In this document: positions 1 through 64,000 of the stretch, in pieces
Position numbering within the stretch: the first letter of the stretch is position 1
Layout of the letters: the number at the start of each line of letters is the position of its first letter
From: Alphaproteobacteria bacterium
Lineage (GTDB): Bacteria; Pseudomonadota; Alphaproteobacteria; UBA828
DNA: 64,000 bases
Reading direction: 5' to 3'
Assembly: GCA_965221125.1 (NCBI GenBank)
Contig: CBDCRW010000004.1
Location: 736,001-800,000 of the forward strand
The notes under the pieces: generated by a model
What the model was told of the DNA's origin: nothing
Databases searched by the model: none
What the model saw: only the letters and a program-made list of their open reading frames with translations
Translations under genes and position numbers: made by a program

Positions 1-337
1 TAAAATCCGAGGTACACCAGCGTGCGGAATTCGAGGGCCAGAGACCCCGCTCCTCGACCCGTTCGAGCAGGGTCTTGCCGGACGCGACGGGGGCGAACAT
101 CAGCGGAACGCCAAGGGGAAGAGTGGCCTCGATGTGCTCGACTGTGCCAGGCCACTCGACCTCGCCAAGCGGGGCGTGAACCGCCATGAGCTGGTCGCGC
201 GGAACCATCCGCGACAGCAGGATGGTCATGGCCTGTGAGTCCTTGCCGCCTGAGTGGTTGATGACCACAAGGGCGCCGGTGCGGATCATTTCGTTGCACC
301 GCGGCGGTACGGGAACTTCGGCGAGGCGGTCGGACAT
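1..337 (-). CDS. PAPS-reductase-family (PP-loop) protein, 5' part, runs off the window edge
   Basis: Minus strand from ATG at 337 reads MSDRLAEVPVPPRCNEMIRTGALVVINHSGGKDSQAM...WPSNSARWCTSDF; close paralogue of 25905-26762. Confidence 0.85.
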   Translation of the reverse strand, partial: MSDRLAEVPVPPRCNEMIRTGALVVINHSGGKDSQAMTILLSRMVPRDQLMAVHAPLGEVEWPGTVEHIEATLPLGVPLMFAPVASGKTLLERVEERGLWPSNSARWCTSDF

Positions 338-657
338 GGATCGGTCTCCCCGGCGGTGGCGCGAGAGGCCGCTCCGCGGCCCCCGGAAGGCGCCCCGCCG
401 AGGCCGGGCTCTGCCTCCTGCTGGCGCTACGCCCACCGGGCGGCGGTCGCTGCGGGTGTGAGACCGGAAGCGGCGAGACCGCGACAGGGAATCTGCCCGG
501 GCCGGCAGCGGGGGGATCGGCGATAGCGAACTGGAGGCGCGGCGCGGGCGTTGTTGCGAGGCGCTGCACCGGAGTGCTAACTGCCGGTCGTGAGTTGCGT
601 GGGCGGTCGCGCTACGGCGTTGCGGGCAATGCGAGACAGAGGGGGTTGGAAACCGTC

Positions 658-1047
658 ATGGAGGCGAAGGCACGTCGGAGGGTTCCGGCGTTTGTCAGAA
701 TCCTGGCGCTGGTGTGCGTCAGGCAATCGATGCTCGAAACGCTACACCGCGGCGCGACGCCGATTACGCGGACCGGCGACTACTCGGACGTCGTCGTGGT
801 CGACGCCGAAGGTCGGCGCATTCCCTGGCCGGAGGTGTCGCGGTTCGACGAGAACGAAATGCGCGATCTGATGCGCGAGATCGTCAACAAGCTTTACACG
901 TTTTTCGTGAAGGCCGAGGACCCTGATTTCGTGGCCTGGACCGATTTCGTGCGACCGCAGAGCTACCACTGGGACAGGCCGAAGATCGACAAGGTCTTGA
1001 TGCACTTTGTGAAGGAATACGCCCGTGTCCGGCGCAAGAAGGGGTGA
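658..1047 (+). CDS. Hypothetical protein, probably element backbone
   Basis: ORF 574..1047 with ATG at 658; globular-looking sequence (GDYSDVVVVDAEGRRIPWPEVSRF); family not assigned. Confidence 0.6.
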   Translation: MEAKARRRVPAFVRILALVCVRQSMLETLHRGATPITRTGDYSDVVVVDAEGRRIPWPEVSRFDENEMRDLMREIVNKLYTFFVKAEDPDFVAWTDFVRPQSYHWDRPKIDKVLMHFVKEYARVRRKKG

Positions 1048-1240
1048 TGGAAAAAGGAGATAGCCAAGGCCCGTGCAATCCTTAGCGCACTGCCGAACGA
1101 AGTGCCGATGCCAAAGACGGGCGAAGCATGATCCGGGGGCTGGCCCCGTGCTTGGCGAGGATACGGTCGCGAGGGAGCGCCACCAGGGCGCCGTCACGGG
1201 GCTGAGTTCCAGACGTGAAACCATCCGCAGAACGGTTTGA

Positions 1241-1385
1241 ATGAGTCTTCCAGACATCGACTTCCACTACATCCGTCCCGTTGACGGCAGCCGCCAGGAC
1301 GGATTCGAAGAGCTTTGCTGCCAGCTCGCCTCGCTCGAGCCCTCCAGGGCCGGCTCACATTTCGTCCGAAAGGGTCGAGGAGGCG
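1241..1385 (+). pseudogene. N-terminal fragment of a nuclease-headed defence protein (Avs/STAND-type N-terminus)
   Basis: IDFHYIRPVDGSRQDGFEELCCQLA...FVRKGRGG resembles the start of restriction-endonuclease-like domains on large NTPases; similarity ends abruptly at ~1385. Confidence 0.5.
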
Positions 1386-1568
1386 CTTGCCCATGGCGAG
1401 GATGTCCGGCTGCCGGTATTCGGGAGCTTCGGCACCAGAATCCGGCCGGCTCGTACCGGACGCAATCCGAGGACCGGCGAGGCCGTTTCGATACCGGCGT
1501 CCACTTCGCCAACGTTCAAGGCGGGGAAGACGCTGAAGGACGCCGTGAATGGGGGTGGGGGATACTGA
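1380..1568 (+). pseudogene. 5'-truncated HU/IHF-family DNA-binding protein
   Basis: EALAHGEDVRLPVFGSFGTRIRPARTGRNPRTGEAVSIPASTSPTFKAGKTLKDAVN aligns by eye with the C-terminal part of the HU at 27015. Confidence 0.85.
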
Positions 1569-1987
1569 CGGCGCTACCAGAGAAAATCGCGCCTGGAAGC
1601 GCCTCAAGCAGACTGAATATGGATCCTGGCCGATTGCTATACGATGACGGACACTATGCGAGCTGTCGGGGCGGTGCCGGAAAAGCCGAAGAAAGCCGCA
1701 GCGTTGACGGCTGGCCTGCTATCGATCCGGATGATGCATCGCGCATCAGGCAAGAAGGTCGTGAAGCTGTCCGTTCTGGCCCACTTCGCCACAGGGGTAA
1801 CTGCCGTTAGAGCAAAATCGGTTCGACGGGATTCTGGCGGCCCGAGTAATGGGCGGAGCTCGCCCAGCTATTCGAGGGCCGAGCCTACCATATCGGTGAT
1901 TGGTGAGTTGGGACGGTATGGTACGAAGGGCATCAGTTTGAGCGTCAATAGAATGCACAGCGCACCAAGGGTGTAATGGAGGATGGC

Positions 1988-2203
1988 ATGAGTACGGGCC
2001 GGGAACCAACGTTTTCAGAATTGGTACGGCTGAGTACGTCGGCCCACCAGGACGGAGCGCGAACCCTGTGGGTACCGCTACGGAATCAATTCGATCGAGA
2101 GGGGCCTGACGCGGCAAGAGAATATCTGCTGGCGCAACGACAGCGGCTCGTGGAGCAAGTGGAGAAACAGCTTGATCAGCTCGATGGGCGAATAGATGGC
2201 TAA
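1988..2203 (+). CDS. Small helical hypothetical protein coupled to the SMC-like ATPase
   Basis: GGAGG RBS before ATG 1988; overlaps the next gene by 8 nt. Confidence 0.7.
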   Translation: MSTGREPTFSELVRLSTSAHQDGARTLWVPLRNQFDREGPDAAREYLLAQRQRLVEQVEKQLDQLDGRIDG

Positions 2204-4274
2204 CGGGTTCCGGATAGAGCGGATATCGATCGAAGGATTCAAGGGGTTCACGAGAGTTCAGGAAATTGAGCTGAAGAACCGCCATGTGTTCCTGTTGGGT
2301 CCGAATGGGAAAGGCAAATCCAGCATCGTTGAGGCCATTCGATGGGGCCTTTTCGGTTCCACCGGCAGGCGGAACGACGTTGTACGTAACGGAAGCTACA
2401 GCGGCGAGTGCCGCGTCGTGATCGATTTGTCGCGGGATGGCAACGAGTGGAATCTCACTCGCGTGTTGATGCCCGGAAGCGGAGAGAGCCGACCGGAACT
2501 GGTGGACCATTTGGGGGAGGTGAGGAACATCCGCGATGTCATGCCTCAGATTCACTCGCTCGATGCTGGCGAAGGAGCACACATCATTTTCGCGGCGCAA
2601 TCTGCTCCTCTCGGCCGTCCTCCGGAGGATTTGAGCCCATTCGAGAAGACTGTGATCGGCCATTTGGGGCTAACCGATGCAAGCGCACTGGCGAGCCATC
2701 TTGATACTTTCGTGAAGGAACAAGGAGAGGAGGAGGCCCGTCTAACCAGACTCGTGGACGACAGACGTGATCGTCTTGAAGAGCGGATCGCGCAGTTGCA
2801 GCGGCAGCGCGGAGGGATTCTCGAAGCTCCACCATGGGATGGTGAGCTTCCACCCTCAATCGCGGAAAGTGAGGACAAGGCGAAGGAGTTGATCAATGAG
2901 ATCACACCGGACGACTCAGACGGTGAATCCAGTGCAATGCGACTTGACGCTCTCGTTGATAAGGCGGACCGAGCTTTAGAGAAGAGGATCGGGCTGGATC
3001 GAACGCCACTCGCCGAAGATCTGGCTCGGCTAGACCAGGTGTTAACCGAGTTGAAGACGATTAGTGACATATTGACGGCCATCGGCGACAAGAAAGACTA
3101 CCTCCAAGAGGCGGAAGAGGCCCGCGATGAGGTCCTCAACGGCGTAGGGTTAGACGAGTTACGCAGACGTATGGAGTCACAACGTCGAAGTGCGGGAGCC
3201 GCAGCTCTCGGCCGGCGGCTGGGTGAGGTCGCGGCTGAATTGATCGATCGCAGCGATGACGTGGGCACAATGTCGTGTCCACTATGCGGGACTGACCACG
3301 ACCGGAATGAGCTAGGCGATCTGATTTCGGCGTTGTCGCAGACCGACGACGAGCAGAATGCCTCGAAACTGCGGGAAATGGAGGGCCAACTGAATGCGGC
3401 CCTGGAAGCAGATCGCCGAGTAGGCCAGCTTAGGGAGGAGCTGCGGGTGTGCGAGGGTGACCTCCGTGATGCGGTAGCCGATTCTGAAGACGCGAAACTG
3501 GCCGAGGCCGTCTCTGGTGGAGACGTTGGAGACTACATCGAGTCAGTGAAACAACAGAAGCTGTCAAAAGAGAAGCAGATAGACGGATTCGAAGATTGGC
3601 TAAAGGGTGTCCAAACGAGGGTTGTGAAGCTGCGCGAAGAAGCGAGGTTTCAAAGCATTCAGCAGGACCTGAAATATTTGAAGGCCGTCGATGAGGAGAT
3701 GCAGGGCGCGGAGCGATCGTTTCAGCAATTCGTGGAGTTCGGAGAATCCGTCAGGGGTATCCAGAGCTCTGTCAGATCGACCCTGACCCATGAGCTGCGC
3801 GCGAAGGCACCAAGCGTCGCGAACAAACTCACCACTGTGTTCTGCGCACTAACTAAGCACGATTACTTCGATCGGCTGGTCATCGACGACGAAAAACTAC
3901 CGAAACTTGAGCTGTTGGTAGCGAGTAGCAGCGATACCTCAGGAACATTGCATCCGACAGGCGTGTTGAACGGACAGGCGGAGAGCGCACTGGCGTTGGT
4001 CCCGCATTTCGCCTTGAGCCAGGCAGAAGAGGCACCGACAGAAGTCTATCTCGTGCTACTTGATGATCCAACCCGAGCCTTCGACAGAGAGCATATTGAG
4101 ATACTCATTGAACGGCTGGCGGATCTAGGCAAGCGGGTCCAGGTTGTTGTTGCTACGCAGGAAACGGAGACATTTCGTGAGTTGCTGCCGAAGTTTTTTG
4201 AGCGTGAGACCTACGTGGTTGTAGAACCCCAGAATTGGTCGCCTATAGATGGCCCGACACTTGTTATCCAGTGA
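2196..4274 (+). CDS. Rad50/SbcC/SMC-like ABC ATPase with zinc hook
   Basis: FKGF, Walker A GPNGKGKSS, coiled coils, central CPLC, degenerate signature LNGQ, Walker B/D-loop LLDDPTRAFD. Confidence 0.9.
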   Translation: MANGFRIERISIEGFKGFTRVQEIELKNRHVFLLGPNGKGKSSIVEAIRWGLFGSTGRRNDVVRNGSYSGECRVVIDLSRDGNEWNLTRVLMPGSGESRPELVDHLGEVRNIRDVMPQIHSLDAGEGAHIIFAAQSAPLGRPPEDLSPFEKTVIGHLGLTDASALASHLDTFVKEQGEEEARLTRLVDDRRDRLEERIAQLQRQRGGILEAPPWDGELPPSIAESEDKAKELINEITPDDSDGESSAMRLDALVDKADRALEKRIGLDRTPLAEDLARLDQVLTELKTISDILTAIGDKKDYLQEAEEARDEVLNGVGLDELRRRMESQRRSAGAAALGRRLGEVAAELIDRSDDVGTMSCPLCGTDHDRNELGDLISALSQTDDEQNASKLREMEGQLNAALEADRRVGQLREELRVCEGDLRDAVADSEDAKLAEAVSGGDVGDYIESVKQQKLSKEKQIDGFEDWLKGVQTRVVKLREEARFQSIQQDLKYLKAVDEEMQGAERSFQQFVEFGESVRGIQSSVRSTLTHELRAKAPSVANKLTTVFCALTKHDYFDRLVIDDEKLPKLELLVASSSDTSGTLHPTGVLNGQAESALALVPHFALSQAEEAPTEVYLVLLDDPTRAFDREHIEILIERLADLGKRVQVVVATQETETFRELLPKFFERETYVVVEPQNWSPIDGPTLVIQ

Positions 4275-4484
4275 CGCAGATCCCGACCGATTCGTCGCCG
4301 TCGATTGCCTGGAGCAACTGCGTTCCCGGGTCAGCCCGTCTGAATTCGGCTACAGGGTTCAGGCGTTGGCAGGACACATCCTTCTGGGACTGGGGCACAG
4401 TATTTTGGAGATCAACCAGAAGGGGCATCCGGATCTCATCAGCGAAAAGGGTGGTCAGGAATTCCGCTTTGAGGTTGAAGCTGA
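4249..4484 (+). pseudogene. 5' half of a PD-(D/E)xK-like nuclease gene interrupted by a transposon
   Basis: HPDLISEKGGQEFRFEVEA; frame joins 9111-9420 once the insertion and one TSD copy are removed. Confidence 0.75.
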
Positions 4485-4889
4485 TGTTGTTTCGCACGTT
4501 ATTTGACGCCGAATCTCCCAGATTATTTGACGTGATCGCTGCCCTGATTTCCCAGATTGCTCGGTCTTTTCCGGATCGAAGCGTAGGAGCTCATGGTCTC
4601 TGCGGGCGGTCCGGGGTCGCTGTCTGATTGAGGTTTGGACTGGTGCTTGAGGAGAGCTGACGAGGTGTCGCGCGGCCGTCGGCGCGTCAAGCGGCTGCGC
4701 CGCTCCTGCGCTTCGCTTCGGCCCTTCGGGTGACTCGCCACCGTCCACACGACGAAGTGCTGCCATGGCCTGAAGCAAGCTTCCGGCCACGGACTGGCCG
4801 CTCACCTGACGTAGTATCCCGGTGGAGGCGCAGCGCCTTCCGGACCGTTGGGGAAGGGTGGTTCCCGACGGCGGTTCCGGCTCGAACCC

Positions 4890-5930
4890 CTAGGCGTTGG
4901 CGGAACCGGGCTCCGGGAACCGCGGGGCCTGCGGCCGACTGCTGCCGTTGGCGGCGGCGGCCGCCGCCCGCTTGTCCGCTGCGCCTGCGACGACGCTGTA
5001 GCCGCCCTCGGCGTTGCGCGCGACGCGACCCTCCTGGACGAGCTTTTGCAAGATTACGCCGACGGTCTTGTGCCGGGTCGCGGCGCGTTCCCGGATCTGG
5101 CGTTGCGAGAGCGGCGCCCCGGCGTCGGCGAGCGCCTTGAGAACGCGGCATTCGGGTGTTTCGGGCTGAGGCGCCCCGCCGCCGGCCGTGGGCGGCTGGC
5201 GCAGCCGGAAGGAGGGCTCCTCTCCGTCTTCCTTGAGCTCGATCTCGATGTCGTCGAGACCGCGTGCGGCGCGATGCTCGACGGTCATGAGGGTCTGCCG
5301 GTCCCGGCGGCGCAGGTAGAGGTTCGAGTCCCCCCAGGCGTGCAGCTCACTGCTGCCCCGCAGGGCCTGCCCCGGCCTCGTGGCCCCGCTCTTGCGGGCG
5401 TGGTGGACGAGGAGGACGGCGGTCTCGAAGCGGCGTTGCAGGTCGCGCAGGAAGCCGAGGATCGGGGCGACGTCCGCAACCGTGTTCTCGTCCACGCCGT
5501 GCAGGCGGACCAGGGGGTCGAGGACCACGAGGCGCGGTGCGATGCGCTCCACGGTCTGCTGCAGGCGGCGGCGGTCGTCGAGATGGTCGAGGCGCAGTGT
5601 GGGCACGTCGATGACGGCGATGTCGAGGGTCTCGAAGCGGGCGCCTGCGGCGCGGGCGATCCCCTGCAGGCGCTTGCGCACGAGGTGGCCGGCGTCTTCT
5701 GCGGCGAACAGCAGGACCGGGCCAGGCCGGGCCGGGGCGAAGTGCCGCAGGCATGGGACGCCGGCGGCGACTGCGACCGCGAGGTCCAGCGCCAGGATGG
5801 ACTTGCCGCACTTCGGCTCGCCGCCGACGATGCCGACGGCCTGCTCGCCCCATAGCGTGTCCACCAGCCATTGCTGCTCGCGCGGCCGCTCCTCCAGCTC
5901 GATCGGGGCGCGGGTCGGGAAGCCGGTCAT
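4890..5930 (-). CDS. RecA-like AAA_25 (RepA/SF4-helicase-like) ATPase with C-terminal winged HTH
   Basis: GGEPKCGKS, AAED, LVVLDPL, LVHHARK, LRGSS motifs; ATGA overlap with the upstream gene. Confidence 0.8.
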   Translation of the reverse strand: MTGFPTRAPIELEERPREQQWLVDTLWGEQAVGIVGGEPKCGKSILALDLAVAVAAGVPCLRHFAPARPGPVLLFAAEDAGHLVRKRLQGIARAAGARFETLDIAVIDVPTLRLDHLDDRRRLQQTVERIAPRLVVLDPLVRLHGVDENTVADVAPILGFLRDLQRRFETAVLLVHHARKSGATRPGQALRGSSELHAWGDSNLYLRRRDRQTLMTVEHRAARGLDDIEIELKEDGEEPSFRLRQPPTAGGGAPQPETPECRVLKALADAGAPLSQRQIRERAATRHKTVGVILQKLVQEGRVARNAEGGYSVVAGAADKRAAAAAANGSSRPQAPRFPEPGSANA

Positions 5931-6730
5931 GGCCGCAGTTCCTCGAGCGCGTGCTGCAGGTGGTCGGCACTGACGGTCCTCGCCTCGTCGAGAGCGGCGG
6001 CGGAGAGCGCGTAGTGGGCGATGCGGTTGATCTGGCGCGGCAGGCCGCGCGCGCCCTGGAACAGGGCCTCGACGGCGGGCTCTTCGAACAGCGGCAGTTC
6101 GCATCCCGCGAGCCTGAGGCGGTGCTTGATGTAAGCGTCGACCTCGTCGCGGTCGAGACCGCTCAGGTGGTGGCGGACGACGAGGCGCTGGCTGAGGGAT
6201 TCGTGCATGGCCATGGCCAGGCGGCGCCTGAGCTCGGTCAGACCGACGAGGACGAGGCACAGGCGCTGCTCTGCATCCATGGCGAAGTTGGTGAGCAGGC
6301 GCAGGTCCTCAAGGACGTCGTTGCGCAGATGATGGGCCTCGTCGATGACGAGGACCGGCAGCTGCTTGGCCTCGGTGACGAGGCGGGAGATCTCGTTTCG
6401 GATGGCCTGATAGGCCGAGGCGCGGGAGCGCTCGATGGGCAGGCCGATCTCCCACGCGATCGCCTTGTACATGTCGAGCACGTTGCCCGTGGTCAGCGAG
6501 ACGTAGTGGACCCGGTAGAGGCCTGGATGAAGCTGCGCGGTCAGATGCCGGCACACGGTGGTCTTGCCGGAGCCCACCTCGCCGGTGAGCAGGCCGATGC
6601 CGCGCAGGTCGATGAGGTGGCCGAGCCTGGCCTCGGCCTCGCGGCGCGCGTTGGACTCGAACAGCTCGTCGGTCTCTGCCGGGGTCTCGAAGGGCAGGCG
6701 GGTGAAGGCGAAGTGGCGCAGGTACATCAC
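5927..6730 (-). CDS. ExeA-like AAA+ transposition helper ATPase
   Basis: GEVGSGKT, VIDEAH, GLPRQIN; coupled to the transposase. Confidence 0.88.
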   Translation of the reverse strand: MMYLRHFAFTRLPFETPAETDELFESNARREAEARLGHLIDLRGIGLLTGEVGSGKTTVCRHLTAQLHPGLYRVHYVSLTTGNVLDMYKAIAWEIGLPIERSRASAYQAIRNEISRLVTEAKQLPVLVIDEAHHLRNDVLEDLRLLTNFAMDAEQRLCLVLVGLTELRRRLAMAMHESLSQRLVVRHHLSGLDRDEVDAYIKHRLRLAGCELPLFEEPAVEALFQGARGLPRQINRIAHYALSAAALDEARTVSADHLQHALEELRP

Positions 6731-8055
6731 TCGTCCTCCTTCTTGTCCTTGAGGTTGCGCATGGCCAGCGGCGAGGGCGGAGGCTCGGGCGCCGGATCTT
6801 CGGCCTCGATCTCCCTGGCCGGGTAGGTGCGCCTGACGGCGGTATTGGCGTAGGCGTCGAGAGGGCTGGCCTTGCCGGCCGGCTTGCCGTCATGGACCAC
6901 GTCGAGAGGGCGCGAGGGCGGCGCGGCCGGGTCGTAGCGCAGGATGACGTTCTGACCCACCAGGAGGGCGTCGACCTCGTAGACGCGGCCGTTCAGACTA
7001 ACGGTGCGGTCCTTGTAGACACGGCGCCTGGCCTCGAAGAGGAACAGATCGTCGAGGTCCATGGTGGCGTCGGGATAGCGCACGCCGGCCGAGGCCAGCG
7101 CCCACTGCTCAAGCGGGGTGCGCCCCTCGTCGAGGCCACGATGCGGGCTGTTGTGATACTCCCCCTCGATCCAGGCCCAGAGGCTGCGGTTGAGCGCCTC
7201 CAGGCTGTCGACGTCATCGCCGAGGTGGCGGAGCCAGCCGGCCCGGAGGGTGCGGAAGAAGCGCTCGATCTTACCCTTTCCCGCTGGCTGGAACGCCCTT
7301 GCGTGAATCAACGCAACGCCGAGCCTGGCGCAGACCAGGGAGAGATGACGGGAGCGGTAGGCGCTTCCGTTGTCGACGTACAAGCGGGCCGGGAGGCCGC
7401 GCCGGATCAGCGCGTCCTTGAACACCGGCAGGAACGCCGCAGTGTTCTCCGCCATGGCGAAGGCGGCGAACGGGATGACGCGGGTGGCGTCGTCGATGAA
7501 GGCGATCAGGTAGGTCTTGCGCCGGGTTCGGCCGTGCCGGACCTTGGGTCCGTGCATGACGTCGCTCATCCACATCTCGCCGGCATGCCGGAAGGCGAAG
7601 CGGCGGCGATCCGCCCCGTCGGGCGGCTTCTTGTCGAACAGGCCCTCGCGGCTGAAGAGGCGGTGCACGGTGGACGAGGCGAGCGGGTGGTCGATACCCT
7701 CCTCCTTGACCTTCTGGATGATGGCGCGAACCGACAATGCGTCGTTCTCGGTCTTCAGCGCGATGAGGCGCTCGGCGACCTCGGGCGGCAGCCGCCGGGG
7801 CTTCCCCCGGTCGGTGCGGGGCTTGGGGTAGAGCGCGTCGAAGCCGCCGTAGCGGTAGTCCTTGATCCAGCGCCGCATGGTCTCGGCGGCGACCCGGGTC
7901 CTGGTGGTTCCGGGGATCGTGTAGGTCTTCTCGGCTTTGGCGCGCATCATCGCGCCGGCACCCGGTGCACCCACGGGCAGATGCACCAGATCGGCGATGA
8001 CGTCGTATCGGAAGAGCGCGATCTGTTGGCGAAGGTCGTCGTCTGAGCTGTTCAT
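6727..8055 (-). CDS. DDE (rve/Mu-like) transposase
   Basis: WMSD...FIDDATR...YVDNGSAY...GKGKIERFF; N-terminal HTH; Mu-like C-terminus. Confidence 0.93.
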   Translation of the reverse strand: MNSSDDDLRQQIALFRYDVIADLVHLPVGAPGAGAMMRAKAEKTYTIPGTTRTRVAAETMRRWIKDYRYGGFDALYPKPRTDRGKPRRLPPEVAERLIALKTENDALSVRAIIQKVKEEGIDHPLASSTVHRLFSREGLFDKKPPDGADRRRFAFRHAGEMWMSDVMHGPKVRHGRTRRKTYLIAFIDDATRVIPFAAFAMAENTAAFLPVFKDALIRRGLPARLYVDNGSAYRSRHLSLVCARLGVALIHARAFQPAGKGKIERFFRTLRAGWLRHLGDDVDSLEALNRSLWAWIEGEYHNSPHRGLDEGRTPLEQWALASAGVRYPDATMDLDDLFLFEARRRVYKDRTVSLNGRVYEVDALLVGQNVILRYDPAAPPSRPLDVVHDGKPAGKASPLDAYANTAVRRTYPAREIEAEDPAPEPPPSPLAMRNLKDKKEDE

Positions 8056-8100
8056 GGTGCGATCCTCGTTCAGGGACTCCCTGGCCCCGGGATCGTCACG

Positions 8101-8736
8101 CTACGAACTCTCCGGCGGCGGGTCCGGCCCCGCCCGTTGTTGGAACTGCGGTTTGCGATTCCCCACGTCGATGCCGTGGGGTTGGAAGCCCAGAGGCGCG
8201 GGTAGCGTCCGGAGCTGCCCGGCGACCAGGCCGCGCAGTTCCATCAACGCGCTGTCGCTCTTCAGACGCTCGCGCACCGCGCTCATGGTGGGCGCGCAGC
8301 CCGCGAGCAGGTCGGGGATCAGGCCGATGACGCGCACAAGCGCGTCGTGCACAAGCTTCAGCCTGCGGCGGATCCAACGCACGGCGCCGGGAAGCTCGAT
8401 GGCGTCCTCGTCCTCGGGGCAGCGCACCTCGTCCGCTGCCTCCTCCAGGCTGCCGGCCTCCTCCGCCACGACAACAACCGCTTCCAGCGCATCGAGCGTG
8501 CCCGGCAGCCGCGCCGCCAGACAGTCGGCCAGCAGGCCGATGGTCGTATGGCTCTCACGGCAATACCAGCGAGGAACCCTTGCGCCGGGCGGGGTCTTCC
8601 GCTCGTAGGTGCCGTGGCTTGCCACAGAACATCCGCCGTGCGGGTGATTCGGGCAGCGCTCAAGCCTTGCGTCGCGCCACGCCTCGGTCTTAACGTATTC
8701 CTCGCTGGTGAGCCCCGTTTCGTAGCGAAGCTGCAC
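8101..8736 (-). CDS. Transposon accessory protein with Cys/His (zinc-ribbon-like) N-terminus
   Basis: CPNHPHGGC...HGTYER...RWYC; first gene of the transposon operon. Confidence 0.65.
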   Translation of the reverse strand: MQLRYETGLTSEEYVKTEAWRDARLERCPNHPHGGCSVASHGTYERKTPPGARVPRWYCRESHTTIGLLADCLAARLPGTLDALEAVVVVAEEAGSLEEAADEVRCPEDEDAIELPGAVRWIRRRLKLVHDALVRVIGLIPDLLAGCAPTMSAVRERLKSDSALMELRGLVAGQLRTLPAPLGFQPHGIDVGNRKPQFQQRAGPDPPPESS

Positions 8737-9110
8737 CGGCCCTGGCCCGGCGGGAGTTCCGTCCCCCGGGCCTCTCTTTGTCGTTCAGTGAGAGGCCAAG
8801 ATTACGGACGCTCCCCGCCGCCGCCAAGCTGTGGAGCCGTGGACGCGTCCTGCGGACCGATCGGCGTCCTGCGGACCGTGTGGACAGCCCGTGGACAAGC
8901 TGGCGCTTGCCCACCGCCTGACCACACTCGCCGATCTCGCGCCCACCGCTCCACAGCTTCAACAGCAATGAGGATTCTGCTGAGGATCAAAAAAATGCCG
9001 CAGGCAGCGTCCTTCCCGCACTCGGCCACCATCCCGGGAAATCCACCAACCAATCAAAGTGAGAAAAAAACCCGTGCTTCTATCCGGCTAGACCGGAAAA
9101 CAACAGCTGA

Positions 9111-9420
9111 GGTCCTCGCCAGAAAGCCAAGAATGCTCACGCCATCGGATGTCGACGGTCTTGCGGGCAGCCGGGTCGAAGGATATTTCGCCGTGGCTGT
9201 GAGCTTCCCTCTTCCATGCTGGGTATTGGTGCCCGTGCAGCGTCTGGCCTCACGCGAGTCTCCTTCGGGCATGGCGCTCCTAAGAGCCTTGAGCGACAAG
9301 ACTTTCAGCGCGGAGTGGACGAATGAGTATGTTTCGCTGATTCGTCGATCAAGTCGTGATGTGATTGATCGGTCATACGACCAGCTGGTGCAACGAGCAA
9401 TGGACGGGCGGGGCCTGTAG
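9111..9420 (+). pseudogene. 3' half of the interrupted nuclease gene
   Basis: (E)VLARKPRMLTPSDVDGL...AMDGRGL*; 236+310 nt = 546 nt, giving a 181-aa protein. Confidence 0.75.
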
Positions 9421-10120
9421 AGTCGTACCTAGGTTCTCCGGGTGTTGTGGCGCCACTCGGTGCGCTTCGGTAACTGCTCCCTGACTTCTTCGAGATGATC
9501 GACGGATTTGATTCAGTCGTCGTCGACGGAGTCGGTATCATTACCAGAATAGGCGTATCGGCTTTCGTACGGCGCGAGAGCACGGCACAGGAATTTCTCG
9601 ATTCGTGTCCCCTGCTTCGGGACGGCGGGGAGGCCGAGCGGCTCGGACACGCTCTCGGCCCCGTGCGACCGTGGTGCTCCGGGGCCCTCTCGCCCTTGGT
9701 TGGCGTTATGTCGGGCGGGCGAAGAGGGTCGTGTCCGCAGACAGGGGAAACCAGTCGAATCTTCCGGTCGAGGACCTGGGACGGTGGGAAGGCCAGACCC
9801 GAGGGCATAGTATGGGTTGGCGGCGACGGGAGAATTGCTGTGGCGGCGCGATGCGAGGGAGCAGAAAGGCCGGACCGTACAGTGGGCTCCCGCATCGTCT
9901 GACAGACGCCATTGGCGACCGCGCGATGTGGAAGCACTGGTGGACGGCTAGCCGAGCGTCGGAAACGTCGCTCGCGCTCGAGGCCGGCGGCGTTGCCGGG
10001 GACGGGATCGAAAATCCACGTGATCCGCGTGTTTCGTGCTAACGGTCTAGCGGATGCGCACTATCGGTGTGCAAGATGGACGAGGCGCACCGGGACCACG
10101 ACGATCCGGGGAGGGAACGG

Positions 10121-10189
10121 GTGAACAGGGCTGACGTCGCCGGTCGTGTCCGTCGGCGAGACCGAATCGGACCCGTCAGCAACGAGTGA
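10121..10189 (+). pseudogene. Degenerate HU gene 5' remnant
   Basis: VNRADVAGRVRRRDRIG versus VNKTEIAGRVADRIG at 27015; shared upstream TTCGTGCTAAC (10033 and 26943). Confidence 0.5.
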
Positions 10190-10711
10190 CAGGCGAGGAG
10201 GTGGGTGTTGCGGATGTTGAAGCCCGGCGACTACGGTACGATGATGGCTGTCCGGCTTGGCTGCTCAGCTTGCCGGGAGGAGCCAAGCGGGCACCCCGGG
10301 TTGACGGCAGGCAGCCTTCACGGCTACCGCTAATGTGGCGAATGAGGCCGGAACACGGCAGGGGGCGGCCATCTTGCAGTTGCCGGTTCCTCTCAAGGCC
10401 TCAACGGTATAGGCTGATCAACACTACTGCCGAGGGCTGACAGATGTCCACGCGCCCTTGCCGAGAAGGCAAAGTCAAGTCCGGACGTACACATGCCGGG
10501 AGTGCCTCCAGACAGACCGCGACGACCAGGGGACTTGGTGCTGCACGCGCAACCACCATCGCCCTGAACGTGCTGCCAAAGCGCTTTCGCGTGTGCTTGT
10601 GAACCCATCTCGCGTTGACGTACGTCAGATACGCCAACTCCTTATGCACTCACCACACAACCGCCACGTAAAGTATAGCAATCGCGAATGCACTTCGAGG
10701 AAACAGCCATA

Positions 10712-11173
10712 ATGACTTCAGATAGTCCGCCATTCAGGCTTTCCCTCTGGAAAGATTACGTGCCGCAACGAACACTTATTGCGACGCAAGTTGAAGGAAA
10801 TAGCCAGGAACCGAAGGTAATTGTTCAAGAAAATTTACAAGAAGAGATTTACTCGTGGCATACACTAGAAGATCCGTTTGGTGGTGTTACCGACTCCGAG
10901 CTACGACAAAAGCTTCGCCACGCTCTTGTGGAGCGCTTGAATCCGTCACTTCCACCGTCTCAGAGGGGTATTGAAGTACTCGAGGAATTCGCACGGCTAG
11001 CGGGAAAGGCTATCGTCGATCGTAAGGTAGAATGGGTCTGGGGACACGGTGCTTCCCAGCATAACGATGCGATGGTAGAGCCACTAAACTCCTTATTGGC
11101 ACTCAAGTTGCATGTGGATTGGCTTCTGGCCTGCTTCATTGCGCGACCCGGAATCTCGGTGTCGGTACGATGA
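10712..11173 (+). CDS. Hypothetical protein, first gene of the cargo cluster
   Basis: ORF 10688..11173; GAGGA RBS before ATG 10712; ATGA overlap with the next gene. Confidence 0.7.
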   Translation: MTSDSPPFRLSLWKDYVPQRTLIATQVEGNSQEPKVIVQENLQEEIYSWHTLEDPFGGVTDSELRQKLRHALVERLNPSLPPSQRGIEVLEEFARLAGKAIVDRKVEWVWGHGASQHNDAMVEPLNSLLALKLHVDWLLACFIARPGISVSVR

Positions 11174-13218
11174 TGTCCTTTCATCTGAATTCACCCGCAG
11201 AAGCAGAAGCGGCGATAGCTAATCTTCTCAAGGAGGAATATTCCAAGCCAAATGGTCAATGTTCCATTTGCGTTCGGGACGATGGTGCCTTTTTGAACCA
11301 AGAATGGCTCAATCTTGGTGTCCTTTACTTTCCTGACTTGCCAAAGGATTCCGATGACTTGGAAGAGTATGAGGCGTGGCAAAATCTTGTGAAACTCGGA
11401 GCGTTCGAGTGGCATATAGCGGACTATAAGGCGATCGAAGAAAAATTAGCGCATTTGCTTGGCCATGAGATCGGCAAGGGTGATTTTCATTTGGGTACTC
11501 TAACTCGCGATATCTCATGTATTGCGGTGAGGACCGGCTTGTTGCTGCCTACATTCGATCCGGCGGCGCTGGACGAGATGCCCTATCGTCGATCAACGAC
11601 TATCATATCAGATACATCTGGTGTAGTACAGGGTGGTCTGGACTTTGTTGCCTCACATCTGAGTCCTGCTGCCAGAATAAAGGTTCCTTCAATCGTGCAT
11701 ATGGAGTTGGTTGGCGCCGCTGAGAACTACTTTAGTCTTCGCAGAGCTTCTAAGACCAAGAATGCCGCGCGCCGCCGTAAGGAACTTGTGGAACACTTAA
11801 AGAGCCAAGGCGGACAACGCTCATTGCTGCGTCTGGAGCTTCACCAAAGTACGGAAGTCGAGCGCACGTTTTTGCTCGGCGACCCGCTGCGGGAAGCTTT
11901 TGCAACAGATAACGACCGTGAATTGTCTGGTCTAAACATTAGTTTGGCAATTAGGTCTTACGCAGACCGTCTAATTTTAGAAGCGGCCCGTCAACATCAA
12001 GCGCATATGGGCCCCGGGCATGAAGTGCGACTACTAACCGCGGATCAGGGTTTGGCTAGAATGGCGTTAGCAGAGGGCATCCGGCCTTTATATTTCGGGA
12101 CAATTGACGCGGGAAGATTTTTTGGCAACTGCTTGACTGGAAGAACTTTTGACCCGTACCAAGGATCGGTGCAAGGGATCTCAATAGCGACGGTACTTTG
12201 GGAATTTGCTACGGCGTTTGGTTCAGCGCGACTGCAAGGGAAACAGACGGGGAGTGAGTTTTGCGTTTCGGCGCTTGGAGAGGATATGTCGTGGGCACCA
12301 TATCATTCCTTAGAAGACCTGCTTTGGTGTCGTCGGACCAATGGCGCGCCCAAGACCGACCCATCCAAAGTTGCCAAGAGGGAGGCTCGGGCCAAGGGGG
12401 ATGATCACGGCGAGGGGGTGGCTAAGCGGCCGAGCCGTACTACGACCTACCGACGCTTTGATGTCTCGAAGTTAGTCCGGCTGGTTTGCGAGCTGGATGA
12501 CGTACAGAAAATGGACGAAGAGGCAGTTGTAGGGATTGTTCAAACGAAGCATACCCGAGGGTTCCAGGAATACGAACGGTTTTTGTTGTCAGGAGGATTT
12601 ATCTCAGAGTCAGGAGGAATTTGGACTGCGGAGCCTCCCCTAATGGATATGTCCGCGGCGCTTCGGAACGAGAACGTGGAGGCTGTTCGTGACTTGTTGG
12701 GCGCTACACCTTCTTTCAGCGACTTCATGGGACTGCTTGGGAATGCAGGCCTCGGGGAGCCGTTGGATACGGAGTTCGCCGGTCGGAGCTCATCCACCTA
12801 TCGAACGTTGGGCGAAATTGTGCATGTCTGCGCCGCGGTTCGGGGAAAGGGGATTTACTCGACGGCGACCGTGCCGGATGCAGAGGGCTTTGCGGAGATC
12901 GCGCTAAAGCGGTTTCGCCAGCTCGACAAAGGCGACGGGTTGGTGTCCACGGGCAAGTGGCTGGAAACGCTTGTTGCAGAGGACGGCATTCATCCCGAAG
13001 TAGCTCGGAAGCTATTGGAGGAAGCAAGACAAAGACGCTTGTTGCGAAGGTCGACAGAGGGATCGACGATGCAAATGCGGTATAGAACGCACATCGTGCA
13101 TATCTTGCGGGTGGTATCCGGTGTTCCGACGGTAGTTCCTGTGCACCTGTATAGGGGAGATTACCTGATTCAGGGCAAGGCCAGTGCGAGCTTGCGGATT
13201 GAAGGAGGCGATCAATGA
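11170..13218 (+). CDS. PIN-domain protein with long C-terminal extension
   Basis: PIN-type acidic motifs: IISDTS, KVPSIVHMEL, YADRLILE, LLTADQGLARMA. Confidence 0.7.
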   Translation: MMSFHLNSPAEAEAAIANLLKEEYSKPNGQCSICVRDDGAFLNQEWLNLGVLYFPDLPKDSDDLEEYEAWQNLVKLGAFEWHIADYKAIEEKLAHLLGHEIGKGDFHLGTLTRDISCIAVRTGLLLPTFDPAALDEMPYRRSTTIISDTSGVVQGGLDFVASHLSPAARIKVPSIVHMELVGAAENYFSLRRASKTKNAARRRKELVEHLKSQGGQRSLLRLELHQSTEVERTFLLGDPLREAFATDNDRELSGLNISLAIRSYADRLILEAARQHQAHMGPGHEVRLLTADQGLARMALAEGIRPLYFGTIDAGRFFGNCLTGRTFDPYQGSVQGISIATVLWEFATAFGSARLQGKQTGSEFCVSALGEDMSWAPYHSLEDLLWCRRTNGAPKTDPSKVAKREARAKGDDHGEGVAKRPSRTTTYRRFDVSKLVRLVCELDDVQKMDEEAVVGIVQTKHTRGFQEYERFLLSGGFISESGGIWTAEPPLMDMSAALRNENVEAVRDLLGATPSFSDFMGLLGNAGLGEPLDTEFAGRSSSTYRTLGEIVHVCAAVRGKGIYSTATVPDAEGFAEIALKRFRQLDKGDGLVSTGKWLETLVAEDGIHPEVARKLLEEARQRRLLRRSTEGSTMQMRYRTHIVHILRVVSGVPTVVPVHLYRGDYLIQGKASASLRIEGGDQ

Positions 13219-14336
13219 GCCTACGAGATAAGCTTCAGCAGGCGCGACGCTCCAGCGAGGGCTCGCCACGGGGGATGTTTGAGCGCTTCGGAGTAACAGC
13301 GAATCCGTTCCCTGCGGCAAGCCAAACGTCGGGGAATCCTCATTATCCGCAAGAAGAAGCAGATGAACTGGCGGAAACGCAAATTGCTGCGTTCGTAAGG
13401 GACAATAGGTCACAGAGCTTGACTGTCGTCGGTTCTCAAGGAGTAGGAAAGACGAATTTTCTAAATTATTTTGAAGAACAATTGACTGATGTCGCAGACG
13501 AATTAGAGGGTTACTATGTTGTTCGATACCTAGCGGATCCTGAAAATACGTTTGATGGCACAATTCACAAATTGCTTCAAGAGTTAGGCGCAGAGCATTT
13601 TGCGAGACTAGCAGAATCGTTGAGTGAGGATCAAAATGCGATACGAGTGGCACGAAGTCAAGATCTTCAGACAGCACTACGTAGGCTTGCAGAAACAGAT
13701 GAGAATGAAGATAGAGCAGAAACTATTGAGTTGATGCTGGCTTGGCTGTTAGGACACCGAGTCCTAAAGATACATCGGGAATGGCTAGGAGTGAATTTTC
13801 GACAAGATACAGTCGAGGCAAAAACTGCGACTTTTCGTGATATCGTAGAAGTGAGCAGCGAAGCGGGAATTCTAAAGGGAATTTTTTTGCTGTTAGACGA
13901 ACTGGAAAAGCAGGATGGCGTTTTGGGCCCGAGAGCAGTGGTAAGATACCTGTCGGCAATCAGGGCGATTATTGATGCCTTGCCGCGAGGCTTGTTTTTG
14001 ATGCTGGCGGTGACGCCGGATGCGCTATTGCGATACACTGCTGCACTGCCAGCGTTACGCGGAAGACTGGAAAATCAGGTAGTATTGGAAGCTTTGCAAG
14101 ATGAAGAGGAAGCAGTAGAACTGGCAGAGTTCTATATCGACAAGGCTCGCGAGAAGGCAAGGGAAGATCGTAATCGGAGGGGAGGAAGTGAAGAAATCTT
14201 GTCGAGGCGTAAGATTGAGAAATGTTTTCAGACGCTTTGGGAACGAGCGGAGGAAAGAGGAGATGACGGTGTCAGGCAACGAGAGTTCTTGAACGCACTT
14301 CATCTTCGTACCGAAAAAGAGCTGCGGGGAGATTGA
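13215..14336 (+). CDS. P-loop AAA+ ATPase
   Basis: NPFP, Walker A GSQGVGKT, Walker B LLLDELE, Arg-finger-like ALRGRL; ATGA overlap. Confidence 0.85.
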   Translation: MSLRDKLQQARRSSEGSPRGMFERFGVTANPFPAASQTSGNPHYPQEEADELAETQIAAFVRDNRSQSLTVVGSQGVGKTNFLNYFEEQLTDVADELEGYYVVRYLADPENTFDGTIHKLLQELGAEHFARLAESLSEDQNAIRVARSQDLQTALRRLAETDENEDRAETIELMLAWLLGHRVLKIHREWLGVNFRQDTVEAKTATFRDIVEVSSEAGILKGIFLLLDELEKQDGVLGPRAVVRYLSAIRAIIDALPRGLFLMLAVTPDALLRYTAALPALRGRLENQVVLEALQDEEEAVELAEFYIDKAREKAREDRNRRGGSEEILSRRKIEKCFQTLWERAEERGDDGVRQREFLNALHLRTEKELRGD

Positions 14337-14369
14337 AGCAGTGGAGACGAGTGATAGCCTAGGGATGGA

Positions 14370-15845
14370 ATGAGTGGTGTGAGCGAGGACGGGATGGCGG
14401 CTGTAGCAATCGAAAAACAAGATGGAAGCGCGGTCGGGAGAAATACGCCAAATTCTCAGCAAGGGGCACAAACGAAGAGGACAGGGAGGGGATTCGTGAT
14501 AAGCGGTGCTCCAAGGCTGGTAGTGTCTGGGCGAATTCGTAGGGAGTCCGAGAAGCACGATCCAGATCGGGAATATCGGTTTGGTTATGCTGATGAACAC
14601 CATTCGGAATTACCGCACGTGGTCAAGTTCTCGGGTGGCAGATCGAGTGGCATGCTGCTGTTGACACTCTTGGCAAATGACATACTGAAGGCCGAACGAG
14701 GGGATGTCGTGTTGTTCAATAATACGGCAAGCGAGCATCCCCAGACTTACGACTTTGTAAGAGAGTGTAAGGCAGTAACGGAGCAGTACGGTATTCCTTT
14801 CTACCTTGTGGAGTTTCAGACCTATGAAGACGCCCGCAAGGGCGAGTGGACACGGCTGCCGAGCTACCGCCTCGTGAATAGCAAGCCGTGGTCAGAAACG
14901 AATCCGGACGGGGTCCATTGGCGGGGCGAGGTTTTCGAGGAGGTGATGTCGTGGTCGGGGTTCGTGCCAAACCAGTTCCGGCGTATCTGCACGACTAACA
15001 TGAAGTTGGGTGCAACCCGTATGTTCCTGCGCGACTGGTTGGCTTGCAAAGAGTCGATTCCGCGGCTTGGACACTTCGGATCGGGGTGCCGTATAGACGG
15101 GAAGGCTATGTATGCGCGTCACAGGCGCAACGGCGGAGAGGTGCCCGAAGAAATCTACATTGCCAAGAAGCGGTATGGCTGGAGCCGTCCGTATGTCCGG
15201 CCAGAACAGCGATACGAGAGTTTTTCGAAGGCATGGCGACCGTTCGAAAACAAGTGGCTAGCGGGCAAGGCGCATGGCGACCTGGCGGTGTTTGGCAAGG
15301 GAGGCGTCGAGTATGTGGCGTTTGTCGGCCTGCGTTGCGATGAGCCCGCAAGAGTCGGAAGGGTGAAGGAACGCAATAATGGGCCCGAAGCATCCGGATA
15401 CGATGGCGAGCATGTGTACATGCCCCTCGTGGACATGCACGTGGCGGCAGCGGATGTGAATGCGTTTTGGGCCCGACAGGAGTTGGACCTATGTTTGCCC
15501 CCGGACAGTGGGCTCTCGAACTGTGTGTACTGCTTCTTGAAAGGCGGTGCGACGCTGCGGAAAGTGCAACGTGAAATGGCGGGCGCGAAGCGCCAGGAAG
15601 CTCGGCTAGGCTACGGTCCACTCGACGGGACGCCGTGCGACGTCGCATGGTGGCAACGCATGGAAGAGGTGTACGGGCGCGACCTCGTAGCGGAGGAGCG
15701 GAAAATTCAGTCGGAGTTGGAGCATGATTTCCTGGGCTTCTTCGGTGCGGGAAGCCGATTTACGTATCGGTTGCTCGGAGAAGCCGACGAATCGGAGTTG
15801 GAGCAGTTCGACGCCAGTTTGTTGCCCTGCGATTGCACGGACTAG
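14370..15845 (+). CDS. Cys-rich PP-loop / PAPS-reductase-like protein, putative Fe-S sulfur-insertion enzyme (alternative start 14394)
   Basis: KFSGGRSSG PP-loop, FNNTASEHP, RICTTNMK, GLRCDE, NCVYCFLK, terminal CDCTD. Confidence 0.8.
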   Translation: MSGVSEDGMAAVAIEKQDGSAVGRNTPNSQQGAQTKRTGRGFVISGAPRLVVSGRIRRESEKHDPDREYRFGYADEHHSELPHVVKFSGGRSSGMLLLTLLANDILKAERGDVVLFNNTASEHPQTYDFVRECKAVTEQYGIPFYLVEFQTYEDARKGEWTRLPSYRLVNSKPWSETNPDGVHWRGEVFEEVMSWSGFVPNQFRRICTTNMKLGATRMFLRDWLACKESIPRLGHFGSGCRIDGKAMYARHRRNGGEVPEEIYIAKKRYGWSRPYVRPEQRYESFSKAWRPFENKWLAGKAHGDLAVFGKGGVEYVAFVGLRCDEPARVGRVKERNNGPEASGYDGEHVYMPLVDMHVAAADVNAFWARQELDLCLPPDSGLSNCVYCFLKGGATLRKVQREMAGAKRQEARLGYGPLDGTPCDVAWWQRMEEVYGRDLVAEERKIQSELEHDFLGFFGAGSRFTYRLLGEADESELEQFDASLLPCDCTD

Positions 15846-15847
15846 AC

Positions 15848-16987
15848 GTGGCGGAACGGCCGGTCTATCTGGATTGTCAAGCCACGACGCCGCCTGACCC
15901 GAGAGTGGTCACGGCGATAGTCGAAGCGTTTGATGCATTCGGGAACCCACACGGGCGTCAACACGTATACGGGCGAACGGCGGCGGACGCCATAGACGTG
16001 GCTCGGAGTCGGGTGGCCGGACTTCTGAACACGTACCCCAATCGAATCGTATTCACATCCGGAGCAACGGAATCCTGCAACCTCGCACTGCGGGGCGTGG
16101 CGCGCGCCGCCGCTCCCAAGCGACGGCGTATCATTACACTCGCTACAGAACATGCGGCGGTGCTCGAGACTGTAGAGGATCTAGGACGACACGGTTTCGA
16201 GGCGATCGTCTTGCCGGTCAGGCCGGACGGGCTCGTAGACCTCGATTGTCTCGACCAGGTGGTCGACGACGAGACGCTGATCGTTTCCGTCATGGCAGTG
16301 AACAACGAAATCGGTGTGATCCAGCCGCTCGCCAAAGTCGCTTCGATCTGCCGGCGCTATGGCGCACTGTTCCATACTGATGCAACGCAAGCGCCCGCTC
16401 GCATCGAAGTGGATGTCGAGACTTGGGGAGCCGACCTCTTGTCGATTTCGTCGCACAAGCTGTACGGACCAAAGGGCATTGGGGCGCTGTACGTGGCCGA
16501 TGACGGATTGCTTGGACCCACGTTGACCGGAGGTGGTCAAGAGCGTGGCATGCGGTCGGGAACAGTGCCGACGGAGCTCGCGTGCGGCTTCGGAGAGGCT
16601 GCGGAGCTGGCCGGAGACGAGCGGCCTGCTGACGCCGAGCGGATGACTCGTCTTGCCGCCAAGTTGCGGACCGGTATCGATGCGATGGAGGCGGATGTAC
16701 GCTATTTCGGTTCAGACAAGGAGCGGGCGCCTGGGACGTTAAACTTTGGGTTCCCTGGGATCTCCGGCGACAAGCTCGTTGCGATGGTGGAGACCGAGAT
16801 TGCGATCTCGAGCGCCTCCGCGTGTTCCTCCGGAACTGCAGGAGTTTCTCATGTGCTAGCCGCGCTTGGTTGCGGCCGGTCTGAAGCACTTACCGGCGTG
16901 CGTGTGGGATTGGGCCGATTTACGACGGAGACAGACATCGAGATTGCTTTGACGGCGATTGGTCGGGCGGTAGGTACGGCTGCATGA
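15848..16987 (+). CDS. Cysteine desulfurase (IscS/DndA-like)
   Basis: YLDCQATT, FTSGATES, PLP lysine in HKLYGPKG, catalytic Cys in SSASACSS. Confidence 0.93.
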   Translation: MAERPVYLDCQATTPPDPRVVTAIVEAFDAFGNPHGRQHVYGRTAADAIDVARSRVAGLLNTYPNRIVFTSGATESCNLALRGVARAAAPKRRRIITLATEHAAVLETVEDLGRHGFEAIVLPVRPDGLVDLDCLDQVVDDETLIVSVMAVNNEIGVIQPLAKVASICRRYGALFHTDATQAPARIEVDVETWGADLLSISSHKLYGPKGIGALYVADDGLLGPTLTGGGQERGMRSGTVPTELACGFGEAAELAGDERPADAERMTRLAAKLRTGIDAMEADVRYFGSDKERAPGTLNFGFPGISGDKLVAMVETEIAISSASACSSGTAGVSHVLAALGCGRSEALTGVRVGLGRFTTETDIEIALTAIGRAVGTAA

Positions 16988-17000
16988 AGAGATTGGGACG

Positions 17001-19313
17001 ATGGGATTGAAGCGAGCGATCATCGACGAGATGAAGGTGAAGCAGCTGCGCAAGGCGGTGCAGCAACTGGAATTGGCTGTTGATAGCTATAGGGACAAGG
17101 AATCACTTGCCGGTGCTCTCAGAAAGTCGCGTCGAGCTACAGCCGAGACGTTGGTGGAATTCCTGTCCGAGAAGGACGTAAAGCGGCTGTGCGATCGTCA
17201 GGGGGTTGAGTCGAGGGGACGTCGGCGGGAGCTGATAGCGCGGCTGTTGGAGTCAACGGGTACAGCCTCTTCAGCCGGGGACTCTGGGGAGACGCAAAGA
17301 CCAAGGGCAGGAACGAACGCAAGAAGGCGCCGGACGCGGGGCCGATCGAGTAAGGCTGCACCTGACCTCCTGTTCGGCCACAGTACGGATCGTACTGGGT
17401 TCACGCCGGCAGGAATCGCCGCGTTTTCGGATCTCAGACCGGCTGCGGTAGTGCGGGAACTCATTCAGAACTCGTTGGACGCAGCCTTGATTGAGGCTAA
17501 CGAAGCCTGCGCGGTCGTAAGGTTTGAGCGAAGTACGTGCACGTTAGAGGAAATCCCGGGAATCGAAAGTTACCGTACGGCGTTTGAGCGAGCTGTGGAG
17601 GAGCAAACTCCTTCTGGTAGTGCACGCTCCGTAGTTGAGCGGATACGGCGGACATTACTAGAGGAATCGCACGATCTGCTGTGTGTTATCGACAACGGAG
17701 TGGGGCTTGACGGCAGGCGAATGTCGGCTTTGCTGAGTGACGGGGTGAGCGACAAAGGGGGCAACGCTTCTGGGACTTTCGGCAACGGACACTCGGCGGT
17801 GCTTCCCGCATCGAACCTCCGGTATGTGATGTACGGTGGGCTAACGGCCGATGGTCGCACCTATGGTGCCGGCCAAGCGGTGCTGGCGTCGCACCGGGAC
17901 GAGGGTGATTGGCGCAGTCGATCTGGGCGCGGGGTATATCTGGAGTCATTTAAGCCTAGTGCGGTCGACGTACCGTTCACTCTGGCCTCTGAAGATGCAA
18001 TCCCGCCGATGGTCGTGTCCGCGATTAACAGGATTCGTGCTTCGTACGGACACGGGGCGGCGGTGGTTATCCCGGCGTTTAATAACTTTGAGCACGTGCA
18101 ATCTTTGCGAGAGGCAGTGTTCAAGGCAGCTAGTTTTAACTTCTTTCAGGCGATTCAGGAAGGACGTCTGGTGGTGGAGGTGGAGGATCAGGAGGAAAGC
18201 GGTGTACTCGACACGCTGAGGTTAAGGGAAGTGCTTACGCCGTATCGCGACGAAATGCGCTCTGGTCGTTCGGGTGCGTTTCTTTCCGGACGAAAGGCAA
18301 ATGAAGCCTACGAAACTCTCGTCAATGGGGAGGAACACGAGATTGAGACTACGCAGGGAAACGTAGCGGTGCGCTTGCTTTGCCGGGAAACGGGTCGGCG
18401 TAGCGTGGGGCTATGCAGGAACGGGATGTGGATTACGGATGACCTGCCGATGTTTCAGAACGCGTTTGCGGATCGACAGCCATTTCAGGCGCTGATCCTA
18501 CTCACCTCGGATCGCGAGGATGGTTTCTATGAACTAATTCGAGAGGCGGAGACGCCGCTCCACGATAAGCTGGCGCCGAAACAGATGGACCCAGTTCGAA
18601 GAAAGGCTCTTCGGGACGCGCTGCGTGAGATTCGGGATGGGATCGCGGAATTGGTCCCGCCTTCGACAGAGGACGTTTACAGCCCAAAGGACATCTTGGC
18701 CTTTCAGTTTGAAGATGTAGAGGGGCAGGGGCGAGGTGGCCGCCAGCCGTCCTTTTGGGGCCGGGTGGGAAGCACTCGACGGTCGACGCTGGTGAGGCGG
18801 AAGACAGGGAAGCGGGAGGCTGGAGGAACCGGGGAAGGCGGCGGCGGCGGAGGAGGACGCAAGAAGCGTGAGGGACGGATTGTGACGGAGCGGATATTCC
18901 GGATCGCTTCGGTGCCCACCGACGAAGGTGGGCGCACAGTTCATGTGGAATGTACAGAGGAGTTTGAGGACGCAGAATTGCGGGTATTCGTAGACGAGAA
19001 CGTGGATGCGACTTGCGATCGGCAAACACGTGCTCAGGCGGCGGCGGTGTTGCTGTCGAACGTGAAGGTGGATGGACGCCCGTTGTCTGAGGAAGAACTG
19101 ATCGGAAACGACGACGGGACTGTGGGTGCGAAGTTGGGTTGCCTGCAGGCAAATGCGCGGGTCGTGGTGGAGACCGAGTATGCGATACCTGCAGCGGCTA
19201 TGCGTCTCCCAAGTGGACAAGAGCCCGCACTTCGGTTCGAGGTACAAAGCAGTCGACGGGTTTCATCCAAGGACAGTAGCGAAATTGATGACGAGGTGCT
19301 GTCCGATGGATGA
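17001..19313 (+). CDS. GHKL (HATPase/MORC-like) ATPase with N-terminal tandem SAP/HEH-like domains
   Basis: VVRELIQNSLDA, IDNGVGL, GTFGNG; N-terminal LSEKDVKRLCDRQGVESRGRRRELIARL. Confidence 0.75.
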   Translation: MGLKRAIIDEMKVKQLRKAVQQLELAVDSYRDKESLAGALRKSRRATAETLVEFLSEKDVKRLCDRQGVESRGRRRELIARLLESTGTASSAGDSGETQRPRAGTNARRRRTRGRSSKAAPDLLFGHSTDRTGFTPAGIAAFSDLRPAAVVRELIQNSLDAALIEANEACAVVRFERSTCTLEEIPGIESYRTAFERAVEEQTPSGSARSVVERIRRTLLEESHDLLCVIDNGVGLDGRRMSALLSDGVSDKGGNASGTFGNGHSAVLPASNLRYVMYGGLTADGRTYGAGQAVLASHRDEGDWRSRSGRGVYLESFKPSAVDVPFTLASEDAIPPMVVSAINRIRASYGHGAAVVIPAFNNFEHVQSLREAVFKAASFNFFQAIQEGRLVVEVEDQEESGVLDTLRLREVLTPYRDEMRSGRSGAFLSGRKANEAYETLVNGEEHEIETTQGNVAVRLLCRETGRRSVGLCRNGMWITDDLPMFQNAFADRQPFQALILLTSDREDGFYELIREAETPLHDKLAPKQMDPVRRKALRDALREIRDGIAELVPPSTEDVYSPKDILAFQFEDVEGQGRGGRQPSFWGRVGSTRRSTLVRRKTGKREAGGTGEGGGGGGGRKKREGRIVTERIFRIASVPTDEGGRTVHVECTEEFEDAELRVFVDENVDATCDRQTRAQAAAVLLSNVKVDGRPLSEEELIGNDDGTVGAKLGCLQANARVVVETEYAIPAAAMRLPSGQEPALRFEVQSSRRVSSKDSSEIDDEVLSDG

Positions 19314-20169
19314 GGTTGTGACAGAGGCGAGATCGCCAAATGCCGCGGTTCGGGGGCATGCGTTTCCGTCGCTGGAGTCGGGAAATACCTCTTTTCCGGA
19401 TGGACGATACGTAGTGGGATTCGAAGCTGGGGCTGACGCGAGTTCGTTTACTGTGAGGCATCGCATTGAGGGGGCTCCGCTGATTAACGACGTGATTACA
19501 GGCGGGCTCGCACAGTTCGTCTGCACGGTGGCCTCCCCAAACTCTTCGTATCGAGTAAGCCATGTGTCGGATGCCAGCTCCCACGTGATTGGTTGGCAAA
19601 GCGTGGATCTTGGCGAGCCGCCGATGTTCACGCCGATGGTAGTTGTTGCAAAACCGTTTACAAGGACGCTGGAATCGGCAAGAGACGGTGTCCACGAGCT
19701 CTGGCACGGTCGGACAGTCGCATTCCAACGAGGCATGAGGCTTGCGTTGAGCGATGTCGTGCTGATGCGTTCATCGGTTTTGAATATGTTGCTGTTCGAG
19801 CGGGATCCCGCGCTTTCAAATGGCGAGTTCCGTGTTGAGGCGGAGGATCGAGAGGGATTTCGATTTCGTGCGTATCTTGCCCCCGATCTTCACCAATTCC
19901 TAAGGTATGACACTGAAGACTTGCGGCGAAGTCACATCGTAACGCACATAGTGAGCGCGTGCTTTGGCGTGCTGAAGGCGGATTATGCGGAAGACGAGGA
20001 GGAAGACGGCGGTTGGCGGTCCTATCGCGGTCTCCAGGCTTTGGGGGAGATGTTGAAGGAACACGGTTTGCCGCACTGGTCAGAGGACGACTTCTCGCCG
20101 GAGTTGGCTGCCACCAAACTTTACCCGCACCGGGTCGATGAATCTCCCGGTTCAGCCGGAGAGGACTGA
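19306..20169 (+). CDS. Hypothetical protein, partner of the GHKL ATPase
   Basis: ATG 19306 overlaps the previous stop by 8 nt; beta-rich N-terminal half. Confidence 0.7.
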   Translation: MDEVVTEARSPNAAVRGHAFPSLESGNTSFPDGRYVVGFEAGADASSFTVRHRIEGAPLINDVITGGLAQFVCTVASPNSSYRVSHVSDASSHVIGWQSVDLGEPPMFTPMVVVAKPFTRTLESARDGVHELWHGRTVAFQRGMRLALSDVVLMRSSVLNMLLFERDPALSNGEFRVEAEDREGFRFRAYLAPDLHQFLRYDTEDLRRSHIVTHIVSACFGVLKADYAEDEEEDGGWRSYRGLQALGEMLKEHGLPHWSEDDFSPELAATKLYPHRVDESPGSAGED

Positions 20170-20177
20170 GACAATCC

Positions 20178-21056
20178 GTGTACGCTGAGTTCGATGATGC
20201 GGGATACACCAAACTACGTCGATCGCTGATCCGAAAGGCGGCCAAGGGTTCTATTGCTCAACGGTCGTTTCTTGAGGCGGTACGCGATACCGGTAGGTTT
20301 TTGGCGCACATGAAGGACGTCGTAGGCGTACAGGAAGGTGAGGAACTGGAGCCGCTGGCGGATCGAATGTCGGAGGCAGAGTTCGGGAATCCACCTTCTG
20401 ACACCGAGCGGCGCCTGTTCGAGGCCTGGGGTGGGTTGACACCGAGAGTTGCTTGTCGAACGGCATTTTGGGCACGCGTGACCTACCGGCACATTGAGAA
20501 CGGGCGGATAGAATCATCGTTCTTAGCGGCCAATGGTGGTGGCAACGTGAGCGGCGTACAGCGCATCGATGAAGCATTGAGTTCCACTGGCGAGAAAGCG
20601 ACTTTGGAGCTGGATAGATGCGTACGAACGGTGCTCAGGCGGCTCGGTGGATTGCCTGAGGCGCGCGGGAATCGATCAGTCTACGTGAACTGCCCACTAG
20701 CACGGGCTTGGTGGCGGGAACGTTTGGTCGCGGAGATGGCGGGGGACGATGGTGACGATCTGGAACGGCAGATTCGCGCCGTGGTGCATCCCGAGAGCCA
20801 ACAATATTGGGAAGAGTTGGTAACTTTCGTTGTGTCGAGAAACTCGGTGTTCGGTTCGGTATCGGTTCGAGACACCTTAATTCGCACCCTCGCCATGGTC
20901 TTGGATGATAATCCTGATTCGCCAGTGCGAACGGCTGATGAACTAAGGCGTGTATGCCGATCTGTGAGCTCCATACAGGCGTCGGTCGAACTGAGTGTCG
21001 TGCCACCCCAGGAGGTGCAAACCATGATGCGGGGAATTGTCGAGGCTGTGGCGTAG
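20178..21056 (+). CDS. Hypothetical helical protein, possibly DUF6339-like
   Basis: LTPRVACRTAFWARVT and CPLARAWW recall DUF6339 motifs from memory (unverified). Confidence 0.6.
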   Translation: MYAEFDDAGYTKLRRSLIRKAAKGSIAQRSFLEAVRDTGRFLAHMKDVVGVQEGEELEPLADRMSEAEFGNPPSDTERRLFEAWGGLTPRVACRTAFWARVTYRHIENGRIESSFLAANGGGNVSGVQRIDEALSSTGEKATLELDRCVRTVLRRLGGLPEARGNRSVYVNCPLARAWWRERLVAEMAGDDGDDLERQIRAVVHPESQQYWEELVTFVVSRNSVFGSVSVRDTLIRTLAMVLDDNPDSPVRTADELRRVCRSVSSIQASVELSVVPPQEVQTMMRGIVEAVA

Positions 21057-21067
21057 ACTGTGGGGGC

Positions 21068-22252
21068 TCATTGCACCGTGGTTTTGTCAGCACTCTGAAC
21101 GGACGACAGGTTCCCACCGATGCTCCCGGTGATCCGCGCGGCAGCGTTCTGGATGGAATCTCGGGCGAGGTGAGCGTACCGGGCGGTGGTCTGCACCTGC
21201 GTGTGACCGAGCAGCTTCCCGATCATGGTCAGGCTCTCGCCGAGCGCCAGCGCCCTCGAAGCATACGAATGACGAAGGTCGTGAATTCGCACGTCCTCCA
21301 GACCGGCGCGAGCGCGGATGCGGCGCCAGGGGCGCTGGAGATCGGTGATGTGGGAGCCCGGCAGCCTGCCGCGGATGACCCAGGGGTTGTCCTCCTCGCG
21401 GGGCACGGCCGCCAGCACGGCGCGGGCCTCGGGTCCGAGCGGCACGACCCGTCCGCCGGTCTTCGCGTCGGGGAGTTCGATGCAGTCGTCCTTGACGTAT
21501 TCCCAGCGCAAGAACTGGATCTCCGATAGCCGGCAGCCGGTCAGCAGCAGCAGACGGAAGGCGGCGACTGCGGAGGGCATCTCGCTCTCGGCCTCGGCGA
21601 GAACCTCGCCCAGGCGCTCGGTCTCCTCGGGCGAGAGGAACCGCTCGCGCTTGCTCTCCTTGTAGCGCTTGACGTGACGGCAGGGATTGGACCCGTCCGG
21701 CCGCAGGCCCCAGATTTCGGCGAGCGAGAACATCTTGGAGAGCACGCCGAGCGTCCGGTTCGCCTGGTAGGGCTTGTCGCGAAGGTCGAAGTGCAGCTTG
21801 GCGATGTCCTTGCGCTCCACGCCGGCGATCCGCATCTCGCCGATCGCGGGGTCGATGAACAGCTCCACCGACCGCCGGTATTCCCCCTGGGTGCTGGGCT
21901 TGCAATGGACGGGGACATACTCCTCGAGGAAGCGCCTGCCGAGATCGGCCATGACCGGCTCGGCCTCCGGCTTCGCGTCGGCATCGCGCGGGTCGATGCC
22001 CTTCTTCGCCTGGGCCAGGATCTCCAGCGCCGCGGCTCTCGCCTCGTCGGCGGTGATGCGCCCGTGCTGGCCGATGGTGAACCAGCGCAGCTTGCCGCGG
22101 ACGCGGGTCTGAAGGACGTAGTTCTTCCGACCCGACTTCCGGACGCGGAGGCCGAAGCCGGTCAGCTCCCCGTCCCAGTAGATAGTATCGGCGCCGTTGG
22201 CCTTGACGGCCTCGACGGCGCGTCTGGTGAGCTTGGGGATGCGGTTTGGCAT
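21068..22252 (-). CDS. Tyrosine integrase with arm-binding domain
   Basis: TGCRLSE, HDLRH, LLGH, TTARY catalytic residues; adjacent to the tRNA fragment. Confidence 0.95.
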   Translation of the reverse strand: MPNRIPKLTRRAVEAVKANGADTIYWDGELTGFGLRVRKSGRKNYVLQTRVRGKLRWFTIGQHGRITADEARAAALEILAQAKKGIDPRDADAKPEAEPVMADLGRRFLEEYVPVHCKPSTQGEYRRSVELFIDPAIGEMRIAGVERKDIAKLHFDLRDKPYQANRTLGVLSKMFSLAEIWGLRPDGSNPCRHVKRYKESKRERFLSPEETERLGEVLAEAESEMPSAVAAFRLLLLTGCRLSEIQFLRWEYVKDDCIELPDAKTGGRVVPLGPEARAVLAAVPREEDNPWVIRGRLPGSHITDLQRPWRRIRARAGLEDVRIHDLRHSYASRALALGESLTMIGKLLGHTQVQTTARYAHLARDSIQNAAARITGSIGGNLSSVQSADKTTVQ

Positions 22253-22441
22253 GGGACAAAATTCTTGACGTTGGAAGAGCAGTCTAGCAAGCTGGCAAAC
22301 TATTGGCAAACACTTTGGATGGTTTCGCAGCGCAGGAAAGGCGGCGCATGCGTCCGCAAAAATTATGAAAAGGCCAATATATCAGCAGTTTGTCAACATT
22401 CAGTCGTCGTCAGCGCATCTGAGACGCAGTTTGTGGTCACA

Positions 22442-22486
<45 letters not shown>

Positions 22487-22488
22487 CA

Positions 22489-22525
22489 GAAAACGCCGCT
22501 GATCCAATGGATTAGCGGCGTTTTC
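22489..22525 (+). terminator. Hairpin after the tRNA fragment
   Basis: GAAAACGCCGCTGATCC-AAT-GGATTAGCGGCGTTTTC followed by T-rich sequence. Confidence 0.7.
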
Positions 22526-22880
22526 ATTTTCGGAAGGATTCTTCCGAAACGCAGTTCGGAATGCATTCGGAATGGAATCTGCGGGAACGCAGGAGGACAC
22601 CAGAGCATATGGGACCACGAAATCGGGGATTATTGGATTATGGCGACATGGTGACGGCGAGGGCGGCCAGCACGGAGGAATCTCCTAACGTGGGCGCGCT
22701 GCTGGTCCGAGCGATCGCCTCTCGCGTCTGCTTGCGAGCAGCTCACTATCGCGTGCGGCCTTTCGGCGGACTCTAGTTGCCCGATTGCGGAGTTCCTCAC
22801 GCCGAATCGGGCGGGCGACAAGCGTCTATGCCAACGCGCTGATGACCGCGTTTCAGGTTGTCCGTTCTCGAACACTACCT

Positions 22881-24104
22881 CTACCCGTTGCGCCGATTAC
22901 GTTCCGCCTCTGCCATTTTTGGCGTGAAGACGGTGAATGTGTCCTGCATGATCGTCTTGTCCGCGCAGGGGTGATGCAGGCCCAACAGGTCGTTTTCACC
23001 AATTACCCGATATACCGTGTAGCCCTCGCCCACACCCTTCAGGCACATTGGAGTGATGTCTTTCTTGACGTACCGGAGGGTGTGATCGAAGCGGGTGGAC
23101 GAGCCCCCTCGGTCGAGCGGACATTCGATCATGGCCCTTTGCAAGCCGGTGCCGTCCAGGCCCTCTTCCGACTCTTCCGAACGGTCAACGACTCTTTCGA
23201 ATAGTGCTCGGCCTACAGTGACAACGCACGGCAGGGCGAATTTGGTCGCTCGGAAGAATCGATCCACCTCCCAACCGATGTAATCGGTTCGAAATGCCGT
23301 GATTAGCCGTCTCCCATCTGCCATGAGGCTGCCTGCGTGGAGGCGGTTCCCCAGCTCGATGAAGTCCTCGTTGTTCGAGCTTTCCCCGGTACCGATGATT
23401 TCCGGCAGGCGCTCCGTCACGAAATCGCACCGTGGCCCGCTGACCTCGAAGGCGTCGTCCAGAATGTCCATATAGAACTTGAGCGGCAGATTCCTGATCT
23501 CGAACGGTCGGTCGCCAGGCTCTTCGTCGTCCGCGGCGGACGTCCAAAAGATCGCACGGCCGGCGACAGCGAGGGCGGAATGGAACAGGCGGGCTGCCAA
23601 AGACCGCAGCTTCCACAACTCGTCCTCGCCGACCTCGTACAGCAGCCAGATCTCGTCTCCGATGCCCTTGACCACAAAGGCATGCTTCCAATCCCAATCC
23701 AGCCCGCAGTGCCCGTCTTGAAACAGCTGCGTGTAGAATCTCCACTCTGACAGCAGGAATTGCCGGTGGAACGCCTTGTACCATTCGGCTAGTTCCTCGT
23801 CGTTGCGCGCGCACGCCCTCATTGTCGCCTTTGCCTCCGTGGAGCCGCAGACGTCCATCGAGATCGATATCACCGTCGTTCGACCGCGGCTCTCCTCCTT
23901 TGGTTCGGGTCCGGGCAATTGCGCACGCAACTCCTGGAGGAGGCCACGACGTTCGGGTTCGGGCTCCCGGCTTGCCATGAAGTCGAGGCACCTCGCCATC
24001 CGCTCCCGATCGTTCGGGGATGTCACAGCAGCTTCGGCAGCACATGCTGCGAGCGCGGCGTCCCTGCTGACTTCGTCGTCTCCAGATCTCCCGTGCACCG
24101 CCAT
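22881..24104 (-). CDS. Class III nucleotide-cyclase-like protein, probably 5'-truncated
   Basis: SMDVCGST, KGIGDE, DYIGWEVDRFFR match the cyclase motif pattern. Confidence 0.7.
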   Translation of the reverse strand: MAVHGRSGDDEVSRDAALAACAAEAAVTSPNDRERMARCLDFMASREPEPERRGLLQELRAQLPGPEPKEESRGRTTVISISMDVCGSTEAKATMRACARNDEELAEWYKAFHRQFLLSEWRFYTQLFQDGHCGLDWDWKHAFVVKGIGDEIWLLYEVGEDELWKLRSLAARLFHSALAVAGRAIFWTSAADDEEPGDRPFEIRNLPLKFYMDILDDAFEVSGPRCDFVTERLPEIIGTGESSNNEDFIELGNRLHAGSLMADGRRLITAFRTDYIGWEVDRFFRATKFALPCVVTVGRALFERVVDRSEESEEGLDGTGLQRAMIECPLDRGGSSTRFDHTLRYVKKDITPMCLKGVGEGYTVYRVIGENDLLGLHHPCADKTIMQDTFTVFTPKMAEAERNRRNG

Positions 24105-24108
24105 GGCC

Positions 24109-25371
24109 TCAAGGGCGATCCAGGAATGGGGCCCTTTTGGGCGAAGTGCCTCGACAATGTCTGCAGTCTCCGATGCGCGACCAGTACGTGGCCGCCGTCG
24201 GGCGCACGAGCTTCGCGAAGTCGATGTCGAGCCGGGCCACCGTGGCTTCGAGCTCGGGCCGGGCCTGGGGCTCGAAGGCGAGCTGGCCCTTCACCGTGCG
24301 CGCGACGCAGGCCGCGAACAGCGCCTGCTTGTCGGGCTCGGGCAAGGCCCTGAGCGCCGCGAAGGATTCGCCATCGTCTGCGATTGTCAGCCAGTCGAAC
24401 GGCAGGTGCGAGCGGTCCGCCAGCATCGCCTCGCCCGGCGACCAGTCCGCGAAATCCTCGTCGTTCATGCGGATGTTGGGCCGGTCCGGGGTCTCCTTGA
24501 CCGCGATGTCGAGGGCGTGGTCGTGGTAGCCCGGCGCGAACACCGAGCGGCCCATCTGGAACAGCGCGAGGTCGAAGGCGGCCTCGAAGTCGCCGGCGAG
24601 ATAGGCCTTGATGAGCGCGGTGCGGATCGCGCGCTGGTCGTCGGCGTGGCCGATGCCGACGCCCGCCTCCTTGCGCGCCTCGGCCTCGCGGTCCCTGGGC
24701 GACGCCATCGGCGTCGAGACGGACGGACCGGAGGTGTGAACGCCATGACCGGCAGTGTGGACGTCGTGGGCAGCTGCGTCCGGGTCGTGGCCATTGCCGG
24801 CCGAGGTTGCCGCGCTGCCGGGCCCCGCCTGCTTCGGCATGTCCTCGGGCTTCACCAGCCCCTGAACGACCTGAAGCGAGCCGTCCTGGGCGACGGTGAC
24901 GATGCAGCCCGCCATGCGGTGGACGATCGAGCGGTCCTGCTCGCGGTTGCCACAGGCGATGATCGCCGCCCCGGGCGGAGCCTCGTACTCGCCGATCTTG
25001 CGCTCCAGGCAGAACTGGAAAAGCGCGACCTGCACCATGGGGACGGAGGACGGGAGCTCGTCGAGGTTGACGAGGAACTGCGAGACGCTGTCGGTCGGCG
25101 GAAGGAATCCGGGCGGCGCCCAGCGTGTGCGGCCGTGCTCGTCGCGCCACGGGATGCCGCGCAGGTCCACGGGATCGAGGAGGGGGCCGCGGATGTCGAT
25201 GTACTCGTAGCCGAGCCGGTCGGCGGTCTGGTTCGCGACCTGACTCTTTCCGGTTCCCGGGCCGCCCCAGACCATGCAGGGCTGGCGGGCCTTGACCAGG
25301 GTGGCGAGGACTTCGGCGAGCTCGCTCGGGCGCAGCGTGTAGTCGGCGGAGATGGTTTCGGGAAGGGTCAT
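24109..25371 (-). pseudogene. In-frame chimera: MoxR-like AAA ATPase N-terminus fused to a ParB-like protein C-terminal part
   Basis: WGGPGTGKS, LDEL, ACGNR up to VHRM, then AGCIVTVAQDGSL...RPTAATYWSRI typical of ICE/plasmid ParB tails. Confidence 0.65.
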
Positions 25372-25628
25372 GGGCGGTCTCCGGATGGCGGGGAAGCGGG
25401 GCGGCCCGGACATCCTCCGAGCCTCGTCTGAACGCGCCCCGGAAGGGCCCACTCCCCTCCCGTGGGAGTTGCGGCAGGCGGGAGAAGCGGGTTACGCGCG
25501 TGGAGGGCGACCGGGCGAGAGTCGGGGCAAGGGCTGGTGGACAGCAGTGGCCGGTCGCGAGGGCGTCGAAACGGTCGGTAGTGCCAGGCCCATTGCCGCC
25601 CCGGCAGGCAGGGTGCTAGATATCGGCC

Positions 25629-25919
25629 ATGCGAACCTGGAGCGACAACATCGAGGCCGTCGCGCGCGCCCTCTGCGAGAAGATGCTGGCGCATGACGGC
25701 GTCAGCGAGGAGCAGCTCGCCGCCGACGTCGACATGTGGTGGCACCAGGTAGCGGCGGAACTTGAGTGCGGGGTCATCGACGAGGCCGGCGAGTATGTCG
25801 GCGGCGAGATCGACGTGAAGCGCAAGATGGCCGGCTACCGCGACTGGATGCGCCGCCATCCCGGGAGCCGCGCGGTCTGGGAGACCGCCCGACACGGGGC
25901 GCCGCTACCTCGAAACTGA
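25629..25919 (+). CDS. Hypothetical protein
   Basis: 96-aa ORF with high-GC codon pattern. Confidence 0.6.
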   Translation: MRTWSDNIEAVARALCEKMLAHDGVSEEQLAADVDMWWHQVAAELECGVIDEAGEYVGGEIDVKRKMAGYRDWMRRHPGSRAVWETARHGAPLPRN

Positions 25920-26762
25920 GGCGGCTCGGAACCGCGCCGGGCGGTCCCCATTCAGGCCTCGGGGCGGGAGCGGCGTGGGTACGGCGCCGTCGACCGGAAT
26001 GCCCGTCAGCTCCGGCAGAAACTTCCGCGTGGGCGAGAGCGTGTGGGCGATTCGCCGTTCGAGTTGCGCGTATTTCGCGTAGAGGCCCGGACGAAGCTCA
26101 GCGGCGCGTCGCAGATCGCCGCGGGACGCCAGGATGCAGAAGCTGCAACTCAGCCTCGACATGCCGGCGGCGTAGGCCCGGTGCGGCGATTGGCCGGCGT
26201 GACGGATGACGCGGAACACTTCTTCCGTCGAGAGATCGAAAACCGGCAGCCAGTCGAAGACCTCGCGGCCCGCGACGCTCATTCGCTCGTTGCGCCGCCA
26301 GCGCGTCTTCCTGGCGCGCGCCGGGCTTTCCTCCGCGCGCATGCCCATGGCGTTGACGAGCCGCCCGCCGAAGCGGGGATGGGTCTTAAGATAGCGGCGC
26401 AACTCGCGCTGGATCGGGCCAGCCTTGTAATCGCTGGTACACCATCGCGCCGAATTCGAGGGCCAGAGACCCCGTTCCTCGACCCGTTCGAGCAAGGTCT
26501 TGCCGGACGCGACGGGGGCGAATATCAGCGGCACGCCAGCGGGAAGCGTTGCCTCGATATGCTCGATGGTGCCCGGCCACTCGACCTCGCCGAGCGGGGC
26601 GTGAACGGCCACGATCTGGTCGCGGGGAACGATCCGGGACAGCAGGATCGTCATCGCCTGCGAGTCCTTGCCACCGCTGGTGTTGATGGCGACGAGGGCA
26701 CCGGCCCGGATCATTTGGTTGCACCGCGGCGGCACGGGAACATCGGCGATGCGGCTGGACAT
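25905..26762 (-). CDS. PAPS-reductase-family (PP-loop) protein
   Basis: NTSGGKDS, RWCTSDYK, GMRAEESPAR, RLSCSFC. Confidence 0.88.
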   Translation of the reverse strand: MSSRIADVPVPPRCNQMIRAGALVAINTSGGKDSQAMTILLSRIVPRDQIVAVHAPLGEVEWPGTIEHIEATLPAGVPLIFAPVASGKTLLERVEERGLWPSNSARWCTSDYKAGPIQRELRRYLKTHPRFGGRLVNAMGMRAEESPARARKTRWRRNERMSVAGREVFDWLPVFDLSTEEVFRVIRHAGQSPHRAYAAGMSRLSCSFCILASRGDLRRAAELRPGLYAKYAQLERRIAHTLSPTRKFLPELTGIPVDGAVPTPLPPRGLNGDRPARFRAASVSR

Positions 26763-27014
26763 GGATCGGCCTCTCCGGTGGCGACGCGGGGTCCGCTCTT
26801 CGGCCCCCTGGAATCGCCCGGAGGACGCCGGCCTCGAACGCCTGACGCCGAACCGCAGGACCATGCCGTGCGAAACGCCGGAGGCGCCGCTCGGGCAGGA
26901 TGGGCGCGGAATGACCGCTGCCGGAATCGAAATGGCCGGCGCTTCGTGCTAACCGTGGGCGCCGGCCTCGGCTATGGTCTGTAGGGAGAACTGGACAACG
27001 CAGGGAGAGAGCGG

Positions 27015-27299
27015 GTGAACAAGACGGAGATTGCGGGCCGCGTGGCCGACCGGATCGGAGTCGGACGCTCGGCGGCCGGGGACGCAGTGGATGCCGTGTT
27101 CGAGGCGATTGGGGAGGCCCTGGCCATGGGCGAGGACGTGCGAATCGTCGGCTTCGGTACCTTCGGCACACGGAGCCGATCCGCCCGCACCGGACGCAAT
27201 CCGAGGACCGGAGAGAGCCTGAACATTGCCGCCTCGACCACGCCGACCTTCAAGGCCGGCAAGCCGTTGCGGGACGCCGTGAACGCAGGCGGGTCGTGA
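27015..27299 (+). CDS. HU family DNA-binding protein
   Basis: MNKTEI...GFGTF...GRNPRTGE...FKAGK. Confidence 0.95.
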   Translation: MNKTEIAGRVADRIGVGRSAAGDAVDAVFEAIGEALAMGEDVRIVGFGTFGTRSRSARTGRNPRTGESLNIAASTTPTFKAGKPLRDAVNAGGS

Positions 27300-27587
27300 T
27301 CGGCGATCGAGGACAAGCGGGGACAGGAGGGGCCGCATGTTGAATTCGGCCGATTGCCGCTCGAAGACAGCGCGCGCTATAGGCGAGACGCGGTGCTGCG
27401 GGAAATCAAGCAGGAGTAAGGGGTTGATGCTGGGGCACCCTGCCCGCTACCGGCGAGCTGACGAAACAAGCAGATACAGTACTTCAACGGCCTTCGAGCA
27501 ATACCAACCCACGCATTGCGTCGGCGGTGAGATTAGGGCTTGGAGCGTCGGCCATATTATTGTGTAACCATTGACCACATCAAACTT

Positions 27588-27782
27588 ATGAGCGGAAAGG
27601 ACACAGAATTGCGTATCCGGGTCGAGCACAAACACCGAAAAGAGATTCCCGCGGTGCGTCGCGCGCACGGCAGGCCTGCCATCCTGGTCGTACGTGACTT
27701 CATGCAATCCCACATATCCGAGTACAGGAGGGCAAGCTCAAGCCGTCGGCTACCGGCGGCTTCGGTGAACGAAAATCTGTGA
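27588..27782 (+). CDS. Ribbon-helix-helix-like regulator upstream of the R-M genes
   Basis: KDTELRIRVE...VVRDFMQSHI strand-helix-helix pattern; ends 6 nt before mod. Confidence 0.5.
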   Translation: MSGKDTELRIRVEHKHRKEIPAVRRAHGRPAILVVRDFMQSHISEYRRASSSRRLPAASVNENL

Positions 27783-27788
27783 GGACGT

Positions 27789-29666
27789 ATGTCCATACCT
27801 GATGAGAAAATGAAAAATATCGAGCGCGTGACACGTCATAGCCCGAACATGCGGGACGAAATGTTGGCCCAGCTCTATGCCGTCGTTCCGGAGGCTTTCA
27901 CCGACGGCCAGCTTAATCTTGACACACTTGGTCAACTCGCAGGTGAAGTCGTATGCAGCGGCAGCGAAGGATTCTCATTTACGTGGTTCGGGAAACGAGA
28001 TGCGGTCGCTATGCTCCAGCTGCCGACGAGGGCAAGCTTAATTGCAGACAGGAGCGCCAGTGTTGATTTCGAAGAGGCATTTCACATCTTTATTGAGGGA
28101 GAAAACCTAGAAACACTAAAGACCTTGTATCGGGCTTATTTCGGCCGTGTGAAACTGATCTGTATTGATCCTCCTTATAACACCGGAAATGAATTTATCT
28201 ATTCTGACGATTTTTCTGATCCGCTGGAGCATTATTTTGAAGTTACAGGACAAAAGTCCTGTCGTGGTGAATATCTGACAACTCGAATCGAAAAGCATGG
28301 TCGCTTTCACTCAGCCTGGTTATCCATGATGTTTCCGAGGCTTGTCTTGGCTAGGCAACTATTGAGCGATGATGGAGTTATATGCATCAGCATCGCCGAT
28401 CATGAGTTGGCTAATTTGAAGCTTCTTATGAACGAAATTTTCGGTGAAGAAAATTTTATAGCACAGTTTGTTTGGAAAAGTAGAAAATTTCCTGACTCTC
28501 GCTCCACGACCCAAGTTTCCGTCGATCACGAGTATATATTAGCATACCGTCGTTCGTTTGGTGGCCAGTTTCGCGGAATCGAGCGTGATGAAAGCAAGTT
28601 TAGTAACCCGGACAACGATCCGCGTGGGCCGTGGATGAGCCGAAGCATGCTGGGACTTGCCACGGCGGAGCAGCGGCCCAATTTGCATTTTCCAATTGAA
28701 GATCCTGCGACCGGAGTTAGTTTCAACCCACCGGCCGCGCGAGGTTGGCGTTATTCAAAGTCTAGAATGAACAAACTTATCGAAGAAGGTTGCATTCTGT
28801 TCCCTGCGAACGCCGCCGGACGTCCCCGAGAGAAGAAGTTCATGAAGGATCTGCAAACGCAATTCATGGCAATACCGAGTATAATCGATGACGTCTTTAC
28901 ATCTGAAGGCACTGCGGAAATCAGGGAAATATTTGGTTTTCAGGCATTCGATTTTCCAAAACCCAAAGAACTTATCCGACGCCTCGTCGAACAAACCACT
29001 ACCGGGCAAGACCTTGTTTTGGATTTCTTCGCTGGCAGCTGTACTACTGCTCATGCCGTGATGGAACAAAACCGCAGGGACGGAGCACAACGCCGGTTCA
29101 TCTGTGTGCAGCTTCCAGAGCCGGTGGATCTTGGAAGCGAGGTCGCGCGTCGTGGATTTACGGACATAGCCAAGCTCGGCCTGCATCGTATCCGTACAGT
29201 CATGGAAAGATATTCCGTGTCTGATGCAGGCAGCCTGATGGCCGACAGCAAGGCCGATCGCAGCGAGGGTGTGCGTGTCTTCCGTCTCGTGGAGTCGAGT
29301 ATTCGAGCGTGGACTGGCGTGGAAACTAAGGATGCGGCGGCCTATGCGGACTTGCTTGAGGAGTTTGCCGATACGCTGGTGGACGGCTGGAAGCCCGAGA
29401 ATGTGATCTGGGAAGTTGCGTTGCGAGAGGGATTTGCGCTGTCATCTCAGATCGAGAAGTGTGATCTGGTCGAACAGACTGTCTACCGCGTGACGGACGC
29501 TGGACGTGAGCAGGGGTTTCACATTTGCCTAGACGACACGATCTCCGTCAAATCTATCCATCCCTTGGGATTGACGCGTCAAGACCTGTTCATCTGCAGG
29601 GACAAGGCGCTCGATGATACAGCCGCGGCAAACCTTGCACTGCAATGCCGACTGAGAGTGCTGTGA
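27789..29666 (+). CDS. mod: Type III R-M methyltransferase
   Basis: IEGENL, IDPPYNTG, FDFPKP, LDFFAGS. Confidence 0.93.
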   Translation: MSIPDEKMKNIERVTRHSPNMRDEMLAQLYAVVPEAFTDGQLNLDTLGQLAGEVVCSGSEGFSFTWFGKRDAVAMLQLPTRASLIADRSASVDFEEAFHIFIEGENLETLKTLYRAYFGRVKLICIDPPYNTGNEFIYSDDFSDPLEHYFEVTGQKSCRGEYLTTRIEKHGRFHSAWLSMMFPRLVLARQLLSDDGVICISIADHELANLKLLMNEIFGEENFIAQFVWKSRKFPDSRSTTQVSVDHEYILAYRRSFGGQFRGIERDESKFSNPDNDPRGPWMSRSMLGLATAEQRPNLHFPIEDPATGVSFNPPAARGWRYSKSRMNKLIEEGCILFPANAAGRPREKKFMKDLQTQFMAIPSIIDDVFTSEGTAEIREIFGFQAFDFPKPKELIRRLVEQTTTGQDLVLDFFAGSCTTAHAVMEQNRRDGAQRRFICVQLPEPVDLGSEVARRGFTDIAKLGLHRIRTVMERYSVSDAGSLMADSKADRSEGVRVFRLVESSIRAWTGVETKDAAAYADLLEEFADTLVDGWKPENVIWEVALREGFALSSQIEKCDLVEQTVYRVTDAGREQGFHICLDDTISVKSIHPLGLTRQDLFICRDKALDDTAAANLALQCRLRVL

Positions 29667-32383
29667 GGACTGCCCTGGAGTTCCGATTCGATCCGACCGA
29701 GGAAGTACAGGTCTCGGCGATTGAGGCGGCCTGCGGACTGCTCGACGGTCAGCCGCATGTGCCTGGTACGCTGGCTGTTCCCGAGGGAGCTCAATTTTCG
29801 GCTATCGTGAATCGACTTTCGCTTTCCAGGGAAGACCTGTTGAGAAACCTCCAAACGGTACAGGAGGAAGCGGATCTTCCGATTGACACTTCACTGGAGG
29901 TCATCGCCGGAACGATCGACACGTACGGCGGAACAAAGGATATCAGTTTCGAGAATTTCTCCATCGAAATGGAAACCGGAACGGGTAAGACATACGTTTA
30001 TCTGCGCACGGCGATGGAGTACTTTAAGCGTTTTGGGCTCCGCAAATTTATTGTCGTCGTTCCTTCCGTCGCGGTACGAGAAGGTGTCTTGAAAACACTT
30101 CAGGTAACGCGCGGCCACCTGAATGCTCTTTACGGCAATCCCCCATTTCATTTTTGCGCTTACGACTCTAGTAATCTGAGCCAGATACGGCAGTTTGCAT
30201 GGTCTGACGGCCTTGAACTTATGGTGATGACAATCGATGCGTTTGCTCGATCTGAAAACCTGATCCGGCAAGCCAACGACCGCCTTCAAGGGGAGCGCCC
30301 GCTACACCTCATTCAAGCTACTCGACCGGTACTGATTCTGGATGAACCGCAAAATATGGAAAGCGATAATCGCACTGCAGCACTGGCGAGCCTTAGCCCA
30401 ATGTTTGCTCTGCGTTACAGCGCAACCCATCGAACACCATACAACATCATCTATCGTCTCAGTCCCTTTGAGGCCTATCGGCAGGGACTAGTCAAAAGAA
30501 TTGAAATTGCGTCGGTGATCGAGGAAGACAATCAGAATCTACCATTTCTTCGACTCGATGAAGTCAGAATACAAAGCAAAAAGCCAGTTGCGCGCCTTGC
30601 GGTGCATAAATTGATGAAAAGTGGTTCGGTAAGGGAAACTGTTCTGACGATCAAAGGCGAGGACGATTTACGAAAAAAGGCCGGTCGTGTCGAATATCAA
30701 GGTTTTGTCGTCGAAGAGATAAATTTCGGTAGCCAATTCGTGCGGTTCACTAATAATGTCGAACTGAGCGCAGGCCAAACTAGTGGAGTAGAAAATGCAG
30801 AAATGTTTGAAGCACAGATTCGCTACACGATCGAAGAGCATATGCGTAAGCAGGATCGTTTGAAGGACCGGGGCATAAAGGTCTTATCTCTGTTCTTTGT
30901 CGACAAGGTTGAGAACTACGCGTCACAAGACGGCCTCGTCAGATTGCTGTTCGATCGGATATTCGATGAAGTCAAAGGACGGTACGCGGATTGGAAGGAG
31001 CGAAGGGGTGATGAAGTGCGCGCGGCATATTTTGCTACACGGGTAAGAAAGGGAGGGGCACCAGAATATTTCAATAGTACCGGAAGGACCCAAGCGGATG
31101 AGGAAGCATTTGCGCTAATCATGAAGGAAAAGGAGCGGCTTTTATCATTCGAAGAGCCCGTGGCTTTTGTTTTTTCGCACACAGCACTGAGAGAAGGGTG
31201 GGATAATCCAAATGTCTTTCAGATTTGCACCATGCGCGAAGTCGGTTCAGAGACTCAACGACGCCAACAGGTGGGACGCGGAGTGCGTCTTCCCGTGGAT
31301 CAGTCGGGCTACCGCATCCGCGATGAGAGGGTGAATGTGCTGACTGTTATTGCGAGCGAAACGTATGAACGCTTTGTAGCCGAGCTGCAGAACGAGGTCA
31401 GCAGTGAGTACATCTCGGGAGATGAACCGCCGAAACCGGCAGATGCGCGCAAGAAGAGGCGGTTGAAGCTCCGAAAGGCCCATTTGCTCAAGCCGGAATT
31501 CAGGGAACTGTGGGAGCGCATAAGGCAAAAGACACGCTACGCCGTGGCGATCGATGCCAGGAAGCTGGTCGACGACGTCATTCCCGATCTGGAAGCCCTG
31601 CACGTCCGCAAGCCGCGTATTACGATAGCCAAGGCGGAGGTTGTCGCGAACGATGAGGATACCTTCGAGGCGCTAACGCAGAGCGGCGCACGCACGGCCA
31701 TTGATCTTTCGGGACGGTATCCGCTACCCAACCTGATCGAGGTTATGGAAAACCTTATGGAGAATACCTCACCTCCTATGCGGGTAAGTCGAAATACATT
31801 AGTGGAGATATACCGGCGATCCGGGAAGCGGGAGTTGGCTCTGGACAATCCGCACGAGTTTGCAGCTGCCGCCGTAGGGTGCATCAAGAACAGGCTCGCA
31901 GATCAGCTGGTGGAGGGTATTCGTTACGAGAGAATCGACGAATGGTATGAAATGACCCAGTTCGTGTCCGAGATCGAAACGTGGTCCGATCATGTAGTGC
32001 CGAGCGAACGGAGAAACGGCGCGGGAGGAACGCATATCTACGATGCGGTACCCTTCGACTCTGAGACTATTGAAAGATCATTTATTGCAGGGCTTGAAAA
32101 GCGCAAGGACGTGAAATTGTACATCAAACTGCCGTCTTGGTTCACGGTGACAACGCCGGTGGGAGAATACAATCCAGACTGGGCAGTGGTGATGGATAAC
32201 CCGGACAGCGGGGATGACATGCTTTACCTTGTGCGCGAGACCAAGGGTACGCTAAGTCTCAACGATTTGAGGCCCAATGAACGGCGCAAGATAGCCTGCG
32301 GTCGACGACATTTCGGGGATGCGCTCAAGGTGAGCTACGGTGTGGTGACGGGAGTGGATCAATTGCCCGGTGGCGAGGTATAG
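29663..32383 (+). CDS. res: Type III R-M restriction subunit
   Basis: EMETGTGKT, LDEPQ, LREGWDNPNVFQIC, QQVGRGVR, YNPDWA...ETKG; GTGA overlap. Confidence 0.93.
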   Translation: MRTALEFRFDPTEEVQVSAIEAACGLLDGQPHVPGTLAVPEGAQFSAIVNRLSLSREDLLRNLQTVQEEADLPIDTSLEVIAGTIDTYGGTKDISFENFSIEMETGTGKTYVYLRTAMEYFKRFGLRKFIVVVPSVAVREGVLKTLQVTRGHLNALYGNPPFHFCAYDSSNLSQIRQFAWSDGLELMVMTIDAFARSENLIRQANDRLQGERPLHLIQATRPVLILDEPQNMESDNRTAALASLSPMFALRYSATHRTPYNIIYRLSPFEAYRQGLVKRIEIASVIEEDNQNLPFLRLDEVRIQSKKPVARLAVHKLMKSGSVRETVLTIKGEDDLRKKAGRVEYQGFVVEEINFGSQFVRFTNNVELSAGQTSGVENAEMFEAQIRYTIEEHMRKQDRLKDRGIKVLSLFFVDKVENYASQDGLVRLLFDRIFDEVKGRYADWKERRGDEVRAAYFATRVRKGGAPEYFNSTGRTQADEEAFALIMKEKERLLSFEEPVAFVFSHTALREGWDNPNVFQICTMREVGSETQRRQQVGRGVRLPVDQSGYRIRDERVNVLTVIASETYERFVAELQNEVSSEYISGDEPPKPADARKKRRLKLRKAHLLKPEFRELWERIRQKTRYAVAIDARKLVDDVIPDLEALHVRKPRITIAKAEVVANDEDTFEALTQSGARTAIDLSGRYPLPNLIEVMENLMENTSPPMRVSRNTLVEIYRRSGKRELALDNPHEFAAAAVGCIKNRLADQLVEGIRYERIDEWYEMTQFVSEIETWSDHVVPSERRNGAGGTHIYDAVPFDSETIERSFIAGLEKRKDVKLYIKLPSWFTVTTPVGEYNPDWAVVMDNPDSGDDMLYLVRETKGTLSLNDLRPNERRKIACGRRHFGDALKVSYGVVTGVDQLPGGEV

Positions 32384-32421
32384 GCAATGACTGTCGTGGC
32401 TTTGGCAAGCGGGGTGCAGCC

Positions 32422-33426
32422 GTGGTGAGGTCTTCGGGAAGAACCGGAAGTCGAACGGGAACGAAAGACGTGGTCCTGTGGAGGCGGCTGACGAATACCG
32501 ATTTCAAGGCGATGAATGGACTGGCGGCGCCGCACGGTCGAGGCGGGGGAGCCATGCACATCGCTCTTGGTGTCGAATCGGATGACTTCCCCATACGCCA
32601 ATTCCTACAAACGCGAAAGACGGAGGTCACTATAGTAACACAGGGTTGGCGGGGTCACCACGAGGAAGCGCAACTGACCTTTTCGGGCAATCCGGACCGT
32701 CGGGGCGGTGAATGGCGCATTACGGATCAATATTCCCACAGGCACCCGGCATGGACATCAGGCGCCGGTTTCCCAGGCACATATGACTCTGGCGACCCTC
32801 CGTACGTGCTTGTTTTCAGATCGCAAGATCAATTCCACGTCCGGCTAACGAGTGCGAGCGAGCTTCTATCGTTAAAGAGCGACGCGCCGCGGCGGTCCCG
32901 CTCAGATCCCAAAGGCATTGGCGAGGTAACGCCAGGCCTTGCTCTACACTTCAATGTGCCGGAAAAATCGTCTCTGGACTATTTTGAGAAGCAGCAAGTA
33001 GAGGAACCGGAAACGTTCGATCCAAGCGATATCGCAGATGCGCGCGAGAAAACGTTCGGAGCTATTCTACGGCGACAGGGCCAACAACAATTTCGCCGGA
33101 AATTGCTGCGAGCCTATCGCAACACGTGTGCGATTTCTGGCTGTAGTACCCTTTGGGTATTGGAAGCAGCACATATCACTCCATACAGAGGGACAAAGAC
33201 AAATACGCTTGGGAACGGTCTCATACTGCGCGCCGACGTTCACACTCTATTTGATCTCGGACTGATATCGGTACACCCGTCCGCATTGGAAGTCAGAGTA
33301 TCGAGATTGGTGCCGGAGCAAGAATATTCGTCTCTGGACGGACGGCCGCTCGCGGTACCCAGAACAAAGTCCGCACAGCCGAGCAAGGCCGCCCTGCAGG
33401 ACCATTTTCGTCGGTTTCGTGGATAG
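32422..33426 (+). CDS. HNH endonuclease with uncharacterised N-terminal domain
   Basis: RQGQQQFR...CAISG...LEAAHITPY...NGLILRADVHTLFD. Confidence 0.88.
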   Translation: MVRSSGRTGSRTGTKDVVLWRRLTNTDFKAMNGLAAPHGRGGGAMHIALGVESDDFPIRQFLQTRKTEVTIVTQGWRGHHEEAQLTFSGNPDRRGGEWRITDQYSHRHPAWTSGAGFPGTYDSGDPPYVLVFRSQDQFHVRLTSASELLSLKSDAPRRSRSDPKGIGEVTPGLALHFNVPEKSSLDYFEKQQVEEPETFDPSDIADAREKTFGAILRRQGQQQFRRKLLRAYRNTCAISGCSTLWVLEAAHITPYRGTKTNTLGNGLILRADVHTLFDLGLISVHPSALEVRVSRLVPEQEYSSLDGRPLAVPRTKSAQPSKAALQDHFRRFRG

Positions 33427-33840
33427 GCTTCGGCAGCAATTGGAATCGTGATCGCCGTGGAGATGAAGCCGTCTCCATCGTGCCGTGGTGGGAAACGGCG
33501 GCGGATACCCCCCGGACATCTGACCGCCACGCCGCACGCTCAGGGCCGGTCGCATCCTCTCGATGGTGTGAACCCGCATGGTGGAGACCGCGTCCGAGGG
33601 AAGCGGAGCGGTCCGCCTGCGGCGCGTCATGCGGTCGGCAAGACCCTGATACGGTGGCCAACCCAGGAGCGGTGCACTGTGATCGGCGGAGGAGGGGCAT
33701 CACGCCGTGAGGGCGGGCGTCGCCTCGCGCAGGCGAGTGGGTAATGTTGGTGGTCTTGGGAGCGGTCTCTCCGGCGGTGGTGCGGAGGACCGACTCTCGG
33801 TCTTCCGGATCGTCACGGCGGACGCCGGCCCCTGCGGAAT

Positions 33841-36129
33841 TCACTCTGATGACGACCGCGTTGTCCACGCACGAGACTTGCCAAGATCTACAAGCTGATG
33901 CGTCACGGAAACTTTAATTGCATTTTCTTCATCCTTTGGAACAATATATTGATGAAAGGCCGGTGGAATAAAAAAGTACACGTGGTCCCTATAGTACTGC
34001 AAACGCGACGAATCCAGTTCAATCGCCCCGTGAGGTTCGGCCACTCCATGAATGAGCTCCTCTAAAGTCACATGATAGAGGAAGGCGGTATCTAACTCAT
34101 CCGTGCCCGACCAAGTAATGCAGTTCGCAAACCAGACCACTGCAAAGGTTGAAAACGTGCGAATTATTTCCCCAAACGCCTTTGACGCGGAAATTGGAAT
34201 ACGTATGTAGAATCCCCCTAACTCCGTTGAACCATGGCTATCAACAATCTGGAGTAGCTTTCCGGGAACATCGGCTACGCCACCATCGTTGACTGCTTGA
34301 GTTTGATAATGTTGGTTATCCGAAGATACTTGAACCTGGGTGATGTCTTGCGCACTAACAATTTCAACTTGCGCTCCGAGACTTCGTCTTCTTACACCCT
34401 CTTGGGACGGACCCATCATCGAGGTCTCTATCTCACTCGGGACCAACTCCCAGAGTTCCGAGTGAGACTTTGCAAACGCTTCCAAATCTACTGCTCCATC
34501 GCCAAAAAACTTCGTGCTCCTTCTCTTAAGAGTATCCCCGAGATACTCCCTACTAAACGCTTCGATCATTGACCAAAGCAGTGGGGAGTAACCGAGTGGT
34601 CTTAGTTTCGCGAACTCCGCATGTCTCGTATCAACGTACACCACCGTTTTTCCATGTTCCTTTTTGTCACTCCAAAATATAGGAACATCCAAGGTCAATT
34701 TGCCCGGAAAAAAGGCAAATGTTTCTGGCTGATATAATCTCCTTATCGCCATATCCAACTCGGCAAGCAGTGCCCGTTCGAAGTCGTCTAACTCCACGTA
34801 TGGTTCCAAACGCTCAATCAAATTATCGAACGCGCTAGCCCTACAGAGTTGAGTGAGGTAAGAGATTTCGGCTCTGCGTCTATTCCTGTCCCCAGAAATA
34901 CACACCACAACATCCCCTTTGGCTTGAAGAACTTCCGCGGCCGGGGTTGTTGTGCTGGATAGTGAATAGAACACTCTCCTTTCCTTCGACATCTCCTCGA
35001 CATCCGATAAAAGAAGCGATCTACCATCTAAAGCGCGCACTCTGAGCAAGGCTAGCGAAGATAGGTCACCCGCTGCCAATATATCCGGAAGAAGCCTAAT
35101 GTGTTCGGAAAGTAACTCTTCATCCTGAACGACAAGGTTGCGCGCGTGGGCCTCGACGCACCGGAACATCTGTGTAATTTTTGAAAGAGACTCCGCATTC
35201 ACAGTATCTCTGCCCGCGGTCGGCGCCACCATATCTGAATCGAACCAACCGCTAATACCAATGCGGGAACTAATGTTTACCTCACAAATTCTAAATCCTC
35301 GCTTGAACGTGCGAACCGCGCCGTTCTCGAGCCGTACAAATCCCGCAAAGTCGATTACCTTCTCTGACTCCGTGGCGTCGATGAACTCAGCCGCCAAACT
35401 AGCTCCCTCGTCCTTGTAGAGGCGATAGGAGAACCGAACAGACCCTGCACGGTCCGTCAAGACTCCCGTAACCGGTGTGTAATTCTCACCTATTGAGGTC
35501 GTGCGCCCGCCGGAGATTCGGGTGCCGTCAAAATAGATTGGTTCCTCCACGTTGGATACAAATTGCTTTATGTACTCGAGCAACTGTTGTTTGTCGAAGT
35601 CTGATGCTGCTAATCCCACAACGACAGTACCGTGTGAATCCAACTGAGCTGTTTCCCGATACTTCACCGTTGGAAGCTGGCCCGCTAAAGTATCAAACTC
35701 ATCCTTACTAAGAGAAGTCTCGTGAGCGACCGAACAAGCTGTAGTACGTGAAACGACGGTTAGCTTCTCGCATACACCAAAGTTAGCGAATCCACCAATC
35801 CCGAACGTGCCTATGCATCCTGCACGCTTTGCCTCTTGCGTGTGCTTTCCACTTGCACCCATAGTCCAAAAATTTTGTCTTAGCTCATCCTTCGTCATTC
35901 CATTTCCGTCATCCTGGATCTCGCACCGATTGCCTTCAATCCGAATATCAATTCGATAGCCGGACTTCACGGACCGGTCATCCCGGGAGGCTTGAATGCG
36001 TACGGCGTCAATAGCGTTTTGTAGATTCTCTCTCAGAAACGCAAATTGATTGTCGTAGATGTGGCTAGCGATCGTTTCCAAAACCCGCGGAAAATCCACA
36101 CCAACATTGAAGTCGGCTTGATCAGACAT
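33841..36129 (-). CDS. Hsp90-like GHKL ATPase
   Basis: FLRENLQNAIDA, DDGNGMT, IGTFGIGG, HGTVV. Confidence 0.85.
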   Translation of the reverse strand: MSDQADFNVGVDFPRVLETIASHIYDNQFAFLRENLQNAIDAVRIQASRDDRSVKSGYRIDIRIEGNRCEIQDDGNGMTKDELRQNFWTMGASGKHTQEAKRAGCIGTFGIGGFANFGVCEKLTVVSRTTACSVAHETSLSKDEFDTLAGQLPTVKYRETAQLDSHGTVVVGLAASDFDKQQLLEYIKQFVSNVEEPIYFDGTRISGGRTTSIGENYTPVTGVLTDRAGSVRFSYRLYKDEGASLAAEFIDATESEKVIDFAGFVRLENGAVRTFKRGFRICEVNISSRIGISGWFDSDMVAPTAGRDTVNAESLSKITQMFRCVEAHARNLVVQDEELLSEHIRLLPDILAAGDLSSLALLRVRALDGRSLLLSDVEEMSKERRVFYSLSSTTTPAAEVLQAKGDVVVCISGDRNRRRAEISYLTQLCRASAFDNLIERLEPYVELDDFERALLAELDMAIRRLYQPETFAFFPGKLTLDVPIFWSDKKEHGKTVVYVDTRHAEFAKLRPLGYSPLLWSMIEAFSREYLGDTLKRRSTKFFGDGAVDLEAFAKSHSELWELVPSEIETSMMGPSQEGVRRRSLGAQVEIVSAQDITQVQVSSDNQHYQTQAVNDGGVADVPGKLLQIVDSHGSTELGGFYIRIPISASKAFGEIIRTFSTFAVVWFANCITWSGTDELDTAFLYHVTLEELIHGVAEPHGAIELDSSRLQYYRDHVYFFIPPAFHQYIVPKDEENAIKVSVTHQLVDLGKSRAWTTRSSSE

Positions 36130-37876
36130 CACCGTTCTCCAACCGTGTCAGGAGATCTGAATCCCCAATTGAGCCCGCAACTCGCGTTGCTACGCCCTTG
36201 AGTTGACTGAAGGGCACGCCCAATGAGCGGGCCCGCTCCAAATGCTCCGAAGCGCGCTCATAATTGTCAACGTTCAGGCAACAGGTGGCGTCCAGGAAGT
36301 GATCTTGACCGGTCGCGTGCGGATACTGTAACAGGCGTTGGGATGCTTGGGCTGCCTCATCGTGATTACCTTGGGCCAAATGCAACTTTGCCAGAGCACG
36401 TAGTGCAGCCATTTCGTCTATTTCAGAAAGATCGCGTTGTTGTAACATGCGATGCAGTATAGTCACCCCGAAGTCAATTGAACCTCCCTCAGCGAGCTTG
36501 AGGGCTTGTAGAACGACTTGGTTTCCTCCAGAAGATTCGCTGCCACCGTCAAGCAGGACCTGTAGAATCCGTTCACAGTGCTCCTCTCGCTTCGCTAGCG
36601 ACGATTGAGCATGCGCGCTATCAGCGCAATCCGTCATGGCTTCGGAATAAAGATTCAAACACTGCACGATAGCGTTGTCCCATTGGTCTCGGCCCCAACA
36701 CGCCTTCCAGTGGATGAGAAATACGAGGCGTTTAATGCTCTGAGCAAGAGTAGTTTCGGCCGCCAGTGGGTCGGCCAAGGAAAGAAAAATGAGTTCGTCA
36801 CCATACAATATCGGAATTTCTGTAACTTTTTGTGACACCAAGCAGGTCAAATAATTGGTATAGGGAGTTGGGTGCGAGGAAACGATAGAGGAAACATCAT
36901 GCAAGTTGATCGAGTAGTCTCGTCGATCGGTTAATGTCCAAGACACGGGCTCTTGCTTCTCCCATGTCTTATTGTCATTCCTGTACTTGTGGACAACACA
37001 TTTTCCATCGCCTGTTAGTAGGTCTACAACTCCGTAGCCGTAACAGTTGGCTGACAAGCGGCTCTCATAAGATGCACCAGCCGTAAAGACTTTCAATTGA
37101 TTTCCAGCTTGAGACACGGTCTCTACTGAATCTTCGTGGACGTGGCCTCGAAGTAGAAGATGACAGTGTTCGGCAGCAAGATGCTTGATCGCTGTATGCT
37201 CAAAGGGGGCGAGCCAATCCAGTGGATGGTGCATAAGTCCTATGACTAATGACGGTTCAGAAAGTTTCGAGGAAAGGTCAATCAATTGTCGTTCGCCAAC
37301 CAATATGGAATGAGAATCGGTTTCTCCACCTTCTGATAGCCAAGTGGAGTCTATGAGGAGAACGGCAATGCTTAGACCGTGTATGTCGTGTTGAACAGAG
37401 TGTTGATAGCTAGTCTCGGAATAACGGTGTTCGTTACACAGTCTATTTGCAAATTCTCGGAATGCAGACTGTCTACGAAACAAAGTGCGACGCCGAGCTT
37501 CGTTACCAAGAAATTTGTCTACCTGGGTACTATCCTTTAAAAGAGACCTAGCGCCAGTAAAGGCATCGACTTCGATGTCTCGATTGATGTCATGGTTGCC
37601 TGGCACAAGCAATAATTTATCACTAGGGACACCAGTGTTTGCCAATAGTTGGCGGAGAAAGTCCTCAACGATCAAATACTCTTCAGTTTTCCCAGAAAAG
37701 GCCAAGTCGCCCGTAATGAAGATGAAGTCAAGAGGGATTCCAGTACAGTAGCGGTTGGATATGTCAGTTAAGAGGCTCTTGAGAACCACATCTTGGGACC
37801 ACTGCTCACTTTCCTTGAGATGAAAGTCGGATAGGTGGAGCCAACTCAATTGTTTTTGCAACGAAATGCTGGTCAT
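36122..37876 (-). CDS. Calcineurin-like metallophosphoesterase with C-terminal TPR-like repeats
   Basis: HLSDFH, TGDL, PGNHD, MHHP, GHVH; helical ALAKLHLAQGNHDEA repeats. Confidence 0.85.
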   Translation of the reverse strand: MTSISLQKQLSWLHLSDFHLKESEQWSQDVVLKSLLTDISNRYCTGIPLDFIFITGDLAFSGKTEEYLIVEDFLRQLLANTGVPSDKLLLVPGNHDINRDIEVDAFTGARSLLKDSTQVDKFLGNEARRRTLFRRQSAFREFANRLCNEHRYSETSYQHSVQHDIHGLSIAVLLIDSTWLSEGGETDSHSILVGERQLIDLSSKLSEPSLVIGLMHHPLDWLAPFEHTAIKHLAAEHCHLLLRGHVHEDSVETVSQAGNQLKVFTAGASYESRLSANCYGYGVVDLLTGDGKCVVHKYRNDNKTWEKQEPVSWTLTDRRDYSINLHDVSSIVSSHPTPYTNYLTCLVSQKVTEIPILYGDELIFLSLADPLAAETTLAQSIKRLVFLIHWKACWGRDQWDNAIVQCLNLYSEAMTDCADSAHAQSSLAKREEHCERILQVLLDGGSESSGGNQVVLQALKLAEGGSIDFGVTILHRMLQQRDLSEIDEMAALRALAKLHLAQGNHDEAAQASQRLLQYPHATGQDHFLDATCCLNVDNYERASEHLERARSLGVPFSQLKGVATRVAGSIGDSDLLTRLENGDV

Positions 37877-38439
37877 TTCGGGCCCCGGTACGGAAGCGAG
37901 CTGTTGGGACTAGCGTTTGGAGATAGCTGTGATGGCGTGGAGAGGAAGCAGAAATGTGGATTCCCTGGCGAGACGTGTAGGGTGTCGAATTCAGTTGTTT
38001 GGAGGTGTAGCGTGCGGTAGGTAAGCTTCATGGCCCTTAAGTCTTGTTGCACACTGACGGGGTATTGAGGGGAAAGAGAGTTGGTGCGGGGCTTCTGCTC
38101 CCGAGGGTGAGGGGTCGAGGTTAGTTCATTGCCGTGCAGTCGAAAGCGGCGGATGAGGAGTATTAGCCGAGTCAAAGCAGGTGGGCAACGCCCACTCCGC
38201 ATGACCGCGCTGGATCGGAGACGAACTAGAGCCACTGCGAGAACCGAGTCAGGTCGGTAGGGGCCGCGACGGTTCCGGGGACAGCAAGGATCACGAGGTA
38301 GTCTTGAACGGAGATGGGTGGCGCCACGAGTAGTTCTCGTATCGTGCGCGTGGCATCGGAGAATGGACCGGGCACCAGGCCGAGGTGGTTGGACAGAAAG
38401 CCGACGGGGTGCCCCAGTCCTTGCCTCGGACAGCTCAAT

Positions 38440-38705
38440 GCAATCGTTCTAGACGTGCTCCCAGCGCAGGAACTGGATCTCCGACAACCGGCAGGCCGAG
38501 GGTGTCCTTGAACCCGGCGTTGGGCCCGGGGTCGAGTGCTGGTGCGTGTCATGCGGTATCGAGGTCGCGCTCGATGCTGTTGCCGATGCGCGCCGCAGGC
38601 GTCTCCACGGTATCGCGGGCGAGATGTGCATACCGGGCGATTGTCTGAACCTGCGTATGGCCGAGCAGCTTCCCGATCAATGGCAGCGCCTCGCGCAAGG
38701 CAAGG
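38440..38705 (-). pseudogene. Two scrambled tyrosine integrase fragments
   Basis: CRLSEIQFLRWEHV (~38449-38495) and IGKLLGHTQVQTIARYAHLARD (38549-38705) closely match the integrase at 21068. Confidence 0.85.
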
Positions 38706-39107
38706 GTACGCGAGGCGAAAATACAGCGTAGGTCCTGATCCAATTGTTTTGGCGGGTCGGCGAAGTCAGATGCGGGTCCGGGGAAGCAGCAGAATTCGAT
38801 GACGAGGACATGGAGGGCCGGCCGGGGTCTGGAGGTTGAACGCAACCGCTTTCGGCACGAAGACAAACGCTGCGCACGTTTCGCCTATCAAATCGAGAAA
38901 TCGAGGAATTCCGCGGGGTTGCGCGCACCCTCGCCGCATCGGGCCGCCATTCTGACGAAACGAGGGCATAGATGAGCGTGGGCGACAGCTACGGCCACGG
39001 GAAGGGCCGGTTGACGCCGCGGTGGGGCGGTCCTATGCCCCGAAGGATCGGGGGCAGGCCGACGGGACAGGGTGGTGAGCGAACGAATCGCACGGCTGCG
39101 TATTGAG

Positions 39108-39328
39108 CTTCAAGAACCGCTCCTGACCCGGCGCCGGCCTCCCCTGCGGACCGGTTGCCCCGGTGGGCCAACAGGAACCCCCCACGCGGCTTCGCTTCGC
39201 GTAGCGGGAGGCGCTACACGAAGCCGCGCGGGTCCCCCCTATTGACTACCGGGACAACCTCCGCTGTGCCTCTCAGGGGGGTCAATTTTGCACGCCGATA
39301 GGGGGTCAATCTTCAAAGCCGATTGACA
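39108..39328 (+). mobile_element. IS21-family right-end remnant
   Basis: istB-like last codons FKNRS*, then tandem GGGGGTCAAT repeats ending GCCGATTGACA. Confidence 0.7.
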
Positions 39329-39609
39329 CCGCGGCCAACGACAACGGCGACGACCTCGGCCGCCGACGCATGGAGGTGCGGTTCGGATACGGCTTCGCGA
39401 TGTTGGGCGGGCGGTTCACCGGTACGCCTGAGGTCGCGCTCGGCCTGTCGGACACGAGCCGCGACTACGGCCTGGGCTGGCGGTTCGTCCGCGAGGGTTC
39501 GGGGCCGGGCTCACTCGAACTGTCGCTCGAGGCGCGCCGGCGGGAGAGCGTCAATGACGACCTCCCTCCCGAGCACGGCATCGGGGTCAGGCTGACCGCG
39601 CAGTTCTGA
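39329..39609 (+). pseudogene. C-terminal fragment of an autotransporter-like outer-membrane beta-barrel
   Basis: Amphipathic strands ending HGIGVRLTAQF (terminal Phe); begins at the IS end. Confidence 0.6.
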
Positions 39610-39619
39610 TGGCGGTGGC

Positions 39620-40318
39620 TCAGCCGTCCAGGAGGCCCAGTGCGCGGGCGAGCGGCGGTGCGGCGCGCCAGGGCGCGGGGCCGGCGGGAAGACGGGGTAC
39701 GACCCTGATGGGCAGCGGCCCGGCGTGCCGCGCGATGGTCGCGGCGGTCTCGGCGGGCGGCACCGGGCTTTCCGGGGATTCGCTGATGACGAGGCCGGCG
39801 ACGGGGACGCCGCGCCCGCGGATGGCCGCGAGCGTGGTCAGCGTGTGGCTGATGGTGCCGAGGTAGCTGCCCGCCACCACCAGCGCGGGCGCGCCGAGCG
39901 CGGCGATCCAGTCGAGCACGGTGTGCTCGTCGTCGAGCGGCACCATGGCGCCGCCGATGCCCTCGATCAGCAGCGGGTCGCCCGCGGCGGCGCGGCACCA
40001 TGCGACGATCTCGGCGAGGTCGAGGCGGCGCCCCTCGCGGGCCGCTGCCATGTCGGGCGAGAGGGGCGCGGCGAAGCGCCAGGGCGCGATGGCGGCGACC
40101 GCGTCGGCGCTCACCGCCTCGGCGGTCACCGCCTCGCCGAGGCTCGCGAGCAGCACGCCGGGGTCGCTCTCCGCCAGCGTCGCCGGATCGTAGCCGCTCA
40201 GCACCGGCTTGAGCGCGCGCACCGGCCGCCCGGTTGCGCGAAGCTCGTGGCAAAGCGCCGCGGTGACGAGGGTCTTGCCGATCTCGGTGCCCGTGGCGGT
40301 GACGAAGAGCGTGCTCAC
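39620..40318 (-). CDS. bioD: Dethiobiotin synthase
   Basis: FVTATGTEIGKT, LKPVLSG, IEGIGG, YLGTISHT. Confidence 0.93.
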   Translation of the reverse strand: MSTLFVTATGTEIGKTLVTAALCHELRATGRPVRALKPVLSGYDPATLAESDPGVLLASLGEAVTAEAVSADAVAAIAPWRFAAPLSPDMAAAREGRRLDLAEIVAWCRAAAGDPLLIEGIGGAMVPLDDEHTVLDWIAALGAPALVVAGSYLGTISHTLTTLAAIRGRGVPVAGLVISESPESPVPPAETAATIARHAGPLPIRVVPRLPAGPAPWRAAPPLARALGLLDG

Positions 40319-41478
40319 CGCGCGGCTCGGTCGAGGATACGTTCGCGCACGATGTCCGCCAGCCGCGCGATGTCGGCATCGTCGTGACCGGCGCTGAAGG
40401 TGAGGCGGAGCCGCGCCGTGCCTTGCGGCACCGTCGGCGGGCGGATCGCGGTGACGAGGAAGCCCTCGTCCTCCAGCAGCGTCGACACCGCCAGCGCGCG
40501 CTCCGGCGCGCCGAGCAGGATCGGCACGATACAGCTTTCCGGCGCCGGCAGGTTGAGCCGGGCGCAGAAGAGCGCGGCCTTGCGGAGCGGCGCCGCGACC
40601 AGGTCGGGATCGTTCGCGATCAGGTCGAGGGCAGCGATGCTGGCGGCGACGGCGCCGGGCGGCAGGCCAGTGGAGTAGATGAAGGGGCGCGCCCGCGTGC
40701 GGATCAGGTCGATCACCGGCTGCGCCGCGCAGAGATAGCCGCCGTAGCTGCCGACCGCCTTCGACAGCGTGCCCATCTGCAGCGGCACCTCGGTCTTGGC
40801 GCCGCCCAAAAAACTCGAGCCGCGCCCGCCGCCGACCACGCCGATCCCGTGGGCGTCGTCGGTCATCAGCCACGTGTCGTGGGTTTCCGCGATTTCGGCA
40901 AGCGCCGCCACCGGCGCGAGGTCGCCGTCCATGCTGAACACGCCGTCGGTCAGCAGCAGCGCGCGCTCGTGGTCGGCGCGGTGGGCGGTCAACAGCTCCT
41001 CCACGTGGTCGAGGTCGTTGTGGCGGAAGATGTCGACGCGCGCGCGGGAGAGGGCGGCGCCCGCGCGGAGGCAGGCGTGGCTCAGCTCGTCGGCCACGAT
41101 CAGGTCGCCCGTGCCGACGAGGCTCGGGACGATGCCCAGGTTGGCGAGGTAGCCCGAGCCGAAGACGCAGGCGTCGTCCGTGCCCTTGAGCCGCGCGAGG
41201 CGGCCTTCAAGCTCGGCGAAGAGGGGATGGTTGCCGGTGACCAGGCGCGACGCGCCGGCGCCGGCGCCCCACCGCTCCGTGGCCTCGACCGCCGCCCGCT
41301 TGACCGCCGGGTGCTGCGACAGGTTGAGGTAGTCGTTGCTGCAGAAGGAGATCAGCGGGCGCCCGTTGCGCTTCACCCGGACGGGGCCGATCGGCGCGGT
41401 CTCGTGCACGGTGCGGCGCAGTTGCCGCTCCGTGAGCGCGGAAAGCTTCGCCTCGGCGAAACGTTCGAGCGTGTCCAT
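40315..41478 (-). CDS. bioF: 8-amino-7-oxononanoate synthase
   Basis: SNDYL, FSMDGD, DDAH, TLSKA, AIRPPTVP. Confidence 0.93.
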   Translation of the reverse strand: MDTLERFAEAKLSALTERQLRRTVHETAPIGPVRVKRNGRPLISFCSNDYLNLSQHPAVKRAAVEATERWGAGAGASRLVTGNHPLFAELEGRLARLKGTDDACVFGSGYLANLGIVPSLVGTGDLIVADELSHACLRAGAALSRARVDIFRHNDLDHVEELLTAHRADHERALLLTDGVFSMDGDLAPVAALAEIAETHDTWLMTDDAHGIGVVGGGRGSSFLGGAKTEVPLQMGTLSKAVGSYGGYLCAAQPVIDLIRTRARPFIYSTGLPPGAVAASIAALDLIANDPDLVAAPLRKAALFCARLNLPAPESCIVPILLGAPERALAVSTLLEDEGFLVTAIRPPTVPQGTARLRLTFSAGHDDADIARLADIVRERILDRAAR

Positions 41479-41522
41479 GCGCCGCGTCCCCGCGCCGGTG
41501 CCCGCGGCCGCGCCCGTGCCGG

Positions 41523-42935
41523 CTAGAGTTCCCCTTCGCGGCGCAGCATGCGGATGGTCTCACGCAGCGCGTCGGCGGTGACCGCGAGGTCGTCCGCCGT
41601 GTTGGCGGCGGACGTCATGCCGCCGGGCCAGCCCTGGATGTCCACCCCGTTCACCAGCAGGCCGAGGCGGATCTTGTTCACCAGCGCCGGCGGGCGATCC
41701 TTGAGCTCCGCATAGTCGATGGTAAGCGGATCGAAGGTGGACGGCGTGATCGCGCGCCCGCGCGGGTTCATGAAGAGGTGGAAGGACGAGAACGTGCCGT
41801 AGACCGACCAGGGCACGCCTTCCTCCTCCAGCACCGCGTTGAGGCCGGCCCGAAGCGCCGCGCCGAAGGCGGACGCCCGCTCGCAGGCGTCCGAATCCCG
41901 CACGATGGTGAGCGCGGCCGTGCCGGCGGCGGCGGAGACGGGGTTCGCGTTGAAGGTGCCGGGATGGAAGATCTTCTCGCGGCCGCTCTCCCTGGTCGCG
42001 AAGAAGTCGAGGTCGTCGAGAATGTCCCTGCGCCCGGCCACCGCGCCGCCGGGCAGCCCGCCGGCAACGATCTTGGCGTGGGTGCTCATGTCGGGCGTGA
42101 CGCCGAAGTGCCCCTGCGCGCCGCCGGGGGAGACGCGGAAGCCGGTAATCACCTCGTCGAAGATCAGGATCGCGCCGTGCTTCGCCGTCAGCTCCCGCAG
42201 GAAGCCCAAAAACTCGAAGGCGTGGGGCACGAGGCCGAAGGAGCCGCCGGTCGGCTCCAGGATCACCGCAGCGATGTCGTCGTCGGCCTCGAAGGCGGCG
42301 CGCGCGGCCTCCTCGTCGCCGGGCGGCAGCAGGATCACCTGGGCGGCGAGGTCGGGCAGCACGCCCGCCGTCGGCGCGCCGTCGAAGTGCGAGGTGTAGC
42401 CGGAGGTCATGTGGTCGTGCCAGCCGTGGAAATGGCCCTTGAAGCGCACGATCTTGTTCCTGGCCGTGTGCGAGCGAGCGAGGCGGAGCGCCATGTGCGT
42501 CGCCTCGGTGCCGGAGGACGTGAAGCGCACGCGCTCGGCGCAGGGCACAAGCTCGCGCACGATCTGCGCCCAGCGGACCTCGCGCTCGTGGTTGGCGCCG
42601 GGGTGCGTGCCGTCCGGCAGCGCCTCCTGGATGGCGGCGAGGACCTCGGGCCGGCCGTGGCCGAGCAGCAGGGCGCCGTGGCCGCCCGCGTAGTCGACGT
42701 ACTCGTTGCCGTCCCGGTCCCACTTGCGCGAACCCTCGGCCCGCGTGACGTAGATGCCGTAAGGCTCCAGGTGGCGCGCATCGTGGACGATGCCGGACGG
42801 CAGAATGTCCCTCGCCTCGGCCGCGAGCGCCGCCGACGCCGGCGTCTTCGCCCGGTAGGCCTGGATGATGCCGGAGTTGGAGGCGAGGATTTCGGCGCCC
42901 GCCCCAGCGCCCGCCTGCGTTGCCACCGTGCTCAT
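41523..42935 (-). CDS. Class III PLP aminotransferase (GSA-aminomutase-like)
   Basis: SGTEAT, FHGWHD, FDEVITGFR, AKIVAGGLP, GTFNANP. Confidence 0.85.
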   Translation of the reverse strand: MSTVATQAGAGAGAEILASNSGIIQAYRAKTPASAALAAEARDILPSGIVHDARHLEPYGIYVTRAEGSRKWDRDGNEYVDYAGGHGALLLGHGRPEVLAAIQEALPDGTHPGANHEREVRWAQIVRELVPCAERVRFTSSGTEATHMALRLARSHTARNKIVRFKGHFHGWHDHMTSGYTSHFDGAPTAGVLPDLAAQVILLPPGDEEAARAAFEADDDIAAVILEPTGGSFGLVPHAFEFLGFLRELTAKHGAILIFDEVITGFRVSPGGAQGHFGVTPDMSTHAKIVAGGLPGGAVAGRRDILDDLDFFATRESGREKIFHPGTFNANPVSAAAGTAALTIVRDSDACERASAFGAALRAGLNAVLEEEGVPWSVYGTFSSFHLFMNPRGRAITPSTFDPLTIDYAELKDRPPALVNKIRLGLLVNGVDIQGWPGGMTSAANTADDLAVTADALRETIRMLRREGEL

Positions 42936-43200
42936 CCTCCGTTCCGCTCGACGTGGGCCTCGCCCATGTCGCAGTCGATGTCGATCCCCATCGTCTCCCC
43001 CGCTGTTCCGTCGCGCGTCCGCCTCCCGCCGCCCGCGGCGCGACGAGCACGATCGTTCAACCGTAGCAGCAATGCGCTGCAATCTCGATTCCGTCGTCGG
43101 CTAACCTGCCCGGCCGCGGCCCCGGCTATGCACCGGCCCGGTTCCTTTGCGCGCCGGAACCGTGTGCTTATATGTCAAAGGAGTCGGAGCCCGAGTCGCA

Positions 43201-44013
43201 ATGAATGCGCCCGCCGATGCCGTGATCAGGGCAGGTCGTTCAGCACAACGCGCATTCGAGCGCCTGCAGGGGAATCGGGCGGCGGCAGGCATCCTCTCCT
43301 TCACCGGCCTCGTGCTCGGAACGCTGCGCGATCTCGCGCCGATCATCGCGGTGGTTGCGGTCTTCCAGGTCGCGATCCTGCGCCAGCCGTTTCCCGATCT
43401 TGGCGGCATCATCGGCGGGCTCGTGCTCGTGATGCTGGGGCTCGCGCTGTTCATCAAGGGGCTGGAGATGGGCCTCTTCCCGCTCGGCGAGGGCCTGGCG
43501 CAGGGTTTCGCGCTGAAGGGCAGCCTCGTCTGGCTCCTCGTCTTCGCCTTCGCGCTGGGATTCGGGACCACGGTCGCGGAGCCCGCGCTGATCGCGGTGA
43601 CGGACGAGGCGTCGCGCGTCGCCGCCGATGCGGGCGTGATCGCCGCCGGCGCCGACGCGATGGAGGCGTACGCGCTCGGCCTGCGCTACACGGTCGCGGT
43701 CTCGGTCGGCGTCGGCATCACGCTCGGCGTGCTGCGCATCCTCAAGGGCTGGCCGCTGCACTACTGGATCATCGGCGGCTACGTCATCGCGGTGGGCCTC
43801 ACCTTCCTGGCGCCCGACGAGATCGTCGGCATCGCCTACGACTCCGGCGGCGTCACCACGTCGACCATCACCGTGCCCATGGTGACGGCGCTCGGCGTCG
43901 GCCTCGCGGCGTCGATCCGCGGGCGCAATCCGCTGATCGACGGCTTCGGCCTCATCGCCTACGCGAGCCTCACGCCCATCATCTTCGTGCTCGTCTTCGG
44001 CATGGTGTTCTGA
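43201..44013 (+). CDS. DUF1538-family membrane protein
   Basis: [24 protein letters not shown]. Confidence 0.85.
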
Positions 44014-44024
44014 GGGGCGGCGCC

Positions 44025-44810
44025 GTGGAACTGCTCTCCCGCATGGCCGAAGCCGGCCTCGATACGGTGCGCGACATCGTGCCGCTCATCGCCATCGTGC
44101 TGTTCTTCCAGATCGTCGTCCTGCGCCGGCGCCTGGCGAACCCCGGCCGGATCATCGTGGGCTTCGTCTATGTCACCGTCGGGCTGGTGCTGTTCCTCAT
44201 CGGGCTGGAGGAGGCGCTGTTTCCCCTGGGCAAGACGATGGCGGCGCAGCTCACCGACCCGGCCTTCCTCGGCCTCGCCGAGGGCGCGAGGGCGCACTGG
44301 CTCGACTACGGCTGGATCTACGTGTTTGCGGCGGCGATCGGCTTCGGCACGACCATCGCGGAGCCCTCGCTCATGGCCGTCGCCCGCAAGGCCGGCGACG
44401 TCTCGGGCGGGACGATCAGGCCGTGGGGCCTGCGGATCGCGGTCGCCACGGGCGTCGCTGTGGGCGTCGGGCTCGGGACCGTGCGCATCGTCACCGGGGT
44501 GCCGCTGCACTACCTGTTCATGGCTGCCTACGTGATCGTCATCGTGCTGACGATCTTCGCCTCGCGCAGCATCATCGCGCTCGCCTACGATTCCGGCGGC
44601 GTCACGTCGTCGACCGTGACCGTGCCGCTGGTGGCAGCCCTCGGCCTCGGCCTCGCCGCCAACGTGCCGGGGCGCAGCCCGCTGCTCGACGGCTTCGGCC
44701 TCATCGCGTTCGCATGCATCTTTGCCGTCATCGCGGTGCTGGGGTTCGCCCAGCTCTCGTCGGCGCTGGCCGCCCTGCGCAGGCGCCGATCATCCGGGAA
44801 AGGAACCTGA
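44025..44810 (+). CDS. DUF1538-family membrane protein (second copy)
   Basis: [24 protein letters not shown]. Confidence 0.85.
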   Translation: MELLSRMAEAGLDTVRDIVPLIAIVLFFQIVVLRRRLANPGRIIVGFVYVTVGLVLFLIGLEEALFPLGKTMAAQLTDPAFLGLAEGARAHWLDYGWIYVFAAAIGFGTTIAEPSLMAVARKAGDVSGGTIRPWGLRIAVATGVAVGVGLGTVRIVTGVPLHYLFMAAYVIVIVLTIFASRSIIALAYDSGGVTSSTVTVPLVAALGLGLAANVPGRSPLLDGFGLIAFACIFAVIAVLGFAQLSSALAALRRRRSSGKGT

Positions 44811-44813
44811 CCA

Positions 44814-45164
44814 ATGCGCTTCAAGCTGATCATGGCGCTCGTGAGCTCGGATGAGACCGAGTCCGTACTCGCCGCCGGCCGCCGCAGCGGCGCAACCGGT
44901 GCTACAATCGTCACGGGCTGCCGCGGCGAGGGGCTCGAGCCGCAGCAGACCTTTCTCGGCTTGAGGCTGACCGGCCAGCGGGACATCCTGCTGTTCCTCG
45001 TCGAGGAGCACATGAGCCGGACCGTCCTTGAGGGGATTGCCACGGCCGGGGCCTTCGAGGAGAAATCGGGGACGGGGATCGCGTTCCAGATCGCCATCGA
45101 AGACGCGGTCGGCCTTTCCCATCAGATTGCCGAGATCAAGCACGAGATCGAGGACCAGATATGA
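44814..45164 (+). CDS. P-II-like regulator
   Basis: GATGATI...GEG...GTGIAF; usual DUF1538 neighbour. Confidence 0.8.
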   Translation: MRFKLIMALVSSDETESVLAAGRRSGATGATIVTGCRGEGLEPQQTFLGLRLTGQRDILLFLVEEHMSRTVLEGIATAGAFEEKSGTGIAFQIAIEDAVGLSHQIAEIKHEIEDQI

Positions 45165-45619
45165 GCAGAAAGGCGAGCACGGCCAAGGCGGCACCGCAGG
45201 GGGAGCGGTTCAACACGGTGCGCGCCGTGATGTCGCCCATGCCGGCGCCCATCAACGGCATGGCCACGGTTCACGAGGCCCTGGTGCTGATGCGCGAGAA
45301 CAACGTGTACTCGCTCGTCGTCGAGCGCCGCCGGCCTGGCGACGAGTACGGCATGGTGGTGGTCTCCGACATCGCCAACAAGGTGATCGCGCACAACCGC
45401 TCGCCGGACCGGGTGAACGTCTACGAGATCATGTCGAAGCCGGTGCTGACCATGAGCGCCGACATGGAGATCAAGTACGCGATCCGCCTGCTCGGCCGCT
45501 TCGGACTCTCGCGCGGCGTGGTGGTCGACGGCAACGAGGCGGTGGGCTTCGTCACGCTGACCGACATGGTCTTTCGCTTCTACGAGCAGGAAGCGAGGCG
45601 GCAGGAGGCAAGCGGGTAG
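45161..45619 (+). CDS. CBS-domain protein
   Basis: Tandem CBS pattern, VYEIMSKPVL. Confidence 0.85.
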   Translation: MSRKASTAKAAPQGERFNTVRAVMSPMPAPINGMATVHEALVLMRENNVYSLVVERRRPGDEYGMVVVSDIANKVIAHNRSPDRVNVYEIMSKPVLTMSADMEIKYAIRLLGRFGLSRGVVVDGNEAVGFVTLTDMVFRFYEQEARRQEASG

Positions 45620-45629
45620 GCCGGCCGAC

Positions 45630-46433
45630 ATGGTTGCAGCGGCACAGGATTCCGGCTCGGCAAAGTCGGCGGACGCCATGCCGCGGGCGGCGCTGGTCAC
45701 CGGCGCCGCGGTGCGCATCGGCCGTGCCATCGCCGAGGCGCTGGCGCAGGACGGGTGGGCGGTCGCGGTACACCATCGCGAGTCGGGCGATGCCGCGTGC
45801 GACGTCGTCGCGGGCATCAAGGGCGCGGGCGGGCGCGCCGTGGCGCTCAGGGCCGATCTCGCCCAGGAAGCCGAGGTCGGGACCCTGGTGGCGCGCGCGA
45901 CGGAGGCGCTCGGGCCGCTCGGCTGCCTCGTCAACAACGCCTCGCCCTTCGAGAACGACGACCTGCAAACCGCCGACCGCGCGAGCTGGGACCTCCACAT
46001 GGAGGCCAATCTGCGCGCGCCCTTCGTGCTGACCCAGAAGTTCGCGGCAGCGCTGCCGGCCGACGCCGAGGGCTGCATCGTCAACATGCTCGACCAGCGG
46101 GTCCGGAACCTGACGCCGCATTTCATGTCCTACACGCTCAGCAAGGCGGCGCTCTGGACGCTGACGCAGACCGCCGCGCTCGCGCTCGCGCCGCGCATCC
46201 GGGTCAACGGCATCGGCCCCGGCCCGACGCTGCCGAGCGCCCGGCAGAGCCCGGCGCACTTCGCCGCGCAATACGAGGCCACGCCGCTGATGCGCCCCAT
46301 AGCGCCCGCCGACATCGCGGACGGCATACGCTTCATCCTTGGCGCCCGCGCGCTCACCGGGCAGATGATCGCGCTCGACAGCGGCCAGCACCTCGGCTGG
46401 GCGATGCCGCAGGGGGAGGTGATCCTGGAATGA
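45630..46433 (+). CDS. SDR oxidoreductase (pteridine-reductase-like)
   Basis: TGAAVRIG, NNAS, YTLSK; adjacent to folB. Confidence 0.85.
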   Translation: MVAAAQDSGSAKSADAMPRAALVTGAAVRIGRAIAEALAQDGWAVAVHHRESGDAACDVVAGIKGAGGRAVALRADLAQEAEVGTLVARATEALGPLGCLVNNASPFENDDLQTADRASWDLHMEANLRAPFVLTQKFAAALPADAEGCIVNMLDQRVRNLTPHFMSYTLSKAALWTLTQTAALALAPRIRVNGIGPGPTLPSARQSPAHFAAQYEATPLMRPIAPADIADGIRFILGARALTGQMIALDSGQHLGWAMPQGEVILE

Positions 46434-46819
46434 GCACGACCTCGACTCCGGGTTCGCCTGCGGCCGCGCGGCGCTGCCTGCTGATCCGCGATCTGGTGCT
46501 GCCGTGCTCCATCGGGGTTCACGAGCACGAGCGCCACGCCACCCAGCGGGTGCGGATCAACGTGCGGGTGGAGGTCACGGACGACGAGCGGCCCATCGAC
46601 GACAGCATCGCCAACGTCGTCTCCTACGAGACCATCGTCGACGGCATCCGCGCCATCGTCGCCGGCGGCCACATCAACCTGGTGGAGACCCTTGCCGACC
46701 GCATCGTCGCGCTCTGCCTCGCCAACCGTCGCGTGAGCGGCGTGCGGGTGCGGGTGGAAAAGCTCGACCTCTACCCGGATGCGGACGGGGTCGGTGTCGA
46801 GGTCGAGCAGAGCCGCTAA
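46430..46819 (+). CDS. folB: Dihydroneopterin aldolase
   Basis: IGVHEHE...Q, VSYE, LVETLA, VEK. Confidence 0.88.
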   Translation: MSTTSTPGSPAAARRCLLIRDLVLPCSIGVHEHERHATQRVRINVRVEVTDDERPIDDSIANVVSYETIVDGIRAIVAGGHINLVETLADRIVALCLANRRVSGVRVRVEKLDLYPDADGVGVEVEQSR

Positions 46820-46968
46820 CTCTCACGCAGAACCCGGCCGGCCGGCCCTTCGACATCCGCACCAAAAGCGGTACGCTCGCATCCATCCCCGGTACGGTGG
46901 GGCTGAACGGCATCCCGACGATGCTCATCCAGCACCACGAGGCGGTGCAATAGCGGGGGAACGCGCTC

Positions 46969-47823
46969 ATGAAACCTGCCCCATTCGCCTATATCAGGCC
47001 GGAAAGCCTCGAAGACGCCATCGGCGTGCTGGCCGAGCACGGGGAGGAGGCAAAAGTCCTCGCCGGCGGCCAGAGCCTGATGGCCACCCTGAACATGCGG
47101 CTCTCCGCCCCTGCGGTGCTGGTCGATATCGGCTGCGTGCCGGGTCTTGCCGGCATCGAAGAGGTTGGCGGCGGCCTTCGCATCGGTGCCATGACCCGCC
47201 ATGCGGAGGTGGAGGCCTCGGACCTCGTGCGCTCGCAGGCGCCGCTCATCGCCGGTGCCATGCCGCACATCGCCCATCCGGCGGTTCGCAATCGCGGCAC
47301 GTTCGGCGGCTCCATCGCATTGGCTGATCCGGCGGCCGAGCTCCCGGCCTGCGCGGTCGCCCTCGGCGCGCGGATGACGATTGCGGGCAACGGCGGCACG
47401 CGGACCGTGGACGCGGACGCGTTCTTCCGGGGCCTCTACGAGACCGCGCTCGAGCCGGGCGAGGTGCTGACCGCCGTAGACGTTCCGGGCATCGGCGCGG
47501 GCTGGACGTCGGGCTTCATGGAACTGGCGCGCCGCCACGGCGACTACGCGATCATCGGCCTCGCCGCCCATGTCGAGTCCGACGACGGCAGGTTCGGCCG
47601 CGGCCGCCTCGTCTTCTTCGGTGCGGGCGAGCGGCCCGTCTCCGCCGTGCGGAGCGCGGCTCTGCTCGAAGGCGAGAGATGGTCGGACGCCCTCGGCGAC
47701 CGGATCGCCGATGCGCTCAGGGAGGAGCTCGACCCGCCCGAGGACCTGAACGCGGATGCGGCGATGCGCCGGCATCTCGCCGGGGTGCTCGCCAGGCGGG
47801 TGCTGGCCCCGCTCGCGGGCTGA
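46969..47823 (+). CDS. Xanthine-dehydrogenase-family FAD subunit (CoxM-like)
   Basis: MKPAPFAY, AGGQSL, RNRGTFGGS. Confidence 0.9.
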   Translation: MKPAPFAYIRPESLEDAIGVLAEHGEEAKVLAGGQSLMATLNMRLSAPAVLVDIGCVPGLAGIEEVGGGLRIGAMTRHAEVEASDLVRSQAPLIAGAMPHIAHPAVRNRGTFGGSIALADPAAELPACAVALGARMTIAGNGGTRTVDADAFFRGLYETALEPGEVLTAVDVPGIGAGWTSGFMELARRHGDYAIIGLAAHVESDDGRFGRGRLVFFGAGERPVSAVRSAALLEGERWSDALGDRIADALREELDPPEDLNADAAMRRHLAGVLARRVLAPLAG

Positions 47824-47835
47824 GGGAGGGGAGCG

Positions 47836-48318
47836 ATGGACAGGACTGTCGAAATCGGCCTGCGGGTCAACGGCGAGCAGACGATGCGCCGCATCGAGGC
47901 GCGGATGAACCTGGTGGACTTCCTGCGCGAGGAACTCGGCCTCACCGGCAGCCACGTCGGCTGCGAGCACGGCGTGTGCGGCGCCTGTACCGTGCGGGTG
48001 GACGGGCGCATCGTGCGCGGCTGCCTCATGCTGGCCGCGCAGGCGGAGGGCGCCGACGTCTGGACCATCGAGGGGCTGAGCGACACGGGCGAGATCCGTG
48101 ACCTCCAGGAGGCGTTCGTCGCGCGCAACGCGCTCCAGTGCGGCTACTGCACCCCCGGCATGCTGCTGACCTTGGCCGAGCTGAGGGAGCGCAATCCCGC
48201 CGCGAGCCGGCAGGAGGTCCGCGCGTTCATCTCCGGGAACTACTGCCGGTGCACGGGCTACGAGGCGATCGTGGACGCGTTCGAGATGGCCCGCGCCGGC
48301 GCAGGAGGCCCGTCATGA
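47836..48318 (+). CDS. 2Fe-2S subunit (CoxS-like)
   Basis: GCEHGVCGAC, QCGYC, CRCTGY. Confidence 0.92.
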   Translation: MDRTVEIGLRVNGEQTMRRIEARMNLVDFLREELGLTGSHVGCEHGVCGACTVRVDGRIVRGCLMLAAQAEGADVWTIEGLSDTGEIRDLQEAFVARNALQCGYCTPGMLLTLAELRERNPAASRQEVRAFISGNYCRCTGYEAIVDAFEMARAGAGGPS

Positions 48319-50702
48319 CCGATCTCGTCGCGGACCGCTGGCTGCTCGACCGCCCGAACTCCTACATCGGCCGATCCGTTCCGCGCCCCAATGCGCCCAG
48401 GCTCACGGAAGGGCGCGGCGCCTTCGTCGACGACATCGAGACAAGCGGGCGGACGGGGCACGCGGCCTTCGTGCGCTCGCCCCACGCGCATGCGCGCATC
48501 CGGTCCATCGACGCGGAGGCGGCGAGGGCGGCATCGGGGGTGATCGCGGTCGTGGACGGGCGCGCGCTCGCGGCGATCCACGACCCCTGGGTCGGCGTGC
48601 TCACGCATCTCGAAGGCCTCAAGTCCGCGCCGCAATACGCGCTGCCGCTGGACACGGCGACGTGGCAGGGCGAGGCGGTGGTGGCCGTGGTCGCCGAGAG
48701 CCGCGCCAGGGCCGAGGACGCGGCGGAGCTGGTCGAGATCGACTGGGAGGTGCTGCCGGCCGTCACGCAGGCCGAGACCGCTTTGGACCCCGCCACGCCG
48801 GTCATCCACGAGAGCCTCGGCGACAACCTCGCCTGGCGGCGCAACGTGGATTTCGGCGATATCGAGGGGGCTTACGCGGAGGCCGACCATATCGTCGAGG
48901 AAACCTATGTCTTCGCCCGGCACACCGGGGTGTGCGTCGAGCCGCGCGCCATCCTCGCGGACTGGAACCCGGGAGAAGGGCAGCTCACCGTGTGGCACAA
49001 CAACCAGTGCCCGCACATGGTGCAGAACATCCTCGCGACCCATTTCCGCCTGGACGAGCACCGGGTCCGCGTCATCGCGCGCGATGTCGGCGGCTCGTTC
49101 GGGATCAAGGTCCACACCTATGCGGACGAGATCGCGACGGTCGGGCTCTCGCTCCTGCTCAGGCGGCCGGTCAAGTTCGTGGCGGACAGGCTGGAGAGCT
49201 TCCTGTCCGACATCCATGCGCGCGACCAGCGGGTCGTGGGGAAGGTCGCCGTGAACGACGACGGCACCATTCTCAGCTTCGAGATCGACGCGCTCAGCGG
49301 GATCGGCCCCTATTCCATGTATCCGCGCACGAGCGGCATCGAGTCGAACCAGATCGTGAACCTGACGGGCGGCCCCTACGCGTTCGACCACTACCGGGCG
49401 CAGGCGACCGTCGTCTTTCAGAACAAGAACATGATGTGCCAGTACCGCGCGGTCGGACACCCGGTCAAATGCGCGGTGACCGAGGGGCTCGTGGATGCGG
49501 CGGCGCGGGCGACCGGCCTCGATCCGGCCGAGATTCGCCGCAGAAACCTGCGCGCGGACGACTCCTATCCCTGCCGCTCGGCGCAGGGGCTCCCGTTCGA
49601 GAACCTCTCGCACCAGGAAAGCCTCGCGAAGCTCCTGGAGGCGATGGACTACGACGCGCTCAAGGAGGAGCGCGACGCCCTCCGCGCCGAGGGGGTCTAC
49701 CGCGGCATCGGGCTTGCGAGCTTCATCGAGGTGACGAACCCGTCGGCGATGTTCTACGGCGTGGGCGGCGCGCGCATATCCGCCCAGGACGGGGCGACGA
49801 TGCGGCTCGACGCCAGGGGCAACGTGTTCGTCGCGACGGGTGCGACCGAGCAGGGGCAAGGCATGGAGGCGGTGATCTCGCAGGTCGCTGCAACGGCCGT
49901 CGGCGTTCCGCCCGACCGGCTCAAGATCGTCACCGGCGACACGGAGCACACGCCCTACGGCGGCGGCACATGGGCCTCGCGCGCGGCCGGCATCGGCGGC
50001 GAGGCGGTGGCCCAGGCGGGCCGCGCGCTACGCCGGCAAATCCTGCGCGCAGCGGCGGTCATGCTCCAGGAGGAGGCGGAGAACCTGGACATCCGGGGCG
50101 GGGTCGTGGTGGACAGGGCGACCGGCGCCGAGCGCATCGGCCTCGATGAGGTCGGGCGCGTCTGCTACTACCGGCCCGACACCCTGCCGGACGGCTTCCA
50201 GTCGGAGCTGGTCGCGACCCGTCACTACGTCCCGCGCAAGTACCCCTTCGCCTTCACCAATGGCGCGCAGGCGTCGTACCTGGAGGTCGATGTCGAGACC
50301 GGCTTCATCTCGCTCCTGGATCACTGGTGCATCGAGGACTGCGGCACCGTCATCAACCCGCAGCTCGTGGACGAGCAGATCCGGGGCGGCATCGTGCAGG
50401 GGCTGGGCGGCGCGCTCTGGGAGCAGTGCGTGTACGACGGCGACGGGCAGATGCTCAACGCCACCATGGCGGACTATCTCGTGCCCATGGCGGCGGAGCT
50501 GCCCGACATGCGCTGCGGCCACGTGGTCTCGCCCACGTTCGAGTCCGATCTCGGCGCCAAGGGGGTGGGCGAGGCCGGCACCTGCGGCGCGCCGGCCGCG
50601 GTGATGAATGCGCTCAACGACGCGCTGGCACCGTTCGACACGCGGCTCACCGACATGCCGTTCACGCCCCAGAAGGTGCTGCGCGCGCTCGGCAGGATCT
50701 GA
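48315..50702 (+). CDS. Molybdopterin-binding large subunit (CoxL-like)
   Basis: VGGSFG, QYRAVG, QGQG, KGVGEAG. Confidence 0.9.
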   Translation: MTDLVADRWLLDRPNSYIGRSVPRPNAPRLTEGRGAFVDDIETSGRTGHAAFVRSPHAHARIRSIDAEAARAASGVIAVVDGRALAAIHDPWVGVLTHLEGLKSAPQYALPLDTATWQGEAVVAVVAESRARAEDAAELVEIDWEVLPAVTQAETALDPATPVIHESLGDNLAWRRNVDFGDIEGAYAEADHIVEETYVFARHTGVCVEPRAILADWNPGEGQLTVWHNNQCPHMVQNILATHFRLDEHRVRVIARDVGGSFGIKVHTYADEIATVGLSLLLRRPVKFVADRLESFLSDIHARDQRVVGKVAVNDDGTILSFEIDALSGIGPYSMYPRTSGIESNQIVNLTGGPYAFDHYRAQATVVFQNKNMMCQYRAVGHPVKCAVTEGLVDAAARATGLDPAEIRRRNLRADDSYPCRSAQGLPFENLSHQESLAKLLEAMDYDALKEERDALRAEGVYRGIGLASFIEVTNPSAMFYGVGGARISAQDGATMRLDARGNVFVATGATEQGQGMEAVISQVAATAVGVPPDRLKIVTGDTEHTPYGGGTWASRAAGIGGEAVAQAGRALRRQILRAAAVMLQEEAENLDIRGGVVVDRATGAERIGLDEVGRVCYYRPDTLPDGFQSELVATRHYVPRKYPFAFTNGAQASYLEVDVETGFISLLDHWCIEDCGTVINPQLVDEQIRGGIVQGLGGALWEQCVYDGDGQMLNATMADYLVPMAAELPDMRCGHVVSPTFESDLGAKGVGEAGTCGAPAAVMNALNDALAPFDTRLTDMPFTPQKVLRALGRI

Positions 50703-50788
50703 GCCGCGCGTCCGTCACGCCCGCAGGGTCATGCGAGCGCGGTACGGTCGGCCGGGGACGAGGCCCGATCCCTGGCAAGAATCTCGCG

Positions 50789-51673
50789 CTAACGCAGGAC
50801 GCGGCCGGCGACGGCGTCGAGGCGCTTCACCATTGCCGCATCGCGGGCCTCGGGCGCCGTGATCGCGGCGTTCTCCAGCGCGCGGTCGCAGCCAGAAGGG
50901 CAGGGGCCGCGCCGGGCCGCGAGGGCCTCCGCAAGCGCCGCCACGAGGCGGCGGGCGGCGGCCGCGTTCTCCTGCAGGGTGCGCACGATGGCGTCGACCG
51001 TGACGGCGGCGTGGTCCGGGTGCCAGCAGTCGTAGTCGGTGACCATGGCGACGGTCGCGTAGCAGATCTCCGCCTCGCGGGCGAGCTTGGCCTCCGGCAT
51101 GTTGGTCATGCCGATGACCGAGCACCCCCATTGCCGATAGACTTCCGATTCGGCGATCGTCGAGAACTGCGGCCCCTCCATCGCGAGGTAGGTGCCGCCC
51201 CTGACGATACGCTGCCCGAGGTTGTCTGCGGCCGCCAGCAGGTGGTCGCCGAGGCGCGGGCACACGGGCTCGGCCATGGAGACATGGGCGGCGAGCCCGG
51301 CGCCGAAAAAGCTCTTCTCGCGGGCGAAGGTGCGGTCGATGAACTGATCGACGAGGACGAAGTCGCCGGGCGCGATGTCTTCGCGCAGGCTGCCCACCGC
51401 GCTCAGCGAGACGATGTCCGTCACGCCCGCACGCTTGAGCGCGTCGATGTTGGCGCGGTAGTCGACCGCGCCGGGCGGCAGAGGGTGGCCGCGGCCGTGG
51501 CGCGGCAGGAACGCCATCTCGGTGCCGGCGAGGCGGCCGAGAAGCAGCGAATCGGAGGGATTGCCGAAGGGCGAGCGGACGTCGATCCGCTCGGTCTCGC
51601 TCAGCCCCTCGATCTCGTAGAGGCCGCTGCCGCCGATGACGCCGAGACGAACCGGGGCGGTCGGCTCAGTCAC
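50789..51673 (-). CDS. mtnP: S-methyl-5'-thioadenosine phosphorylase
   Basis: GVIGGSGLY, RHGRGH, EGPQFST, GMTNMPE, TDYDCW. Confidence 0.92.
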   Translation of the reverse strand: MTEPTAPVRLGVIGGSGLYEIEGLSETERIDVRSPFGNPSDSLLLGRLAGTEMAFLPRHGRGHPLPPGAVDYRANIDALKRAGVTDIVSLSAVGSLREDIAPGDFVLVDQFIDRTFAREKSFFGAGLAAHVSMAEPVCPRLGDHLLAAADNLGQRIVRGGTYLAMEGPQFSTIAESEVYRQWGCSVIGMTNMPEAKLAREAEICYATVAMVTDYDCWHPDHAAVTVDAIVRTLQENAAAARRLVAALAEALAARRGPCPSGCDRALENAAITAPEARDAAMVKRLDAVAGRVLR

Positions 51674-51682
51674 GGCCGCGCG

Positions 51683-52351
51683 CTAGCCCAGATGGCGTGC
51701 GAGGTGGGCGAGGGAACGGTCGCGGGCCAGCGCGGCGGCGTCCGCGTGGTGGTCCGCCCGGCGGTCGCAGTTGAAGCCGTGGCCCGCGCCCTGATAGACG
51801 TGGACGGTGACGTCCGGGTGGGTGGTCTTGATCTCGTCGACGTCGGCCATCGGGATGCCAGCGTCCTCGGTGCCGAAGTGGAGCATCGTCGGGCAAGTGG
51901 GAGTCTCTCCCACGAACTCGATGATCTGTCCGCCGTAGTAGCCGACGGCCGCGTCGAGCTCCAGGCGGCAGGCGGAAAGCCAGGCGAGCGAGCCGCCCCA
52001 GCAGTAGCCCACCACGCCCGTCTTCGGCGCGCCTTCGAGCGCATCGACGCCGGCCTCGATGTCCATGACCGGGCCGTCCCAGCCGATGTCGGCCTTGAGC
52101 CCGCGACCTTCGTCCACCGTCTCGGCGCTATAGCCCAGCTCGATCCCCGGCTCCTTGCGGTCGAAGAGGCATGGCGCCAGCACGAGGTAGCCTTGGGCCG
52201 CGTAGTCGTCGCACACGCTCCTGATGTGGTCGTTGACCCCAAAAATTTCCTGCACGAGCACGAGGCCCGCGCGGGGCTCGCCATCGGGCGCAGCGCGATA
52301 TGCGTTGAGAACGTGACCATCGTCCGCGGTCAGCCGGACAACTGCGCCCAT
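51683..52351 (-). CDS. Dienelactone hydrolase family protein
   Basis: QEIFGVN, GYCWGG, AGHGF. Confidence 0.92.
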   Translation of the reverse strand: MGAVVRLTADDGHVLNAYRAAPDGEPRAGLVLVQEIFGVNDHIRSVCDDYAAQGYLVLAPCLFDRKEPGIELGYSAETVDEGRGLKADIGWDGPVMDIEAGVDALEGAPKTGVVGYCWGGSLAWLSACRLELDAAVGYYGGQIIEFVGETPTCPTMLHFGTEDAGIPMADVDEIKTTHPDVTVHVYQGAGHGFNCDRRADHHADAAALARDRSLAHLARHLG

Positions 52352-52457
52352 CGTGGGTGCCTCCCTGATCCTCAGCCGTTCGGCGCCTGTCCCTGCGCCG
52401 CAACCTCACATAGCAGACAGGGCATACCAGCGCCACTCACGGCCGTGCGCCGCTCCG

Positions 52458-53561
52458 CTACACGTTGAAGCGAAACAGCATGACGTCGCCGTCGCATACG
52501 ATGTAGGAGCGCCCCTCCTGGCGCATGCGGCCCGCGCTGCGGGCGGCCTGCTCGCCGCCGAGTGCGATCAACTCGTCCGCGGCGATGGTCTCGGCACAGA
52601 TGAAGCCGCGCGCAAAATCCGTGTGGATGCGCCCGGCTGCTTCGACCGCCGTGCTGCCCGCGGGGACGGGCCAGGCGCGCGCTTCCGTCTCGGTGGCGGT
52701 GAGGAAGCGGATCAGCCCGAGGAGGCGATGGCCGGCATGGATCACACGGTCGAGGCCGGGCGCGTCGAGGCCGAGCGATTCGAGGAATTCGGCCTTCTCG
52801 GCCGGGTCCTCCAGCAATGCGATCTCCGCCTCGATCGCGGCCGAGATCACGACCACTTCGGCGCCGGCGGACGCGGCGTGAGCGGTGACGGTCCGGCTCA
52901 TGGCGTTGCCCGCCGCCGCGTTCGCCTCGTCGACGTTCGCGACGTAGAGCACCGGCTTCGCGCTGAGCAGGTTGAGGGCCGAGAATTCGCGTTCGGCCGC
53001 CTCGTAGGGTGGGTCGAGCCCGCGCGCCGGTCGGCCGTTCTCCAGCAGGGCGAGCGCGGGCTCGATGGCGGCGAGCCGCTCCTTCGCTTCGCCGTCGCCC
53101 CCGCGGGCGCGCTTGATGGCCGACTCGCGCTGACGCTCCAGGCTTTCGAGATCGGCCAGCATGAGCTCGGTCTCGATCAGCGCGATATCGCGCAGGGGAT
53201 CGACCGCGCCCGAGCCGTGCGCGACTTGCTCGTCCTCGAAGCAGCGGACCAGGTGGAGCAGGGCGTCGACCTCGCGCACGTGACCCAGAAAGCGGTTGCC
53301 GAGCCCCTCGCCCTTGCTGGCGCCTTCGACGAGGCCGGCGATGTCGACCACCTCCAGCACGCTCGGCACGATCTTGCGCGAGCCCGCGAGCCGGGCCACC
53401 GCGACGAGCGCCTCGTCCGGCACCGGCGCGCGCCCCACGTTGGGCTCGACCGTGCAGAACGGATAGTTGCCGACCTCGGCCGCGCCGCTCGCCACCAGCG
53501 CGTTGAAGAGCGTGGACTTGCCCACGTTGGGCAGGCCCACGATGCCGCAGCGGAAGCCCAT
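52458..53561 (-). CDS. ychF: Ribosome-binding ATPase YchF
   Basis: GLPNVGKST, NYPFCT, DIAGLV, IHTDF. Confidence 0.95.
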   Translation of the reverse strand: MGFRCGIVGLPNVGKSTLFNALVASGAAEVGNYPFCTVEPNVGRAPVPDEALVAVARLAGSRKIVPSVLEVVDIAGLVEGASKGEGLGNRFLGHVREVDALLHLVRCFEDEQVAHGSGAVDPLRDIALIETELMLADLESLERQRESAIKRARGGDGEAKERLAAIEPALALLENGRPARGLDPPYEAAEREFSALNLLSAKPVLYVANVDEANAAAGNAMSRTVTAHAASAGAEVVVISAAIEAEIALLEDPAEKAEFLESLGLDAPGLDRVIHAGHRLLGLIRFLTATETEARAWPVPAGSTAVEAAGRIHTDFARGFICAETIAADELIALGGEQAARSAGRMRQEGRSYIVCDGDVMLFRFNV

Positions 53562-53562
53562 T

Positions 53563-54231
53563 CTAGCGCTCTTGCGGCTGCTCGCCGCCCGCCTGCGGCC
53601 GCTTCGCTCCCGGCGGCGGCGCGAGGAGGGCGACGCGGCTCATGAAGGCGCTGGCGTCCCCGGCCATGACCAGGGGGAAGGCGTCTGCGATGGCGTCGAG
53701 AGTGGGCGCGAGCCACGCCCGGTCCGACGCGCCGAAGCTCGAGAGCACGTGGCCCGTCATCCGGTCGCGGTCGCCGGGGTGGCCGATGCCGATCCGCACG
53801 CGCCAGAAATCGGCGCCGATGTGGGAGCGGATGCTCCGCAGCCCGTTGTGGCCGGCGACGCCGCCGCCCATCTTCGCGCGTACCTTGCCGGCGGCGAGGT
53901 CGACCTCGTCATGCAGGACGATGACGGCGTCCGAGCTGAGCTTGTGAAAGCGCATGGCGGCGCCCACGGCGCGGCCCGATTCGTTCATGTAGGTCTGGGG
54001 CTTGAGCGCGAGCACCGCGTCGTCGCCCACGCGGCCTTCGGCGATCTCGCCGTGAAAGCGCGTGCGCCGCCTGAACGCGCCGAAGCCCTGCGCCGTCGCC
54101 AGCGCGTCGAGCGCCATGAACCCGACGTTGTGCCGGTGCCGGGCCGCGTCGGTTCCGGGATTGCCGAGGCCCACCAGCAGGCGGGCGGGGGCGCCCGCCC
54201 GGGTGGCGCGGGAGCGACGGAAAAAGGCCGT
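53563..54231 (-). CDS. pth: Peptidyl-tRNA hydrolase (start codon uncertain)
   Basis: LVGLGNPG, RHNVGF, KPQTYMNESG, GHNGL, RIGIG. Confidence 0.9.
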   Translation of the reverse strand, partial: TAFFRRSRATRAGAPARLLVGLGNPGTDAARHRHNVGFMALDALATAQGFGAFRRRTRFHGEIAEGRVGDDAVLALKPQTYMNESGRAVGAAMRFHKLSSDAVIVLHDEVDLAAGKVRAKMGGGVAGHNGLRSIRSHIGADFWRVRIGIGHPGDRDRMTGHVLSSFGASDRAWLAPTLDAIADAFPLVMAGDASAFMSRVALLAPPPGAKRPQAGGEQPQER

Positions 54232-54232
54232 G

Positions 54233-54916
54233 CTACGACTCCTCGCCTTCGGCGTCCGGCGCGGCCTCGCCTTCCTCGGCGCCTTCCTCGTCGCCTTCCT
54301 CCAGCTCCTCGCCCTCTTCGCCTTCCTCCTCATCGACCGGCTCGACGATGATGGTGGGCGCGGCGATGGTGGCGACGGTGAAGTCGCGGTCGGTGATGGT
54401 GGGCGTCACGCCTTCGGGCAGATCGATCTGGCTGATGTGGATGCTGTCGCCGATCTCGCTTCCGGCCACGTCCGCCACGATGAACTCGGGGATCGCCTCC
54501 AGCGGGCACAGCAGCTCGACCTCGTGGCGGACGATGTTGAGCACGCCGCCGCGCTTCAGCCCCTCGGATTCCTCCTGGCCCTCGAAGCGGACCTCGACCG
54601 AGACCGCGAGCGCCGCGCCCTTGACGTAGCGGATGAAGTCGATGTGGAGCGGCGCATCGGTGACCGGATCGACCTGCACGTCGCGGGGCAGGACGCGTAT
54701 GACGTCGCCGTTGACCTCGAGGTCGTAGAGGCGGGCGAAGAAGCCCCGGCGGGCCAGCTCGCGCTCCAGCACGTTGTAGTTGAGCGAGACGGAGAGCGGC
54801 TCGCCGCCGCCGCCATAGACGATGGCCGGCATCCGGCCCTCGCGCCTGAGCGCCCGCGCGCCCCCCTTGCCGCGCGGCTCGCGCGGCAGCGCCTCGATGG
54901 TTATCTGGTCGCTCAT
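54233..54916 (-). CDS. rplY: 50S ribosomal protein L25/Ctc
   Basis: GKGGARALRREG.MPAIVYG, HIDF, acidic tail. Confidence 0.95.
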   Translation of the reverse strand: MSDQITIEALPREPRGKGGARALRREGRMPAIVYGGGGEPLSVSLNYNVLERELARRGFFARLYDLEVNGDVIRVLPRDVQVDPVTDAPLHIDFIRYVKGAALAVSVEVRFEGQEESEGLKRGGVLNIVRHEVELLCPLEAIPEFIVADVAGSEIGDSIHISQIDLPEGVTPTITDRDFTVATIAAPTIIVEPVDEEEGEEGEELEEGDEEGAEEGEAAPDAEGEES

Positions 54917-54949
54917 GGTCGTGCTTCCCCAGTATCCGTGTTCCGCACG

Positions 54950-55882
<933 letters not shown>

Positions 55883-55988
55883 CGGTGACGGTTCCCTGGA
55901 TTTAGGACGGGGTGAAACCAGCCGGGCCGCGCTGCCGGCCCCGAAGGCGCGCGGACTGTATCAACCCGACCCTGCCCTGTAAACGGCG

Positions 55989-57161
55989 TTACTGAAGCGC
56001 GGCGGAGACCACGATCGAGACCGCGATGGGCGCCTCGGGCCGGGGCTTGCTCGGCGGCGCGGGGAGCGGCCTGAAGAGCGGCGCGGGCGCCGTGGATCTC
56101 GCTTCGACCGTGAGCGCAATCGGCGGATCGACCGGCGTCGCGATGGCCCGGAGGGGAGGCGCTTGGCTCGGTGGTTCGGTCGTCTGCCCGGTCGACCGGG
56201 GCGATGCGTCGATGGGCGGCGCCAGCGGAACCGCGGCCTGCGGCTCCGCGGGCGTCTCGCGCCGGGATGCCGATGCAAATTGCGGCGCGGGCGCGTGCTC
56301 GAGCAGTTGCGCGATTCCCGGCGCGCCTGCCCGCGCCACGATCCTGGCCAGCGCACCCCAGGCGCCGGTCAACTGCGCCGCCGAGACGCGGTTGCTCTGG
56401 GTGACGGTGCCGAGCCTCGTGCCGTCTGGCTGCAGCACGTCCCAGGCGATGGTGAGCGCCGCGTCGTCCGATGCCTCGTCGTCTCGTGCCACCGAGACCC
56501 GGCCCAGGATCAGATGCGAGTCGTCCTTGCCGTCGTCGGCGACCGCGACGCCGATGCGGGCGAGGGAATCCCGCATGGCGCGGGCCAGCGCGATACCGCC
56601 GTCGCCCGGCGCGCCGTGCACCGCTTCGAGCACCACGGGCACCGCAGGCCGCGCGCGCTCGTCCTCGGCAATCGGCGGCTCCAGGGTATCGGTGATCTGC
56701 CGTGCGGCCCGCGCGGCGATGGCGGCCAGATCGGGCGCGGTTTCGTCGATCCGCGCCGCATCGAGCGATGGGTCCTCGAAGCGAAGCGCGGTCGCGCCGT
56801 CGGGCGTGACCAGCGCCCACCTCAGCTTGCGCGTGACCGCCGAGACCTGGCCGGCCAGGACGATGCTGGCCCGTCCGCCGGCATATGTGCTCGCAGGCAC
56901 GTCGCGCACCTGAAGCGCGGCGACGACCTCGTTTGCCAGCTCGGCGGATCGGGGTTGCGGCAAGCCGGCGATGGGCAGCACCAGGATGCTCCCCCAGGCG
57001 ATGTCTCCCGGCGCCGACCAGGCTTGCAGGCTCTTCTCGGCCGGCTGGAAGGGCCGGGGCAGGTCGCCGCAGGCCGCGAGGGCCATGCACAGAAAGAGGG
57101 CCAGCGCACACGGCAACGTCATGCGCCGCCGTGCCGTCGCTGCGCCGGCCCGATCGGTCAC
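55989..57161 (-). CDS. Putative lipoprotein with Pro-rich tail
   Basis: Lipobox LAAC followed by GDLPRPF. Confidence 0.7.
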   Translation of the reverse strand: MTDRAGAATARRRMTLPCALALFLCMALAACGDLPRPFQPAEKSLQAWSAPGDIAWGSILVLPIAGLPQPRSAELANEVVAALQVRDVPASTYAGGRASIVLAGQVSAVTRKLRWALVTPDGATALRFEDPSLDAARIDETAPDLAAIAARAARQITDTLEPPIAEDERARPAVPVVLEAVHGAPGDGGIALARAMRDSLARIGVAVADDGKDDSHLILGRVSVARDDEASDDAALTIAWDVLQPDGTRLGTVTQSNRVSAAQLTGAWGALARIVARAGAPGIAQLLEHAPAPQFASASRRETPAEPQAAVPLAPPIDASPRSTGQTTEPPSQAPPLRAIATPVDPPIALTVEARSTAPAPLFRPLPAPPSKPRPEAPIAVSIVVSAALQ

Positions 57162-57238
57162 GGACCCGACGCCGTCAGAACGCAGCTCGCCACGAGGCCG
57201 ACGAACAGCAGGGCGCCGAAGATGATCACGTAGGGCAT
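57158..57238 (-). CDS. 26-aa hydrophobic small protein
   Basis: MPYVIIFGALLFVGLVASCVLTASGP*; starts 1 nt after the pgeF stop; GTGA overlap with the next gene. Confidence 0.55.
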   Translation of the reverse strand: MPYVIIFGALLFVGLVASCVLTASGP

Positions 57239-57239
57239 C

Positions 57240-58016
57240 TCAGGCGAGCGCCACGATGGAGATGTTGCGGCCGTAGTCGGGCTCGGCGCGGTGGACGCTC
57301 CGGCGATAGCTGAAGAAGCGGGTCGGCTCGGCGCAGGTATCGCCGCCGGTCATGTCCACCGCCGCAAGACCGAGCCCGCGCAGGCGGCGCGCGACATAGC
57401 CCGCGATGTCGAAGAGGAAGCGTCCGTCCCGCTCCGCCGGTGCGAACAGGTCTTCGTCCTGCGGGTTGCGGGCGAGGAAGGGGGCGGGAAACTCGGGCCC
57501 CACCTCGTAGGACGCCGTGCCGATGGCGGGGCCGATCACCGCCCGGATGTCGTTCGCCCGCGCGCCCAGGCCGAGCATGGCCGAGACCGCGGCCTCCAGG
57601 ACCCCGTTCAGCGCGCCGCGCCAGCCGGCATGGGCCGCGCCGATCACGCCGGCCTCGCGATCCGCCAGCAGCACCGGCACGCAGTCCGCCGTGAGGATGG
57701 CGAGCGCGAGACCCGGCGTCGCCGTCGCCATGGCGTCGACCCGCGGCGCCTCGTCCCGCGGCCAGGGCTCGGTCACGACGATCGCGTCGGCGCTGTGTAC
57801 CTGGTAGGCGGTGCAGAGCGCTGCGGGCAGCAGCCCGCAGGCCTTCATCGCGCGCGCACGGTTTTCCCGGACGGCCTCGGGGTCGTCGCCGGAGCCGTAG
57901 CCGCAATTGAGGGAACGGTAGAGCCCGTTGCTGACGCCGCCGACGCGGCCGAAGAAGCCGTGGCGGACGCGGCCGCTCGGATCTTCCAGGAGAGGGTGGC
58001 AGAGGGGCTCGATCAT
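57240..58016 (-). CDS. pgeF: PgeF/YfiH-family protein
   Basis: HGFFGR.GGVS, QVHS, TADCVPV, HAGWRG, FFSYRR. Confidence 0.92.
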   Translation of the reverse strand: MIEPLCHPLLEDPSGRVRHGFFGRVGGVSNGLYRSLNCGYGSGDDPEAVRENRARAMKACGLLPAALCTAYQVHSADAIVVTEPWPRDEAPRVDAMATATPGLALAILTADCVPVLLADREAGVIGAAHAGWRGALNGVLEAAVSAMLGLGARANDIRAVIGPAIGTASYEVGPEFPAPFLARNPQDEDLFAPAERDGRFLFDIAGYVARRLRGLGLAAVDMTGGDTCAEPTRFFSYRRSVHRAEPDYGRNISIVALA

Positions 58017-59110
58017 GGTGCAGCCGCTTGGCCCAGATGCTCGAAGCCGGGCGGCGCACCCAGCGCCGGGTGGGCGAACGCCAGCGCCTTGAACAGCGTG
58101 CCCATCTCGTCCGCGCCGGTCAGGCGCCGGAGCGCCGCGTCGATCGCCGCCGCCTGCTCGGCGCTCGCATTCTGCTGCAGCCGGGCCGCCCGCGCGTCGA
58201 TCCCCAACGCCCGGAGAAACGCCCCTTGCGGGACCGGGCCGAAGGCCGCGGCGCCCGCCCCCCGCGCCGCCGCCGCCAATGCGCAAAAATCCACGTGGGC
58301 GGTCAGGTCTGCGCTGCCGGGATCGTCCAGCACGCCGTGGCGGCGGTGGCGTTTCACGGCCTGGAGCGTGTCGCCGATGCCCGGCCGCGCGTGGCCGTAG
58401 TCGATGACGAGCGCCGCACCGCCGTCGGCCGCGATTCGCGCGCCGAGGGCCGCGGCAAGCGCGTCCCGCGCCGGCGCCCGCTCGACGATGGCGCCGGCCG
58501 GTGCGGCCCCGAGCCGGGCGTCGTCGGGGCATGCCGTGCCATTGACGGCGAAGTTGAGAGACTCGGAGCCCGGTGCGAGCGTGACCATGCGTTCCCGCCA
58601 CGTATCGCCCACGCGCTCGAATTGCCGGATCGGCAGGGCGTCGAAGAACTCGTTGGCGACGACCAGCACGGGGCCTGCCGGCACGGTCTCGAACCGCTCG
58701 TGCCAGGCCGGCCGCGCATCGCCCAGCGAAGCGGCCTGCTCGGCGCGCAGGGTCTCGCTCGACTCGACCAGGTGCAGGTCGATGGCAGCGCGGAAATCCG
58801 GCACGGTCTCCGCCGCGCGCAGCGCGTCCGCGAGCAGCGTGCCGCGGCCCGGCCCAAGCTCGACGAGGCGCACGGGCCGCGGCCGGCCCATGCTCTGCCA
58901 GACCGCCCCGCACCAGAGGCCGATCAGCTCGCCGAACATCTGGCTCACCTCGGGCGCGGTGATGAAGTCGCCCGCGACGCCAATGGGTCCGCCTCCGCGA
59001 TAGTAGCCATGCGTGGGGTGGTTGAGGCAGAGCTCCATGTAGGCGGCGACGCTGAGCGGCCCGTCCCGCCGGATGCGCTCCCGGATTTCCGCCGCGAGCG
59101 CCGTCATCAT
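58013..59110 (-). CDS. SAM-dependent methyltransferase, MidA/NDUFAF7 family
   Basis: GDFITAPEVSQMFGE, ELGPGRG, ANEFFDALP, DLTAHVDF. Confidence 0.92.
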   Translation of the reverse strand: MMTALAAEIRERIRRDGPLSVAAYMELCLNHPTHGYYRGGGPIGVAGDFITAPEVSQMFGELIGLWCGAVWQSMGRPRPVRLVELGPGRGTLLADALRAAETVPDFRAAIDLHLVESSETLRAEQAASLGDARPAWHERFETVPAGPVLVVANEFFDALPIRQFERVGDTWRERMVTLAPGSESLNFAVNGTACPDDARLGAAPAGAIVERAPARDALAAALGARIAADGGAALVIDYGHARPGIGDTLQAVKRHRRHGVLDDPGSADLTAHVDFCALAAAARGAGAAAFGPVPQGAFLRALGIDARAARLQQNASAEQAAAIDAALRRLTGADEMGTLFKALAFAHPALGAPPGFEHLGQAAAP

Positions 59111-59922
59111 TCCGCTCGACTGTCCAGCCGCGGCACCGGCGGGATGCGCAGGATGAGGAAGAGCCCGAGCACGATCATCGGGAGCGAGAGAAGCTGCCCC
59201 ATGGTGATGCCGGACACGATGAAGCCGAGGAAGGCATCGGGCTCGCGGAACAGCTCGGCGATGATGCGGGCGACGCCGTAGCCGGCGAAGAACATGCCGG
59301 CGACGGTGCCGGGCCGCTGCGTGATCCGCTTCGTGTGCGCTGCGACGGCCAGGACCGTGAACAGGACGATGCCCTCCAGGACCGCTTCGTAAAGCTGGCT
59401 CGGGTGGCGCGGCTCGGGCCCTCCGTTCGGGAACACCATAGCCCAGGAGACATCGCTCACCCGGCCGTACAGCTCACCGTTGATGAAATTGGCGATACGG
59501 CCGAGGAAGAGGCCGATCGGCACCTGCGCGCAGACCGCATCGGCGACGGAGAGGAAGCGGATTTTCATGATGCGGGTGTAGAGGACCACGACGACGATCA
59601 CTCCGAGGGCGCCGCCGTGAAAGGACATCCCGCCCTGCCAGATCACGAAAATCTCTTCGGGATTGGAGAGGTAGTACCCCGGCTGGTAGAACAGCACGTA
59701 GCCGAGCCGGCCGCCCAGCACGACGCCGAGGGTGCCGAACACCAGCAAGTCGTCGGCGTGGCGCTTCGTCAGCCCGTCGATGCACCTGCCTGCAAGGTAG
59801 CGCACGTACTGCCAGCCCAGCACGAGGCCGACCACGTAGGAAAGCGCGTACCAGCGGATCGCGACGGGGCCGATCTCGACCGCCACCGGGTCGATGGTGG
59901 GGAAGGCGAGGGCGAAGGTCAT
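59107..59922 (-). CDS. lgt: Prolipoprotein diacylglyceryl transferase
   Basis: IRWYAL, GGRLGYV, GGMSFHGG, GRIANFINGEL, HPSQLYE. Confidence 0.96.
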   Translation of the reverse strand: MTFALAFPTIDPVAVEIGPVAIRWYALSYVVGLVLGWQYVRYLAGRCIDGLTKRHADDLLVFGTLGVVLGGRLGYVLFYQPGYYLSNPEEIFVIWQGGMSFHGGALGVIVVVVLYTRIMKIRFLSVADAVCAQVPIGLFLGRIANFINGELYGRVSDVSWAMVFPNGGPEPRHPSQLYEAVLEGIVLFTVLAVAAHTKRITQRPGTVAGMFFAGYGVARIIAELFREPDAFLGFIVSGITMGQLLSLPMIVLGLFLILRIPPVPRLDSRAE

Positions 59923-60905
59923 CGATAGGGGTCGTCCCTGCTCAGATAGTCGCGCACGTAGGTGCCCACGCCCGCCTCGATCGTCGTGAACGGCAGAGCG
60001 TAGCCCGCGCGCCGCAGCCGCTCCATCCGCGCTTCCGTGAAATATTGGTAATGCGCACGCATCGACTCGGGCATCTCCACGTACTCGATCGACGGAGCTT
60101 GCCCGAGCGCGGCGAAGAGCGCACGCGCCAGATCGGAGAACGGCCGCGCCTTGCCGGTGCCGACGTTGAAGAGGCCGCTCACCTGGCGGTTGTCCAGCAG
60201 CCAGAGCATGACGGCGACGCAGTCGCCGACCCAGACGAAGTCGCGGCACTGGCCGCCGTCCGCATGGCGGGGGTCGTAGGACTTGAAGAGGCGCACGGGC
60301 CGCCCTGCCGCGGCGTCGGGATAGACGGTGGCGACGACGCTGCGCTGGCCGCCCTTGTGATACTCGTTGGGGCCATAGACGTTGAAGAACTTGAGGCCCG
60401 CCCATTGCGGCGGCCTTGGCGCGCCCGCTGCGAGCGCATGGGCGATGCGGCGGTCGACGAGGTGCTTGCTGCGGCCGTAGCCGTTGAGGGGCTTCAGCCG
60501 GGCGAGCGCGGGGATCGAGGCGTCATCGTCGAAGCCGCACGAGCCGTCTCCGTAGGTCGCGGCCGAGGAGGCGTAGATCAGCGGCACGCCTTCGGCCGCG
60601 CACCAGCGCCAGAGCGCCATGCTGAAGCGGTAGTTGTTGCGGGTGAGCAGGCTTGCGTCGGTCTCCGTCGTGGACGACGTGGCGCCCAGGTGAAAAACCG
60701 CACGCACCGCGCCCGCGTGATCGGCGAGCCAGGCGGGGAGGCCGGCCGGCTCGACCACGGCCTTGAGGTCGCGCTTGGCAATGGTCCGGCCGTCGCTACC
60801 CGCGCCCGGCCGGTCGCAGACTACCAGCGGCTCCTCGCCGCGCTCTTCCAGGGCGGCGACGAGGTTGGACCCGATGAAGCCCGCGCCGCCCGTGACGATG
60901 ATCAT
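59919..60905 (-). CDS. rfaD: ADP-L-glycero-D-manno-heptose 6-epimerase
   Basis: TGGAGFIGSN, YASSAATYG, YGRSK, FNVYGPNEYHKG. Confidence 0.92.
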   Translation of the reverse strand: MIIVTGGAGFIGSNLVAALEERGEEPLVVCDRPGAGSDGRTIAKRDLKAVVEPAGLPAWLADHAGAVRAVFHLGATSSTTETDASLLTRNNYRFSMALWRWCAAEGVPLIYASSAATYGDGSCGFDDDASIPALARLKPLNGYGRSKHLVDRRIAHALAAGAPRPPQWAGLKFFNVYGPNEYHKGGQRSVVATVYPDAAAGRPVRLFKSYDPRHADGGQCRDFVWVGDCVAVMLWLLDNRQVSGLFNVGTGKARPFSDLARALFAALGQAPSIEYVEMPESMRAHYQYFTEARMERLRRAGYALPFTTIEAGVGTYVRDYLSRDDPYR

Positions 60906-61121
60906 GCCGCTGCGTGCCGCCTTCCCGTTTCACTCGGCGCGGCGGTTATAGGGTCCCCCCGGCGCCGCCGGCAAGCACTGCGCGCCGGCTCTGCCGGGCC
61001 GAAGGCCCGGACGGCGCGACTGCGCCGCGCGCCGAATGGCGCGTAGCCAAGCGAGCGGAGCGAGCGCCCGGCGCCTGAGGGAAACGAAAAGAGTCCGGAG
61101 GAGAGACAGGCGGATTTGGGA

Positions 61122-62000
61122 CTAAATCGTCCGCAGCAGCCCGCCCGTGACGAGGCGCAGTTTCTGCGTGGCCGTGAACCTGATCCGCCGGCCGGCGACG
61201 GGGAAACCCGCCCGCTCGATACGGTCGAGATAGGCCTCGTAGACGCTCCGCATGAGGATGGCGGGGCGCATGGAGCGGCGTTCCGAGCGCGGCAGCGCCT
61301 CGCTCGCCGCGCCGAAGTGCCGGCGCGCCATTCCGCCGAGGGAGCGGCACACCTTCTCGACGCCGGGCGTGCGCCCGATCGCCTCGGGCCTGATGCCCGC
61401 GAGGCCCTGCTTTTCCAGCAGCTCCTGCGGCAGGTAGATGCGGCCGCGCTTCGCGTCCTCCGCCACGTCGCGGAGGATGTTGGTGAGCTGAAACGCCTGG
61501 CCCAGGTGGCGCGCGAAGGTGGGGATGGTGCGCGCGCGGTAGCCGAAGATCTCGACCGAGAGCAGGCCGACGCACCCCGCGACGCAGTGACAGTAGCGTT
61601 CGAGCTCGGCCAGCGTCGGCCGCAGCATGGCGCCGCCACCGTCCATCTCGAAGCCCTCCAGGATCTCCATGAAGTGCCGCTCGGCGAGGCCGAAACGCTC
61701 GACCGGGGCGGCGAGGGCCCGCGTCACCGGATGGCGCGGCGTGCCCTGGTAGAGCGCCCGCACCTCGCCGCGCCAGGCATCGATCAGCGCGCGCGACTCC
61801 TCCGGGTCCTCGATCTCGTCGGCGACGTCGTCGGTCTCGCGGCAGAAGGCGTAGAGCGCCAGCATCGCCTCGCGCTTCTCGCGCGGCAGCAGCATCATCG
61901 GCAGGAAGAACGAGCTCCCCGACGCCCGCGTCACCTCGGCCACGTAGCGCTTCGGGTCCGGGGCCTCCGGGATCGGCAGGCTGACCTCCTGACTCACCAT
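61122..62000 (-). CDS. hpnD: Presqualene diphosphate synthase
   Basis: SGSSF, YAFCRETDDVAD, QLTNILRDVAED, GRIYLP. Confidence 0.88.
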   Translation of the reverse strand: MVSQEVSLPIPEAPDPKRYVAEVTRASGSSFFLPMMLLPREKREAMLALYAFCRETDDVADEIEDPEESRALIDAWRGEVRALYQGTPRHPVTRALAAPVERFGLAERHFMEILEGFEMDGGGAMLRPTLAELERYCHCVAGCVGLLSVEIFGYRARTIPTFARHLGQAFQLTNILRDVAEDAKRGRIYLPQELLEKQGLAGIRPEAIGRTPGVEKVCRSLGGMARRHFGAASEALPRSERRSMRPAILMRSVYEAYLDRIERAGFPVAGRRIRFTATQKLRLVTGGLLRTI

Positions 62001-62878
62001 GCTTGGGCGATGCCCCTCAACGCAAGGCCCACGCGGGCGGGCGTCGGCACCCTGATCCGCCCGGCGAGGGGGTCGCCATTGCCGAGCCTGCGATGGAGCG
62101 CCCAGGCCAGCCTGACGATCACCGCGCATTCCCAGCGGAAGCGCCGGCGGCGGACCGAGCCCGGCATCGCCTCGGCGCGGCGGAGCAAGACTGCCGTGTG
62201 CTCCAGGCAGCGGTCGATGGCTCGGCGCACCGCCGGCGACGCCCGCTTCTCGGCGAGCATTTCCACACCGCCGCCTGCTTCCTGCAGCCAGGGCTCTGGC
62301 ACGTACACACGGTCCAGCGCGAGGTAGTCCTCGCCGCAGTCCTGCAGGTGGTTGAGCACCTGCAGCGCATTGCAGAGCGCATCCGAGCCCTCGATGTCGG
62401 CATGTTCGCTCTCGCCGTGGATGTCCATCATCACCCGGCCGACCGAAGCCGCCGAGCGCTGGCAGTAGTCCATCAGGTCGTCCCAGTCGGCGTAGCGCAG
62501 CTTGGTCGCGTCCTGCATGAAGGCGGAGAGCAGGTCGCGGCCGTTCTGCGCCGCGCACCCAGTCTCGATCAGGCTGCGGTGGTAGGGAACCGCCCAGTCG
62601 GGGAGCGCCGCTTCGTCCCTGCCGAGGGCATCGCTCGCGGCCTGAAGCCGGGCCACCTTCTCGGCCGCCGGGATGGTGGGCGAATCGGCGATGTCGTCGG
62701 CCTTGCGCGCGAACAGGTAGAAGGCGTGCACGTGGGGCCGGCAATCGGGCGGGATGAGGAAGGAGCCGACCGGGAAATTCTCGCTGTTCGCGCGGATCAG
62801 CGCACTGATGTTCTCTTCGCGCTCAGCCGGCGCCGAATCGCCCGGTGTCTCCACCGCCGCAGTTGCCGTCGTCGCCAT
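61994..62878 (-). CDS. hpnC: Hydroxysqualene synthase
   Basis: ENFPVGS, FARKADDIAD, LQVLNHLQD. Confidence 0.88.
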   Translation of the reverse strand: MATTATAAVETPGDSAPAEREENISALIRANSENFPVGSFLIPPDCRPHVHAFYLFARKADDIADSPTIPAAEKVARLQAASDALGRDEAALPDWAVPYHRSLIETGCAAQNGRDLLSAFMQDATKLRYADWDDLMDYCQRSAASVGRVMMDIHGESEHADIEGSDALCNALQVLNHLQDCGEDYLALDRVYVPEPWLQEAGGGVEMLAEKRASPAVRRAIDRCLEHTAVLLRRAEAMPGSVRRRRFRWECAVIVRLAWALHRRLGNGDPLAGRIRVPTPARVGLALRGIAQAW

Positions 62879-62898
62879 GTGCCCCGCGCCCCGCGCCC

Positions 62899-64000
62899 TC
62901 AGCCGGCGTCGGCGAGCAGCCGCTCCGCCAGGCCCCGCGCGGCGCGGTCGATCTCGTACACGTCGTCGAGCGCAGCGACGGCGCGATGGTTGGTCCGCTC
63001 CAGGCAGCGCTCCACCGTCTGCGCGATCTCCAGGAAGCCGATCCGGCGATCCAGGAAGCCGCCGACCGCCACCTCGTTGGCGGCGTTGAGCACGATGGGC
63101 GCGCTGCCCCCTTGCGTCAGCGCGTCCCGCGCGAGCCTGAGCGCCGGGAAGCGCACCGGGTCCGGCGGCTCGAAGGTGAGGCGGCCGAGCTCCGCGAGAT
63201 CGAGCTTCGGCGAGGGTGCCGCGATGCGGGCCGGCCAGGCGAGGGAATAGGCGATGGGCGTGCGCATGTCGGGCGTGCCGAGCTGCGCCAGCACGGAGCC
63301 GTCCACGTAAGCCACCATGCTGTGGATCACCGACTGCGGATGCACCAGCACCTCGATCTGCTCCGCGTCGACGGGGAACAAGTGAAAGGCCTCGATCATC
63401 TCGAGGCCCTTGTTCATCATGGTTGCCGAATCCACCGAAATCTTGGCGCCCATGTCCCAGTTGGGGTGGGCGACGGCCTCCTCCGGCGTGGCCTTCGCCA
63501 TGGTCTCCATCGACGCCTCGCGGAACGGCCCGCCCGAGGCGGTGAGCACGATCTTCTCGACGCCGTCCGAGCGCTCGAAGTCGAACACCTGGTAGATCGC
63601 GTTGTGCTCCGAATCGACCGGGAGCAGCGTCGCCCCGCCGCGCTCGACCTCGGCCAGCATGAGCGAGCCGGCGCAGACCAGGCACTCCTTGTTGGCCAGG
63701 CCGATGATGGCGCCCTGCGCGGCTGCGGCGAGCGTGGGCCGGAGCCCGGCCGCGCCGACGATCCCGGCCATGACGAAATCGGCGGGCGCAGCGGCGGCCT
63801 CGACCAGAGCCTCGGGGCCGGCGGCGATAGCAGTGTCGGTGCCGGCGAGAGCCTCCTCGAGGGCGCCATGGAGAGCGGGATCGCCGATGACGGCCTGCTT
63901 CGCGCCGACCTGGCGCGCCTGCTCGGCGAGGCGCTCGACGCTCCGCTGGGCGGTCAGCGCCTCGACCTCGAACGCGCCCGGGTGGCGGACGATCAGATCG
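62899..64000 (-). CDS. dxr: 1-deoxy-D-xylulose 5-phosphate reductoisomerase (5' end beyond the window)
   Basis: LANKE, PVDSEH, TASGGPF, HPNWDMGAKISVDSATMMNKGLE, NAANE. Confidence 0.96.
   Translation of the reverse strand, partial: DLIVRHPGAFEVEALTAQRSVERLAEQARQVGAKQAVIGDPALHGALEEALAGTDTAIAAGPEALVEAAAAPADFVMAGIVGAAGLRPTLAAAAQGAIIGLANKECLVCAGSLMLAEVERGGATLLPVDSEHNAIYQVFDFERSDGVEKIVLTASGGPFREASMETMAKATPEEAVAHPNWDMGAKISVDSATMMNKGLEMIEAFHLFPVDAEQIEVLVHPQSVIHSMVAYVDGSVLAQLGTPDMRTPIAYSLAWPARIAAPSPKLDLAELGRLTFEPPDPVRFPALRLARDALTQGGSAPIVLNAANEVAVGGFLDRRIGFLEIAQTVERCLERTNHRAVAALDDVYEIDRAARGLAERLLADAG

Follow-up and report, generated by a model that had tools for sequence, protein, structure and literature searches.

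What kind of system is encoded by a three-gene cassette near the start of a 64,000-nt stretch of DNA (hereafter the window, i.e., the whole stretch analyzed), and can that system still work when a transposon sits in its last gene? The cassette has a fixed order, in which a small protein (about 70 aa) is followed by a 692-aa zinc-hook ABC ATPase and a 173-184-aa nuclease-like protein, with overlapping stop and start codons. Here, the first two genes are intact and the third is split (Table 1).

Table 1. Features of the cassette and of the inserted element (window coordinates).
Feature	Position	Strand	Remarks
Gene 1, 75-aa small protein	1976..2203	+	ORF; stop overlaps ATPase start by 8 nt
Gene 2, 692-aa Rad50/LmuB-like ABC ATPase	2196..4274	+	Intact; antiparallel coiled coil with apical CxxC zinc hook
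Walker A, GPNGKGKS	2298..2321	+	Residues 35-42
Zinc-hook motif, CPLC	3276..3287	+	Residues 361-364, mid coiled coil
LNGQ at ABC signature position	3966..3977	+	Residues 591-594
Walker B, VLLDD	4053..4067	+	Residues 620-624, hhhhDD type
VATQ	4149..4160	+	Gln655 at H-loop histidine position
Gene 3, 5' part	4249..4484	+	Codons 1-78 plus 2 nt; HPD (60-62), ExE (75-77)
Left target-site duplication, GCTGA	4480..4484	.	5 bp
Transposon	4485..9105	-	4,621 bp, TG...CA termini; four minus-strand genes
Transposon ORF, AAA_25/RepA-like plus MarR HTH	6260-4890	-	
267-aa AAA ATPase of transposon	6730-5927	-	
442-aa DDE transposase	8055-6727	-	HTH_32, rve and Mu-transpos_C domain matches
Transposon gene, 211 aa	8736-8104	-	No assigned function
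Right target-site duplication, GCTGA	9106..9110	.	5 bp
Gene 3, 3' part	9111..9420	+	Last base of codon 79, codons 80-181, stop

The inserted element begins and ends with TGTTGTTT...AAACAACA (window 4485-9105). Its defined ends, 5-bp duplication, DDE transposase with an AAA+ partner, and multicopy state place it in the Mu/Tn7/Tn552-like DDE class, and its transposase is <40% identical to that of any plasmid-borne relative. GC content is 67-74% in the element vs. 54-59% in the flanking genes. A search of the same genome with window positions 4300-9300 produced 24 matches; 16 besides the window's own copy spanned its full length at 100% identity, and several others were partial, i.e., the genome holds at least 17 full, identical copies with the window's own included. 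When eight copies were fetched, the target duplication proved to be a perfect 5 bp in six, to agree at four of five positions in one, and to be absent in one. Both junctions were crossed by contigs of sequencing runs X1 and X3, and the depth over the element in these runs was about 14-23x that of its flanks. The transposon has been recently active and, since all copies of the element are identical, a recent burst over many sites is indicated rather than a dedicated switch.

Removal of positions 4485-9110 joined ...EVEA to EVLARK... and restored a 181-aa ORF (4249-4484 plus 9111-9420) with a PD...ExE motif, overlapping the ATPase stop (4274) by 26 nt; the junction, the motif, and an overlap with the ATPase stop had all been claimed in a preliminary description made from the letters alone. 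The insertion point is codon 79 of the nuclease gene, immediately past the HPD...ExE site. The 5' part aligned to residues 1-78 of intact homologs, and the 3' part encodes the remainder of the nuclease beta-sheet together with a C-terminal helical region. Against the single ORF of one homologous locus, L019, the joined protein aligned over residues 1-181 with 78% identity, and GCTGA occurs there once, at the equivalent site; the split is therefore more than a chance juxtaposition. The search with the reconstructed protein that had been recommended returned at least 422 full-length homolog clusters at 90% identity (or 134 representatives after clustering at 50% identity), none of them longer than 215 aa. 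The system was also said to be invisible to ORF callers and, indeed, the 3' part of the nuclease gene surfaced only at the end of a spurious ORF of 357 aa (8347-9420). Since the insertion takes away everything past beta-strand 3 of the modeled fold, the cassette should be dead as a nuclease, in keeping with the inactivation originally suggested.

The AF2 model of the third protein (pLDDT 91.5) contains a PD-(D/E)xK core of Hjc-like type (alpha-beta-beta-beta-alpha-beta, with the acidic site on beta-2/beta-3) and about 45 helical residues beyond it. VIA-align placed three Hjc structures first (Z 9.9, 9.9, and 9.6; the two at 9.9 were 1ob8 and 2wcw, with an rmsd of 2.8-3.1 over 107-108 residues), followed by RecU and by homing and restriction endonucleases, and Foldseek top matches were again Hjc (probability 1.0, E 4e-3). 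In an HMM alignment, the family's HPDI fell on PDIVA of Hjc and its ExE on the Hjc ExK. D62, E75, and E77 are nearly invariant among the aligned homologs and lie in register with the Hjc D...ExK; position 77 is E in 28 of 29 aligned full-length homologs and K in the other (L023). The Pfam Hjc model matched only 6 of 31 family members (best E 0.02). Judged by its model, the third protein has the fold of a PD-(D/E)xK nuclease of Hjc type, for which catalysis is predicted, with ExE in place of ExK being unusual.

For the ATPase, the AF2 model (pLDDT 81.5) shows two long helical arms with the CxxC (CPLC) in the turn between them. Pfam SMC_N matched at 3.1e-16, and homologs of about 692-700 aa formed at least 287 clusters. 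The variant signature and the glutamine that had been pointed out at the His-switch position are both genuine family traits: in a profile alignment to long LmuB, LNGQ lies opposite SSGQ and ATQ opposite SSH (the His of SSHE), and C361, P362, C364, N592-Q594, D623, D624, and Q655 are invariant in 30/30 aligned homologs. The small, helical protein carries a conserved R-x-LW...R-x-GP motif; it had no Pfam, PADLOC, or NCBIfam match. Its gene lies directly before that of the ATPase, as a small gene does in both Lamassu and SbcCD according to PMC12663957, i.e., where LmuC and the C-terminal, SbcC-binding domain of SbcD are encoded.

Elsewhere, the cassette is kept together. In 35/35 full-length homologous loci (from Dehalococcoidia, Latescibacterota, Binatia, Pseudomonadales, Paracoccaceae, Rhodothermaceae, Terriglobia, Caldilineaceae, and Aerophobetes), the third gene is one end-to-end ORF directly after the ATPase gene. 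The small gene was found directly upstream of the ATPase by tblastn in 32 of these loci, the other three having an aligning ORF of 66-90 aa at the same position, and the order small-ATPase-nuclease is preserved in every one. Synteny and gene overlap suggest that the three proteins associate. Cassettes at L019, L036, L043, and L053 are broken (truncated or frameshifted), which could reflect a dispensable role, a non-defense role, or assembly errors. In the window, the cassette lies within a low-GC island (1.5-38 kb) that also carries type III R-M, SspA/DndA-like, BrxC/D-like, PAPS-reductase, PDC-M33A, and integrase genes. Around the homologous loci, a defense-type neighbor (e.g., BrxL, PDC-S39, PycC with HEC-06, pAgo/SIR2-like, or mad3) was present in 11/35 and none in 24/35. 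This is a raw count by reading, without background control, and it takes in two large ORFs to either side of each locus, those closest to it (124 of 128 were scanned, four long ones exceeding the size limit).

From this genomic context we infer a defense function, and we put at roughly 60% the probability that these three genes form a cassette acquired by horizontal transfer, belonging to an uncatalogued family with ties to Lamassu and SbcCD and acting by a proposed clamp-and-cut mechanism, with its nuclease dead here. By analogy with Rad50/SbcC and LmuB, the ATPase would dimerize via its zinc hook and clamp phage or plasmid DNA, either at its ends or at replication intermediates that are branched or form hairpins. 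The changes in its catalytic residues (DD in Walker B, LNGQ, and Gln for the H-loop His) suggest slow hydrolysis, so that the ATPase would serve as an ATP-bound switch rather than as a motor. A probable role of the small protein is to link the nuclease to the ATPase heads or to the base of the coiled coil. The nuclease is probably kept monomeric and inactive until DNA sensing leads to its release or dimerization. Once activated, the nuclease would cut DNA through the D62/E75/E77 metal site.

A different explanation is that the cassette is a DNA-repair or recombination module rather than an immune one, i.e., a compact SbcCD/Mre11-Rad50 analog with an Hjc-like nuclease in place of Mre11, processing hairpins, cruciforms, or Holliday junctions for the host or a mobile element. 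By sequence as well as by structure, the ATPase matches Rad50 best (Foldseek top match 7zr1, E 1.8e-15), although its degenerate motifs resemble Lamassu and not repair Rad50. Its NCBIfam scores are far from member level, with N-lobe matches only (Rad50 PRK03918, 46.8 bits vs. a cut-off of 700; SbcC TIGR00618, 25.3 bits vs. 478.5). The best-supported deep split in the head-domain tree separates long and short LmuB from the rest (support 94/88), and it groups the family with SbcC/SMC, not nested in the sampled LmuB clades. By fold, the third protein is likewise closest to junction resolvases, Hjc and RecU, and neither partner of the ATPase matches any PADLOC model. The conserved partner is Hjc-like and not an Mre11/SbcD phosphoesterase; none of the ORFs scanned with Pfam at 574-14,333 matched a metallophosphatase/Mre11 family, upholding the earlier remark that SbcD is absent. 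Against a repair role, the family is patchy and horizontally scattered (no homolog was found in 40 related genomes, yet it ranges from Proteobacteria to Chloroflexota), it is dispensable, as shown by the interruption here and by the truncations or frameshifts at the four loci named above, and it lies in a low-GC defense island here and beside defense genes in 11/35 loci of the uncontrolled count just given. A repair module therefore seems unlikely.

It might also be asked whether this is simply a canonical, catalogued Lamassu (type II or long) that tools miss only through its split effector. The best PADLOC match of the ATPase is an LmuB model, PDLC03859 (98.6 bits, E 1.3e-28), with the other PADLOC LmuB models matching the Walker A region only. 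By hhalign, long LmuB was its best profile match (98.0%, E 2e-13, 162 columns of the C-lobe), followed by short LmuB (95%, N-lobe only) and SbcC-like proteins (94.6%), and an AU test did not reject a clade of the cassette ATPase family with long LmuB (p 0.066). The ATPase is related to LmuB, genuinely though remotely, and most closely to its long type. However, 18 true members (401 genomes) score 340-460 bits on PDLC03859 and four long LmuB forms 188-276 bits, and at E 1e-3 the model matches all 14 control genomes as well. Intact homologs of the two partners fare no better: none of 31 small proteins matched a PADLOC LmuC model and none of 31 third proteins any LmuA model, while hhalign gave 0.1% probability both for the small protein against short and long LmuC, with no similarity, and for the third protein against four long LmuA (short LmuA, partly within the fetched loci, was left out). 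LmuA consists of an N-terminal effector domain fused to a conserved CTD that docks on LmuB/LmuC, and the four long-type LmuA have 408-549 aa; the third protein has 181 aa and is encoded downstream, not upstream, of the ATPase. All 15 distinct canonical loci fetched have the order LmuA-LmuC-LmuB, the effector-small-ATPase arrangement that the preliminary description had named as usual for Lamassu, and the cassette does not; LmuC itself is optional in type I Lamassu. Since its LmuB score is far below that of members, its partners match neither LmuA nor LmuC, and its gene order is another, the locus is not canonical Lamassu, an identity that we consider very unlikely; we read it as an uncatalogued Lamassu/SbcCD-like defense variant, inactivated here. 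Of the two outcomes that the preliminary description had named as refuting it, a joined protein lacking full-length homologs and a canonical Lamassu score, neither occurred. Its claim of a distinct SMC-sensor nuclease system is supported, although distinctness is a matter of degree because the ATPase is related to LmuB.

That no function was lost, whether through a working 78-residue N-terminal fragment, another nuclease, or the transposon as an on/off switch, is scarcely credible: genes 1 and 2 are wholly intact, and a 92%-identical contig from a second sample (run X7) stops 3 nt beyond the same junction, which could hint at site polymorphism, but the nuclease, compact and of a single domain, loses beta-4, beta-5, and every C-terminal helix, no X1 or X3 contig joins 4484 to 9111, and the identical element copies speak for a burst.

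A further and decidedly tentative proposal is that of a separate, third zinc-hook SMC immune lineage, beside long and short Lamassu, that branched near the SbcCD-to-Lamassu transition and would destroy its target directly without killing the host cell. It is just as doubtful, though conceivable, that in such a lineage a mini-Rad50 impaired in hydrolysis recognizes ends or branched intermediates of phage or plasmid DNA and licenses dimerization of the resolvase-type (Hjc-like) PD-ExE nuclease on that DNA. If true, the cassette would represent a surviving transitional form on the way from repair machinery to immune sensing.

Among known systems, SbcCD/Mre11-Rad50 resembles the cassette in pairing a zinc-hook ABC ATPase, with Rad50 as top match, with a nuclease, and in what is encoded before the ATPase. 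It differs in its Mre11/SbcD phosphoesterase, where the cassette has an Hjc-type nuclease, and in a far longer coiled coil (1,242-1,295 aa for SbcC-like comparators vs. 692 aa); moreover, the cassette has degenerate catalytic motifs and is patchy and island-borne, not housekeeping. With archaeal Hjc and bacterial RecU, the third protein shares the fold of residues about 30-148 (Z 9.1-9.9) and the PD...E-x-(K/E) motif in register. In contrast to them, it shows marginal sequence similarity, E for the catalytic K in nearly all homologs, an added N-terminal helix and C-terminal helical region, and constant coupling to an ATPase gene. Short Lamassu/DdmABC (9hqu, 9hqx, 9uxh) likewise combines a nuclease with an SMC-like sensor and a small adaptor; according to PMC12663957, it senses DNA ends, whereupon its effector is released and oligomerizes. 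Similarity of the ATPase to its LmuB is weaker, by hhalign and by Foldseek, where solved LmuB structures ranked only 23rd-29th, after Rad50, SMC, and JetC. Short LmuB has a D[Q/S/T/E] Walker B and the order A-C-B, unlike the hhhhDD and small-ATPase-nuclease of the cassette, and short LmuA is a Cap4-type nuclease with a CTD of 5-6 helices, unlike the cassette nuclease. Long Lamassu, with LmuA-LmuC-LmuB and a Rad50-like LmuB of about 800 aa (PMC12663957), has an ATPase about 100 aa longer, retains SSGQ and the H-loop His, has an LmuC of 221-237 aa with no similarity to our small protein, and places its LmuA upstream, whereas the cassette has a stand-alone nuclease after the ATPase and no detectable LmuA CTD. 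Nevertheless, the two have in common an SMC/Rad50-like ATPase whose zinc hook is formed by one CxxC and whose Walker B is of the hhhhDD type (both reported for long LmuB in PMC12663957, with hhhhDD as the consensus), a small gene immediately before it, a PD-(D/E)xK-superfamily nuclease as third component, and a defense-island context.

Removal of nucleotides 4485-9110 from the window fuses ...FRFEVEA with EVLARK... and yields a 181-aa frame, the cut lying within codon 79. The preliminary description, which read the locus as a three-gene SMC-nuclease system whose effector had been split by a transposon, was borne out to the base in its insertion coordinates and its 181-aa frame. When related loci were sought with a single ATPase sequence as the query, no relative was found. 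A 30-sequence ATPase alignment, used as a pattern against 185,579 species genomes, gave 49 loci, 35 of them with a full-length relative; these came from Dehalococcoidia, Latescibacterota, Binatia, Pseudomonadales, Paracoccaceae, Rhodothermaceae, Terriglobia, Caldilineaceae, and Aerophobetes, and the same scan returned a Micrarchaeum contig with a partial copy. The rejoined protein held up in search and synteny as well, being matched by a single ORF of 173-184 aa in every full-length locus (35/35). The start of this third gene coincides with the ATPase stop or slightly precedes it in the 35 loci, except in locus L033, where an 800-bp spacer (L033:8094-8898) lies between the ATPase and nuclease genes. 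In locus L019, the joined protein aligned over residues 1-181 with 78% identity, and GCTGA occurs once at the insertion site in the DNA. A 66-99-aa ORF ends at the ATPase start; tblastn detected it in 32 loci out of 35, and position and alignment showed it in the other three. Two upstream ORFs (1241-1810 and 1644-1976) were rejected as parts of the system, since tblastn found no counterpart of either across the 49 loci. Positions of all features are listed in the table.

Positions of the cassette, the inserted element and neighboring features in the window
Feature	Position	Strand	Remarks
Small protein gene	1976-2203	+	
Zinc-hook ATPase gene	2196-4274	+	692 aa
Nuclease gene, two parts	4249-4484 and 9111-9420	+	
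Transposon	4485-9105		4,621 bp; ends TGTTGTTT...AAACAACA
Direct repeats flanking transposon	4480-4484 and 9106-9110		GCTGA, 5 bp
Element ORF: DDE transposase		-	HTH_32, rve, Mu-transpos_C
Element ORF: AAA+ ATPase		-	267 aa
Element ORF: AAA_25/RepA-like protein		-	with MarR-type HTH
Element ORF		-	211 aa; without matches
Low-GC mosaic island	~1.5-38 kb		
Avs2-like remnant	1250-1384	+	45 residues; inside ORF 1241-1810; PDLC02164, E 3.9e-13, positions 2-46 of 1,504
PIN-like protein	in gene row 11119-21056	+	699 aa
BrxC/D-like ATPase	in gene row 11119-21056	+	
Weak SspD/PAPS-reductase match	in gene row 11119-21056	+	491 aa
SspA/DndA cysteine desulfurase	in gene row 11119-21056	+	
PDC-M33A-like protein	in gene row 11119-21056	+	770 aa
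Tyrosine integrase	21068-22309	-	follows the gene row
Type III restriction-modification pair	27789-32383	+	complete; Mod 521 bits to PDLC03634, Res 755 bits to PDLC03647

We searched for the element in its own genome of 4.58 Mb (7 contigs), the query being window 4300-9300. The 24 matches included 16 full-length copies at 100% identity besides that of the window, the remainder being partial or interrupted. Since the copies are identical, the insertion is recent. Among the eight flanked copies fetched, target duplications were perfect over 5 bp in six (with differing sequences), matched at 4 of 5 positions in one, and were lacking in one. The G+C content of the element (67-74%) is like that of the window backbone (70-73%), and that of the interrupted genes is 54-59%. 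Both junctions are crossed by contigs of two public sequencing runs holding the locus (X1 and X3), runs that are possibly the assembly's own source and not independent, and in these contigs the element has ~14-23x the depth of its flanks. Among the contigs listed for four runs, none joined 4484 to 9111, as an empty site would; no RNA run was listed among those containing the locus. In run X7, from another sample and study, a 1,652-nt contig that is 92% identical to the window lies on 3600-4484 and ends 3 nt beyond 4484; the X1 and X3 contigs continue 30 nt into the element, whereas the X7 contig does not. The end of the X7 contig could mark a branch point between filled and empty alleles or a same-site insertion in a relative; in the X7 sample, a version of the element with 92% identity reaches very high depth. 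With at least 17 full, identical copies, the element makes up ~2% of the 4.58-Mb genome. The trinucleotide CTG often occurs within its target duplications, and its transposase is <40% identical to any plasmid-borne relative.

The insertion removed the part of the nuclease beyond beta-strand 3 and left the first two genes of the cassette intact. Given the loss of everything after this strand in the modeled fold, the copy in the window should be inactive. Damaged cassettes were also seen elsewhere: the ATPase gene is split in L019, L036, and L043, an 860-bp insert lies inside it in L032 (L032:7479-8340), and in L053 (from 2080) the cassette ends after ~70 ATPase codons and is followed by unrelated DNA. 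Some of these broken cassettes may be assembly errors. In the window, a recent transposon burst has knocked out a putative defence gene, a kind of loss that gene callers would not report.

The third protein gave no family match, Pfam Hjc being found in only 6 of 31 members with a best E of 0.02. Its structural model (pLDDT 91.5) showed residues ~30-148 to form an Hjc-type PD-(D/E)xK core, with Z scores of 9.9 to 1ob8 and 2wcw and 9.6 to 1gef, followed in the ranking by RecU, I-Ssp6803I, and restriction enzymes. The core has a helix on its N-terminal side and a helical region (133-176) on its C-terminal side. Two nearly invariant motifs, His60-Pro61-Asp62 and Glu75-x-Glu77, are in register with the PD...ExK of Hjc; in one homologue (L023), position 77 is Lys. 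Among 1.84 billion representatives searched exhaustively with HMMER, 134 were relatives (91 of them with E <=1e-10), all of them <=215 aa, and therefore the protein is never fused among them. A denser library contained at least 422 clusters, unnamed or annotated as hypothetical protein, and an ESM Atlas search with the nuclease returned Hjc-bearing and unnamed clusters only. The small protein had no match in Pfam, PADLOC, or NCBIfam and no usable match in the ESM Atlas; R-x-L-W and R-x-G-P are conserved in it.

Homologues of the ATPase form at least 287 clusters of nearly its own length. Walker A, CPLC, LNGQ, the Walker B VLLDD, and Gln655 are invariant in 30/30 homologues, with CPLC exactly in the middle of the protein, LNGQ at the signature position, and Gln655 at the position of the H-loop histidine of ABC ATPases. 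By the general understanding of ABC ATPases, hydrolysis may be slow in a protein with a DD Walker B and a Gln H-loop. In the AF2 model (pLDDT 81.5), the ABC head is split and two long helices run antiparallel, with a CxxC turn. The best solved relatives of the ATPase by sequence are archaeal Rad50 proteins (E 1.7e-8), and LmuB chains, absent from the HMMER matches to PDB sequences even at E 10, were found by fold only: Rad50 7zr1 ranked first (E 1.8e-15) and the short LmuB structures 9hqu, 9hqx, and 9uxh ranked 23-29. The genome's own SbcC-like ATPase (L095; G000:C2:55796-59680) has 1,295 aa, with an unusual insertion of ~100 residues before Walker A.

Among 40 related genomes (20 of the same genus), a search for the ATPase matched only the N-terminus of housekeeping SMC-type proteins, and the cassette, absent from them, was therefore acquired horizontally. 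A search of 72,556 plasmids at E 1e-10 yielded no ATPase homologue. The Avs2-like remnant corresponds to the extreme N-terminus of Avs2 models; downstream of it no further Avs2 match occurred in any frame, and the remnant looks like a stump left by truncation of the gene at the island margin. A PAPS-reductase-like gene lies within the low-GC island, as do the remnant, the PIN-like, BrxC/D-like, SspA/DndA and PDC-M33A genes, the integrase and the restriction-modification pair. The genes of the row at 11119-21056 are co-directional and include two further proteins without assignment; this row may be a phosphorothioation-type or a candidate defence system. For the other loci, we scanned the large ORFs closest to the cassette, two per side (124 of 128 in the 35 loci, four long ones being left out for their size). 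A PADLOC match at E 1e-10 stood beside the cassette in 16/35 loci, and by our reading the neighbors were of defence type in 11/35, an uncontrolled raw count. Those counted were BrxL, PDC-S39, PycC with HEC-06/Orf5, pAgo/SIR2-like with Mokosh-like, mad2/mad3, RmrA, methyltransferases, HEAT-ARM_XIII, and a PD-T4-6-type kinase.

From the island and the neighbors of the other cassettes, and by analogy with the published mechanisms of Lamassu and SbcCD, we infer that a DNA-sensing zinc-hook ATPase governs the resolvase-type nuclease through the small protein, which would act as an adaptor coupling ATPase control to the nuclease. A repair-type role for the cassette is a serious rival to this DNA-sensing function. 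SMC/Rad50-type sensors are an emerging theme of immunity to foreign DNA, as in Lamassu, Wadjet, human Rad50, and Smc5/6. At ~950 residues in all, the cassette would be about the smallest such SMC-sensor system seen, joining a sensor to a junction-resolvase-type nuclease with ATPase motifs that are naturally "hydrolysis-mutant-like"; its small size, its nuclease, and these motifs make it an attractive minimal model of sensing-to-nuclease coupling. The cassette is unnamed in catalogues, Pfam, NCBIfam, and PADLOC v2 having no match for two of its three genes. The literature searched, including the Lamassu, Hjc, and zinc-hook themes, contained no description of it; the ABC-3C classification (Krishnan et al., 2020) or the Lamassu supplements may already list it.

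For comparison with the cassette, Lamassu was represented by 12 loci of the PDLC03859 subfamily, of which 11 were distinct (LmuB 644-712 aa), and by four long forms (LmuB 775-799 aa). As the preliminary description had anticipated in calling the system distinct, the locus did not score as canonical Lamassu: the ATPase reached 98.6 bits against PDLC03859 vs. 340-460 for true LmuB members, and this model at E 1e-3 also matches 14/14 control genomes. Profile comparison gave 0.1% each for the small protein against LmuC and the nuclease against long LmuA. All comparators have the order LmuA-LmuC-LmuB, whereas the order here is small protein-ATPase-nuclease. The ATPase profile matched long LmuB at 98.0% (E 2e-13) in the C-lobe over 162 columns, and short LmuB at 95% and SbcC-like proteins at 94.6%, both in the N-lobe only. 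In a head-domain tree of 34 rows, the cassette ATPases formed their own tight clade outside the sampled long and short LmuB, with a split support of 94/88 that was not starred and came with long-branch warnings, and L095 stood beside this clade on a very long branch. Placement of the clade with long LmuB was neither supported nor rejected by the AU test (p 0.066). Since the defining features of Lamassu are lacking except for distant ATPase homology, we do not class the cassette within it. The ATPase does share with long LmuB a single CxxC and an hhhhDD Walker B, as reported for long LmuB in PMC12663957. According to that paper as well, the position of LmuC directly ahead of LmuB mirrors that of the SbcD C-terminal domain relative to SbcC, and the small gene before the ATPase occupies this place. 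We class the cassette as a variant related to Lamassu, most likely with a similar mode of action, and it could inform the origin of Lamassu from SbcCD.

Follow-up and report, generated by a model that had tools for sequence, protein, structure and literature searches.

SspABCD, reportedly described by Xiong et al. in 2020, is a system of single-strand DNA phosphorothioation, and Tdp (TdpABC) is a phosphorothioation system of thermophiles. Double-strand phosphorothioation is represented by DndABCDE together with DndFGH or PbeABCD. SspABCD is also described in sections of PMC12914056 and PMC10853773, and a section of the former gives BREX type 4 as BrxP-BrxC-PglZ-BrxL. Among the relevant ATPases, Tiamat-like genes are reported beside nucleic-acid-modifying enzymes (bioRxiv 10.64898/2026.09.30.754977), and the words PAPS, desulfurase and sulfur do not occur in that preprint (0 occurrences).

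The locus analysed here lies in a window of 64,000 nt, by which we mean the whole stretch of DNA studied. ORF analysis of the window placed eight co-oriented ORFs at 10688-21056, all on the + strand, beside an integrase gene and a part of a tRNA gene:

10688..11173, +: g1, small protein, first gene of a three-gene cassette, no family match
11170..13218, +: g2, PIN-domain protein of ~680 aa, second gene of that cassette
13215..14336, +: g3, 373-aa AAA+ ATPase, BrxC/BrxD-like with weak Orc1/Cdc6 similarity, third gene of that cassette
14370..15845, +: g4, PP-loop ATP pyrophosphatase from the clade of PAPS reductase, SspD and DndC, by prediction a Fe-S enzyme, whose C-terminal tail has a Cys-x-Cys motif
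15833..16987, +: g5, class-V PLP cysteine desulfurase (SspA/DndA/IscS-like), predicted sulfur donor
17001..19313, +: g6, GHKL (Bergerat-fold) ATPase, PDC-M33A/sacsin-like, with an N-terminal SAP-like extension missing from most homologues
19306..20169, +: g7, 287-aa beta-sandwich plus helical protein of the PDC-M33B family, start moved from 19126
20178..21056, +: g8, 292-aa DUF6339-like protein, predicted adaptor on g4
21068..22309, -: tyrosine integrase at the right end of the mobile element (Pfam Arm-DNA-bind_3 4.5e-19, Phage_integrase 1.9e-14)
22441..22486, +: 46-nt 3' part of tRNA-Met(CAT), right-hand attachment repeat, ~130 nt from the integrase start

The junctions are tight, as an earlier note on this DNA had stated: ATGA overlaps join g1 to g2 (at 11170) and g2 to g3 (at 13215), g3 and g4 are separated by 33 nt, g4 and g5 overlap, 13 nt lie between g5 and g6, g6 and g7 overlap by 8 nt with the g7 start revised to ATG 19306, and g7 and g8 are 8 nt apart. 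The same note had taken the eight genes for a single unit, but they form two separate, independently recurring cassettes, g1–g3 and g4–g8. Its protein labels stand for the PP-loop protein g4, the desulfurase g5, the AAA+ ATPase g3 and the GHKL ATPase g6; the PIN label of g2 is weak, and no SAP domain is called in the g6 of the window (Pfam, E<=0.01). The second cassette (14370-21056) is a self-contained five-gene operon, of which literature searches returned no description. Its proposed misfit with both Dnd and Ssp is borne out, as none of the eight proteins matches DndB, DndC, DndD, DndE, DndFGH, SspB, SspC, SspE or PglZ.

The SGGxxS loop of g4 on a Rossmann-like fold places this protein in the PAPS-reductase clade of PP-loop enzymes, with Pfam PAPS_reduct scoring 19.2 bits, under its cutoff of 22.5. 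Translation starts at 14370 or 14394, and conservation extends from residue ~44 onward. Relatives fall into at least 1228 clusters; in the family alignment the SGGRSS loop (S88, G90, R91, S93), C207 and C385-x-x-C388 are invariant, and C487-D-C489 is nearly so. The top folds found with the AF2 model of g4 (pLDDT 84.8) in a structure search are APS/PAPS reductases, at Z 9.6-10.1 (4bwv_B, Z 10.1, rmsd 4.4, 195 aligned; 2goy_A, Z 10.0; 6vpu_A, Z 9.9). Comparison of the g4 family with SspD by hhalign (prob 42%, E 2.6e-4, 225 columns) aligns the PP-loop and the R-x-C-T-x-x-x-K-L, R-x-D-E and C-x-x-C-F motifs across two large insertions in g4; the PADLOC SspD model reaches 2.9e-7, with no stretch passing by itself. 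Like SspD, with which it is collinear via SGGR(D/S)S, RxCTxxxKL, RxDE and CxxCF, g4 has a desulfurase partner; unlike SspD, it is ~200 aa longer, and its two insertions are predicted to bind g8. Against eight DndC sequences, hhalign gave prob 3% and E 0.015 over the N-terminal half only; the RWCT..K and CxxC motifs of DndC are shared by g4, and the DndC model TIGR03183 (NCBIfam) does not match it at E<=0.01. BrxP matches weakly and in part (PADLOC, 2.4e-5, 64 residues). Judged from these alignments, g4 appears to be a remote SspD/DndC-type PP-loop enzyme outside the family of the SspD model. The desulfurase of Dnd and Ssp systems, of the DndA/SspA type, is represented by g5, which matches Aminotran_5 at 3.9e-71 (Pfam), SspA at 5.3e-129 and DndA at 1.9e-127 (PADLOC); the NCBIfam IscS and DndA models stay below their equivalog cutoffs on g5 (340.9 bits vs 480 for DndA).

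The remainder of the operon departs from the described systems. Where SspABCD has SspB (a DUF4007 nickase) and SspC (an AAA+ ATPase), neither of which matches any of the eight proteins at E<=0.01 (Pfam, PADLOC), g4–g8 has a GHKL ATPase, a beta-sandwich protein and a DUF6339-like protein. Unlike Dnd, it comprises neither a DndD-type ABC ATPase nor DndE: among the eight proteins, no match to the SMC-like DndD or to DndE was found at E<=0.01 (PADLOC, NCBIfam). With BREX type 4, as presented in part of PMC12914056, the operon has in common a PAPS-reductase-type enzyme recruited onto a pre-existing defence chassis; however, it has no PglZ, BrxL or BrxC (no module protein matches PglZ or BrxL), its chassis is GHKL-based, and the BrxC_BrxD-matching g3 belongs to the other cassette.

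The boxes characteristic of GHKL ATPases (ExxxNxxD, DxGxG, GxxGxG) are present in g6 and invariant over 44 sequences, as N-box E153-x3-N157-x2-D160, G1 D231-N-G-x-G235 (G233) and G2 G258..G261-x-G263. Resemblance to PDC-M33 and to Tiamat/sacsin-like GHL ATPases is seen in g6 matches to PADLOC PDC-M33A (3.3e-37) and, weakly, to the sacsin ATP-binding domain (1.3e-3), and in matches of g7 relatives to PDC-M33B. No Pfam HATPase model matches the g6 of the window at E<=0.01, and a PDB profile search returned only MORC3, at E 0.6. The relatives of g6 form 673 clusters, and SAP (PF02037) is precomputed in 11 of the 120 homologues listed. PDC-M33B is matched by 61/67 members of the g7 family, and the g7 of the window has no such match at E<=0.01. 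Since the PDC-M33A/B scores are moderate, g6 and g7 are best described as a sister family of PDC-M33 with extra genes. The pair of a GHKL ATPase and g7 corresponds to PDC-M33 of PADLOC, a candidate defence system. One genuine PDC-M33 locus, found in 1/400 other genomes sampled, has no relatives of g4, g5 or g8, which suggests that the sulfur enzymes were added to a GHKL module that already existed.

No family of named function matches g7 or g8. With its revised start, g7 agrees in length with its homologues (median ~284 aa); its AF2 model (pLDDT 91.5) has structural matches to generic FN3-type folds only (Z<=8.0). DUF6339 is matched by 51/70 members of the g8 family (best 2.7e-10), and g8 has 452 representative relatives at E<=1e-3; among the best 150 of these, g7 is fused in full to g8 in 6, and a further 5 have the N-domain of g7. 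Profile and structure searches found no recognisable DNA-binding or nicking fold in g7 or g8, and profiles of g4, g7 and g8 retrieved no relative from the PDB. For complex prediction, g7 and g8 were combined with residues 60-491 of g4, and g4 was scored beside three controls. It turned out that g4 reached an ipSAE of 0.78 vs 0.00 for the best control, a value which is the model's own confidence; the score mark is attained by 58/80 solved complexes and 2/110 mismatched pairs, a calibration that holds only roughly because our own alignments and three chains were used. Contact agreement between runs was at least 90%, and partner pLDDT at least 82. The predicted contacts of g8 (g4 residues 154-160, 234-255 and 299-307) fall on the insertions absent from SspD and include the invariant D154, R156, G158, W160, G234, H235 and H251, so g8 is predicted to dock onto segments specific to g4.

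The g4 profile identified 178 relatives in 185,579 species genomes. In 81 other module loci, tblastn detected g4 in 81, g6 in 79, g7 in 76, g8 in 74 and g5 in 72, with the order g4-g5-g6-g7-g8 kept nearly always and a g4 identity of 50-81%; g1–g3 were detected in none. The recurrence of gene order that the earlier note had proposed to look for is thus found for g4–g8, and g1–g3 do not recur with it (0/81). The hosts belong to Alpha- and Gammaproteobacteria, Acidobacteriota, Binatia, Latescibacterota, Dehalococcoidia, Spirochaetia, Gemmatimonadota and others; nearly all 81 loci come from metagenome-assembled genomes of a few projects, so these counts are not independent. Neighbours were counted at the 81 loci from ORFs that we called and clustered ourselves, with scans of the cluster representatives. 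DUF262/GmrSD_N proteins occur at 25/81 loci, 12 of these ORFs lying inside the operon, in the g5–g6 interval; such frequent DUF262-type nuclease neighbours are comparable to SspE, but match PADLOC HEC-05 and PDC-M55C instead. As in Dnd/Pbe systems, the module adjoins TIGR04096 'DNA phosphorothioation-associated putative methyltransferase' (11/81; 582 bits, cutoff 150), PbeA (8/81), PbeC (4/81) and DGQHR/DndB-like proteins (8/81) in other genomes, and an HTH protein of 661 aa, a companion of Pbe, is found at 16/81. At least one phosphorothioate-typical partner gene is present at 48/81 loci. Among 26 genomes with the module beside Pbe, TIGR04096 or DndB genes, DndC is matched in 6 (5 above cutoff) and SspD strongly in 7, never adjacent to the module. 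Canonical dndC or sspD is absent from 14 of the 26 and present elsewhere in the other 12, where it could serve these partners; neither DndC nor canonical SspD was found in the genome of the window itself. The idea that g4–g8 handles sulfur and is directed at DNA therefore gains support from the remote SspD likeness of g4, the recurring gene order and the phosphorothioate-associated neighbours elsewhere. Collectively, g4–g8 probably performs self-marking of the DNA phosphorothioation type in a new form based on a GHKL ATPase, the chemistry being deduced from homology and neighbouring genes.

Alternatively, g4–g8 might be an effector that thiolates invading DNA or makes a sulfur nucleotide or base, or might write a mark outside the backbone, e.g. 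a thio-base, which we consider doubtful. The fold of g4 is close to the Fe-S tRNA thiolases NcsA (Z 8.9) and TtuA (Z 8.3) and to LarE (Z 8.3), and because it resembles tRNA base thiolases almost as closely as PAPS reductases, the substrate of g4 could be a base or RNA. Furthermore, g4 is far from DndC and SspD alike, the GHKL and g7 pair exists as a candidate defence system without sulfur genes, and within the flanks examined no counted partner gene accompanies the module at 33/81 loci or in this window. Against these readings, the neighbours with recurrence are the ones tied to phosphorothioation (TIGR04096 above its cutoff, PbeA/PbeC, DGQHR/DndB), and the conserved Cys layout of g4 is the one common to SspD and DndC.

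The upstream genes raise a different question, namely, whether all eight genes are one system in which g4–g8 marks self DNA and g1–g3 is the mark-sensing restriction or abortive-infection arm, as the earlier note had suggested. The first cassette is a defined unit of its own: its order recurs by itself at 33 loci, with g1 immediately upstream of g2 in 33/33 and g3 present in 32/33. The ORF of g2 runs from 11119, its likely start being ATG 11170; PIN_4 matches weakly (E 3e-4, 21.5 bits vs a cutoff of 21.9), relatives form at least 525 clusters, PF13638 is precomputed in 11 of the 120 homologues listed, and D165, E196, D283 and D309 are invariant. BrxC_BrxD (7e-8, 32.2 bits vs a cutoff of 22.2), AAA_22 and TIGR02928 (3.7e-4) match g3, and no copy of g3 was detected in 60 host relatives. 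A single system would agree with the shared orientation, with the g3/g4 gap of just 33 nt, in which no terminator-like site was called, and with locus L086, which repeats the g3–g4 junction (84-91% identical) and ends at a contig edge; moreover, a g4 relative is present somewhere in 11/33 g1–g3 genomes, and known phosphorothioate modules swap restriction partners. Yet g4 adjoins g1–g3 at one locus only, the other 32/33 having neither an adjacent module nor any other conserved neighbour in common; 13/33 g1–g3 genomes, two cultured isolates among them, have no detected g4, DndC or SspD; G+C is unequal between the two parts, 0.512 vs 0.584; and since g1–g3 genomes are also rich in dndC (12/33) and sspD (8/33), co-occurrence may simply reflect defence-rich genomes. 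One eight-gene system is thus improbable, and g1–g3 (10688-14336) is a different, independently mobile cassette that is merely upstream on the same element.

Both cassettes sit on one low-G+C element of 30.6 kb integrated at tRNA-Met. The integrase does lie beside the cargo, and its proposed targeting of a tRNA is supported since the nearby 3' part of tRNA-Met(CAT) recurs as a direct repeat, an exact 46-nt copy being located 30.6 kb leftward (G000:C4:727802-727847, +). A hairpin and T-run at 22489-22530 directly follow the tRNA-Met part, the repeat shares 43/45 positions with the intact tRNA-Met (C4:571416-571492), and no tRNA gene was found in the window (ARAGORN, Rfam). That g4–g8 is unrelated to DNA or defence, its role being to thiolate RNA (tRNA or rRNA) or to take part in Fe-S or cofactor metabolism, is highly improbable. 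In its favour, tRNA thiolation ordinarily uses a desulfurase together with a PP-loop Fe-S enzyme, and the g4 fold additionally matches TilS, ThiI and MnmA. Against it, the module has a patchy distribution and has spread horizontally over phyla at up to 81% identity, rides on an integrase-bearing low-G+C element amid nuclease, methyltransferase, toxin-antitoxin and Thoeris-like genes, was missing from 400 genomes sampled in the host phylum (GHKL marker search), bar one unrelated PDC-M33 locus, and always has a GHKL ATPase linked to it, with a SAP domain in some copies.

For the GHKL-based self-marking that we favour, we infer a DNA-backbone substrate, an order of sulfur transfer, roles for g6–g8 and a function in defence. 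In such a scheme, g5 would take sulfur from cysteine as a persulfide and hand it to g4, probably via the flexible Cys-x-Cys tail, which would deliver it to a cluster bound by C207, C385 and C388; g4 would then activate its target with ATP and insert the sulfur. The GHKL-based apparatus, in place of DndD/DndE or SspB/SspC, would bring g4 to DNA, with g8 docked on the two insertions peculiar to g4 and g7 as the partner of g8. As a dimerising GHKL ATPase, here with a SAP-like DNA-binding head, g6 may supply DNA engagement and energy. The mark would be read by a neighbouring sensor or nuclease that differs between genomes, such as DUF262/His-Me nucleases, PbeA/PbeC or DndB-like regulators; g4–g8 has no reader of this kind beside it in the window.

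More tentatively, and with a low likelihood in our estimation, the mark might be made by a yet-unknown route, in which a topoisomerase- or MORC-like GHKL clamp opens or traps DNA for a DUF6339-tethered, SspD-like Fe-S enzyme. If so, the product could differ from the marks of Dnd, Ssp and BREX type 4 in sequence context or strand pattern, or by being a thiolated base, and g4–g8 would constitute a fourth sulfur epigenetic system that was assembled independently and is concentrated in uncultured bacteria of the symbiont type.

The interval 10688-21056 is occupied by eight ORFs, all on the + strand, and reading the ORFs and their junctions bears out the earlier note's observation of eight co-oriented, tightly packed genes.

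Genes of the cluster (window coordinates, strand, product and matches in HMM scans)
10688-14336 (upstream cassette), first gene, +: g1, small protein; no family matched
10688-14336, second gene, +: g2, PIN protein; weak PIN_4
10688-14336, third gene, +: g3, AAA+ ATPase; BrxC_BrxD, AAA_22
14370-21056 (module), first gene, +: g4, PP-loop enzyme; PAPS_reduct, SspD and BrxP, all weak
14370-21056, second gene, +: g5, class-V cysteine desulfurase; PADLOC SspA 5.3e-129, DndA 1.9e-127
14370-21056, third gene, +: g6, GHKL ATPase; PADLOC candidate PDC-M33A 3.3e-37, faint sacsin-type ATP-binding domain
14370-21056, fourth gene, +: g7, beta-sandwich protein; window copy without match
14370-21056, fifth gene, +: g8, DUF6339-like protein; DUF6339 faint

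ATGA overlaps join g1/g2 and g2/g3, g3 and g4 are 33 nt apart, g4 and g5 overlap by 12 nt, and g5/g6 and g7/g8 are separated by short gaps. The overlap of g6 and g7 is 8 nt if g7 starts at ATG 19306 instead of 19126, a start preferred because homologues span 272-337 aa (median ~284). The 60 codons 5' of this start (19126-19305) overlap the g6 end in another frame; in the closest relatives (loci L001, L003, L005 and L006 of other genomes) they still align as protein, with tblastn matches that begin at residue 1-3 of the long ORF. This probably reflects conservation of the g6 C-terminus at the DNA level, although an extended isoform of g7 is conceivable. The host genome has ~70% G+C, and the value falls to 0.49-0.61 in the 10-21 kb part of the window, with 0.512 across g1-g3 versus 0.584 across g4-g8. 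Promoter and terminator scans did not exceed shuffle expectation and are uninformative on transcription units.

To collect loci, a g4 query was run against one genome per species, yielding 7, and a profile of 61 g4 relatives matched 178 times across 185,579 species genomes; 80 of these matches were retained. With this many matches, and a g4 family that clusters at 90% identity into 1228 groups or more, the module is not rare noise. Module genes were counted with the window's proteins by tblastn in 81 loci, some of which stop at contig ends: g4 was found in 81, g6 in 79, g7 in 76, g8 in 74 and g5 in 72, nearly all loci keeping the order g4-g5-g6-g7-g8, and g1, g2 and g3 in none. For g2, a locus search with the single protein returned nothing; an alignment-based search then gave 33 loci (the family has at least 525 clusters), which hold g1 (33/33), g2 (33/33) and g3 (32/33) in the order g1-g2-g3. 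Across these loci (L086-L118) the g1 product has ~155 aa, the PIN-domain protein ~690 aa and the AAA+ ATPase ~369 aa; the flanks vary, with no conserved neighbours beyond g1-g3. The sole locus running on into g4 (1/33) is L086, which lies at a contig end and is 84-91% identical to the window. Among 60 host relatives, none yielded g3. The gene order thus recurs elsewhere for g4-g8, and the eight genes are real, but they were wrongly taken for one sulfur-based defence system, since g4-g8 and g1-g3 recur separately. The genes g4-g8 form a five-gene operon that is conserved, horizontally mobile and as yet unnamed.

A g4 relative is present elsewhere in 11/33 of the g1-g3 genomes, dndC in 12/33 and sspD in 8/33; all three are missing in 13/33, two cultured isolates among them, and dependence of g1-g3 on a phosphorothioate system was rejected because these 13 show none. 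The co-occurrence is read as reflecting defence-rich genomes rather than dependence. We also rejected g3 as the module's SspC equivalent, since it is part of the g1-g3 cassette and PADLOC gave it no SspC match. PADLOC yielded no confident match for any of g1-g3. Together, g1-g3 form a separate PIN/AAA+ cassette, likewise undescribed; its conservation in 33 loci with varying flanks and the lack of a confident PADLOC match make it an independent candidate for a defence or toxin system.

The surroundings of the cluster are a mosaic of defence and mobile genes.

Features around the cluster (window coordinates, strand)
2-340, -: phage-type PAPS-reductase gene (SGGKDS), extending past the window start
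within 2196-8055: SMC_N/AAA_23 ATPase, 692 aa, in the same tRNA-Met-bounded element as the cluster, upstream of both cassettes
within 2196-8055, -: AAA_25 + MarR protein, same element
within 2196-8055, -: rve/Mu-type transposase, same element
21068-22309, -: tyrosine integrase (HMM scan)
22441-22486: 46-nt 3' end of tRNA-Met(CAT), followed by a hairpin and T-run; from direct reading of 22250-22900
25905-26864, -: second phage-type PAPS-reductase gene (SGGKDS)
within 27789-37876: type III restriction-modification pair (N6_N4_Mtase; ResIII + RE_endonuc)
within 27789-37876: HNH_2 protein
within 27789-37876, -: second GHKL ATPase (HATPase_c_3, 763 aa), adjoining a metallophosphatase/TPR protein

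ARAGORN and Rfam called no tRNA gene in the 64-kb window, and Rfam did not call the tRNA-Met fragment at the gathering cutoff or at E<=1 over 22300-22600. The same 46 nt occur on the window's own contig at G000:C4:727802-727847 (+), 30.6 kb leftward and 8.2 kb ahead of the window start, and the intact tRNA-Met gene (C4:571416-571492) is 43/45 identical to the fragment. These direct repeats, with the integrase at the right end, mark the cluster as cargo of a ~30.6-kb element, in agreement with the tRNA-targeting integrase proposed earlier. A single inverted copy lies at C4:704415; the three exact copies (with those at 727802 and 758441) are all far from the intact gene, which suggests tandem accretion of several elements over ~187 kb and later rearrangement. 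The block at 27789-37876 is a second one of low G+C. The two phage-type PAPS-reductase genes have in common a direct repeat of 300 nt, at 86% identity and with 26.4 kb between the copies; their products match the SspD model weakly (1e-10 to 1e-12) and are not relatives of g4. A degraded g4-like frame with one internal TAG lies outside the window, ~200 kb off (G000:C4:959580-960329), with 30-33% identity across g4 residues 82-257 and 305-491 and no relatives of g5-g8 found in the 3 kb covered. Against the plasmids of PLSDB and the phages of INPHARED, g4 gave no tblastn match at 1e-10.

The 120 listed relatives of g4 all lack both a named source and a precomputed Pfam domain. The family invariants are the PP-loop SGGRSS, C207 and C385-x-x-C388, and C487-D-C489, two residues before the C-terminus, is near-invariant. 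Foldseek comparison of the g4 AlphaFold model (pLDDT 84.8) with the PDB gave nothing at E<=1e-3 (best 2goy_A, 6.9e-3), and searching the PDB by sequence and by profile, for g4 itself and for the families of g4, g6, g7 and g8, brought up nothing below E 0.05. Exhaustive structure alignment placed APS/PAPS reductases at the top (4bwv_B, Z 10.1; 2goy_A, 10.0; 7rge_A, 10.0; 6vpu_A, 9.9), followed by other PP-loop enzymes, among them the Fe-S tRNA thiolases NcsA (8.9) and TtuA (8.3). With SspD and DndC alignments that are small and built from genomes already flagged in the searches, hhalign matched g4 to SspD over 225 columns (prob 42%, E 2.6e-4) and to DndC in the N-terminal half only (prob 3%). 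The SspD alignment pairs SGGR(S/D)S, R-x-C-T-x-x-x-K-L, R-x-D-E and C-x-(Y/F)-C-F, and g4 has two specific insertions relative to SspD (~143-185 and ~227-312). From these profile and fold results we read g4 as a putative third member of the SspD/DndC kind, set on a long branch. The g5 product is an ordinary desulfurase of the SspA/DndA/IscS type. It is lacking in 9/81 module loci; in Dnd systems, housekeeping IscS is described as able to replace DndA (PMC10853773).

All Bergerat-fold motifs are retained in g6 over 44 sequences; its relatives form 673 clusters, and a SAP domain is present in 11/120 of those listed. The g7 model (pLDDT 91.5) comprises a beta-sandwich and a helical domain; Foldseek found no PDB match at E<=1e-3, and VIA-align returned only generic FN3-type sandwiches (Z<=8.0). 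PDC-M33B is matched by 61/67 g7 relatives and DUF6339 by 51/70 g8 relatives. The g8 profile recovered 452 relatives from 1.84 billion representatives, and the best 150 of these include 6 full g7+g8 fusions and 5 more in which the g7 N-domain is fused to g8. In the ESM Atlas, the g8 homologue P0361 retrieved only low-recognition fungal hypotheticals. Among 400 other genomes sampled in the host's phylum, one carries a genuine PDC-M33 locus (L146, G302:C16:20500-40400) encoding a 624-aa GHKL protein, a 278-aa g7-like protein and a 249-aa third protein, with no relatives of g4, g5 or g8. The third gene has faint g8-like motifs (W-A-x-x-x-x-H, R-x-W-W); we do not claim it as a g8 homologue (hhalign against the g8 family, prob 0.5%).

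In a three-chain prediction, g4 scored 0.78 against g7 + g8 (best of 3 controls, 0.00), a mark attained by 58/80 solved complexes and 2/110 mismatched pairs, a calibration that is only rough for a run with its own alignments and three chains. Contact agreement between runs was at least 90% and partner pLDDT at least 82. The confident contacts link g8 residues 62-76, 121-135, 197-206 and 246-251 with g4 residues 154-160, 234-255 and 299-307, segments that belong to the insertions absent from SspD and include invariant g4 residues; replacing g8 abolished the g4 score. The modelled interface supports binding of g8 to g4.

None of the eight proteins matches models of DndB/C/D/E, DndFGH, SspB/C/E or PglZ, so the absence of DndB/D/E, DndFGH, SspB/SspE and PglZ noted earlier holds. 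The flanks of the module contain other genes.

Neighbours of the module in 81 loci (flanking ORFs called and clustered, cluster representatives scanned)
25/81 loci: DUF262/GmrSD_N proteins, ~600 aa; 12 ORFs lie within the operon, in the g5-g6 interval
16/81 loci: 661-aa sigma-70-region-4 HTH protein, alongside Pbe genes
11/81 loci: TIGR04096 'DNA phosphorothioation-associated putative methyltransferase', 582 bits (cutoff 150)
8/81 loci: PbeA, also TIGR04095 at 314 bits, below cutoff
4/81 loci: PbeC
8/81 loci: DGQHR/DndB-like proteins

The DUF262/GmrSD_N neighbours bear LDGQQR and a C-terminal HH-FP...N...N motif, presumably of the His-Me/DUF1524 type, and fall into PADLOC class HEC-05/PDC-M55C, not SspE. 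At least one of the DUF262, Pbe, DndB and HTH proteins is present in 48/81 loci. In 26 genomes the module adjoins genes for Pbe, TIGR04096 or DndB proteins; 6 of these genomes have dndC and 7 a strong sspD, neither gene being adjacent to the module in any, while 12/26 carry one or the other and 14/26 are without both. Neither dndC nor a canonical sspD is present in the window's genome (92% complete). The neighbours listed above, by association only, make the strongest case that the mark they would work with comes from the module. The module-bearing genomes (L012-L085) are almost all metagenome-assembled; going by record titles, many fall in groups typically found as sponge symbionts (Poriferihabitaceae, Entotheonella, Binatia, Latescibacterota, Dehalococcoidia), and DNA phosphorothioation genes have been reported as enriched in that habitat (PMC5099237).

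DNA phosphorothioation is described as the sole backbone modification known (PMC12914056), and its writers are given as Dnd, Ssp and, since 2026, BREX type 4 (PMC12914056; PMC10853773). In each of the three, a P-loop ATPase accompanies one and the same sulfur chemistry, whereas the module is GHKL-based. Tdp is a further phosphorothioate writer. According to its text, the 2026 systematic survey demanded a P-loop NTPase beside a DndC or SspD homologue (PMC12914056), and a GHKL-based system with a divergent PP-loop enzyme would therefore be missed by design. The legend of its Fig. 2 names a 'top topoisomerase' among the neighbourhood genes, and a GHKL neighbour may be among those in the figure itself or the supplementary tables. 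Searches of the text of the literature found no relevant description of PDC-M33 or DUF6339, none that links phosphorothioation with GHKL, HATPase, MORC, Hsp90-like or sacsin proteins, and nothing relevant that combines cysteine desulfurase, PAPS reductase, GHKL and defense. For Tiamat-like GHL ATPases, a preprint of 2026 notes neighbours that modify nucleic acids; its text makes no mention of sulfur enzymes (bioRxiv 10.64898/2026.09.30.754977).

Overall, the best reading of g4-g8, with moderate confidence, is DNA sulfur marking of the phosphorothioation type in a new variant built on a GHKL ATPase. If the module makes a phosphorothioate or another sulfur mark, it would represent a third kind of motor for such chemistry, and it would account for the Pbe, DndB and TIGR04096 genes that stand as 'orphans' where a genome lacks both dndC and sspD. 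Furthermore, PADLOC PDC-M33 and Pfam DUF6339 would gain a functional context, and the compact five-gene cassette would offer a means to test how sulfur-insertion enzymes are aimed at DNA.

Follow-up and report, generated by a model that had tools for sequence, protein, structure and literature searches.

A conserved five-gene module built around an SspD-like PP-loop enzyme: a candidate for a fifth DNA phosphorothioation architecture

According to the part of the survey PMC12914056 that we draw on, four phosphorothioation systems are established, namely dnd, ssp, tdp and brxPCZL. The same part of that survey places BrxP in the SspD lineage of enzymes that phosphorothioate DNA. It also describes a search for further systems in which DndC or SspD served as BLAST queries (E ≤ 1e-5) and a neighbouring P-loop NTPase was a further requirement. 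Judged by these search rules as given there, the family described here would escape both filters, because it is too divergent for such a BLAST search and is accompanied by a GHKL ATPase. In a purely computational analysis, we examined a five-gene module at positions 14370-21056 (+) of the window, i.e. of the whole 64,000-nt stretch of DNA under study, which encodes a PP-loop enzyme, a cysteine desulfurase, a GHKL ATPase, a 287-aa protein and a DUF6339 protein. The reading that we favour, with moderate confidence, is that this module marks the cell's own DNA with sulfur, most probably as a backbone phosphorothioate, and forms a fifth architecture beside the four systems named above. Most likely the sulfur mark serves phage defence, with helpers unlike those of the four known systems.

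The five genes are tightly packed in the window: 2 nt lie between the first and second, 13 nt between the second and third and 8 nt between the fourth and fifth, and the third and fourth overlap by 8 nt. When 80 related loci were collected (tblastn, E ≤ 1e-5), the PP-loop gene was present in 80/80, the GHKL ATPase in 78/80, the 287-aa protein (approximately 285 aa in the family) in 75/80 and the DUF6339 protein in 73/80. The desulfurase was found in 72/80 loci adjoining the PP-loop gene, in line with the preliminary description, which had called it a dedicated partner. The full set of five genes was present in 65/80 loci, and in 63 loci the five genes were collinear, on one strand and within 12 kb. 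Two loci (L020, L036) contained the PP-loop gene and the desulfurase only, despite ample sequence downstream. The pair flagged in the preliminary description constitutes only the first two genes of the conserved module.

The module lies in a low-GC, horizontally acquired defence island. The GC content was 0.53-0.63 over 10-22 kb, compared with about 0.70 in the flanking DNA from 40 kb on, and a type III restriction-modification system together with further defence genes is located beside the module. Promoter and terminator scans over 10-23 kb remained at or under the shuffled expectation, and tRNA genes were absent from the 64,000-nt window.

The first gene (14370..15845, +), with the stop codon TAG at 15843-15845, encodes a PP-loop (PAPS-reductase-like) enzyme of 491 aa that appears to be a divergent, enlarged SspD-type protein. 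Its start is uncertain: conservation sets in near residue 42, and residues 1-36 showed a pLDDT below 50 in the predicted model (pLDDT 89.8). The motifs named in the preliminary description were all found in the translation, SGGRSS at residues 88-93, RICT at 205-208, NCVYC at 384-388 and the terminal CDC in the C-terminus LPCDCTD, containing C487 and C489. In a set of 188 family proteins with 400 aa or more, the P-loop read SGGRSS in 170, SGGRTS in 11 and SGGSSS in one, whereas it was not found in six; the SGGR[ST]S form thus accounts for 181/188, and SGGKDS occurred in 0/188. RxCT was present in 188/188, NCxxC in 187/188 and CxC inside the last eight residues in 181/188 members, and the complete set occurred together in 175/188. 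These family motifs exceed chance. In an alignment of 46 family sequences (A1) C207, C385, C388, C487 and C489 were invariant. Homology thus supports the earlier description of the protein as a putatively ATP-using PP-loop enzyme with a conserved set of five cysteines; an Fe-S cluster may be present, judging from these cysteines only.

The PP-loop family is large and unnamed. It comprises 1012 representatives at 50% identity, with relatives in 268 genome stretches, and related loci span many phyla, going by record titles; the window protein is up to 80% identical to proteins of MAGs titled as other phyla. A look-up of eight clusters of the family returned no usable names. The Pfam model PAPS_reduct scored 19.2 bits on the window protein, under its cut-off of 22.5, and matched 28 of the 46 aligned members. 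In the plasmid collection three records matched the enzyme, none over 80% of its length. Four natural fusions (P0210, P0206, P0190, P0418) place a C5-cytosine DNA methylase N-terminal to the family part, with a Pfam DNA_methylase match of 3.9e-70 in P0210, and all four retain all family motifs. The fusions therefore point to DNA as the likely substrate.

By sequence comparison, the nearest known relatives of the enzyme appear to be the phosphorothioation enzymes SspD and BrxP. This kinship was judged by HMM scores and profile-profile comparison, with most outgroups represented by one or two sequences and with under 175 columns that could be aligned. On the family HMM, two SspD sequences reached 45.3 and 33.5 bits, DndC 21.9, a 319-aa paralogue from the window 13.7, E. 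coli CysH 5.3 and E. coli TtcA -1.1 bits. Profile-profile comparison (hhalign) of A1 with the SspD alignment A6 gave a probability of 96.75% and an E-value of 3.1e-10 over 171 columns, and paired SGGRSS with SGGKDS, RxCT with RRWCT, GLRADE with GLRADE and SNCVxCF with SGCFFCF. Two insertions of the family, of ~170 residues, had no SspD counterpart. The PADLOC models matched 44 (SspD), 31 (BrxP) and 7 (DndC, E ≤ 0.01) of the 46 family members, with 1.6e-13 as the best SspD match. For the window protein itself the SspD match (2.9e-7) covered residues 194-227 only, and the BrxP match was confined to the PP-loop at residues 84-150, the region over which this model also matched the other members.

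The family and SspD share the same order of motifs, i.e. PP-loop, RxCT, GLRADE, CxxC and a C-terminal cysteine pair. The cysteines of a Roseobacter plasmid SspD are C89, C174/C177 and C273/C276 in 278 aa, and those of the window protein C207, C385/C388 and C487/C489 in 491 aa. The differences are as follows: owing to the two insertions, the family has ~450 conserved residues compared with ~270-280 in SspD; the invariant SGGKDS of A6 is replaced by SGGR[ST]S; the C-terminal pair is CxC instead of CxxC; and the precomputed Pfam entry PF01507 is present on SspD homologues, whereas the top 120 family members carry no precomputed Pfam entry. As the loop change replaces Lys-Asp by Arg-Ser/Thr and is accompanied by ~170 inserted residues, the substrate could differ from that of SspD.

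The preliminary description also reported two SGGKDS paralogues in the window, and a degenerate pattern indeed matched twice against 0.04 expected. One match lies in the ORF 25905-26864 (-) and the other in the ORF 2..436 (-), truncated at the edge of the window, rather than in the ORF 3..569. Only one of the two, the 319-aa paralogue, was recognized by the PADLOC models for BrxP (2.5e-18) and SspD (1.4e-11); a backbone role for both was an assumption of that description.

PDB chains of any name gave no match to the PP-loop family by sequence, profile or fold at E ≤ 1e-3: sequence and profile searches with the protein and the family alignment returned chance-level matches only, and the fold search with the predicted model returned 0 matches at that threshold. 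The weak fold likeness to PP-loop enzymes was limited to the first ~70 residues of the model, with APS reductase 2goy on top (E 9.6e-3, ~70 residues) and TrmU, TtuA (E 6.2e-2) and LarE among the other matches. The only fold matches at E ≤ 1e-3 were two phage proteins, A0A2I7R4U1 (E 7.7e-9, TM 0.41/0.54) and a Vibrio phage protein (E 1.3e-5). A greater likeness to phage PAPS-reductase-like proteins than to DndC, as stated in the preliminary description, is supported by these two matches and with the low count for DndC next to that for SspD. The phage 'PAPS reductase' proteins are nevertheless only 200-390 aa long compared with 491 aa, and in the phage collection 24 records were found by tblastn at ~30% identity, 0/24 of them reaching 80% coverage.

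The second gene (15848..16987, +) encodes a class I (IscS/NifS/DndA/SspA-type) cysteine desulfurase. Its frame first opens at TTG 15833, but GTG 15848 is the likelier start since homologues align from ORF residue 6-10. It was previously described as intact and as beginning 2 nt behind the PP-loop stop, and both points were borne out by this GTG and by a full-length Pfam match (Aminotran_5, 3.9e-71, residues 11-370, 369/371 profile positions). The translation contains SSHKLYGPKG and SSASACSSG, whose SSHK and SSASAC stretches correspond to the loops that carry the PLP-lysine and the catalytic cysteine in class I desulfurases. PADLOC assigned the protein to SspA (5.3e-129) and DndA (1.9e-127). 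The equivalog cut-offs of NCBIfam were missed both for IscS (387.8 vs 548) and for DndA (340.9 vs 480), and the protein therefore belongs to a separate branch.

The third gene (17001..19313, +) encodes a GHKL (Bergerat-fold) ATPase of 770 aa, whose homologues are ~665 aa long and align from residue ~120 on. In 17 sequences E153/N157/D160, D231-N232-G233-x-G235 and G258/G261/G263 were invariant, in agreement with the GHKL motifs ExxxNxxD (N-box), DxGxG (G1) and a glycine loop (G2). PDC-M33A, a candidate defence protein of PADLOC, is a relative of the ATPase and was matched by 17/17 homologues (best E 7.3e-40). Pfam HATPase matches were weak and under cut-off in 9/16 homologues, and the best PDB profile matches were HSP90 (0.0095) and MORC3 (0.28). 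A second GHKL protein of the window was considered as a close paralogue and rejected, as the N-box stretch alone aligned (best local E 0.054).

The fourth gene (19306..20169, +) starts with ATG 19306 and overlaps the GHKL stop codon TGA 19311-19313 by 8 nt; the mechanical ORF begins earlier, at GTG 19126. Its 287-aa product belongs to no family and has a beta-rich N-terminal and a helical C-terminal part. The model (pLDDT 89.5) had 0 fold matches in the PDB at E ≤ 1e-3 and resembled a generic beta-sandwich only. The fifth gene (20178..21056, +) encodes a probable DUF6339-family protein of 292 aa. It scored 20.5 bits with PF19866, under the gathering score of 23.2; of its homologues, 12/15 matched at E ≤ 0.05 and 4/15 exceeded the cut-off. 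The DUF6339 profile had no PDB match at E ≤ 1. Clustering had joined this protein with a 347-aa ORF via a natural fusion in L032, and the two were rejected as paralogues (E 0.25).

The DUF6339 protein is predicted to dock on the PP-loop enzyme. A three-chain prediction that combined the 287-aa and DUF6339 proteins with this enzyme, the latter being the scored partner, reached 0.73; the runs gave 0.73, 0.75 and 0.00, the best of three controls 0.00, contact agreement between runs was at least 0% and partner pLDDT at least 76. In the calibration, which is only roughly valid for a three-chain job with custom alignments, 116/157 solved complexes and 2/215 mismatched pairs reached the mark. The predicted contacts involve residues 154-160, 234-253 and 299-305 of the PP-loop enzyme, within the insertions, and residues 62-76, 125-135, 204-206 and 246-247 of the DUF6339 protein, so that in the prediction this protein sits on both insertions by which the family differs from SspD.

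Compared system by system, the module resembles Ssp in the SspA/DndA-type desulfurase adjoining the PP-loop gene, and a DndB-like protein with a 173-aa partner occurs beside both; on plasmid pROLI83 these two genes follow a canonical SspA-SspB-SspC-SspD set, and the 173-aa and 176-aa partners match with an E-value of 2e-14. Unlike Ssp, the module is devoid of SspB (DUF4007) and SspC (BrxC-type AAA+) by PADLOC or Pfam. The characteristic product of Ssp is a CpsCA phosphorothioate on one DNA strand. From BREX type 4 it differs in that a DUF4007 fusion, BrxC, BrxZ, BrxL, PglZ and a Lon-like gene are missing. A 373-aa BrxC_BrxD-like AAA gene is located just upstream in the window, but was found in 0/80 loci; together with a likewise upstream PIN_4-like gene (699 aa), also found in 0/80 loci, it was rejected as an SspC-like core part for that count. 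With Dnd the module shares a PP-loop enzyme with a dedicated desulfurase as well as PbeA/PbeC and DndB-like neighbours at related loci, whereas the cysteines of DndC (C145, C273, C284, C291, C294) are unlike those of the family, few members match DndC and DndC itself scores low on the family HMM. PADLOC matched none of the module's proteins to SspB, SspC, DndD, DndE or BrxC/Z/L. TdpC of the TdpABC system is described in the same part of PMC12914056 as acting as a single gene, in extreme thermophiles.

At least one of six neighbour families was found within 10 kb in 52/80 loci: DUF262/GmrSD_N in 25, PbeA in 17, sigma70_r4 in 17, HNH-repeat in 13, DndB-like DGQHR in 9 and PbeC in 7 loci. Along with the methylase fusions and the DndB-like pair shared with Ssp, these neighbours suggest DNA as the target and a defence of the phosphorothioation type. 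In 28/80 loci all six were absent within 10 kb, and none of the partner modules of other loci occurs in the 64,000-nt window itself. PbeABCD-type systems also pair with cytosine methylases, as far as the part of PMC10853773 consulted goes, and such a partner is therefore not specific for phosphorothioation.

The preliminary description had proposed that the product could be a thiolated base and not a phosphorothioate of the backbone. In that case a carbonyl group of a base, e.g. cytosine, would be adenylated by the PP-loop enzyme and then exchanged for sulfur, in the manner of the tRNA thiolases TtcA and TtuA. We consider this outcome unlikely, and a similarly doubtful variant is an SspD-derived writer in which the altered PP-loop and the two insertions have changed the activated atom, giving e.g. 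thiolated cytosine. The near-universal SGGR[ST]S loop without any SGGKDS, the insertions missing from SspD, the absence of SspB/SspC and DndD/DndE, and the tRNA thiolase folds (TrmU, TtuA) and LarE among the weak matches would fit base thiolation. So would the four methylase fusions; C5-cytosine DNA methylases are base-flipping enzymes. The fusions are, however, equally explained by a sequence-specific targeting domain or a dual mark, and no such methylase was found in the 80 loci or the window. Moreover, TtcA scores lowest on the family HMM while SspD scores highest, the cysteine layout is of the SspD type and the partner modules are those beside dnd and ssp. Taken together, the nearest relatives, the cysteine layout and the PbeA/PbeC and DndB-like partners favour phosphorothioation over a thiolated base, which is thus not the best-supported product.

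Somewhat less likely still, the module could be a sensor/effector defence system around the PDC-M33A-like GHKL ATPase instead of a self-marking writer, with the PP-loop enzyme and desulfurase modifying or depleting a nucleotide or damaging invader nucleic acid upon infection. The consistent PDC-M33A matches, the island setting among defence genes that include a type III restriction-modification system, and the loci lacking all six neighbour families are compatible with this. On the other hand, a desulfurase with an SspD-type enzyme is the modification-half signature of dnd, ssp and brx type 4 (in the part of PMC12914056 used here), a constant core with variable nuclease partners is what a writer with interchangeable readers would look like, and the methylase fusions fit a writer. 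An ordinary role in sulfur metabolism or in RNA or cofactor thiolation (a CysH-like reductase, a tRNA thiolase, thio-cofactor or natural-product biosynthesis) is very improbable: the PP-loop superfamily covers all these functions, APS reductase is the top PDB fold match and the desulfurase is IscS-like, but a grouping with metabolic CysH was not seen, the NCBIfam CysH, TtcA, ThiI and MnmA models did not match at E ≤ 0.01, the low-GC island and the identity of up to 80% to proteins of MAGs titled as other phyla are unlike a housekeeping gene, a GHKL ATPase and two uncharacterised proteins recur as constant neighbours while nucleases and helicases are the variable ones, and recurrent biosynthetic genes were absent among the related loci.

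For the favoured phosphorothioation system the following course can be envisaged, in which we infer the sulfur acceptor from distant homology only. The desulfurase would draw sulfur from L-cysteine as a persulfide and pass it to the PP-loop enzyme, where C207, C385/C388 and C487/C489, in an SspD-like 1+2+2 layout, would bind a cluster or hand the sulfur on. The PP-loop enzyme would spend ATP to activate the DNA target group, and sulfur would replace the activated oxygen. Finding the DNA site and keeping hold of it would fall to the GHKL ATPase, the 287-aa protein and the DUF6339 protein, which would stand in for SspB/SspC or DndD/DndE. Reader or restriction modules differ between genomes.

In open-access papers and bioRxiv we found no description of the five-gene cluster, whereas the supplementary tables of PMC12914056 and PMC10853773 could list such neighbourhoods. 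The same literature yielded no papers on DUF6339, PDC-M33 or PptA with PAPS reductase, none among those listed combining phosphorothioate, SspD and GHKL, and none among those listed combining phosphorothioate and desulfurase with a GHKL-type term beyond a passing mention, the nearest being a 2013 survey of defence systems with one mention of MORC. A PAPS reductase-cytosine methylase fusion was not named in the titles or the beginnings of the abstracts of the papers listed.

If the module makes a phosphorothioate, it would represent a fifth architecture, in which the sulfur-inserting enzyme is coupled to a quite different DNA-handling machine, and would help to tell the parts that the chemistry needs from those that serve site selection only. 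If it makes something else, it would be a new DNA modification with the methylase fusions as a single-polypeptide test form; a thiolated base, in particular, would give DNA its first enzymatically made thio-base, and the module's own targeting machinery behind it would be driven by a GHKL protein.

Translation of the PP-loop gene (14370-15845, + strand) gave a 491-aa protein with SGGRSS at residues 88-93, RICT (C207), NCVYC (C385/C388) and a C-terminal PCDCTD (C487/C489), the TAG stop ending at 15845. This confirmed the SGGRSS, RICT, NCVYC and terminal CDC motifs listed in the preliminary description, together with a stop 2 nt before the desulfurase gene. The class I cysteine desulfurase (15848-16987, + strand) is full length, its GTG start at 15848 lying two bases past the upstream TAG, and matched Pfam Aminotran_5 (3.9e-71) and the PADLOC profiles SspA (5.3e-129) and DndA (1.9e-127); against NCBIfam it gave IscS-like and DndA-like scores, both under the equivalog cut-offs.

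Gene content and order place the flagged pair within a five-gene module (14370-21056, + strand), continued by a 770-aa, a 287-aa and a 292-aa protein. In the window, neighbouring genes are separated by 2, 13 and 8 nt at the first, second and fourth junctions and overlap by 8 nt at the third (ATG 19306 over TGA 19311-19313). Scanning a single genome per species identified 268 stretches encoding a relative of the PP-loop enzyme, and the best 80 of these, taken with 10-kb flanks, were analyzed as related loci, with presence defined as tblastn E<=1e-5. Among these best 80 of 268 loci the PP-loop gene was present in 80/80, the desulfurase in 72/80, the 770-aa protein in 78/80, the 287-aa protein in 75/80 and the 292-aa protein in 73/80. 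The complete set occurred in 65 of the 80, in the same order and on one strand in 63; of the 15 incomplete loci, 8 lacked only the desulfurase, 4 were truncated at a contig end, 1 lacked the last gene and 2 had the first two genes only. Neither the two genes upstream of the module in the window nor the two ORFs downstream of it were detected in any of the 80 related loci.

A word-indexed search with 8000 candidates scored returned 1228 proteins at E<=0.001, and none of the 120 target-family matches listed had a precomputed Pfam domain or a usable name. Exhaustive search of 50%-identity representatives yielded 1012 matches at E<=0.001; 459 of these passed E<=1e-10 and 138 passed E<=1e-30. Invariant positions in a 46-sequence alignment of the target family comprised the five cysteines plus about 25 others. 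SGGR[ST]S, RxCT, NCxxC and a terminal CxC occurred together in 175 of the 188 members of at least 400 aa, and SGGKDS in none of these 188; therefore the unusual P-loop is characteristic of the family rather than mutated locally. The database version of the window protein is 408 aa long and starts at residue 84. This start is probably mis-set, since it would remove residues 42-83, which are conserved in homologues and form a high-confidence fold in the model. Identity of the protein to counterparts in metagenome-assembled genomes titled as other phyla reaches 80%, which fits horizontal transfer of the gene.

The reference SspD is a 272-aa PAPS-reductase protein from a Hymenobacter plasmid with SspA, a DUF4007 protein and a large ATPase, and 23 of its homologues were aligned for comparison. 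Single-sequence matches of the window protein were marginal: 19.2 bits to Pfam PAPS_reduct, under the 22.5 cut-off, and PADLOC matches to SspD (2.9e-7 over 34 residues) and BrxP (2.4e-5). Among 46 family members, 44 matched SspD, 31 BrxP, 7 DndC and 28 Pfam PAPS_reduct. Profile-profile comparison of the target family with SspD gave a probability of 96.75% (E 3.1e-10, 171 columns), with the two PP-loops, RxCT and RRWCT, GLRADE and GLRADE, and SNCVxCF and SGCFFCF paired. SspD also has a conserved C-terminal cysteine pair, and the resulting 1+2+2 cysteine layout is common to SspD and the target family, whereas DndC lacks it. Unlike the target family, SspD has no counterpart to residues of about 150-185 and 225-315, which form two insertions. 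On the target-family HMM, Roseobacter SspD scored 45.3 bits, Hymenobacter SspD 33.5, DndC 21.9, the 319-aa paralogue of the window 13.7 and the truncated paralogue 3.9. The AlphaFold model of the enzyme was confident (pLDDT 89.8) and found no PDB fold match at E<=1e-3; likeness to APS reductase, TrmU and LarE was limited to the first ~70 residues, and two phage 'PAPS reductase' models were the sole fold matches at this threshold. Profiles and model together identify the PP-loop protein as a distant, enlarged relative of SspD.

Two other identities were rejected. The grouping with metabolic CysH considered in the preliminary description was not found, as E. coli CysH scored 5.3 bits on the target-family HMM against 45.3 and 33.5 for the two SspD proteins; a tRNA thiolase identity was discarded with E. 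coli TtcA at -1.1 bits. Chain C of PDB 21fy (270 aa, E 3.3e-8), named PptA, was the sole solved structure related to the SspD profile. The target-family profile gave no match to this chain, and a search of open-access papers and bioRxiv found no publication joining the name PptA with 'PAPS reductase'.

The 770-aa protein is assigned as a GHKL ATPase from its motifs: the N-box, G1 and G2 residues were invariant in 17 sequences. Pfam HATPase matches were weak, as were the best PDB profile matches (HSP90 and MORC3), and all 17 GHKL homologues matched the PADLOC candidate PDC-M33A. For the 287-aa protein, 13/13 homologues lacked a Pfam match, and its confident model had no match in the PDB. The 292-aa protein probably belongs, by its profile matches, to DUF6339, which was matched by 12/15 homologues at E<=0.05 and above the cut-off in 4/15. 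In one related locus (L032:18433-20115) a 287-like and a DUF6339-like domain are naturally fused into a single 560-aa protein, which links these two families. In another (L080:19201-20742) a 513-aa protein carries a 287-like domain at its C-terminus, and both proteins are encoded downstream of a DUF262/GmrSD_N gene. The 287-like and DUF6339-like domains may therefore have a role on the reader side as well.

Residues 72-491 of the PP-loop enzyme, as the scored partner, were modelled in complex with the 287-aa and DUF6339 proteins. The complex score was 0.73 (runs 0.73, 0.75 and 0.00; best of 3 controls 0.00), with between-run agreement of at least 0% of contacts and a partner pLDDT of at least 76. 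Of the calibration cases, 116/157 solved complexes and 2/215 mismatched pairs reached the mark, a guide that is only rough for such a job. The DUF6339 protein was predicted to contact the enzyme at residues 154-160, 234-253 and 299-305, all inside the two insertions absent from SspD, and it is plausible that these insertions are a docking platform for the DUF6339 protein.

At least one recurrent partner was encoded within 10 kb of the module in 52/80 related loci. These were DUF262/GmrSD_N proteins (25 of the 80), PbeA (17), PbeC (7), DndB-like DGQHR proteins (9, with a 173-aa partner in 7), an HNH-repeat protein (13) and a 657-aa protein with a sigma70 region-4 motif (17). On plasmid pROLI83, a DndB-like protein and a small partner come after a canonical SspA-SspB-SspC-SspD set, and the small partners of the DndB-like protein match each other at E 2e-14; with this pair beside both the pROLI83 Ssp set and the module, one accessory pair therefore serves both systems. 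The 173-aa and 176-aa partners (L065:16363-16884 and, in a further locus, L086:8474-9004) had no Pfam match and have a common G[IV]YAF...Y[VI]G...R...Y pattern, which we take to resemble the GIY-YIG nuclease motif. Additionally, four target-family members (P0210, P0206, P0190 and P0418) carry a C5-cytosine DNA methylase fused at the N-terminus. In P0210 the Pfam match (3.9e-70) covers the entire methylase; no family motif is missing from any of the four, and their scores on the target-family HMM are 400-440 bits. These fusions are direct sequence evidence that the target family works on DNA. A C5-cytosine methylase of the fusion type was found neither in the 80 loci nor in the window.

Homology and gene context are documented here; the chemistry, the cluster and the complex are proposals, and the steps that follow are inferred. 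The desulfurase would mobilise sulfur from cysteine, and the SspD-like enzyme would take it on its cysteines or on a cluster and spend ATP to activate the DNA target, the activated oxygen then being replaced by sulfur. Together with the 287-aa and DUF6339 proteins, the GHKL ATPase would find and hold the site, comparable to SspB/SspC or DndD/DndE. We favour, with moderate confidence, the module as a DNA phosphorothioation writer of new architecture. That it puts some other sulfur mark on DNA, for example the thio-base suggested in the preliminary description, appears unlikely; the altered P-loop, the two insertions and the methylase fusions speak for it. An effector-type defence role of the module is judged somewhat more doubtful still, and a role of the flagged pair in ordinary metabolism is highly improbable.

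The stretch with the module has a GC content of 0.53-0.63 vs about 0.70 for the genome. Directly upstream, 33 nt away, genes for a 699-aa protein (borderline PIN_4) and a 373-aa BrxC_BrxD-like/ORC-like AAA protein (11119-14336, + strand), the pair not detected in the related loci, may represent a partner module particular to this genome or else an independent system. Both SGGKDS paralogues of the preliminary description were present. One (ORF 25905-26864, - strand) is the 319-aa protein of a second PP-loop set (22881-26864, - strand), together with a 447-aa protein with weak AAA matches and a 407-aa protein without matches. The 319-aa protein matches BrxP (2.5e-18) and SspD (1.4e-11) and has RWCT and CxxC, without the C-terminal cysteine pair; the set is possibly a further small system of the sulfur-modification or BREX-like type. 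The other is edge-truncated (2..436, - strand; 145 aa), with SGGKDS and ARWCTSD in frame. The SGGKDS at the left edge belongs to this ORF and not to the longer ORF 3..569, the only one of the two covered by the Pfam and PADLOC scan, which gave no matches. Other defence genes of the low-GC stretch encode a type III methylase and restriction enzyme (27789-32383), an HNH protein (32422-33426) with a nuclease domain of weak likeness to the 'phosphorothioated DNA-binding restriction endonuclease' model (43 bits vs cut-off 180), and a second GHKL protein (33841-36132) adjoining a metallophosphatase-TPR protein like DS8/PDC-S60 (36122-37876). Left of the island are an ORF like the Avs2 N-terminus (1241-1810), an LmuB-like SMC/ABC ATPase (2196-4274), an AAA_25/MarR protein (4890-6260) and a Mu-type rve transposase (6727-8055). 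The window contains no tRNA gene.

The best 80 of the 268 loci all come from metagenome-assembled genomes, whose titles name many phyla. Some name Poriferihabitaceae or Entotheonella, presumably sponge-associated taxa, and the module may be enriched in sponge-associated communities. Region 5873-9173 of a Streptomyces plasmid (NZ_CP108441.1) is possibly another mobile sulfur-transfer set: its desulfurase shares 42% identity with that of the window and has three hypothetical genes upstream and a phage portal gene downstream.

Four phosphorothioation systems are established according to the available sections of PMC12914056 (dnd, ssp, tdp and brxPCZL), and the survey described there ran BLAST at E<=1e-5 and accepted only hits with a P-loop NTPase neighbour; both filters would miss the target family. 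Dnd, Ssp and BREX type 4 components are described in PMC10853773 and PMC12839542, the available parts of which contain nothing similar to the GHKL/DUF6339 module, nor the words GHKL, MORC, HSP90, sacsin or DUF6339. Searches of the main texts of open-access papers and bioRxiv found no description of such a module under DUF6339 or PDC-M33, or under combinations of phosphorothioate, SspD, GHKL-type terms and cytosine-methylase fusions. The five-gene module is apparently undescribed in these texts, with SspD, BrxP, DndC, CysH and TtcA as the comparison set, and may be described elsewhere. Altogether, the finding is real: the module is probably a new form of SspD-lineage sulfur modification of DNA, and it is of more interest than the flagged pair alone.
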